The notes below the pieces were generated by a model. The model was not told the origin of the DNA and made no database searches. It saw nothing but the letters and a program-made list of their open reading frames with translations. A stretch of DNA of 61,199 nucleotides, counting the filler, from Sluysia triapertura (taxonomy: Eukaryota), in NCBI GenBank assembly GCA_046118255.1. It is 5 parts of 5 records of this genome, joined end to end, with 100 filler letters (N's around TTAATTAATTAA, not from the genome) between each part and the next. Parts side by side here need not be neighbours in the genome. Positions count along the whole stretch, not along the records: positions 1 to 13,486 come from JBJNIA010037480.1; positions 13,587 to 24,452 come from JBJNIA010192395.1; positions 24,553 to 37,574 come from JBJNIA010065298.1; positions 37,675 to 49,048 come from JBJNIA010185446.1; 1 more part is not named here. One strand, given 5' to 3'. The stretch's first letter is position 1. Every line of letters starts with the position of its first letter. Both the position numbers and the translations under genes were made by a program. Below are positions 1 through 61,199 of the stretch, piece by piece.

Positions 1-58
1 GTGGTAGAGCATTCGCACTGCGCATCGAAGGTCCCGGGTTCGATCCCCGGTCAGTCCA
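1..58 (+). tRNA. 5'-truncated tRNA-like sequence (degenerate tRNA or tRNA-derived SINE head)
   Basis: D-loop remnant GTGGTAGAGC, perfect T-arm CCGGG-TTCGATC-CCCGG (B box), 3' acceptor strand TCAGTCC-A, then a TTTT Pol III terminator. The anticodon arm is irregular (TTCG(C)A/TCGAA around loop CTGCGCA), so the isotype cannot be assigned. Confidence 0.6.
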
Positions 59-80
59 TTTTACGAAGTCTAACAATGTA

Positions 81-780
81 TTAATTGAAAAAATTGGTAT
101 GGATGCTTTTGGTGTAGTATGTAAAGTGAAGGATAAATTTAATTCTGAATATTATGTTATTAAAAAGATTCGAAATCCGTTTAAAAATAAAATAACTCTA
201 ATTAGAAGTATACGCGAGATTAAAATTATTAATCATTTCAACCATCCAAACGTTATTAATATTATTGATATATTTCTTAAACAAGCCTCTAATTTAAATG
301 AAACATTTGATGTTTACGTAGTGTTTAATTTAATGGAGTCAGATTTGCATCATATATCATCTACACAAGAACTTTCTGATGATCGTATTCGTTATTTTAT
401 GTATCAAATATTTTGTGGCCTTAATTACATTCATTCGGCTGCAATAATACATAAGGACTTGAAATCTGCTAATATTCTTATAAATAGTGATTGCCTCATA
501 ATGATAGCTGATTTTTGAATGGCAAGGTCACTTGAACAAATAAATTCAGTACGGGTTTCTGATTCAAATTATAATTATGACCATAGCAAAACATGTGGAG
601 TTACAAATTCTTCGTGCTCCCGAACTGTTCATGGATCGAATACAGTACAACAATAAGATAGATTTACGGTCTTGTGGATGCATTCTTGTAGAACAGTACA
701 ACAGAAAGCCATTATTTTGTGGTGCAGATGTAATTCATCAATAACAAGAAATTATTATCAAATTAGGAAATACTAATGAG
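81..780 (+). pseudogene. MAPK7: Intronless ERK5/MAPK7-like MAP kinase pseudogene
   Basis: ORF 99-518 has IGxDAFGVVC, VIKKI, REIKII, LMESDLH and HKDLKSANIL. DFG is broken by TGA (DF*MARSL). After a frameshift it reads LRAPEL...IDLRSCGCILVE...RKPLF...HQ*. MESDLH and DFGMAR are ERK5-type. Confidence 0.8.
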
Positions 781-1037
781 AATTGTGCTATTAGTGACTA
801 GTTTAATGATATTTGTAGAGATTTAATGCTGGAATTGCAAATGATATTTGATTCATAAAGGTAATATGACTCCTAAAGGTTTTAAACTATGCATTCAAAA
901 TACTAATGATTTGTTTACATAATTTATTCTCAGTAAAATGACCTTAGACAACGTTATTTGTATAGTGGGACAAATCAAAGTAATGCGTTCTGATAATATT
1001 TTTAATCACGAAGAAAAAATTTGTGAAATTAATTTAA

Positions 1038-1570
1038 ATGGTTGTTGGCAATCTATTTGAATTACACAATGAATTCCACATTACTTTCGATGATCGGCAC
1101 ATTTTTTGGACATTGACAAGATATTTGAAGTCGACCAATGAAACAAATGAACGCATCTTTTTACGGGAAATGACAGAGAGTCTTAATAAAAGTTCAGTAT
1201 TTAATTCCTTGACATTATTAAAAGATAAAACTAGTTTGGAGACGATAGAAAAGACTAAAGACGAACTTAATGTTAGTAACAATAATGATATAACATCATC
1301 AGATGAATCACAATGCAATTTATGTGAAACTTGTTGGCTATATATAGAGGAATATGCCTATTCAATACTAACCAAGAAGGAAATTGTGTCAAATTGGCAA
1401 CAGCTGTAAATACGCCCATGCAGTCGATGAATTAGCGATTACTAATGCAGACTTCGCACAATACTTCAACCATTTATTTCGAATCGGAAACGTTTTGAGA
1501 ACTCTTGGAATATCAGATCCGAACATGATTAAGCACAATACAAGTATCAATGAACTTAAAGTAATTACAT
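1038..1570 (+). pseudogene. Decayed ORF with C-x9-C-x6-C-x3-H zinc finger (family copy 1)
   Basis: 1355-1419 reads CLFNTNQEGNCVK[1-nt deletion]GNSCKYAH, followed by AVDEL...NHLFRIGNVL...NELKVITF, homologous to the copy at about 44.5 kb. Confidence 0.6.
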
Positions 1571-3783
1571 TTTATTTTTCTTTAGATGGTGAGGCGTATC
1601 AATTAAAAGGCACAATATCCAGGACAGCAATTTTAATATATATGTATGTGTGTGTGTGTGTAATTTTTATTTATTAATTTTCATGTTTAAGTTAAGAAAT
1701 AAATTTCAATTATATGTAGTAAATTCTTGTTATAATCAAAAGTTAAAAATTAATAAAATATTATATATCAAAACATTGATTTACTTGAAGATTGAAATAC
1801 GTAAGAAAGAGATAAAATTATTTTCATCTGGGGTATACTACATTGAATGATTTATTTATTTATTCAATTGAAAATTATTTCACTGAAATAATGAGGACAA
1901 ACGATACATCCGATCATTTAGAATTATTAGACTTATTAAAGAAGAGTACGTACACTAGATACATCAGATTTTGTAATTCAATCTCTTCCTTATTTATCAT
2001 TAACTTTAAGACGATTTGAAAGACGAATTATTATAGCCTTTGGTTGAAAATTTGCAAACTCTAAAACTGCTATTTCAGTTACACTTAAAGGTCAAATTAA
2101 CTCTATCAATGTTTCGAGGAATGCCACTATTAGTACTTTAGAATGGGATTTACAATTAAAATTTCAGTGTAGATAATTCTGCATTTTGATATTTATGAAT
2201 GTGTATTTTGAAATACCCTATAAGGTTACAGTTCAAAAAATGTGTAAATAAGACGTTCACGCTCATTAGAATTATTAATATAGTTTTGAAAATTTAGAAT
2301 ATAGTTTTTTGAACAAAAGGAACAGAAAAAATCTGTAATTTTCGATCGATTTGAGTTAAACAATTTTCTCAAAGCTTGGACAAATCTGCAAAATCAATCG
2401 AGTTATTATTTTTATACTAATTTATTTATAGTGTAATTTATTTATTTATTTATTTTACACACTAATTATTTATACATTGGATCATCTTTGATAATTTTAA
2501 AATCTATTATTCAACTTAATGGAAATCTTTTCTTAAAATCCGTTAGTTTATTTTACGTAAGTTTTACGTACATTTATTTATATAAATACAAATAACGCCA
2601 TATTATTTATATTTTTTCTAACTAATTTAATCATATTAAACAAAAAATCATATTTTATTAATATCATTAAGTAATTTTAATCATTGTAAGTCAAGATATT
2701 ATTAAAATATCAAAAGTAAAATACAGGTAAATTAATAATAAAAACTTGGGATCCTATAGACGATCCAAAGCAAACTCATTCTTTAAAATTTTTTGAATTT
2801 ATTTATAAAAAACCAACCAAGGAAAGTTAGTTTTCGGTAAAATTTTTATTCTTTTTATTATTATATAACTAAACAACGATGTACAATTTTAATAATAAAT
2901 TTTTTGAATCATCATTGAGTTTTACTATAGTTTTAAAATCACATAATTTATCGCTTTATTTGCTTTCTAAATACTAGAAGTTAATTCTAGGACGTAAAAT
3001 ATATTTTGTCGATTCCATATAACGGAATCTACGTAACATTGTAATTTATTTTTAAATAATTAAATTTTATACTTAAATTTGACATCACTAGCAAAGTTAG
3101 TGTTAGATGTCAAAACTTTATTAATCAAATCCAACGGTTGGCCCTAAATGGTAAGCCTAGTACGTTGGTGAGCTCACGAAATCTTTGCACTTATTTATTT
3201 TATTCTAATTTCACATATCAATGTTTATTTTCATTTACTTTAAGGAAATTGCAAATTTTTAGATTACAGTTAAACATTTCAGAATTGCTTCAACCAAGAG
3301 TACAAAGTTTTCATGAATTAGTGCATTTTAATAAATTATTGATCTTTATCTATCACTTTGTATATTCCTTAACTTGAAGTATATTAATAATTAACACCAA
3401 TTATTATAGAAAATTATATTGAAATTACTGTGATTGTGTGTAGAATAGAAAATTTTAGCTTACTAAAATTAATTTTTATAGAATGTGTGAGGATAATTTC
3501 ATAATTTAAAATTTTTAGGTATTACATAAGAATAACAAAAATCGAAACATATGAAATGCCAAGAAGTTATATGTAAAACAATTAAAAAATTTATTAATCT
3601 TACTTTGGTATATTATATTTAAATAGATAAGTTATATTTGTATCTTTATTTATAAAATGTTCTATTTTTAATAAAATTGTGATTAAAACTTCCTTTATCG
3701 TGTTCTTTACGTTGTTATTAAATATAATCTCAAAATTTAAAATTTCACTATGAGTTATATTAACCATAAAAACACAAAAAAGA

Positions 3784-4712
3784 CTAAAAACATTTATTAC
3801 CACATTGACGAATTAAAGTTTTGATATATAAACGTCTACTTATGCATGAGTTCTTTAGGCCTAGCCATATTTTACTATCTGAAAAGATTTTAATTAAATC
3901 ATTATCTAAAATTAAATTAAACTTTACTTTATTAGAGTTTACATTATGATTGTTAATTGTAATTTCAGGAACCACCGACTCGATGTTATTATATAGCTCC
4001 ATGATTTGTCTACTATTCATTTCATGTAAATATCCACATTTATCTCCATATTTTAAGCAAACTCCTAAATCATTTGAAGAAAATGGGCAGAAAGCAATGT
4101 CACTGATTTAAGAATTCATTTTTATTCATTCTTGTACTTGTGTTGGTAAGGAAAGAAACCGACTTTATAATATTTGTCATACGCATGTAATTTATGTTCA
4201 TTGTTAATGATATTGAATCGTTGGATCACTTTAAAATTTTTAATTTATTTATTTATATTATCTTGATTACAGTTCATGCTTTTCTGATAGTTAAGAATCC
4301 AACTACTGTAAATTTTATAATATTTATAAAAATTATCAAATTTAATTTCTTTATAAACTTTTAAAATCATATCATTACATGGTAATTTCACAATAAATAT
4401 AGTATTACTTAGAAGAGGTTTTGGACACATACTAATACTGTTTAAGTACTTATTGCCATCAACATGTCAGCTCACTTCGTTGTAACAATCAAAATAACGA
4501 TTAGCATGGTCACTATGTCTCAGGACTAGACATTCATAGTTTCCTGATTTACCTTGTCGTTTGTCGACGACAGCTGTGGTAAACTGTTTATTACATTCGT
4601 AATTAGGATATTTCATATCAGATAATAAAGAGATTATATTTAAAATTGGTAGATTTACAACATGTACCAATACAATGATGACATTAGATTTTACACTGTT
4701 TTGCGACATCAT
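3784..4712 (-). pseudogene. Decayed ORF with C-x9-C-x6-C-x3-H zinc finger (family copy 2)
   Basis: 4089-4024 reads CPFSSNDLGVCLKYGDKCGYLH, in frame with ORF 3784-4020. Upstream broken ORFs include a Cys/His cluster (CKI*CHHCIGTCC). Confidence 0.55.
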
Positions 4713-4952
4713 TTCAAATATACAATGACTGTTTTTACTTCTATCGAGAGGACTCGAATTCTTTCGGTCGGTTGAGGTGAGATTTCATTACTAAAAGAAT
4801 CTTTATCAATCATCAGTTTTGTTTATGTAACTTAAAAAATTTCTGATCACGAATGACCTGAATTGGCAGCACAAAATAATCCAGTAATGAATAGAGTTTT
4901 TATTGATGGAAGTATGCTATTAGATATTATTTTCATGTTAACGGTAAAGTTA

Positions 4953-5775
4953 TGTCAGATTGTCATCACAAGACTACAAAATAATGTAAAGTGTCATAGT
5001 AACATTTTAAAATTATTTAAAACTACTTAAAAATCAATTCAAGTCATAGAAAATGCTTTAAAACTATTTATTAATATTAAAAATCATTTAAAAAATAATT
5101 ATTTTCCAAAAAAAATTTACTTTTCCAAAAAATTAATTTCGCTTCTAAAAATGGAATAGAAGCTTCTAGAATTTTCTAGAACATTCCGTCGCTTTTCTGT
5201 TGCCATTTTGGAAATTCAGTTTGCTTCAATTTGCTGCGATTCGAGGAAATGTGAAATCTTAGTAAACGTTCACAATTTACAGTCATTCAACAATTTGGAA
5301 ATTATCTTCTGGACAACATTAATTCCATTTTTGGTAAATTATATATTTATAGGATTAATTTCAACTTTTGAAGTTGACATTATAAAATACAGGCAAATTT
5401 TATATTATTTTGTAAAATCTTTAAGTTCCCGATATATAGAGGGATAAAATCCACTTAAAATATCTTAGCACTAGATTAAACGCTTTCGGAGCTTTACTCC
5501 CTAAAATAATTATTTTTTGCATTCTTTATCTATTACCATACTCGTTATAATTTTTTATTTTGAATAAGAATTGATATTTTTGAGATAATTAATAAATCAT
5601 TAATGTTATACTCTTGAGCATTTGTAAGACCCTAACCATATAGTATTTGAATTTAGAAAAATTATTAGCTTATATTGTTACAGAAACGTCCTCTTCATGA
5701 CATAAAACGTTTACCGTAACCGGACCCTGCTCAAAACTTATTTTACCTTAGGTTAAGAGTTAGAAAACCATAGCA
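4953..5775 (+). mobile_element. Solo LTR, HSE-LTR family copy A
   Basis: Begins TGTCAGATTGTCATCACA and ends AAAACCATAGCA. Flanks GTTA/CTTA form a near-perfect 4-bp TSD. Colinear with the copies at 30.1, 31.1, 34.3, 35.8 and 40.2 kb. Confidence 0.75.
5158..5187. promoter_or_regulatory. Heat shock element array (6 alternating nGAAn pentamers)
   Basis: aGAAg cTTCt aGAAt tTTCt aGAAc aTTCc. Confidence 0.7.
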
Positions 5776-8700
5776 CTTATTTCGTTAACCTTATGTAACC
5801 ACAAAATTAGATACAAATCTAAAAGTACTTGCTAATACGCAGAGTAACTTATACAAAAAAACATTATTTATTTCAAAATGTAAATTCTGAGAAATCTACT
5901 TATCCTGGAATTTTCAAAAATAGTTAATTCTATAGAAAAATCTTTTAAAATTATTTAAATTGTTAAATAATTTAAAACTTGGAATTCCACAAACGATTCT
6001 AAAGGTTTATTAATATTTTTCTTACTATTTGCTTAACAATTATAAACTTAAACTGGTCCGTCTATAATTTACGGTTTACAACGTGAACTAGACGTATCTA
6101 TAGAATTTGACTAAAAAGAAAATGTTTCCCTACTCTTGAAAATATTGTAAATGGTTCTTTTAACAACTCTTTTTCTCAAACAAGACTTAGTGTATTTCAA
6201 AAAAAATTTTTTTACTGTCTTGTTAAATGATACGTTTTCAAAAATAATTGCTTAGTATATTTCAAAAGTCCTTTTTCACTATCTAAAAATGAAAATTATG
6301 CGTTTTCTAGATTTATAATCGTAGTCGTTTCTGAAAGTCCTTTATGTTAATTCTAATCTATACTGATAAACAAAAACTCAAATAATGTAAGGATTTATTC
6401 AATACAAAGTCGTTAATAAAAGCAAAAATGATTATAATGACACAATTTTCAATTTATAATTTAAAGAAAAAGATTTCTTTAATTATCCTTTAAATAATAT
6501 TTTAGAAATATGTTAATCCAGGCTCAATACTTGGATTATTAAAAATAATTATAGATTTTAAATGAAAGTTTAACGCTAAAGGTATTAGAGCGTTTGGATC
6601 TAACAATTATTAGCTTACTTTAAACAGTAAAATAATTATGATGGATTGGTGCTCGTGGAACGTTTCCGATGTTTAGAGAGAACACTATTGTCGAATAAAA
6701 ATCACAAATCGAATATTCGTCGCGTAATTTAATTTAGCGAATATAACTTTTTGTTAATTGTAACCACTAATTGAATATCCTTTGTACAATTTAATTTAGC
6801 GCATATAGTATCTTTAGTTACTGTACTCCTTTTCTTTTTTGTGTGCTTTTATATGTATATTCCGACGTTAACAATCATCATAAATACATCCAATGAATTT
6901 AATTACCAAGTAAAATTTTAGTTAGTAAATAGATCAATAATAAAATCTTTTTTGATTATCAAATAAAAATGGATGTTTTTATGTTAATAATAAAGTATAT
7001 AATAAAATATTTGTATTAAACAGAAAGATTCAACTATTTATATTATTAAAATAGAATTTAAAAATATTTAATTTGTTTAATATTAAAATAAATTTAATTT
7101 ACCCAAAAAAATACTAATAATACTTTAATAATATATTATTTACAGGTTATTAATTTCGATACAGTAAATAATTATTTGGTAATCTGCTTGAATTATTAAA
7201 AATAAATTATAAATTTAAAATCAAAAACTTTATTGATATAAAGTATTTATTCTATATGACCTTTTAAATGTAACACACACGACAAAAAATATCTTTGGGA
7301 AAATGTTGCTGTTTTGTGTGATGAGTAAAGTGACTTATGCCGAGATATATTAAATGAAGAATCTAAAGTAATATATAGTGTGTAGTTAAGTTAATTGATA
7401 TTTAAGTTAAATGTTGAGTGTATGGTTTAGTGTCGTAAGATTGTATGATAATTGCAGAGTTATCAAGCTTTCACATATAATTGAGTTTAGTTATGGCTTT
7501 TAAAGGTATTATTCTTCAAGATCTTACTTCGATTAACATTAATTTGAAATTTTCCTTATGCATTATTGAACAATAACGTCATAAATGTCATCGTCTAGGT
7601 GTTCTCTAGTACGTTTTACTTTTATCATTTCACTAGTTTTATTTGATAAGAGTTTAACATGGTTATGAATGTAATGCCGGTTCATGTTTCGTCATGAACA
7701 CGGACTTGAATAATTTGGTCACTTATTACGATTTTATATTTTATTCTCAATATTACATAGATTAATTTAATGGAAATGTTAAATTAACTGTAACTTTTTC
7801 CACTGAAATGTATAACGTTAAATTGTAAATTGATTGTGATACAATTATAATTGTCGAAATAGAATGCGTAATTAACTTTGTGGTCAGGATTCGTTGAATA
7901 ACATTTCATAAACGTTTGTGTTTGCATCAGAGTTACCTTGTGTTTACTTTAACATTTAGATCTTCATAATTTACGTTGGCTTTACTATATTAATCCTTAC
8001 AATTAACATTTGCTTTAACTTTTAAATCATAATTAACGTTAGTTTTAACATTTACATCATCATAATTTACGTTTATTAACATTTCAATATCAAAGAAATT
8101 TCTTTTGTTTGGATCTTTTGATTTTTGATTTAATATTGTCAGCCATATTTAATATTTTAATTAATTTTTTGACATACACACATTTGCACCACTAAAATTT
8201 TTCTACACATCTATCCATTAAAATGTGATCTGGCACTGAAGTAACCCATTCATTTATAATTGGATTAGTATTAAATTAATGAAGCTGTAAAGCTCGGATT
8301 TTATGGTNNNNNNNNNNNNNNNNNNNNNNNNNNNNNNNNNNNNNNNNNNNNNNNNNNNNNNNNNNNNNNNNNNNNNNNNNNNNNNNNNNNNNNNNNNNNN
8401 NNNNNNNNNNNNNNNNNNNNNNNNNNNNNNNNNNNNNNNNNNNNNNNNNNNNNNNNNNNNNNNNNNNNNNNNNNATTATTAATGTTATTATATTGATTAA
8501 TACTTTCTTCATCGGTATTCTAAATTACTATTCCAAAAATAAATGTTGGCTTATATTCATTTGTAAGAGATATAATGTTGATTTAGATTGAAATTGAATT
8601 TCTTTATTAACAATAAATTTAAAGTTATAAAGATTCTTAATAAAATTAAAAATATCACCATTACACAAATCTTCATAAAGTATTTTTCAAACATTTGCCA

Positions 8701-9388
8701 CTTTTCAATATAAGCTCGATCACATATGCAGAACTAAGCATATCTTCTACTAAGAAAATAATAATCTAAATCTATTATTTGAGTTTTGTGTCGGCATGGA
8801 GAAATAATACAAATTTCAAATTGATCATCGAGATACGCTTTTGTTTTCTTTATTATTAATTGTTTAATCTCAGATGACTTGTGATGGGTATGTTTTGAAA
8901 TGAAATATAGATTCTTTATAATTACAATGAATTGACTTTTCATGTTTAAAATTCATTTTTAATAATATATAATTTAATAGCGTGAATTAAATTTTTCATT
9001 AAGCACTGCTTTAACTCTGTCTTTATAACATAGTTACCTAAATCGTGCTATTTGTGAGATAATTTTCGTCACTGACTATTTTTATCTAGTAAATGTCGAG
9101 CCAACTCTCTCTAATCAAAATCAGCGTAATATTATTAGTTGGCCAAACATAATGAACAATTTGGCATCAATATATGTGTGAGGATTTTATTTTTACTGGT
9201 TGGTCAATAGAATTTACTATTATTTTCCAAAATTACGATTGATAGTGACTGTCAGTAATGAAAGTTAATAATCCATGCTAATTGAAAAACTCCCATTATT
9301 GACAGTACGCAAAGTGGTAGAAACCACAAAGCATGACTTGATGACTAAAATAATGATAGTGATGGACAATATTATTGAACATTTGTGG

Positions 9389-9401
9389 TAATAATAATAA
9401 T

Positions 9402-9459
<58 letters not shown>
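9389..9459. repeat. (AAT)n microsatellite
   Basis: Direct reading. Similar tracts at about 13646-13715, 14605-14676, 48978-49048 and 52238-52272. Confidence 0.95.
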
Positions 9460-9460
<1 letters not shown>

Positions 9461-9667
9461 AAATGATAAAATAGTAAAATGGAAATAAATAAAAATAAAA
9501 TTAATAAAAATAAGAAGAAAATTAATAAGAAAGTAAAAATAATAATAAAATAACACATAAATCTTACAAATCTTTTAATTCTTTTCTTTCTTTAAAAGCT
9601 TACTTTTTCTAATTATCTTTGATTTTAATTATCTTTTAAGGAACATTAATAAAAGAAAAATAACAAC

Positions 9668-10900
9668 TGTAGTGGCCAACACTTATAAGTCAAATTTTTT
9701 TTTAAACTTAATAACACCCAAATCACAATCATACTCAATATTATTAAATCACAACAACTTACTCACAAAAAACAATATTTAAATCCATCTCACTTCACAC
9801 TGTCGAAATACATTAACTGTATCATCACAAACAACATTCGACATTTATAATATTTAAACAACACGTATATATCAACAATTCGTCCAACACCCTCAATCAA
9901 TCACTTCACATCATACTTTGATAATTAATTCCGAATAATTTATAACGCTCACTCAAAAGTTATTCTATCAAACAAACCACAACCATAATACATAATACAC
10001 AAACCATAAATACATTAACACCATTTAAAAACGTTAACAAGTACCTCAGACATATAAAACATTTACGTTAAAACCTTGAATCAACTACACCAAACCAAAA
10101 CCACTTCATCTACAAATATTCATCATCAACACTTATTTTTAACAACATCACAAATACGCCAAGATTTATTTTGTAATTGTCTTTTAAATTTAATAAACTT
10201 TTAACCTTTTAATAAACCTTTCAAACCATTATATTCAATGTATAAATCTTGTTTTCAATTATAAATCTTCAATAAATCTCAACAAATTATTCTAACATTC
10301 TTCGCTTCAAACACAACTCAAATCATTTCTTTTATCTTCATAAGTAAACATAATAAAGCCTTCAAAAATTCATTATAGTACTATTAAACAGCAACGACAA
10401 CTGAAGTTTTGCATATCACATTACCGTCGCTACTTAAATTAACAACTGTTTTTACTCTTCTTTTTACTTCACGTATGTAAGAAATATGAAATATTGAAAG
10501 AACAGGTCGCGTAATTTCTTTAAAGATAAGATTTATGCATTTTATTTCTAATAACAATGGTAATAATTACAATGTTATTATCGTTATTATTATTACTATT
10601 CTTATTAATTTATCAAACACGAAATTTTTCATTAATGTCGATCAACCTGGTTGCAGCCATCACCAGTGTTGACACTCTATGTTACATTTCTCATTAGAGT
10701 GCCAGCGCTGATGATGGTCAGTTATCAGGCATACTTCATATTAATTTTACTCACCTCATCCAATCGAGACCTAATTTTCCTTATATCATTTTTAAAGGCC
10801 TCGATTGGATAACCAATAATAACGGACTTATAAATAGAAGTTTTCGATACTAAAAATAAAGTTAGAAAATTAACAAATTATTAGTAGTTAAAAGGAACTG
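9668..10900 (+). mobile_element. LTR-like repeat starting TGTAGTGGCCAAC with G-poor (A/C/T-rich) strand
   Basis: Same terminus at 12772(-), 15731(+), 39273(-), 46400(-), with a variant at 43955(-). Strong AC/GT strand skew. The 3' boundary is approximate. Confidence 0.55.
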
Positions 10901-10926
10901 AATCAAAAAAATAGCGATACAATATT

Positions 10927-12394
10927 TTGAAAAAATTAAGACTTCACTCTATTCATATGCATCAACAGCACCACAGATTTTTGGTTTGGAAACATAAACA
11001 AAATGCCATGTGGTATCACTCGTTGACTACGTTCATATCTATTATTGATATACAATCGTCGAAAATTAAACGTGATGCACCATTATATAATCAATCCCAG
11101 CAAAGAATGGATCTTCTTTTTAGTATTATGGTATAACATTTATATGATGTAAAGTTGTTCGGATACATGATGAATATGAACTACTTGATTAATGAGTATT
11201 TGTCACTATATATGAAACCGTCTTTAAACCTCGATCTGGCGTTTAATAACAATAAATTCCACCAATTTATGTAATAGACATTCATTTTTCTTAGTGAATT
11301 ATCATACATTTTCTCTCGAGCTCGACAAAATTCTACATGATATCAATCGATACCTAAACAAATATCTCGATCGCCCATCAATTTGTCTCTCGACGTTTAC
11401 TGGTGAGAATAAATATTTCCTTGAGATGCGTAGTATTATCTTATGTCATACAAAAGATGAAAGTATGCAAAACGAATTCATATGTCAGCCATAACTATTC
11501 GATGTTTATAACATTCTCAATTCTAAAATTACCACCAAGAAAATTTTAGCAATAACCAATCCATATGAAGCAGATGTCATCACTACGAAAGAAAATAATC
11601 CTGTAATTAATAAATTGTATATGTTAGATTCATTCTATATAAAGGACTCAATGCTATCTCTCGCAATGTGCCTTTAAGAGAAAATTGCCGAGAACCAGGA
11701 ATATCATGATATCCATTTTATTATTATATATAATTTTATCAATATTGTAGATTTCAAGTACAAACTGGATTCTTATGGATTGCAATGGAATGTGACTAAA
11801 TATATAAATCAGAATTGGAGAATCTTTATAGGTTCAATGTCAGGATTTGAAATATTAATGATGTTTAGTAAAATTATTTTGTATCAATGTCATTTTTCCG
11901 ATTTTTATTCTAATAAATGTTGTATTAGTTTTATTAAGTTTCATATTAAAGCAAAATTCATTAGTGAAAATATTAAATCTGAAAGAAATGATCTACCAAG
12001 AGTGACAATGAGAAACTTTAAGCATAAGAAAAATAAACTCTATTTATTAATTGATCAAATATCACAAGAATACTTTTGTTTACTTTTGATAACAACCACA
12101 AATAGCTTTAGTATTTTCCGAAATTTCCCTCTTCACTTCTACGTAAATACCGATAATTTAAGTGATTTAGAAAATATCAGATCATTAAATAATATGTTAG
12201 TTAAGAATAAATTATGTGAAATATTTAAATTACAAGGATGCTTTAAATTCTTCATTACTAGATTAACGAAACCCCTGATTTACATACGACAAAAAGCTAT
12301 TTGTATAGATGACGCAATAAAAATAAAAACTATATTCCTTTATAATAACTATTTCTTTAACCGTTCTAACAATCATAACACCATAACAACGTAG
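10927..12394 (+). pseudogene. Decayed long orphan ORF
   Basis: ORFs 11294-11494 and 11780-12394 are in one frame separated by only two TAA stops. The upstream ORF 10927-11136 is one frameshift away. No family recognised. Confidence 0.35.
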
Positions 12395-12399
12395 TTTAA

Positions 12400-12772
12400 G
12401 ATGTTAAAAAATTAATGAGGAATGTCTCAATAAGATAAAAACGTAATTAAAGATGTTAAAGAAATTCCGTTTTGATTGTAATGAAGTTTTACCAAACTTT
12501 TAAAATGTAAGTTTAATGTTTTTCAATGATATTAATTGTTGAATGTTGAACACTGTGAGCTTGAAATGTTTTGAATAAACTTTTGAAGTATACATTCAAT
12601 GATTTTAGATGTTGAGTAAAATTTTAATGTTATACAATTATGAATTTAAATGTTTTAAAATGTAAAGGAATTTTAAAAAACCTGAAAAAGTGAAATGTGA
12701 AATATTGAGAAATGTGTTACTAAATGTCTGTAATAATGATTTAAATTTTGAATGAAAATGTTGGCCACCAAA
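12400..12772 (-). mobile_element. TGTRGTGGCCAAC-family terminus fragment
   Basis: Minus strand starts TTTGGTGGCCAAC followed by G-poor sequence similar to the 15731 copy. Confidence 0.5.
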
Positions 12773-12829
12773 ATAGTTGAATGTTTTTCAAAATTATGCG
12801 AAGTTGTCATATTCAACGATCCCAAATAT

Positions 12830-13300
12830 CCCGAATATGAACATCGTCATATTGCCATACTAAATGATCATATTAAAGTGTACCGAAGTACAATGTTCTA
12901 AACTTCTTTGAATTATTCGACAAGCGTACTGTTTAGTAGAGTGAATAATTATATCTGTAGATAGATCAATTATAAAATTTAGATGTTCAGTTTATACACA
13001 TTTGACACAATTTTGAACAACACGATTTCCGTTTTGATCTTTTGCCCAATTGATAACATAATTTATTAGGAATATTAATTTGTATTGCCCTAGAAAAAAA
13101 GCTGTCTCCATAAATTTGAAATATTATTGCCTAATGTTTGTATTTGTTCCGGTGTATCCAAATTAAAAAACCATTGAATGATATATTTACCAAATTACAA
13201 CAAAGCAGTATAATCTCTCGAATTAGTACTTATACTTCTGACTTATACTCGCGTCTTGAAGTTTCTGCTGAATAAATCTTGTGTAGTGTGCTGCCTACCT
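12830..13300 (-). pseudogene. PUM: Intronless Pumilio (PUF repeat) pseudogene fragment
   Basis: Minus-strand translation gives RFIQQKLQDAS, FGKYIIQWFF..DTPEQ, KDQNGNRVVQNCVKCV*TEHLNFIID and STKQYACRIIQRSLEHC. These match PUF repeats (SRFIQ, GNYVIQKFF, KDQNGNHVVQKC, YGCRVIQRILEHC) with stops, frameshifts and deletions. Confidence 0.8.
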
Positions 13301-13486
13301 CAATTCTTACATACATAACTTAAATATCCATTTTACCTCATATTAACACATTAAATCAAATAAATGATAATCACTTAATAAAGTATACTAATCAGTCTCA
13401 CTCAATTAGTCAATATCGTCCCATACAAATATATTATTTTAGTATAATTTTTATACTTCTTTCTTTTGGTTACATTTCTTTTTAGT

Positions 13487-27759: not shown

Positions 27760-30106
27760 TTAAAGTATAGTGCATAACGTTATTTATTTATTTTGTGCAT
27801 TGCACATAAATATTCCATTCATGAGCTGAAAAAGGTGNNNNNNNNNNNNNNNNNNNNNNNNNNNNNNNNNNNNNNNNNNNNNNNNNNNNNNNNNNNNNNN
27901 NNNNNNNNNNNNNNNNNNNNNNNNNNNNNNNNNNNNNNNNNNNNNNNNNNNNNNNNNNNNNNNNNNNNNNNNNNNTGTATTAATTAAGATAATTTATCAG
28001 TTTTAAATTAAAAAATTAATATTAATTTAATTAAATTATTTTGGTTTACTTTTGTGACTGTTTTGACATTTTAATTTTTCAAAGTTTTGTTTTCACATAA
28101 AAATTGTTTTTGTTTTTGTTTACTTTTTACAATACTACAAAAACACGCAGAATTTAGTGATAATAAATAAAATAATTTTTATAATTATAAATTAATAAAA
28201 TAATTTAAATATTATGATTATTCCTTGGTAAATATTTTATTATATAAATTGTTTCTGATGGTAGAAATGACAATGGACAATTTTATTGTTAAAATAAGTT
28301 AACATCCTATTTTGAAAATAAATTAAAAACTTTATTTTAATTATTTTGGATTTTGAAAAATTTCTAAACTAACGTAAGTATTTTTAAATATTTTTAAATA
28401 TAATATTATAAATTTTGTTTTAATAAATAAAGCTCAAGTCAAATACGCATATAAAAACATATTGAAAAATGCGCAAAACTAACAACTGCAATAAACACAA
28501 AAACTTTTTTGACACAATTTGGCTGCACAATCCTTGTCCACACAAATTAATCAGAAATTTACTCTTTTGACAATTCTGGTGAAAGCAATCAATATTTTCT
28601 TGGACGTCTATAAAATAATTTACGTTAGTCTGTTTCATTAGGATTTGATGATAATCTGTATCATAGTAAAATACACGCAAAATATTATTTTTGTAAAGAT
28701 TTTTAGACATTTTTAATAGGTTCAACGTAAATCTGCTTATTTAAAATTAACTAACAGTTAATTGTTGTAATATCCGTATTTGTAATTATAATGCTGTACC
28801 GTACCTATTTATACGTGTTTCAAATTTGCGAATATATAAATTATTTAAGATAACTTATTAGATAACCATTAATTTCCATAATTTCAAATTCATAAAATCA
28901 ACCGCACAGTGAAGCTTTATTCAGAATATAACTCATTTGTAAAATCATTTGATATAAATCCTTATCATAGGATTTTCGTAAACTATTGTAATAACATAAA
29001 ATTTTTATTTTAGCAAACGTTTCACAGTTAGCAAGCACTGAGGCTTTTTTTTCTTATTCTAATAAAACCTTTCCAATTGCAAAAAAATCCAACGGCTAGT
29101 TCTAACCAGTAAGCCTAGAACGTTGGTGGATTCACGTATATAAGTTGACTTTTATTTTCTTGCGTAGGTTATTTAAAAGAACCTCATCAACATTATAAAT
29201 ACTTAACTAAGTTTGTTATAAATTAACTTCAAAAAATAAATTAATTAATAAATAAAAATCATTTTTTAAATTTCATTACGAAACTTATGACGATTAAAAT
29301 ATTTATATTGTAATTACTTGCCTTAATTTAAATAACGAATTAATTTTGGTAATGTTTATTTTTAATATTTTATAATCAATAGAAAATTGAATGTTTGTTT
29401 ACACTTAATTAAATGCATGTTATTATTTTAAATAATAATAGTAATAATAATATATTAATAATAATAATAAAGTACAGTGTATTATAATTTAATAATCGGA
29501 AATTACTCATTGTCTTATGAATCATTTTGTAAAATGAGGATGAAAAATGTCCAATCAGATTTATTTTAATTGCATAAATTTTGATGAGCAAAATATTCAT
29601 TAAAAAATTAATTATTCCAAACAATTAATTTCACGTCTGTTTTTATTTAATTTAATGTAATATATAAATTTCATAATTTTTTAGTTTGTGTAACATTTGA
29701 TTTTTTAAATATTATGAATTAATTTGAATTTAATTTGTTACTTTTTTAAAAATTTTATAATTCATTGTTAAATGATTTAAAATTATAAAACATTTTATAA
29801 ATTATGAATAAATTGTAATATTTATGAATATAATATTTATTTTTTTTTTCAAATATAATCATTGAAAGCCCCTAGTTTAAGTTTAATTTAAAAATATTTT
29901 TTAATATTCGTTAAAATATAATTTGCAAACAAATTTTTACTTTATTTCATTTATTGTTATTTATTTGCTATTTAAACTTCTTAATAATACATGTTTATCT
30001 CAACATGTAATTTTTATGTTTTGGTATATATCATCAAAACAAAACGTGGGTTTAAAAAAAGTATTAGGTAAAAATTAAAAATATAAATTTAAATATTTAT
30101 TGAATA

Positions 30107-30933
30107 TGCTGTGGTTTTGTTAACACTTAACCTACAAAATATTTTTTTAGCACGGTCCGATTAGAATGAGGTATAACATAACTTCGATATAATGTTAGTG
30201 AAGCTTTTATGCACTTATATAATTGTCTATCTTTCTTATCTGAGGGTCTGAATTTAATTATTCTTTCTATAATATACCATTTTTATAATTATTCTCCATG
30301 AAACAAAAATTTCACAAATTCTTATATTAAAATACAAGGCATTAAAACTTCTACTATATTAATTATAATTCTATTATATTAATAATAACACTAAAGACAA
30401 AGCAGAAAAAGTGATAATAATGCAAATTTAGAATTAAAGACCACCAGGGTCTTTAATTATTTAATTGAATAAATATAAATTTAAGTCGATTTTAACCATC
30501 AATATATCGGGAATTAAATAGGTATTTAAAAATGATTTTAAGTCTATTTTATGACAATTAGTATCACCTTAATAAAAATAACTTATAAAATGTATGGGTT
30601 CTGATCGAAAGTCATGTTACCAAAAATGTTGAAATAAACTTGCTAGATCGTAAATCACCACAATCAAAAAACCAAATAATGAAATGGCCGTCGAATGATA
30701 ATGTCAAAAAATAGCAAAAGTTTGACAATATGGCGAATGTAAAAACGAATTGATGCTAGTTTATAAACTAGTCATCAGCCAATAGGAATCGATGGAATGT
30801 TCTATTTTAGAAACGACTTCTTTTTTAGTAAATAAATTTCTTTTTTGGAAAATAAATTTTTTTTGTAAAGTAAGATTTTTAAATGATTTTAAAAGATTGT
30901 GATGAAATTTTAAATGATTTTAGCAACCTAACA
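30107..30933 (-). mobile_element. Solo LTR, HSE-LTR family copy C
   Basis: Minus strand TGTTAGGTTGC...AAAACCACAGCA with a perfect 4-bp TSD AATA (30103-30106 / 30934-30937). HSE is reduced to 2 pentamers. ATTGG, TATAAA and CGCCAT motifs are retained. Confidence 0.85.
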
Positions 30934-31069
30934 AATATATCATTTCAAGTACTAAAACAGTGTCTAATAATTTAATTATTGCCTTCACTATTAGACTTCT
31001 GGATTAATGTCTATGATAGAATCCAGATAATTCAATAATCTGGACTCCAATTGGGACCACTAAGCTATT

Positions 31070-31790
31070 AAAACCATTAAATTAAGTCATTTTCGCAAAA
31101 AGAAAATAGTGTTTTCTAAAATAGAAATCGAAAATCCTAGAATTTTCGAGAATAGTTAGTAATTTTTATTGGTTGGTTACATCAGTTCAGTTATAAACAC
31201 AATTTAATTTAATCATTACAATTTTAAAGAAAGGAGAGATACAATATTATGATATTATTTAAAAATATATATACCAAAAAATTAGCAAGTTTTGCTTTAA
31301 TTATATGGACGATTGAGTTCAAATATACTTAAAATCTCGTTTGTAAATTTATTTAGTGCCCGATTCTTTGAGGAATAAAATCAGAACTAAAATATTATAG
31401 ATAACGAATTCTTGTTTAATTTCAAAATATGTTACTATTTTATGCTTCTGTCTGTTAATTCTTGGTGTTCTTTGTTACATATCAACTTTTATATGTGATA
31501 ATAAACACTCACGATAATTGTGTTATTTTGATTAAATTGTTGTAGATTCGTGATGAAGTGCGACAGAATTGTAACATTAATTAAAAAATCCATAAGCTAT
31601 TTTAATTAATTTTTGCACATTAATTTTACTACGTAAGACCCTCTCTGCAAATTATTAAGTGCTGAAAAGATAAAAGATAAAAAATGGAGATTTGATAATC
31701 ATAGTTACAGAAACGCCAACTTTAGGTCATAAGTCGTTTACTGTAAAAATTTATTTTGTCGTGGGTCAAAATTTAAGAAAACCACATTAC
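31070..31790 (+). mobile_element. Degenerate LTR, HSE-LTR family copy F
   Basis: cGAAa aTCCt aGAAt tTTCg aGAAt at about 31129-31153, then ATTGG and TATAAA. The 3' part (GTAAGACCCT, ACAGAAACG, AAGAAAAACCACA) aligns with copy A. Confidence 0.55.
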
Positions 31791-32129
31791 TATAAACGAA
31801 ACCTAATTAATTATACAATTTTTGAATTGGCACATTTTAGACTACCTTAATATGTATATATTACATTAATTCTTTGTTAATTTTTGTTACCTTTTAATAC
31901 TAATTGATGATCCTGGATTTAAGATGAATTAGTGTGAAAAAATATAAAAATGAAACATTGAATAATTGTACTTTTTAACTAGACAAAAATATATTTATAC
32001 TTAGATTTTTGTAGAAATTGTGAAGTATTGTCGAAATTCATTTAAGAAAAAAATCATAATAATTTATGATTTTATAATTTATAAGGTTTTACAAAAATTT
32101 AATATTTTTAGAAATTATTGAATATTAAC

Positions 32130-33242
32130 CTGTACTGTAAAAAATGGCAACCAGCAAATAGTAAAGCAACCCATAATTACACCTAATGTCTTAACAGCTT
32201 TTGCTTCGGCATTTTTTGAATCACTCGTTTTACGGCTTGGATTATTAGGAAAATCATCTACCGAATTATCATTACTAATATTTGTATTTGATCTGGTTAC
32301 TGTTATAGTTTTAGGAAATTTTAACTTATTATAATCACTTTGATTTATTGAAATATCGCTTTCGCCTGGGTTACTTAATTTGTTTGTATTATTTTGAATT
32401 ATATTTGACAACTTGGGTGAAATTGGTTTAAGAAACTTTTGATCCTTATGAACCATATTTTTAGCCAACATAAATATGCGTCCATACAAAACAAGCATAA
32501 TAATAAGTGGTAGATAAAATGCAATAAATGTTGCATATATCTGGTATCCTAAATCATTACTATAATCACATGTGTACTTTTTTTGAGGTGGTCGCCAACC
32601 AAAAAGTGGAGGAATACTAATTAAAGCTGATGCTGTCCAAGCAACCATAATCATAATTAGCATATACTTTTTAGTACGAAACAACATATATTTAAATGGT
32701 TGTGTTATAACAAAATATCGATCAATGGAAATAGCACACAAATTTAATATAGACGAAGTACACAAAAGTACATCAAATAAAATAAATCCATCACAAATTA
32801 ATTGATTAAATTTCCAGTAACCATAAATTTGATAAACACTGGCGATTGGAATTACAACCACACCTACTAATAAATCTGTAAATGCTAGGTTAATAATCAA
32901 CATATTATAAGGAGTTCTCAGTCGTTTTACTAGTATGAAAGCTAGAATCATCAAACCGTTACCTAAACAAGTTCCAAATGCTAAAATTGTTAGCATAAAA
33001 CATAGAAATATAAATAGAATTGGATGAATTGGTTTTAAGAAACATATTTCAGGCATTAAATCACTTTTATTCACAAGTAATAATGCTGTATGACACACAT
33101 ATTGTCTATTAGAACTTAAATTTTTTTGATTATATTCTAAATATAACTGCCATAATTTATAATCGATTGGTTTATCAAATTTGATTGATTCTAGAAATAA
33201 GTCAGCAAACGTTTGGTTATTTCCAACATTAAAATCCATCAC
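32130..33242 (-). CDS. HTR7: 5-HT7-like serotonin receptor (class A aminergic GPCR), first coding exon TM1-TM6; TM7 exon not found in the window
   Basis: GN (TM1), LAFTD (TM2), DVLLCTSSILNLCAISIDRY (amine-binding Asp and DRY), ISIPPLFGW, YQIYATFIAFYLPL and KAVKTLGVIMGCFTICWLPFF. A donor CAG|GTTAAT lies at 32130/32129 and there is no NPxxY in the ORF. Confidence 0.9.
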
Positions 33243-34310
33243 ATTTATTTAATAAAATTTATAAATACATAACACATTTGAATTTCACATTGAACGTTAC
33301 AAATTATCTAGCATTGAAAGTAGTTATACAGTAAAAATAAATGATTTGTATATCTTAAAATTTATTGGTCAGTTAATAATGACATTTATGCATTCATTTT
33401 ATTCTGTTATATTTTTGAGAAATCGTATTGCCTAGTTAGTACTTTCAATAAATATAATAAATTTAAAATATAATAATTAATATGATCAGAATTGAGATAT
33501 ATACTGATTAAAATAATTTAATCACACAAAGAAAATGATGATAAAAGAAAGAGAAATCTTCATATAATAATGCGAATGAACATTAAAATAATGAATTGTA
33601 AGCAAAATAAATACACAGTGAAAACAACCAATTTACTAATTTCACATCTATTTTGTAATTTTTTCTTACCTCTTAAAAGCGGAGGTAATACAAGAATAAT
33701 TTGTTTAATTAAATATCCAGTATTAAATATATAAGAAATTGAAATATAGATAGAAATTAACTGTAATAAAAATATTTGGTTTTTTTATTACGTGAAATTT
33801 ATATTATTCAAAATGAAAGTAATGTATTCAACTTGTGAGAATTAATTATTAAATTATAAATTAATTTTGTATGTAAAAATGCAATAAAATAATAATAAGT
33901 TAATTTATACTGCGCTAATATCTAATGTAAAATAAATACTCAAAACCTCTAAATAATTCATTCATTATAATATTTATGAAATAGAAAAAAATTTGCTTTT
34001 TTTCAAGTATTTCTTTATCTTCCAGTAATTCTCTGATAACTTCTCGTACACTTTTGAAACTTAAAGGTATTTAATTTATCACTGTGGATTCTGTATAAAT
34101 TGCTCTTCTTTAATAATATCTATTATGGTTTCCAATTTTTCATCACTTCCAAAATTAAATATACATTTTCAAATTAATCAAAAAAATCTTAAATCTTTAA
34201 AATTATCATAAAAATAAAACTAAAATATCTTAATAATTTTAAATGAAATATTGTATAGAAATCAAAATGTAAAAGAAAGCAAACAAAATAAAATGAAACA
34301 CAGAAACACT

Positions 34311-34770
34311 TGCTGGGTGTTTTTCTTAACTTAAAAACCTAAGCTACAGCAAAATAATTAATTATTATGAGTCCGTTTATAGTATACGACTTACTAATGG
34401 CGTACCTGTAAAAATTACATGAAAGCAATTATCAAAATTAATCGTATAAAAAGATGCTTCGCCTTAACTTAACAATAATGGGCAAAAATCGTTGTTTTAC
34501 AACGGATAACTTAAAAAACTAAGTAAGACCAACGCTGGCTTAATAGAGATTCAAATTAAAATTAAGTAAATAATGATGGTATAAGAACGTACTCTTTCTT
34601 ATATTTAACAAGTTCTAATATCACGACTGTTAAAATTTAAAAAAATAATATCAAAATCGACGTAAATTTTATATTAATTACATTTTATTTCGTGAGTTAA
34701 AAATTAGTTATGAACTTAATTTAGATTTTTGTTTATAATTCAAAAGGCTCAAAAATTAATTTTATTATTT
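34311..34770 (-). mobile_element. 5'-truncated LTR, HSE-LTR family copy E
   Basis: 3' end AAGAAAAACACCCAGCA aligns with the ends of copies C and D. The HSE-bearing 5' part is absent. Confidence 0.55.
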
Positions 34771-35761
34771 TTTATTTTTTATTATTAATAATTTCGTAAA
34801 AATAAATAAATGATAATTAATAACACTAAAAAATAATAACGATATAATATGAATAATATTTAGATTGTAATTAGGACCTAGCCAAAGACTTTGTCCTGTG
34901 ATAATGATTTTGTAATTGACCTTAATGGCCAAGTAAAGATTCGAGATTTTAGATTTTAATTTGATTTTGTGATTGGCTTTAATGACCAACCGTGAAAAGA
35001 GTATTTTAAGTATATTTTATAACTCTACGGAAAGTTAACACTTATATAAACCAAACTTATGAATTTTAATAAATCAAAATCTTCGATAATAATTGTCCAA
35101 AATCGATTTCCAAATGTGATTAATGCTGCTGTAGATGTGTTACCCCTCTAATCGGAGACGCGGGGATCACACAATTATTGTGAGAAGAAATGGTTGATGG
35201 AGTTGTTGGAATTAAATAATACCACCAATTCGCTCGTAAATAAAAGGAGTATTGATTGCCTTGTTCTTCTTCTTTATAATGACGGTGGATTTGATGATGA
35301 TGGCGATCTTCTTTATAATTTAATAGTGATTGTAAATGACGTTCTGATTTTAAAGATGGCTGCTGTTTTTTTAAAAAATGGTCGTTTCTTTATTCGTCAC
35401 TGTCTTTATATACTCATAAAGACATTTTAAAATTTTATTCATTTAAATAAACTCCTTTCTAGAAGTTTCTTTTGTAATGTTTTTTAATTTATAATAATAA
35501 TAATTCTAATTTTAATATCATTAAATTAATAATTTTTTGAAATAATATAAATTTTAATAATTATTTATAATATTTTGTAATTTAAAAAATTATAAAAACA
35601 CAAAATGTAAAATGCAAAATTATGTACACCTTCACACACTTAATCAGCAAGTCAAAAAGAATAATGACAGTTTCAAGAAAACAAAAAATTATGACTTCAT
35701 TAAAATTTAATTGAAGAACTATTTGTGAACAAACTCAAAAAACACAATCCAACGAACAACT

Positions 35762-36275
35762 CCACAATTCCCTAAAATCATATAAAATTTCATTATAACA
35801 CTGAAATTATTTTAAAATCTTTTAAAATCATTTAAAATATTATTTTCAAAAAAAGAAAATTAGCATCTAAAAACAGAATAGAACATTCTAGAACATTCCA
35901 ACGTTTATAAACTAGTATATAAACTAGCATTAGCTTTGTGAAATTCGCCATTTTGATTTATATAATTTTTGCTCCATCGCCATTTTGAAGTTTTTTGTGG
36001 AACTTATCAAAAAACTTTATCAAAATTGACAGTATATTCGATATCTGGACAGCATTCACCAATCTACAATCATTCAAAATTCCATGTTTCGGTAATTTTT
36101 ATTTTTTAAGGTGAATTTCAACTCACAGAGTTGAAATTATAAAATAAACTAAAAATTTGAATTATTTTAATTATTAGACAAGATATATTCAGATTTTAAT
36201 TTCACTTAAAATTTCGTAGTTATAAAATTATACGCTCTCGAGCTTTAATTTTTAAAATATTATTCTATATCAATT
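35762..36275 (+). mobile_element. Truncated LTR, HSE-LTR family copy B
   Basis: aGAAc aTTCt aGAAc aTTCc (35880-35899), TATATAAA and two CGCCATTTTG motifs. Colinear with copy A until about 36275. Confidence 0.7.
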
Positions 36276-37674
36276 GCCTATGAATTGGATAATGTAAGTC
36301 ACTATGATTTTATACTCCCTAACACTAGTATCCATATACTGTTCGTCCCAGATTATGATCTATCATTTATTGAGGTTTGGATTTTGCGCTACAATGAAAT
36401 TCATGAAACTATTGGATTTTGGCCGGAATATAGAATATCTGACTTATTAGTACCTATTTTGGATAAACCGGATGTTATCACTATTTCAAACCCAGCTACC
36501 ACTACTTTGAGTATAATAAATAAGTTATCTTATCAAACTAGGTAAGAATTTAAGTTTACATAATCAAAATTACTCACAAATTAATCTAACCATCTACCCC
36601 ATAATAAATCACTACTATGTTATATTTAGTTATTACGTTTTAACTTCCTTTTTTTCGTTACGTCAATAATACAAGTTGTATTTCAAATTGATAAATTTTA
36701 TTTGTTCCTTAGGAATAGGAACCATCTTTTTATTAAGGCTTAAACTATAAGTAGGATATTAAAGTATGAGCGGAGGTATTTCTTATTTACTGACCATGTG
36801 TGATGGCTGTCAACTATCCACTTTCGATCGCAAAAGGAGTGATACTGATTAACTGACATTTTATTGTTAATATGTATCATATTTTTACTTTAAATTTTAA
36901 ATTTAATTTATCTCACTTCCATAACACTTGCATTATATGTTGTGATTTTTGTTATGAGATTGAATTAAGATTCTTATTCTTAACGTAAGTTCTCTGTGAT
37001 ATTGGACTTACTTACTGAAGGGCCAGCACATAGATTTGCAGCTTTTAAGAGAGAAACGACAAGAATTTTGAGGTTTTAATTTTAATTTTGATGCTACTTT
37101 TTTCTTAGTTTTAGATAGTTATTTCTGATTCTACTTGCGATAATTTTATTGTGAAACTTTTCTAGTAAGACATTTGCTATACTTTAAGTAACAATCGTAA
37201 TAACGCTTTATAAAATATCAAATCAAGTTTTACTTCTTAATACTTAATTTAATACCAAAAGAATAAACCTTTTTGAAATTATGCATTAATAAATAATAAA
37301 ATTATAAATGTACAAAAGTATGTCAATTTGTAATAAGAGAATTAGATGTTTAAAATCAAATTATGAATATATAATAATATTTTAATCAAAAGTAATCTAT
37401 TAATTTATCAAAACAATTTTTAATTTTAACTCTATAAATAAATTTATGGTATTTCGGGATACTATTAATTTTAGCAATTAATATTTAACTTCTTAAAATA
37501 TTTAATAAAGGAATTTTATACAGTGATATTTTAATAATATTAATTTTAACAATTAATATCTAACTATTCGAAGTNNNNNNNNNNNNNNNNNNNNNNNNNN
37601 NNNNNNNNNNNNNNNNNNTTAATTAATTAANNNNNNNNNNNNNNNNNNNNNNNNNNNNNNNNNNNNNNNNNNNN

Positions 37675-37843
37675 AATAACCACCACTGTCTCTCTTGATA
37701 TAAATCCTTAAACTTCTATCATCAGATAACGTGATAACTGCATCTTCTCTAAGTATAATGTAAGCCACATTAATATCGCATTCAAATTTTTCAAATTTGG
37801 ATAAGAGATCTGCCTTTCTTACTTTATCTGAGCCTGTAGTCAT
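37675..37843 (-). CDS. WDFY2: WD repeat and FYVE domain protein (WDFY1/2) N-terminal coding segment, truncated by the linker gap
   Basis: RKADLLSKFEKFECDINVAYIILREDAVITLSDDRSLRIYIKRDSGGY resembles the WDFY N-terminus (RKPILL..EG...VN.A.[27 protein letters not shown]). Confidence 0.8.
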
Positions 37844-37899
37844 TATATCATAATCACTGAGGAATTTTATTTTTCGTATCATTCTGACTGTCTCTTTTT

Positions 37900-39273
37900 C
37901 GACACTAATAAAATTGTTAATTAAGATCGCTGCTGGTTTATAATTGTTTTCTTTTGATATAATTCTTGTAGATTAAACTTTTCACTATTATTTGGCTGCT
38001 GTCTGATTTTCTTTCTATGTTTTTGAAATATTTTGTCAGTTATTTCTTATAATTTCTTTTTGTTTTTGGCTCTCCAATTTTTTATCAATATGGCTACCGG
38101 CTAATGAATTTGTTTTATTCCTTAGTCATTCCCAATAGTGAACTGGATTTGCTGATGAGTGGTATGCCCAATCAGAATGTGTTTCATTACATGAACAAGA
38201 TTTTGCATTCTGATTGGGTAGTGTGAGAATTGATTAGAATGTACACACTCATCAGCGATGTATGACTAACAGTTATGTAGGTATAAAAATTATGTAATAC
38301 CTTTACAGTTATTACGTCATAGTAAATTAATGACGTGATGCTGGTGAATAATGATAGAAGTACAAGTGGTGGTAAATAGGGAATGATATAATTCGTAATA
38401 ATAAGAATAATAATAATGGCGTGAATTATAATACGAATAATAACAATAATAATACTTATAATAATATTGTAGTAATAGGAATAATAATAATGATAAAATG
38501 TTTATAATAAGAATAATAAAGAATAATAATAATAGTGATAATAAAAATGATAAGAATAAAATTGGGAAATGATGATAGTACTGAGGTTAAAATTGCAATG
38601 CATAAATTCTTGAACCTTGTTTACACGATCTTTCTATCTTTGTAATTAAGCTTTCTTCTTGACATATTAAAAGGAAGTGGAATGAAAGGTGTTGGACCTA
38701 CTTTGTCAACGTTGATTAATGCTCTGTGATTTAAAGAGAAAGTCTATGGATTAGATTTGGAGTGGTTATTTGGAAGATTGAAGTTAGACTGATTTTATAA
38801 TGTTTATTGCGAAATAATTTTATATATGTTATGATTAAGGGTGATGAGTATGTTTGTGTAAGGTGGGTTTTGAATGTTAATATTGCTTGTTGTTTTAGGT
38901 GCGATGGTCGTTATTTCTGAAATGGTTATAAGTATGATTTGTATATCCTTGTGTTTATGATTTTTGGGGTTTATGTGATGGTTGTGAGTTGGTTGGTGAA
39001 GTGTTTGATGAATTGATGTTGTGAATCTCGATAAGGTGTTTAGTTGGTGAGTGTTTTGAGTTGTTGAAATGAATGTGAGAGTTTATTGAGTTGGAAATGT
39101 TGAGCTTTGAATTAATTTATTGTGAAATGTAATTTGGTGAAGTGTTGCGGTTGTATTTTGTTATTTTATGAAATGAGTTGAGTGGTGTTTTATGTTTGAA
39201 GGGTGTGGTGAGAAATGTTATTTTATGTGGTGAATTTTTATTTTATTATTGAGTTAAGGGGTTGGCCACTACA
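37900..39273 (-). mobile_element. TGTAGTGGCCAAC-family LTR-like repeat, nested into a glycoprotein relic
   Basis: Terminus at 39273, about 1 kb of G-poor strand, (TAT)-rich block and twin-CCAAT hairpin. Same layout as the 9668 copy. Confidence 0.6.
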
Positions 39274-39274
39274 A

Positions 39275-39620
39275 TAGTAATATAGATTCTTCTGTGTCGC
39301 AGCTAGTCTGATCAATCTTACAAAAAGAACGCGACATCATAGTGCCTTTTTCTACATCGAACCTTTCATTAAAAGATTTTAGACTTACTACGTACATTTC
39401 TTGAGCAACAACATTATTATATATTATACCTTCATATTATAAGGAAACTCTTTCACATATTCCGTCTAGTAATACATTTCCTGCAGTCCTTACATTATAA
39501 ATTATCTTTTCATTAACTTGCATTTTCAACTTATCTCCCTTATTTAAACTTATAAAACCGGTTTCAAAAGCATCCCTGCAATTATTGGGTGATATGGGAT
39601 ATAACTTAAACTTATAACTT
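39275..39620 (-). pseudogene. Chuvirus-type class III glycoprotein (env-like) fragment G1
   Basis: PISPNNCRDAFETGFISL...VRTAGNVLLDGICERVSL*YEGIIYNNVVAQEMYVVSL...FCKIDQTSCDTEESIL, with a single in-frame stop. Homologous to G2 and G3. Confidence 0.55.
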
Positions 39621-39639
39621 AAAAATTCAAAATATGACA

Positions 39640-40210
39640 CTTAAACTTATTAAAATTCACAATTCATAAGCTTAAACATAATGGAAACTTAACGTGATCA
39701 AAAACCTGTAACTTACACTTACAGCTTAAAAATACAAAATTAAACGACTTAAACTTAATTTTAGCTTGCTTAAAAATCGAAGTAACAATAAAATTCAAAC
39801 TTATAACCTTAAACTTATCAAAATCTTGTCGAAATCTTGTAGAAAACAGCTTATATAATATAAATCGATCCAAAAACTTGTAGAAAATCAAACTTCAGAC
39901 TTAAATATTCACCTAAAACTATCAAAAATTCAAATTTTAATAACGAATTATAATGTAAATTGTAAAAACGTAGCTTAAAAATGGTCAAAACTTAAAAATT
40001 CAATATTTAACTTCATTTAATGCTTTGTAAATACAATCAAACTTAAAAATTCAATGCAAAAATGCTAAAAAAAGTCGTTAAAACTCAAATTACGTCGAAA
40101 ATTTACACTATTTACACTATCAAAACTTAAACATTTAAAACTTAACTTCGCTTACTATTGTCAAAATGCAGCTTAATCTCAAAAATTCAATGCTAATTAC
40201 ACTTATGTTG
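39640..40210 (-). repeat. Repeat-rich leader of the HSE-LTR element internal region
   Basis: Many degenerate AAACTTAA/AAAATTCAA units between the PBS and G1. Confidence 0.5.
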
Positions 40211-40211
40211 G

Positions 40212-40229
40212 GTCCAAATTCTGGCGCCA
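40212..40229 (-). promoter_or_regulatory. Primer-binding-site-like sequence
   Basis: TGGCGCCAGAATTTGGAC lies 5 nt after the LTR ...ACAGCA end. The primer tRNA is not identified. Confidence 0.6.
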
Positions 40230-40234
40230 AATTT

Positions 40235-40998
40235 TGCTGTGGTTTTTCTTAATGCTAAACCTGCGGCAAAATAAAATTGAGCAGCGTCCTACAACTAATA
40301 GTTGGCACCTCTGCAGCTTATAATTAAAAAAATCATACTTAAAAAAATCTTACTCTTAAACAATTAACAAAAATCAAATTTATTATTAAAATTTATTATA
40401 TTATTATAATATACTTTATAATAAAAATTTTCTCACAAATCTTTGATTTTAAATTACAATTTTAATGAAAAAATCCTCTCATTATAACGAGGATATAAAA
40501 ATTAATTAAATGAAATATTTTGAGTAGATTTTAATATTTTTATCTTCTCCAAAAAGATAAAAATACCCTACAAAAAACAATTTACTGATAGCATGGAAAA
40601 ATAGAATATCCAGTAAATCCGATTTAATGTGATTGTTTCAAATACCCACAATGAAACTGCAACAAAGAGGTGAATTGATAAATCACCTGATAAATTGATA
40701 TAAAAATGACGATAAGCAGCTAACTAATAAAATAGCGATTTTCATTAAACTGATGCTAGTTTATATACTAATCATCAGCCAATGAAAATCGATGGAATGT
40801 TCTAGAACATTCTAGAAGCTTCTATTCTATTTATAGAAGTAAATTTTCTTTTTTAGAATTTCTATTTTCTTTTTTGGAAAATAATTTTCTTTTTTGAAAA
40901 ATAAATGATTTTTGGATATTTGGAAACTAAAATATTTTTTAAGTGAAAATTTAATAATATTTTTCATAATTTTAGGGGGTTGTGATGGCAACCTAACA
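40235..40998 (-). mobile_element. 5' LTR, HSE-LTR family copy D
   Basis: TGTTAGGTTGCCATCACA...AAAAACCACAGCA followed by the PBS. Contains a 6-pentamer HSE, ATTGG and TATATAAA. Confidence 0.85.
40794..40823. promoter_or_regulatory. Heat shock element array (6 perfect pentamers)
   Basis: gGAAt gTTCt aGAAc aTTCt aGAAg cTTCt, about 25 bp upstream of TATATAAA on the minus strand. Confidence 0.75.
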
Positions 40999-41070
40999 TT
41001 ACTAAGAATTATTTTAGTTAGAAAATAATTAAAGGTTGTAAGGAATTAATGTAATATTAATAATTTAAAT

Positions 41071-41700
41071 ATGTTGGCACAATCTATGACTAAAATTACG
41101 ATAATTTTAGGATTACCTATTTTGAAAACATAAAACTCGGAGTAAAATGGATGTAGAAAAGTGGCCTGATGCATGTCATAATTAATTTGTTAAACAATAT
41201 GGTCAAATTTATCATGAATGAGGATATATTTATATTAAAGCAAATGAATGTGCAGTCTCCAGTAGAAACATTTCATTGATTAATTATCCAACAATTGAAG
41301 AATATCTTGATATTGCGCCAAGGAATTGTTATGGTACTTTTCAGACACATAAAATCAAGTCAAAACAAGAATAATTCTGAAAGCAAAACCAGGTATTATA
41401 ATACAAAAAGAATATTTCTAGTAGGAAGTTTGGCATGTGAATATGGATAAATTTTGGCATAAATATAATAAGATTCGACAAGCATTGGTTATTGATACTT
41501 ATACCATTGAAATTAAGAATAGTAAAGTTGAATTGGACCCGAATAGGAAGGTCATGTTTAAATTTATCAAAGATAATTTACTATGACATGTGTGGAAGAG
41601 CTGTCATTTCAAGAGAGTTTAGAGAAAAATCGATTCGTTGTATAAAACTTTGGTTGGGAGTAGTTTATGACATTTGAAGGGACATAGATTTGTTGAGTAA
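41071..41700 (+). pseudogene. Chuvirus-type glycoprotein N-terminal fragment G2
   Basis: Signal-like MLAQSMTKITIILGLP, then QYGQIYHE*GYIYIKANECAVS..ISLINYPTIEEYLDIAPRNCYGTFQTH...KIRQALVIDTYTIEI. DNA aligns with 49674-50175. Confidence 0.5.
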
Positions 41701-42199
41701 AGTCTGATAGGTTTTAATTTATTATCCAATTCACAATTAGGATCATTAACTACTTTTTAATTAAACTCTCATTTACTTTTCTTATCGGATTATAAAAGTA
41801 TTTAAGAGGTTCTACATGGCTTAATTCATTATTTAACTCAAAAATGAATTCAAGATGCAGCTCAAAAACCATCCCACCACCTACATTTAAATCAAAGACA
41901 CATAAATAGTCTAACATTAATATATATATATATATATATATATATTGTACACTTAGTAAACATTTAATTATTACTTGTAAAATTGTTCAAAGTTTCCTGA
42001 TCACAACCTTTTCTCTTAAAAATCGACACAATTCCGATTGTCCGTGCAAACTTCCAAGAAATAGTAATAATAAAATTCAACTTTAAACTTGCACACAAAG
42101 TAAAAGAGAGAACTTATCTTGCATTAGTACCTTAACAATTTTTGCAATTGTTTTAAAATGACAATCGACAAATATTTAAAATTATCTTCACGTAAATTT

Positions 42200-42392
42200 T
42201 ATAGAGAAGACCAAGGCTCGTTCAGCTATATTATTCACTTTGATACTACACAACTAATCGTACATTTTTATATTGATTGGTCTTTTTCATGAACTCATAT
42301 TAGATGAAACACTCTTAATTGGCTCTCTTTTAAAATATAACTTCAGTTCAGTTTTATAATCACCTAAAATTATACTAGTGGTCTTCTCTATA
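42200..42392. mobile_element. MITE-like element with 14-bp perfect inverted termini
   Basis: TATAGAGAAGACCA ... TGGTCTTCTCTATA, where the outer TA may be the TSD. Confidence 0.6.
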
Positions 42393-44399
42393 TGTCAGAA
42401 GAGGTTCGACTCGGATCACTTGAAATATACAAAAATTTAAAAATAACGTAAAAATTTTAATAAAGTTAATTTTGTTAAAATGAGAATAAAACGTAGACAA
42501 GATACTTCAATACGTATAAAACTGATATAGAAGTGTTCGAATTTTGCTACTTTTATTACTTTTATTAAAACCAAAAAATGAAGGACTTAAGGTCCTTTAA
42601 AAAACATATCATTGAATTGAATAACAGATAAGAATAATTAATTCAATTTATTAAAAAATTAGTATAAACAAAACACCAAATAATTTGTCATAAAAATCAA
42701 AACTGGATAAAATTTGTAACTTTATAAAATTATTGAAACCTGGAACAAAGTAGTATTTCCAACTAAAACCTTGATCGCATAAAGTGATTGCATTCCCGTA
42801 AGTAAAATTCTCGTAAATCCACGGCATTTTGATTTAAACATGAAGCACAAAGATTAGCAATACATGCTCGGGTAAAACTGTAGTGAGATTCTTGATTTTT
42901 TTGAACTAGTTTAGCTGCCTTCCGTTCCTCAGCTTCGCTTTTAGTGTAGAGTAACTTAAAGGCAATTTATTTGGAAAATCATCATCGCACAAAGTCCCGT
43001 TTTTTGAATATCTAAAATAAAAGTAACTTCATTTACATTATCTAAATTACTTAACAAGGCATCATGCAAAGAAATATAAATATACTTTTTAGTATTTACT
43101 TGTCTACAACCCGTGCATTGACATTTTTGTGTGGCTTATTCTTGGCTCTACTCTGTAACATTTATGTTTTTCTTAAAAGTTCATGTGAACTTTTGGTAAG
43201 CATAAAGATATTTCTTCTGAAACACTTTCTGTGGACCCTAATTGACAATAATTAAAATGATAATGTGAATTAATTTTTAGTTTTAAAGAATTTAGTTTTA
43301 TGAATTACCTTTAAATTTTAATATTAAAACAAAAATTAAAAATGATAAAATATTTATAAAATTTCTTTTAAACTTTCTTTGTATTTAAATCTTGTTTTGG
43401 TTATTTTATTTAAATATTCTTTTAATTTTTTTGTCTAAATATTGAAAACATTTGTTTTTATAGGTTCCGTGGATCTTTCAGAAATACTACAATGTTTCGT
43501 GCTACATGACAAATGTATAGTACAACAAAAACAATAAAAATGATAATCACAGTAGGACAGCAAAAATGTGACCCGTAGTGGTGTTATTGGAGATGGGAAC
43601 GATACCATAAAAAGTATTAGATCACATTAAATCAAAAAAGAAAACATATTTGGTTATTATGATTTTAGGGTGATTATATTAATTTTGTTGTAAAATTTTA
43701 TGGTTCGAAGTTTTATGCTTTGAAGTTATGTTAAAAGTGGTAAATTAATAATCTGTTAGCTGAATTTGGCATATGATGGTGTGTTAGTAATAGAAATTGT
43801 TGTTGGAGTTTGCGTATAATTTAGTGTGAGGTTTCAAATATACATTGACCGTATGTGATTGTTTTAAAATTTGTGAAAAGTATCAAAATGTTTTGTTTCT
43901 GAATCGTGTATAGTTTGTGTTTAACAAGATCGTTGTATGTGTCTGTGGCACCACACTAAAGAATTCAAAGGGTACTATTAGAGTTAATAACGGACGTATC
44001 TCAGGAATTAAACAATCTGATATTAAGTTTAAACAAAGCCATCAATAGCAATAAACACCTAATTTGTATTCATTGTTGTAGTATGGGTTGTTTAAGATTA
44101 AAAACTTTTAAATAGATTTTTACATTTTTACGTTTACATTTCATTTAATCATTAAGGCTTACATATTCTTTATCACATTTAATTGTTCGAAAGTTTCTTT
44201 AAAGTTAATTGAATGAATGAAAGTATCTTTTAAATTTAATTAAATAAATGAAACGATTACTATCTAATATTCTATATTTAAAATTTCATTAACAATTAAT
44301 TTTGAAATCCATTTCTTGCGAATCACTTCCTCGATACGTTTTGATCGCAAACTTTTCACGTTTCTAAAATATTAAATAAAAAAACATGATTGTAATAAA

Positions 44400-45539
44400 A
44401 AATATGATGACTTTTAAGTTATGATATTTATTATTTTCCAAAGATGTTCCTTTCAATGACGAAAGGAGTTGTTGAATTCTATGATTGTGGTTAGTTAAAT
44501 GTGACATCCAAGTGAAGTCTTCCATGAGTTCAGCTGCATTATGTGCGTAAATGCAGTTACTGCCATACTTTAAACATTATCCATCTAGTGTCGAAGCATA
44601 CAGACACCAACCAGACTTGAAGTGTCGTGATTGATCATTCAGATCTTATCGTATCATTTGAGTTTTGATAGTAGACGCATGATTTTTAATCATGTTCTCT
44701 TTTAAAGACCATTCTTCAATTATTTCCGGTCTTCTTATTAATTTCATCGACTCAAATTGACATATTTGCAATCGATTATGTTGAATTCGTTTTGTATTTT
44801 CCAACATAATGAAGTCATATTGTAAATTCTTTAATGTCACATTCATATTACTTTTATTAAACAAATAACGCATAATTAATAAATCATTATTGAACTTTAA
44901 ACGTTTGTCAATAATTTCTAATTGGTTTTCATCATCAATAATTAATCTTAAAAGAGTCGTACTTTTCATAAAACTCACAAAATCATTTTATCTTAGTTTC
45001 AAAATTGTTTTTAAATAAAACAAGATAAGGTAATAAATTTACTTCAAACATTCGTTTCAATATATCACATGCATGTTTATCTTTCATAACAGCCCGAATA
45101 TATTCAGCAATAAATTTTTTTAGACCATCGAAATTTTGTTTAATATCAGGTGAAGTTCCTTCAACGCGTGAATTGGGCTGTTCTGAAATTCCTTCAAAAT
45201 ATCTAAAATATATTAAATTTATTAAATAATCTTCTTGACTTCGATTGACATTGTTTCCAACAAAATGTATATTTTTATTTTCTAAATCTTTAATGCCAAC
45301 AAAGTAATCATAGTTAAACTATCTTCATCTAAAACTAAAGGATTAATAGTTAAATCACATCTTTCAGCACTTCTTTTCACATCCTTTGTAAATTCATCTT
45401 GTGCACTGTGGCCATCAGTTATAGCATCAAATCGTAGAGTAATTATTTCAATATTTTCTTTATCATTAATTCCAACATTTGTTGATTCTGTGAGAGCTTT
45501 TAATCTAAGCTCCATGTCGTCATTATTATTAATTGCCAT
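44400..45539 (-). pseudogene. Decayed ORF with C-x9-C-x6-C-x3-H zinc finger (family copy 3)
   Basis: 44606-44541 reads CLYASTLDG*CLKYGSNCIYAH, then NAAEL...NHNHRIQQLL...NLKVIIF. Preceded on the same strand by ORFs 44646-44978 and 45282-45539. Confidence 0.6.
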
Positions 45540-45649
45540 TTGACGATCTAGACTTAAATATTTTCGTATCTTTTAAAATCAATTGCAATATCGTTAAAGC
45601 AAATTTTAATTTTTATGAAACACCAAAAGAGTGATTATAAACTACTGGT

Positions 45650-46400
45650 TAAGTATTAATAATTATCTAGTAAGTACTTTTAACTGTTTTTCGTATTTTC
45701 TTTTTTACTGTTTTGTAACAATATACAGCTGTAATGATAAACTGCGAGATACTGTTCGTAATCATAATAAATAATTGTGATGACAATAAACTATGAACAG
45801 TTTTTAATAATAGATTACCAATAGAAATTATTTGTCTGAATTTTACTATGTCCATGAGGTTGGACGTCCAAGCAAGCAAAAATTACAGTGTAGAAGTAAA
45901 ATTGATTGTATGTTCAATTAATTGCTGTATCAACATTTGGAAAGCTATGTGTTTGTGCGTGATATGAAATGAAAATATCGCTATGAGGCACATTAATAAC
46001 CGTCATCAGTCTACATATTATTTGAAGGTCTTTATTATTATTCTAATGTTATAAAATAATACTTGAATGTTTTAAATGAATTTTTAAATGCGATTTAATG
46101 ATTTTAACTGAAGATACTATATGAGATGTTTTAAATGAATTTTCAATTATACATTGATGTTTTTGAATAAGGTAAAGTTTGGATGTTAGAAGATTGTAAT
46201 TTGAAACTATATTGAAAGGGGAATAGTTTAGTGGATGTGAAGAAGATAAATTATAGCCTAGGTTTGGGTACATTCGAAAAGGTATGATTTCGATTATGTT
46301 TTAATGAATTTTTAAAATGTATATTGTAGATCCTGCAGATGAATGTAGTTTTATGTGATGTTAGAATAAAATTTGTCGCAGTTATAGGTTGGCCACCACA
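45650..46400 (-). mobile_element. TGTGGTGGCCAAC-family LTR-like repeat
   Basis: Terminus at 46400 with a G-poor strand. The inner boundary is approximate. Confidence 0.5.
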
Positions 46401-48978
46401 AACCAGTTTTTAAGAGAAACATAAACTGGTCATATCTAACCTAACTAAGACAAGAAATTGTCAAAATTTTAACACTAGAAGAAAAGACATTGGAAGATCT
46501 AAATGAATTTCCTTAAAACCATATTAAACTCATATTATACAATACAAAGATCCATGGAAATGCTTCGAAATTCTTTAAACATATCACATGTAACTCAAAT
46601 GTCAGTTCAAATCAAATAAACTCAATTAAATTTCCATTAAAACAAAAAATGTTATTACAAATTTGAGTAATCTCATGCCAAGTTGATTTGCCAAATTTCG
46701 ATGTTTATTTTTAAAGCAATTCGTTAAGTGCTACGTGCGATTATATTTTATAAAGTTTTTACTATTAAAAGCTTTTGTTATATGAATACGAATGATTTTC
46801 TATCTTATTTTTATTGCGATGTAAAATAGGTGTAACATTGCCTTACAAAATTAAAGTTAAAATTACTTCGTTTAATCCAAAGTCATTAAATTTCAAATTA
46901 CTTTAAAAGAAATATTAAATATGTTTAAGCATGACATAGGAATGGCTATCGGAATTGAAATAAATTTCTTAAATGTTAGATTAACCGGTAGTAAAATAAA
47001 TAGCTATCTTCTTCAACTATTCAAATCTAGAATATATTGAACAAAATTTATTTATATCATGATAAAAAGGACCTTATATATCAACTTAGAATTTGATCTT
47101 AAGACAGTTCACTTAGAATTTTATTACAAAGAAATGTGAAATTAAATTTTCTTATAGTTTTCAATTAATCATAATTACGAACCATTATCGAAATGACCAA
47201 TGATACGGTGACAAATATAAGTTAAAGGCCAATAACTTTAAAGTCTCTAACACGATTTATAAGAGTAATAGTTTTGTTATAAGCTCCATATATTCAAGAA
47301 AATTTGAAATTATCTAAAAATTTAATATTCCTCAGTTAATACCTCACTTTCTAGATATTCCATATTTTATTTTAACTACTATTTATCTCTGTCGACGGAT
47401 CATTTTCTGGACACATAGGCTTTTGTACATCCAAAACATCCAGAAAAATTAATATACGTCCCTAAAAACTTTTATCCGCGCTAAACCACTCATATGTTCA
47501 AGTTAAACCATACCCGGAGATTGGAATATGATTTAGCTTGAATAGAACTACCTATTTTCATTCAGTTTTTTATTATAATGACAAGCCGCCTTTTCATATT
47601 TCTGGATTTAGTAAATTTCACAGACTTATTTTATATCACTATTGATGATTTGCTTGCAAAATAAAAATAAGCAAATATTTAAAGTTTTTCACTAAATTTA
47701 TCATTATTTTTTTTGTAATCAATTTTTACAAAAAAAATTCATTACAAATATTTATCAATTCAAATTATCATAATTTATGAAAAACAAAATATATGTATGC
47801 ATACATAACTATAAATAGATTAAATATAAGTAGGGTAACAAAATTAACAAAATAATATATTAAAAATTATTGTATTTTTTAGGAAAAGCAAATATATTTT
47901 TGGATAAAATTTAGTTACTTTTAAGTATAAGTAAAATAATTTTTATAAATATTTCATAATTTGATTAATAGTTCCTAGAGAATTTATATCTTAGTTAATA
48001 AAATTTAACTCAAAATAAAACAAATTAATTATAAGTTGGTTTGAGCTTGTTTTAAAATTTGAATATTAAACCAATTAATAACAGAGGTGGTTTCAAAACA
48101 AATACTAAACATATTCTAGAAAAGACAGTTTTATCAGATTCTTATTTGATATTTTGATTAATCCGATTGTAGAAACTCCATAAATCAGAAAATTTATATT
48201 GATTAATTTGATATAAATATAGATTTGACAGCTATTTTTCACTGTTATAAAATATATTAGTGAAATAATGATAGAACAATGATTGATTTATCATATCTGT
48301 ATTTAAGTCGTTGAAATCTAATGGAACAAAAGGGAAGAGAGTTATCTATTCGAAATTATTGAAGAGGTACCTAAAAATAATTGTACGTAAATGTATTAAA
48401 GAAAGAGTTCTCCAGTAAAAATAAGGTTTTAGTATGATAGATTTTTAACCTTATATGGGCCGAATTTTTAAGTTGCTAGTGTTGCCAACCCTCATCAATA
48501 TTGTTATTAAGATGTGTAGATCATCTTGTGCAACAAATAAAACTAACTCGTAAAAAGTGGATCATTTACTTTGTCACCAGAAGTTACATGGGATTGTTTA
48601 GGGTTAAATTAAATTTAGTAGACGTTAAACAAGCAATATAAATAAGGTATTATAATGCTTGTAGTTTATGTAATAGAAAAACTATGGCTCGAAGTTTTAC
48701 ATTTTTAGAAGAACTAAATATTTTTTACTATTGATAGTGAACCTAAATAATTAAAAGTTTTGATGTTACAAAGTTGTTTAATCATATTTATTTTGATTTT
48801 GAAAGGTTAAAGCTTTTGATAATAGTATTATTTTATTTGAAAATAAAATATCAAATATTTATTAAGTCGTTACAAGGATATATGACTTTAAGCTATAAAT
48901 TTTATAACACTGCAATTCAATTAACGTTTATGTTATTCTAGTATTTACGCTACAATAACAATGCGTGCTCTTGTCAAA

Positions 48979-49048
<70 letters not shown>

Positions 49049-49673
49049 NNNNNNNNNNNNNNNNNNNNNNNNNNNNNNNNNNNNNNNNNNNNTTAATTAA
49101 TTAANNNNNNNNNNNNNNNNNNNNNNNNNNNNNNNNNNNNNNNNNNNNTGTCTTTATTTTGTTTAAATTACAAAATTAAAACCCTGTTTATTCTCTAATA
49201 ATGATAATACAAATTATTCTTTAATAAAAAAACGTCTTTGATTATAAACTTCAAAAGTATAAATCTTTTAATATTAATAAATCACTACCAGGGGTGACAT
49301 ACTTATCTTAGTAGATGTTGATGGTTACTAACCCTTTTACTTAGAAGTCCTAAAGTGTTTATTTTGGCTGATTGCTAAAGAATAAACTTCAGTTTCACTG
49401 TTATTCACAGATGAATTGAAGCAGCGTCCCTAAAGCTGAAAGGTTTTCGGTTTCTTTATTGTTTTTCCCTAATCTTGTCTTGTTATTTTGTTTCTGATTT
49501 TCTGCAAAAGTGACTGCTTAAATAACAGTTTTACGATCATTTGGGAAATAGAAAATGGGAAATTGAAACTGACCTTTCTTTTTTAGTTGGTGATAAGACG
49601 ACCAATTTTACTGACTGAATTTCAATTGCAATTTCCGCCTGTGTCCAGTATTATTATTATTATTACTCTAATT

Positions 49674-49839
49674 ATGTTGGCACAATTTATGACTATAATC
49701 ACAATAATTTTAGGATTACCGGCTTCACAACCTATTAAGGAAAATAATGAATGTAGAAAAATGTCCTGATGCGAATTCAGATAAATTTATTAAACAATAT
49801 GATCAAATCTATTAAGAGGGAAGATATATTTATACTAAA

Positions 49840-49882
<43 letters not shown>

Positions 49883-50175
49883 GTTTCCAGAAAAAGATAA
49901 ATTAGGTGATGCGGACATAACAGTCATATTTCATTAATTAAACAACTAACAATATACTAACAAAATATACCAATATACCAACAATACCAAAAAATTGATA
50001 CAAATACATTCCAAACTCATGAAATGCAAATTCTTAAAATCCAGGTATAACAGGAAAATTTGTAGTGTAAAGTTTAACTTATGATGGTTCTTCTAAATCT
50101 GGAGAATTTCGGTATAAAGTAAATAAGATTCAACAAGCATTAGTTATTGATACTTATAATATTGAAATTGTAATG
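49674..50175 (+). pseudogene. Chuvirus-type glycoprotein N-terminal fragment G3, interrupted by (AT)n
   Basis: MLAQFMTIITIILGLP signal, then AVSRKR*IR*CGHNSHISLI (49910-49939; compare the CGMHSHxS motif) and YDGSSKSGEFRYKVNKIQQALVIDTYNIEI. Confidence 0.55.
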
Positions 50176-52238
50176 ACTGTAAATTTAACATAAATTTTTA
50201 TTGGCATTTTTATTGATATTATTAACTGAAAAAAGAACATAATATTTTTATTGCCAGTAATAAGTATTTCACAATTAATAAAAACTTTTTGTTATGAATG
50301 TTATATGAACTATATTTTTATACTTTATTACAAATCTTATTTGATAAAAATTTAATAATTTTAGTGTATTTTACAAAAATTTAATACTTTACTTATTATC
50401 ACTTGGATTTCTTTTAATTAATTATTTTTCGCTTTGTTGCTTTATCTCATGGATTTTATTACTCGTATATAAATACGCAACAAATAAAACAAAATCAGAA
50501 CCGTTTAAGAATTGTTTCATCTAATGTTTCCCAATTAATTGCAAATACAACTTTATGAGAATCATGTATTCTAATCTTTAATTTATCTTTAATTAATATC
50601 TTTAAGCCGAAGTATTTCATAAAAACTTCATATGCGTTTCAAATACAACAGGAGGGTATCTAAATCGATTTTATATTTTTGCCAAAAATTTTCATATTTT
50701 TAAAATTAACACTTTTGGTTTTGTTGGGATTGCCCTCTATGGATCAGGAGATGAGTGAGAAACTTACAGAACTATAAAATGAAGGAAGAACTGATTCAAA
50801 GTGATGGAATAAACATTATAAACATTGTTGGAATAAGAATCATGAAAATTAAAACATTTAAAATATTGTTAACAGCTGAAGAATACCTTGGATTTCCAAA
50901 AACCTATATAAGGTGTTGAGACCTTGTGGAAGCTTGAGAATGCTTACATATAGAAATTACATATAGAAATTGCATATAGTTAAATTACATATACAAACAA
51001 AACGATTTACACACCGATTCTGTATACACTTTAAATTCCTTTTATTCATGAAATTAATGTAAAAAGTTACAAGAGCCGTTTGTTTTTTATGTGTTTTTAT
51101 TTTTTCATTCTTATTATTTTTGATTGTTTTAAGAAACATCAATGATGAAATCTAATTTAACAAAACTATCAAAATGGTAAATCAATGGTGACATGGCCGG
51201 TGTACATTTAAGCGTTAAATGTTAACGATAATAGATTTATTAACAACATAAAATTTTGGGAGAGAAAATTCGTTAGAATAAGAAAGATAAACAATCTTAC
51301 ATAAGAAAGTTACTTTGAAGTTGTTTTGAAGTTACTTTGAATATGAGAGTTGTGCACGCTGGATGATGATTTATCTCGATGGCCGTGGAACTATATTTAC
51401 AAAACCCCTTTGGAACAAAGAACACAAGATCTGCATTTAGGATCAATTCATACTTATCTTGCTTTGAGTAAGAAACATTATCTAAATACTTGATATTAAC
51501 TAGGTTCATAATGCATTTGAAGGCATCATCATATTTCTTTATAACTTGATAAACATTATCCATGATGAATTTAAAGGCATTATATTCTTTCTTATAACTT
51601 TGTCGGATTTAGAACTGATTAACTTTAGAATTTAGAACTGAATTATTGGAACTGATTAATTTTACATTTCACTCAAATTATGATCATATATTTTAAATAT
51701 TTTATATTTAATTAACTATCTTATTTATTTTATTTATTTATTCTGACTTTGATATTTCATTATATTATTATTATAAAAATAATTAAATGAAACATAAAAA
51801 TATTATTACAAAAATAAAAAAATTAAATATAATAAAAATATTATTTTAAATAATCAATATAAGCATTATTTGTTTGAATATATTGATTGGCCAATTAAAA
51901 TCAAAATGGAGGATACTAGTATTTAAGAAGAAATTATTCTGATCAAATACGCAAGAAAATCTAATCAAAGTTACACAAGAAAATAACCGTTACGATTTAA
52001 AATTTTTGAAATTGTTTCACTGTTCCATGATAAAGTAATTTTTTGTTAAATACCCTAATTGTAATATAATAGGGTTCTTAAAATAGTACTTAACATCTTT
52101 TTCAATTGTCCTAGACCGTTAACTTCAGTTAAAATTTTGATTTTTTCATACATAAGCAGTAACCTTAAGGTATTAAAACAATTATCATTATTATATTTGT
52201 TAATTCTATTGCTAAGTATTTACGTTTAAGTTTTAAGA

Positions 52239-52274
<36 letters not shown>

Positions 52275-52379
52275 GATAAAAATAAAACTAAGAAGAAACC
52301 TAAAGGAACTTTAAAAAGTAATTCATTAGAAAGATTTGTAATGGCTGTATGTCTCAGTTGATCCAGAATATTAAACCAA

Positions 52380-55140
52380 TGGTGATACTTCTTGAATTGC
52401 CTAAGTTTAATGGCGCCTAGGAAGATCTTTGTGACTTTTTATTCGAATTTATAGCCGAAACAAACGGCTGGACACAAATAGAAAAGAATAAGAGAATACA
52501 ATACTATTTAACCGGAGTAGCAATACCGGAAAAAACTATACAACAAGGAAAAAAGGTAGTTGATATAAAAAATGTAAAATTAAACACCCATTTTAACAAC
52601 AAAATTGATTGAAGAGAAGACAAGAATAAACTCTAAAATAAAACTAAGAATAATATAAAATTACAAGGTGAAATACAAGACCAGAATTATGGTGAGGTCG
52701 AAATCACTAATAAAAATCTAACAAAGAAACAAATCGATAAGCTATACGATGTTATTTATCGATATCCGAGAGCAATAGAAAAAATAAATGACATCGGAGT
52801 CTCAGTAATAATTAAACATGAAATACCCTTAATAATAGACAAAGTAATTCGAAAAGTAATCAAAAGGAAATCCAAGACCAAATAGATACTATGAAAAGGC
52901 TGAAGTGATAAAGCCAAGTTTCTATCCTATTTTAATAGTCAAAACTAAGAATGGCACGATGAGATTCTGTATAGAGTTTAGGGAACTAAATAAAATAACA
53001 AGAAAAGATGTATTCCCATTGCCACGAATAGATGAAATGTTAGATAAATTAGGTAATGCTACATATTTTACAACTCTCGATCTAAAAATGGATATTGGCA
53101 GATAGAGATTGCCGAGAAAGACAAACACAAAACGACGAGTTATATGAATGCGAGAACATGCCTGTAACTTTCCAGCGGTGCATGAATTTCGTATATATGG
53201 TATATATCGACGACATAAAGATTTTGACACATATGTAAAGGATATTGACAATATTTTAAATAGACTAGAAACAACTAGAATAAAAATTAAACCTACCAAG
53301 TGTGTCTGGGCTGAGGAGAAAGTTGAATTTTTAGGACATATAGTGTCGAAAAATGGAATAAAACCCAATCCGAGAAATATTGAAAAAGTGGTTAAATTCC
53401 CACAGCCAGACAACGTAAAAAAGATACAAAGTATTGGGTTTAGCTAATTATTATAGAAGATTTGTTAAGAATTTCGCTAAAATAGCACAACCACTAAGAA
53501 AACTGACAAAGAAAGATGTTAAATTTAGATGGGCGAAGGAACAAGCAAAAGCATTCAAAAAATTAAAAGAACGGCTAAATACAACACCAATATTAATTTT
53601 TCCGGACGCTAACAAACCATTCATACTCACTACGAATGCTAGCAGTTATGCGATCGGAGGAATTTTGGGACAAAAAGATAAGAATAACCTAGATTCGGTA
53701 ATTGCATACGCTAGTCGACGTTTAAATAAAGCCGAAATGAATGGGAGTGTTTAGCAATAGTGTATGCACGTAAATTGTTTAGACATTATCTATTAGGACA
53801 AAAGTCTACTTATACACAGACCACAAACCATAGGGATGAAGTTAGTAGATTAACTAGGTGGTTTAATAAACTTTCAGTGTTTGACTTAGAAGTTATTTAT
53901 GAATCAGGTTCGCAAAATAATGGTGCTGACTGTATGTCACGATTAACAAATGTAAACGATAAAGGAAATATTAACTTTATACAAATTATGTCAATATCGG
54001 TAAGGTAAAAGATACTAAATAAATTATCAAACACCAAAGGGAAGATAGGGAAATTTCATTCATTACTGATTCATTGGCGAAAGGGACATTAATCAAAAAT
54101 CAGGCAAAGAAATTAGCTATTGTAGACGGAATTCTTCGATTTAGAAATTCAAAAGAAGATTGGAAAACAATAGTTCCAAAATCACGAATAACACCAATTT
54201 TAATACAATTTCATGATGGTCAGTTAGGCGAACACTTGTTCATGAAAGAGAAATATTACTGGGATAAGAATTGTTCAATTTGCTGTAGACAAGAGTATCA
54301 TTAAAATCTATGCCTGTACCATTGTCACCAATGGAATTTACAGCGATGGACATAATGTGAGCGTTACCAGAAACAATACATGGAAATAAATATATTATTA
54401 TATTTGCAGACTATCTAACTAAATGGCCTGAAGCTTATCCAATGCCAAATCAAAAAGCCGAAACAGTTGCACAAATACTTGTAGAGAAAATAATTTATAG
54501 AAATGGTACACCACGAAAATTATTGACAGACTAAAGTACGAATTTTACTAGTGAAGTAGTTAAATCAGTGGCGAAAATATTTGATATCCTTAGAATTTAC
54601 ACATCGCCGTATCATCCACAAACTGATGGACTAGTCGAGCGATTTAATCGAACCTTGATAAACATGCTCCAATCCTATGTAAACGACAGACAATCAGACT
54701 GGGATTTGTATATCGCACCAAGTCTATTTGCTTATAGAAGTTCGGTGCATCCAGCTACGAATTTTACTCCATTTTATTTAATGCATGGTTGTCATTCGAA
54801 TATCCCAGTGGATTTAGACTGGATACCACCTACATCACAATATATGGACTCACCCGAATATGTAACAGTAATGCATGAAAGATTACAAGATGATTGGAAA
54901 CGTGCTGGTTTACAAATAAAGTTTTCACAGGAATCGTATAAAGAACACAATTTTCAGATCGATGATAAAGTTCTCATCGAATATCCATTAGGTAAACTGG
55001 GTCAATAACCAAAATTACACAAACAATTTAAAGGACCATACGAAGTAATGAAAACTTCCGATACTAATTTATTCGTTAAAGATATTACCAAACTAGTTTC
55101 AGAAATATTTGTAGTACACGCTAATAGATGCAAAATAGCA
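52380..55140 (+). mobile_element. Decayed Ty3/Gypsy gag-pol (gag remnant, RT, RNase H, integrase)
   Basis: LPKFNG and ETNGW (gag); RFCIEFRELNKIT.KDVFPLPRID, VYIDD and FLGH (RT); GLANYYRRFV and TNASSYAIGGIL (RNase H); DYLTKWPEAYP, SPYHPQTDGLVERFNRTL and FKGPY (integrase). Order RT-RH-IN with many frameshifts. Confidence 0.95.
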
Positions 55141-56149
55141 CCAAGTGACGAGTATAAATTAAGAAACCGAACAGTTAAAAAGTCAATATTAAAAGTTAAA
55201 CCAAAAATGAAGGATCGTGGCAAACCATCTTCGGCTCAGTCATTAGTTATTAAGCAAGTGGTAATGATGTTAAATGTTTCAACTGGAATACAACACACAT
55301 TTTTCAAAATGTGCGCTTCAATGGTAAATGGATTCGGGCAGTTATCGATACAGGAACCACTACATGGGAAATTGTATTTAGGATCCACCACAAAAAACAA
55401 TTTATAATGTGAAACGAGCGCCAATACATATGAACGGTATAATACATGGATATTTAGATATATTGGATAAACATGTAAATGCATACATATATGTTTGGGG
55501 AGATTCTTCTTTTGATTTAATAATTGGTTTAGATATAATTGATAAATTAGACGATATAGTCATATATAGTAAGTATAGTTTTATAATCCCACAAGTTTTT
55601 GTTCCGCTTATCGGCGATGAAATTACTTTGTATGAAACTCTGATTCACACGTATCGACACCTAGTCCAGTATTATCATCTGGTAGAATCATCTACTGACT
55701 CATCGATGTCATCTGCAACAAGCGAATCATCAGGAAGTGGTTTATTGACACTTCATTGCTCACTTTCATTAATATAAATAAGTATCGTACTAGAAAATCA
55801 CGGTGGACACCATTACTAATAGTAATAGTTTTGCTCCTATCTTTAATTAATTTCATCAGGTCTATAGATACTGAAGAAGATGAGGAATATAGAAATTTAT
55901 ACGCCGCAATTAATAATGGAAAATGTTGAACCCCCAATAAAAGTCGATACAAAGTCGAATGAAGTACAACAATATATTGAAGCTGATGCATATACTAATT
56001 AGGAGAACAGAAAATAATAAAATTAACACTAATGATAATAATGGTTAGACTCAGATGATGTGAAACACCGAACATTTATTGATAAAAATAGATTCAAACT
56101 TTGTTTGGGAAGAGAAGCAATAGGAAGCATTCGATAGACTGAAGCAAAA

Positions 56150-57600
56150 ATTAATATCTTGAACTATTTTGAGATTTCCAGTTATGAATTTGCGTTTTAT
56201 CATTATTACAGGTGCTATGTGATAATTTCAGTATTAGGACAAAAAGAAAATGAGAATGAAAAGGATTATGTTATTGCAAATGTTAATAGAATGCTTAAAC
56301 CGAATGAAATTAATTATTTAGTTATTGAAAAGAAGTTTTTGCGATCGTTGTTGAGATTAAAAAACATCATCATTATATATGATCAAGAAAAATATATTTA
56401 TTCGCAAATTAGGGTCCATTGTTGTGACTTATGACGCATAAGGATGCATCATGTCGATTAATAAGATGGTTTTCTTTGTTACAAGAATGTGATATTGAAA
56501 TATAATGCAGATATGGGAAGTCAAATGCAAATGCCGTTTTTTTTCTAGAGTCTTTGGATACTTTTATAAAAATTTTGATAAAAATTCATCAGTAATGGAA
56601 TAACAAAAATGAAAAAACGAATATTATTAGACATGATAATAAATTATTCAAAAAATCAAAGGAAAATCTATATTACCTCATGCAAAATGATATTTTAAAA
56701 TATTATATAAAAGGAAAATTATTAAACGTTATACCAGAAGTTCTTTAGGATAACATTTTATAAGAATTTTAGAACTATTAGAGGAACATTTATCAGTTAA
56801 AAGACTTTATCTACCATAATAAAAAGATATTATTGGAATTATGTCAAACAAGATGTTAAAAATTTGTATAATAACTGTGAAACTTGTTTATTGAGAAAAC
56901 TGCAATGGGTGTTGTTGGGTCGTTACCCGAAGCTACAAAGGAAAAGAATATATTTTAGTGTTTTCTGACTACTTTACAAAATAGCCCGAAGCAAAAGCTA
57001 TACCCGATCAAAGAGCACCGACAATAGCAAAAAGTTTTATAGAATAAATTATTTTTAGATACGGTTCGTCCAATATATGGTTCGATCAAGGCACTAATTT
57101 TACCAGCTGAATAATGGTAGAATTATGTAATTTTCCCGCATTAATAAGACAACATCGGCATACCATCCAGAGAGCAATGGTTTAGTCGAAAGATTTATTC
57201 GTACATTAATATAAATGCTATCTGCATACACTAATGATTAAGATGCATACCAAGAACGATTGGGATGAATTTACAATACCTTGTTTATTTGCATAATACA
57301 ATGTAGTAAATGAAACTACTAAAGTATCACCATTTCATTTAATGTATCTTAACTAGATTACTTGTGGACTTATTCTTCATATCTGATTCATCAAAATATT
57401 TAGAGGAAGAATGAAAGAAGTGTGGACAAGAGCTAAACTAAAGGTAACGTTCTATCAGGAGTTTCATATACAATATTATGATTGTAAAGTTATACCAATA
57501 GAATTTTAAAATGGTGATTTAATATTATTACATACCATGTTACATAAAAAGTGTTTAAGCAATAAATTCAACAAATCTGAGAAGAATCTGAAAATAAAGT
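56150..57600 (+). mobile_element. Second, more decayed Ty3/Gypsy pol (RNase H-integrase)
   Basis: VLGQ...VIA..RMLKPNEINY..IEK, RYYWNYVKQDVK, DYFTK*PEAKAIPDQ, DQGTNFTS and AYHPESNGLVERFIRTL. Confidence 0.85.
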
Positions 57601-57719
57601 TATATAAAAAGAAAAAATGTGAATCTATATTTTTCCATAAAAATAAATGTAAACAATTTCATAGAAATAACTTTAAGTAACAATTCTTCTAATAATTCTG
57701 AAGAGAAACACCAAAATGA

Positions 57720-58448
57720 GGTAAGTAACAATATTTCAACTAATATATCTAAATTAATAACATTTTTAATAATGTACATATTCATCATGGTTACATAGGC
57801 CAAATACGGTACTCATGTTGAAGATTGGATGTTTGATTTTAAAATATCGCATATAAAAATAAGACTAAAATTTATCGTTAATATTAATTATCATTTTAAT
57901 ATAACATGCCAAAAGACATTTAAAATTCATCATGCAAGATACAATGAAAATGAAAATATATTTTCAAGCTTAAATTTAAAACCCGACACCAATTATACAA
58001 TCTTTATAAAAATAGGAAATAAACCATTAAAACTTAACCAAGAGATGTATCCTGTCTTGCAAGTCCCTACATAAAAATTTAATGATTTTAACGAAAAAAG
58101 TTTATTATTTTGTGAAATTATGTTTGTTTATCAAAAAATGAACCAAATAATTAACACTGAAATATTTTCATTAATAAAGGATTATTTTTATGATGACAGA
58201 AAATATTTAATATGTAAAATAATTCACAATGTAGTAAAACTTTCTATTTTATGTTACAATATAAAAATTATCTATCGTCAAAATATTATAGTAAATGGTC
58301 AAATAAAGTTTATTATACATCAAAACTTTTAACAAATTCAATAATAAACTACCTAAAAGTGAATATGACAATTTATCACAGATACGATCTTACAATCATA
58401 ATTATTTGGTTATACGTGATAGCATTAATTATGGCAATAGGAGCATAG
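57720..58448 (+). pseudogene. Decayed predicted type-I membrane protein in the env position after integrase
   Basis: Hydrophobic N-terminus (LITFLIMYIFIMVT) is in frame with ORFs 57829-58074 and 58120-58332. Contains FN3-like LKPDTNYTIFI and a C-terminal hydrophobic LTIIIIWLYVIALIMAIG. Confidence 0.35.
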
Positions 58449-59700
58449 ATAATGTTAGAGTTTATTTTGTTTTATAATTATAGTATGAAAAATAAATTCG
58501 AAAAAGGTACTTCGATACAGTTTATAGATTTTCAAAGGCACCTGCATAAGTTTCTACGTTCAGTTGTGCTGATCAAAAGTTAATATGGTTAGATGAATTT
58601 GTGAAATAATTCTAATTGTGCGATAGAATCTTTGTTTAATTTTACATTACTAATTAAAAATATTAATATTTATTTTTTGTTTATATTTAACTTATACAAA
58701 CTATAAAAAAATTATTACATTACGTGTGATTTATTTTACGATAACGGGGTTGAACTATGCGATCACTTGATATCATTTTTGCAACTGTTTAAAATATTGT
58801 TTGAGAATGGTTATGGAAAATAATTTTTGAATGTTTTACGACTAATAAACCTTATCTTTGTTGTATTTTATTAATAAACTATTTTATTTTAATATTTATA
58901 TGAAATATTCGTTTAATTTTAACCGAATGAACATAATAGCATGTCTACGGTTATGTGTTTATTTTTTGTGTATAATTTTTTATTTTTATTTATTCTAAAG
59001 CAAATTTTGAATTAATTTTTCTCCTATTATATTACAATGTAAAACGATAATCTTACTTCTGGACAAACGAATACATTTGATACAATTAAGCAAAGATTAA
59101 ATTATAGAATATAAAAATACCTGGTATAGCTAGTTGAACAACATTGGTAGATAATTCGCACTTTGCACCTGTTAGAAAACAATGGCTTCTAATTAATCAG
59201 CTGCTTATGAAATAATGCTCCAATTAGATGTGGATTAGGTTTTAGTTACATTTGGTGATATAATTGGTTACAGTGGTTACGCATGGAACGCATTGTGAAA
59301 GTGAACTATGCTCTTGTAAAAGTTGTACATAAATATATATCTATGATTATTTTTTACGTATATTTATTTATATTTTATTATTTATTTTGTATTTATATTT
59401 TATATGTTTTATTTTATTGCAAAATTATTTAGATAAATTGTGTATAAATCATTATTATTTATTAAAAAATTAGAAAATTGTTATAATGTATTTAAAAAAA
59501 TTAAAAGATATCTACCAATTAACAAAATGGTATAAATAGAGAATGAAATTTTCATTCTCTCACAATTATTTAGACACCAAATTATACATATAACGCAACA
59601 ATACAGAGATAAAGCTCGATAAATTGGTGTTTGTAAACCAATTCAGGCCAGACGCAGTTTATGAACTAAATTCGATTAAGCAGACAAAATTGGTATAGAT

Positions 59701-60344
59701 CATGGATGGCAAACCAATGGCACGCGTGCCACAAGTGGTACGTTTGAAAGTTTTGATGACACGCACAAAAACAAAATTATTTTTTTATAAGTTATCTTTT
59801 TGATAGAAATGAATTAAAAATTATTCATCTACACTTAATTTATAATTTATGATATAAATTTGTAGTACTATTTTAGTATGTTAACTAGAACCTTCAAATT
59901 ACATATTTTATTATAAAAATATCGCACAAATTCTCTCGAAGTATATAAAGATGCGCATTAGATAAAAATTTTTGCGTATCCAGTTTCGCCTTCTTATGTT
60001 AGTGCATGTTGTTGAGTCGCAGCGCTCGAATCAGACGACAGACTGCGTCAGTCATTTTTAGTAAACCGGCGTCTTTGACGGATTAGTCGAGCTCTGCATG
60101 CGTACTGTTGAAATTAACTAATTATAAACAATTGTTTTTAATGTGAATTTTGTTTCTAGGATATTGCTTTTTGTAAAACATTGATTCATAAAAAATTGTT
60201 TAAAGAAAAATTGCTTTTATTTGTTTATTTCAGTATACTTACGTTTAGTTTCACCACGCTAACATTTCGAATGAAATTTTATTGTGGCACGTTACCTATT
60301 TAAAAAAGAATTTTTTTGACATCAAAAAAGGTTCGTCATCTCTG
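59701..60344. mobile_element. Non-autonomous hAT (Charlie/Buster-type) element, 644 bp
   Basis: TIRs CATGGATGGCAAACC ... GGTTCGTCATCTCTG, subterminal GGCACGCGTGCC, and a perfect 8-bp TSD GTATAGAT (59693-59700 / 60345-60352) with central TA. Confidence 0.9.
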
Positions 60345-61199
60345 GTATAGATAATCAATTTATTTTGCAAATTCCGACAGTGAAATTAAAAAATTCATTC
60401 GAGTAATTTATTAACAATTAATATTAAATAGTAAGTCTGTTTAATAAGTTTAAACTCGTCAGTAAGAGGAATAACAAAATATCACTAAAATTTTATCGAA
60501 CTTTAAACTGGCCCTAAATCAGTTATAAACTTCGGGCCAGTTATAAACTCATTTTTAACTGGCCTTTGTATTAAACATTTGTATTAACATTTTGATAAAT
60601 TAACCTTCTTAGTATTTATTTGTGAGATTTAATAAAGTACTGGAAAAATAAAATAGTCTTACTAGACCCTCAAACTAAATATTGCATAAATGTATTTTAC
60701 ATTTCTTTAGTTATTCATCATTCTTGTAGGTACGCCTCCATAAGCCGTATACTACAAGCGGATCCATTAGAAGAAGAAAATTTTATTTTGCTGTTAGGTT
60801 TTTTTAAAGAAAAATCACAGCAGTCTGTTGTCTCATTTACAAAATGTCGTACTATGCCTTGGGTGATGTGCAACTAGATTTTCGAACATCGCCTGGTTTC
60901 GATTTTACTTGAACCATTTAACTTTGGAACAAATTGATGAATCACATATTACAGAACATTGATTAGTTCGCATATGCAAAGTCAATAAACCTGTAAAAGA
61001 ATTCCAAATTATAGAACTCGTAAAATTGTATCGAACAAATTAGATGTGATTAAAACAAGTGTGAATGTAATCTAAGGTAAATTATCATTAAAAGTTTAAC
61101 AAATTGAAAACAATAATATTTTCAATTGAAAATTAGGAATGTGTAATACAGCAATGAAATTAGTGCGTTTAATTAGTATTGTTAAATTAGTATTGTTTA

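Follow-up and report, generated by a model that had tools for sequence, protein, structure and literature searches.

The 61,199-nucleotide stretch of DNA analysed here (the window) comes from Sluysia triapertura, a flatworm and probably a triclad, and carries a series of long terminal repeats (LTRs) in which arrays of heat-shock elements (HSEs) recur. By analogy with LTR elements of Macrostomum and with ONSEN, we consider it probable that these arrays belong to a selfish heat-inducible LTR promoter that is now scattered as decaying solo LTRs. The repeats themselves are real LTRs, with TG…CA ends, 4-bp target-site duplications (TSDs) and a tRNA-Lys-type primer site after copy D, and they likely belong to Ty3/gypsy retrotransposons of a flatworm. 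The copies are distributed as follows.

4953..5775, + strand: LTR copy A, solo, 823 bp, TG…CA, flanks GTTA/CTTA (3/4 match)
30107..30933, - strand: LTR copy C, solo, 827 bp, TG…CA, perfect 4-bp TSD
31040..31788, + strand: LTR copy F, diverged, without clear TG start and with degenerate 3' end
34311..35636, - strand: LTR copy E, solo and complete, 1,326 bp, representing a second, longer LTR type, TG…CA, perfect 4-bp TSD
35762..36275, + strand: LTR copy B, partial, without TG start and with the 3' part missing
40235..40998, - strand: LTR copy D, 764 bp, the 5' LTR left from a decayed element, without TSD
60680..60822, + strand: fragment G, the 3' end of another LTR and closest to E, with no 5' end found

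TG…CA termini are thus present in four of the six copies (A, C, D and E), and B and F have no clear TG start. The TSD is perfect around C and E, matches at three of four positions around A and is absent from B and F; none is expected for D. The 5' end of E was placed by a TSD search in which the chance occurrence of a 6-mer is ~0.03 per 300 bp. Five nt behind D lies a 12-mer resembling a primer-binding site (40218..40229, - strand), the sole such site in the window, and 11 of its 12 bases are complementary to the 3' end of a mosquito tRNA-Lys(UUU) taken from the list in PMC13524379 in place of the host's own tRNA. A second TGGCGCC, at 52411, was dropped as a primer site, as it apparently falls inside a gag-like stretch (weak match, E 0.036). 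The short contigs of the window yielded neither paired LTRs nor a polypurine tract, no link was found between G and the pol remnant at 52-58 kb, and Rfam gave no match across the window. Four-bp TSDs and TGT ends are also features of Ginger-type and MITE DNA transposons, which have long terminal inverted repeats. Such inverted repeats are not seen here: 6-14 of 30 terminal bases are complementary in A, C, D and E. Copy C sits within the presumed intron following a GPCR exon that is described below.

The first-pass annotation had treated these repeats as six copies of one LTR. This holds for A, B, C and D, which align well with one another (z 5.6-9.8 against 30 real background segments) and constitute one family, but not for F, which is distant (z 1.8-4.1 on the same scale), or for E, which is a separate type; G adds a seventh 3' end at ~60.8 kb. 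Pairwise global identities of 0.66-0.75 are raised artificially by A+T content and played no part in defining the families. E had been described as truncated, with its HSE absent, yet the boundaries given above are those of a complete LTR with its own three-unit array. In this extended form it has no full-length alignment to the other copies (z <=1.8, 30 real background segments). Its last 130 nt are shared with them, at a score reached by no more than 4 of 1000 background segments, and the similarity of its 5' part is equalled by 0/500 background segments for D and 2/500 for A, versus 69/500 for C, to which it is not similar. The copies do lie on three different contigs, as first reported, with separators between the parts.

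Perfect or near-perfect HSE arrays occur at five positions.

5158..5187, + strand: HSE in A, six perfect units
31129..31153, + strand: HSE in F, five slots with one mismatch, including three perfect units at 31139-31153
35456..35470, - strand: HSE in E, three perfect units, overlooked in the first pass
35880..35899, + strand: HSE in B, four perfect units
40794..40823, - strand: HSE in D, six perfect units

C retains a decayed two-unit remnant, and no array was found near G. The unit counts originally given are borne out in A, D, B and C (6, 6, 4 and 2 units) and, if one mismatch is allowed, in F; the absence scored for E had to be withdrawn. Arrays of at least four units have 7 overlapping starts in the window, where 200 order-3 Markov simulations give 0.015 on average, and arrays of six units were observed twice and never in the 200 simulations, whereas three-unit arrays by themselves are near chance (simulated mean 0.94). 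All five perfect arrays of at least three units fall within LTRs, which occupy 8.3% of the window, a concentration that is partly circular since copies were spotted via their arrays. Three arrays of at least four units in 60.5 kb amount to ~50 per Mb (Poisson 95% range of the count, 0.6-8.8), a density biased upward by the choice of the window for its HSE feature.

Whether the arrays are better conserved than the surrounding LTR depends on the pair considered. Between A and D, 29 of 30 HSE bases are identical, compared with a median of 0.57 for other 30-mers (P ~0.008 after 26 windows at a 70% background). Of the 15 copy pairs, however, just 2 have the HSE 30-mer as their top window and 2 more have it near the top, and in the remaining 11 it is unexceptional. 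The changes are biased toward one spacer: that of GAA-nn-TTC is variable (5 kinds in 10), while that of TTC-nn-GAA is TA in 6 of 7 cases (post-hoc test).

The elements accompanying the arrays were mapped in each copy.

A core, + strand: CCAT motif 15 nt past the HSE, with neither ATTGG nor TATAAA between
30730..30804, - strand: C promoter core, with two-unit HSE remnant, ATTGG at 30783, TATAAA at 30765 and CCAT motif at 30734
F core, + strand: ATTGG at 31168 and TATAAA at 31192, without CCAT motif
E core, - strand: TATAAA at 35410, CCAT motifs at 35382 and 35360, without ATTGG after the HSE
B core, + strand: TATAAA at 35906 and 35918, two CGCCATTTT motifs, without ATTGG after the HSE
D core, - strand: ATTGG at 40783, TATAAA at 40765 and a mutated CCAT motif at 40736

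The order first described, an HSE followed by ATTGG, a TATA box and a YY1-like motif, survives in part. TATA precedes CCAT in B, C, D and E, at spacings of 29, 31, 29 and 28 nt, respectively, but past the array ATTGG is missing from A, B and E and TATAAA from A, F lacks CCAT and the CCAT of D is mutated, so that no copy has all four motifs intact. An HSE of at least three units lies upstream of TATA in B, D, E and F; the array of A has no TATA box, and that of C has just two units. These findings support a non-random HSE array positioned as in a promoter, and analogy with the Macrostomum LTRs makes the earlier phrase "portable heat-shock promoter" a reasonable one.

The sequencing data come from a single run, X1, which may be the assembly's own source and gives no independent support. 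In this one run the promoter core is heavily repeated, in line with the high genomic abundance first suggested: summed depth is 62,668 in the bin over the C core versus 809 over the C body and 19-32 over the host exon, and the E and C cores are both covered very highly by other contigs. At the decayed array of C, 204 contigs diverge and carry on with in-phase HSE units, giving a longer array than that of C, and 209 diverge farther downstream with the CCAT motif intact. A 26-letter C/D core pattern had no match in viral or in metagenome contigs. A general five-unit HSE pattern matched 117 metagenome and 12 viral loci, and outside the HSE these 129 loci showed no resemblance to the window LTRs save five short matches of 23-46 nt.

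Copy D offers a view of the element to which the LTRs may have belonged.

39281..39637, - strand: gB-type envelope fragment (PF24664), broken, with one in-frame stop, ~120 residues, E 1.5e-11

This fragment lies ~600 bp downstream of the D primer site on the same strand, and its relatives are env-protease-RT-RNase H-integrase polyproteins. Flatworm errantiviruses carry a gB-type env ahead of pol (PMC13524379). In Smed_errantivirus_1-6 the order is GAG-ENV-POL (PMC13524379), and D has a 5' LTR and a primer site with a gB-type env fragment downstream; by eye, without alignment by a tool, this fragment is similar to the env row of Smed_errantivirus_1. In contrast to those elements, the env here is a broken 120-residue piece, and neither gag nor pol nor a 3' LTR turned up behind D. 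Env remnants are seen three times in the window, so LTR and env may have come to lie next to each other by chance. For the Schmidtea errantiviruses the primer type is given as 'none' (PMC13524379), which precludes a comparison with the Lys site, and viral contigs scanned with a related env-pol protein gave no relative. Judged from copy D alone, the owner of the LTRs is probably an envelope-bearing (gB-type) flatworm lineage.

We suggest the following model for these elements. The U3 would act as a compact promoter in which A-tracts, an HSE array at a distance of 130-235 nt from the 5' end and a TATA box, with a CCAAT box between the last two in some copies, lead to a YY1-like CCAT motif, which may mark the predicted start ~30 nt past TATA. 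By extension from Macrostomum and ONSEN, heat or proteotoxic stress would bring activated HSF to the array and set off a burst of the element's own transcription. Most of the LTRs are solo, presumably the residue of LTR-LTR recombination. Selection on active master elements could keep the array across diverged families, while inserted solo copies decay. C has lost its array and A its TATA box, a pattern in keeping with selection on the active element and not on the copies resident in the host. Of the six HSE-bearing families in Macrostomum, two are not heat-induced, so an HSE is not sufficient (PMC12801592).

The alternative that survives best, though we regard it as unlikely, is host exaptation, in which solo LTRs lend HSE enhancers or promoters to neighbouring genes that become heat-responsive, as with the Caenorhabditis Helitrons. 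One candidate neighbour has been placed.

32115..33248, - strand: serotonin-receptor-like GPCR host exon, first ATG at 33239, with E ~1.07 kb upstream on the same strand

E faces this gene, and D points toward a probable host exon 2.4 kb away (37676-37843), for which no match was found in Pfam, Atlas or PDB; two copies near genes in a repeat-dense window are, however, anecdotal. Solo copy A retains six perfect units despite its lost TATA box, and the E and C cores are deeply covered, but the C array and the D CCAT motif have decayed. Precedent cuts both ways: 61.4% of C. elegans HSEs lie within Helitrons (PMC6927752), whereas only two solo LTRs of Macrostomum lay no more than 2 kb from mildly induced genes (PMC12801592), and planarian LTR elements are silenced by piRNAs (PMC8532177).

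It is quite unlikely that the arrays are HSF sites serving outside heat shock, in wounding, stem-cell or germ-line programmes or other proteotoxic stress. The arrays are canonical, sequence cannot reveal which signal activates HSF, and planarian LTR elements are activated tissue-specifically during differentiation (PMC8532177); against this, canonical multi-unit HSEs by TATA are heat-inducible in four of six Macrostomum families (PMC12801592). We give very little weight to a functionless 10-bp tandem palindrome arising by slippage. Unit number does vary from 2 to 6, other short tandem repeats lie upstream in the LTRs and 11 of 15 pairs lack extra conservation, but the changes are concentrated in a spacer unread by HSF (post-hoc test), the position before TATA is fixed in two LTR types and A and D match at 29/30. 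Least probable is an HSF sink, or sponge, for which the array density, the deeply covered cores and the gathering of HSF1 at human satellite III loci in nuclear stress bodies (PMC9032817) can be cited, as the sites may be hidden by silenced chromatin, the density is biased and neither 'sponge' nor 'titrat' occurs in the Helitron paper (PMC6927752).

If the selfish heat-inducible promoter is the correct reading, HSE capture by LTR retrotransposons would be extended beyond Macrostomum to triclads and, probably, to elements with an envelope gene, at copy numbers far above the 4-20 per family of Macrostomum (PMC12801592). Planarian genomes at chromosome scale and RNA data from heat shock already exist, against which the prediction could easily be checked. 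Planarians have adult pluripotent stem cells and frequently reproduce by fission, so that a stress-switched retroelement could hand on new insertions directly. Our literature search found no paper on HSEs in triclad LTRs, which may nonetheless have been described earlier; a Schmidtea comparative genome paper mentions neither 'HSF' nor 'heat shock'.

The basic mechanism is not new, being known from plants and another flatworm. In Cryptococcus, the LTRs of the heat-mobilised elements TCN3 and TCN12 contain putative HSEs (PMC12810828); these are fungal, and the HSEs are as putative there as here. ONSEN/COPIA78, COPIA37, TERESTRA and ROMANIAT5 of the Brassicaceae likewise have heat-responsive elements in the LTR, which expanded via duplication and were kept in some lineages and lost in others, but they are Ty1/copia elements of plants with unrelated sequence, and the likeness is convergent (PMC5059998). 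The Caenorhabditis Helitrons, originally offered as a precedent, show that one transposon family may hold most strong genomic HSEs, comparable to the five of five perfect arrays in LTRs here; they are DNA transposons, for which HSF-1 binding and effects on neighbouring genes have been shown, in contrast to the sequence-based case made here (PMC6927752). HSE-bearing LTR retrotransposons are nearer, and a flatworm example has already been described in the Ty3/gypsy elements of Macrostomum lignano (Mlig-id115 Mag, id36/id55 CsRN1 and id38 Gmr1/Osvaldo), again in several diverged families (PMC12801592). There, HSEs occur in 6 of 137 families with 4-20 copies each, heat induction has been shown and is abolished by HSE mutation, and the available part of the report gives no envelope gene for these families; here, every LTR type in the window except G has them, the cores are very abundant, the HSEs are known from sequence alone and the host is probably a triclad. 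Common to the Macrostomum families and the window LTRs are canonical nGAAn arrays upstream of a TATA box (PMC12801592).

Copies A, C, D and E have TG at the start and CA at the end, and 4-bp flanking duplications are perfect for C and E and match at three of four bases for A. No terminal inverted repeats were found (6-14 of 30 terminal bases pair), which counts against a MITE or Ginger-type element, since long terminal inverted repeats belong to the definition of both. A, C and E are solo LTRs, and B and F partial copies. Contigs of one sequencing run covering the region confirm, by the joint at 34311, the 3' terminus of E. Copy D is read as a 5' LTR because a tRNA-Lys-type primer site lies directly behind it: a 12-mer 5 bases beyond its end matches the 3' end of tRNA-Lys(UUU) in PMC13524379 supplement 1 at 11 of 12 bases, within the two-mismatch limit for primer sites in that study, and occurs elsewhere in the window (up to two mismatches) only as its own palindromic core. 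The relevant features, with perfect arrays of the heat-shock element (HSE; alternating nGAAn units bound by HSF), are:

4953-5775 (+), LTR copy A; six-unit array; CCAAT and TATA stretch missing
30107-30933 (-), LTR copy C; array decayed to two units
30107-31788, head-to-head pair of C and F; F (+) has a three-unit array and lacks the CCAT motif
34311-35636 (-), LTR copy E; three-unit array at 35456-35470; ATTGG missing
34311-36275, head-to-head pair of E and B; B (+) has a four-unit array and lacks ATTGG
40235-40998 (-), LTR copy D; six-unit array; CCAT motif mutated
60680-60822 (+), copy G, a seventh LTR 3' fragment
39281-39637 (-), broken gB-type fusion glycoprotein (env) fragment
41141-41556 (+), env remnant
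49744-50169 (+), env remnant
52382-57671 (+), decayed Ty3/gypsy pol comprising RT, RNase H and integrase; another RNase H-integrase stretch follows it

The first-pass annotation took A-F for a single LTR in six copies. When local alignments are set against 30 real background segments, this holds for A, B, C and D (z 5.6-9.8), but F is weaker (z 1.8-4.1) and the extended E is not alike over its whole length (z ≤1.8). The final 130 nt are shared more widely: A, C, D, E, F and G give 15 pairs, of which 13 have this stretch in common (exceptions C-G and F-G), at scores that no more than 4 in 1000 background segments reach. With the HSE removed, similarity over the first 300 nt persists in all six pairs of A-D (0/500 background segments) and also joins E to D (0/500) and E to A (2/500); no link was found there for E-C or for most F pairs. 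Such partial sharing of 5' and 3' parts marks two or three old families from a common ancestor. E, said to have lost its HSE by truncation, is instead complete, and its array ends 181 nt from the 5' terminus, comparable to 138-235 nt in A-D. The members of each head-to-head pair lie ~110-130 bp apart with promoters outward, and another contig fuses a B-like core straight onto the end of E, which hints at elements inserting into or beside one another.

A whole-window scan yields five perfect arrays of at least three units. Four-unit arrays have a chance expectation of 0.015 in 200 order-3 Markov simulations and six-unit arrays arose in none of the 200, whereas three-unit arrays are near chance (0.94 expected). 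All five lie inside LTR copies making up 8.3% of non-N bases, a partly circular comparison in that copies were first spotted by their arrays and the 5' end of E was set afterwards. A weak HSE-like run occurs at 25184. Conservation of the array relative to the LTR background holds for some pairs: A and D are identical at 29 of 30 array bases (median 0.57 across 25 other windows), and the array is the top-ranked window for B-D and close to the top for C-D and B-C, but it is unexceptional in 11 of 15 pairs. The spacer takes five forms among ten cases of GAA-nn-TTC and is TA in six of seven cases of TTC-nn-GAA, a pattern, compared post hoc, that would be expected under selection on HSF contacts, unlike a plain tandem repeat.

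Of the proposed series of HSE, ATTGG, TATA box and YY1-like motif, no copy has all four intact. ATTGG follows the HSE in C, D and F only, and TATAAA follows it in B, C, D, E and F but not in A. In B, C, D and E, respectively, the CCAT motif, which is similar to a YY1 site, lies 29, 31, 29 and 28 nt downstream of TATAAA, where a start site would be expected.

High genomic copy number is supported in the same run, possibly the source sample, whose contigs were aligned to 29500-37570 at 80% likeness (13,900 of 6,252,256 records). Exact contigs have a depth of 11-23 and host exon bins 19-32, and summed depth reaches 62,668 in the bin over the C core against 809 over its body. At single sites it climbs to 220,131 (C core), 74,332 (beside the E HSE), 50,027 (beside the B HSE) and 1,067,907 (3' part of E), with far lower values for F (109-1,297) and the B body (515); these sums are inflated by short overlapping contigs and are not copy numbers. 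A firm minimum comes from distinct contigs, of which at least 204 depart from C at its decayed array, going on with further in-phase HSE units, and at least 209 depart downstream with the CCAT motif intact. Related cores thus number at least hundreds and probably thousands, with the core better kept than the LTR body, and there is a chance that abundance is on the Helitron scale. Other high-copy repeats flank E and B (33820-34089 and 36250-37060; summed depth 5,691-12,411 per bin), and an inverted pair at 25374-26614 (~250 bp, 69% identity) perhaps marks DNA transposon ends.

The env fragment lies ~600 bp behind the primer site of D on the same strand (PF24664, E 1.5e-11, stop replaced by X). 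It has 17 relatives at E ≤0.001; all ten scanned carry PF24664, four run on into a protease, and two of those four into RT, RNase H and integrase. The integrase at 52382-57671 is 50-54% identical to env-pol polyproteins. Three separate broken env remnants in 61 kb argue that envelope-bearing Ty3/gypsy elements were once abundant in this genome. Flatworm errantiviruses are reported to carry no env other than the gB type, ordered GAG-ENV-POL; for the six listed from S. mediterranea the primer type is given as 'none' (PMC13524379). We found no gag, pol or 3' LTR behind D, and the window has env remnants at two other places; on this single copy we favour, with some reserve, assignment of the HSE-bearing LTR to a gB-type envelope element. 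Among the env relatives, P0138, a polyprotein of 4,844 residues, combines several protease domains with ankyrin repeats and a C2H2 finger; P0136 (HBK71150.1), an env-pol polyprotein assigned to a Flavobacteriaceae MAG, probably reflects animal DNA that was binned with a bacterium; and P0126 has a weak Bcl-2 match (E 0.00096) ahead of env, recalling the anti-apoptotic cargo described for Burro1 (PMC13465017).

G+C is ~24% across the five joined contigs. The exon at 32115-33248 (-) codes for a serotonin-receptor-like GPCR. Among named relatives, Schmidtea mediterranea GCR023 ranks first (52% identity) and other flatworm receptors come next, which points to a flatworm host, probably a triclad species distinct from S. 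mediterranea. The stretch at 37676-37843 (-), 2.4 kb downstream of D, is probably the first exon of another host gene and has no match in Pfam, Atlas or PDB; we take it to resemble WDFY2. A MAP-kinase-like frame at 3-518 (+) (Pkinase E 4.7e-30) runs without introns over 171 residues to a stop inside the domain, and is possibly an exon or pseudogene.

The HSE module most likely served the active retroelement: stress-activated HSF would bind the LTR array and fire the neighbouring TATA promoter. Retention of the array between families and its decay in solo copies fit this reading. Sponging of HSF1 by the copies is at best a speculative idea, its closest analogy being satellite III, where HSF1 is reported to gather (PMC9032817). 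Exaptation of these LTRs by the host is less likely than service to the element: E is oriented toward the GPCR gene, at a distance of 1.07 kb, and Helitrons are reported to hold 11,527 of the 18,766 HSEs of C. elegans (PMC6927752), but planarian LTR elements are described as piRNA-silenced (PMC8532177) and little effect on neighbouring genes is reported in Macrostomum (PMC12801592).

A retroelement-serving module of this kind has been demonstrated in Macrostomum lignano, in which four of six HSE-bearing LTR families are reported to rise ~250-fold and a reporter lost its induction once the HSE was mutated (PMC12801592). The same mechanism has been demonstrated in ONSEN and further Brassicaceae families (PMC5059998). 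Dense HSE arrays ~600 bp downstream of the integrase match of gypsy elements in metagenome contigs of another eukaryote (L006:3001, with a chromodomain in its pol, L009:1105 and L077:164) give one more instance of HSEs inside a probable LTR. The literature covered holds no report of HSEs in triclad LTRs or envelope-bearing elements, nor do the passages covered from the planarian genome papers PMC11410931 and bioRxiv 10.64898/2025.12.11.693146 mention them; Burro1's original description and bioRxiv supplements, outside that coverage, may bear on this. HSE-bearing LTRs are already known from plants, fungi (PMC12810828) and one flatworm, and the LTRs described here add a further case.
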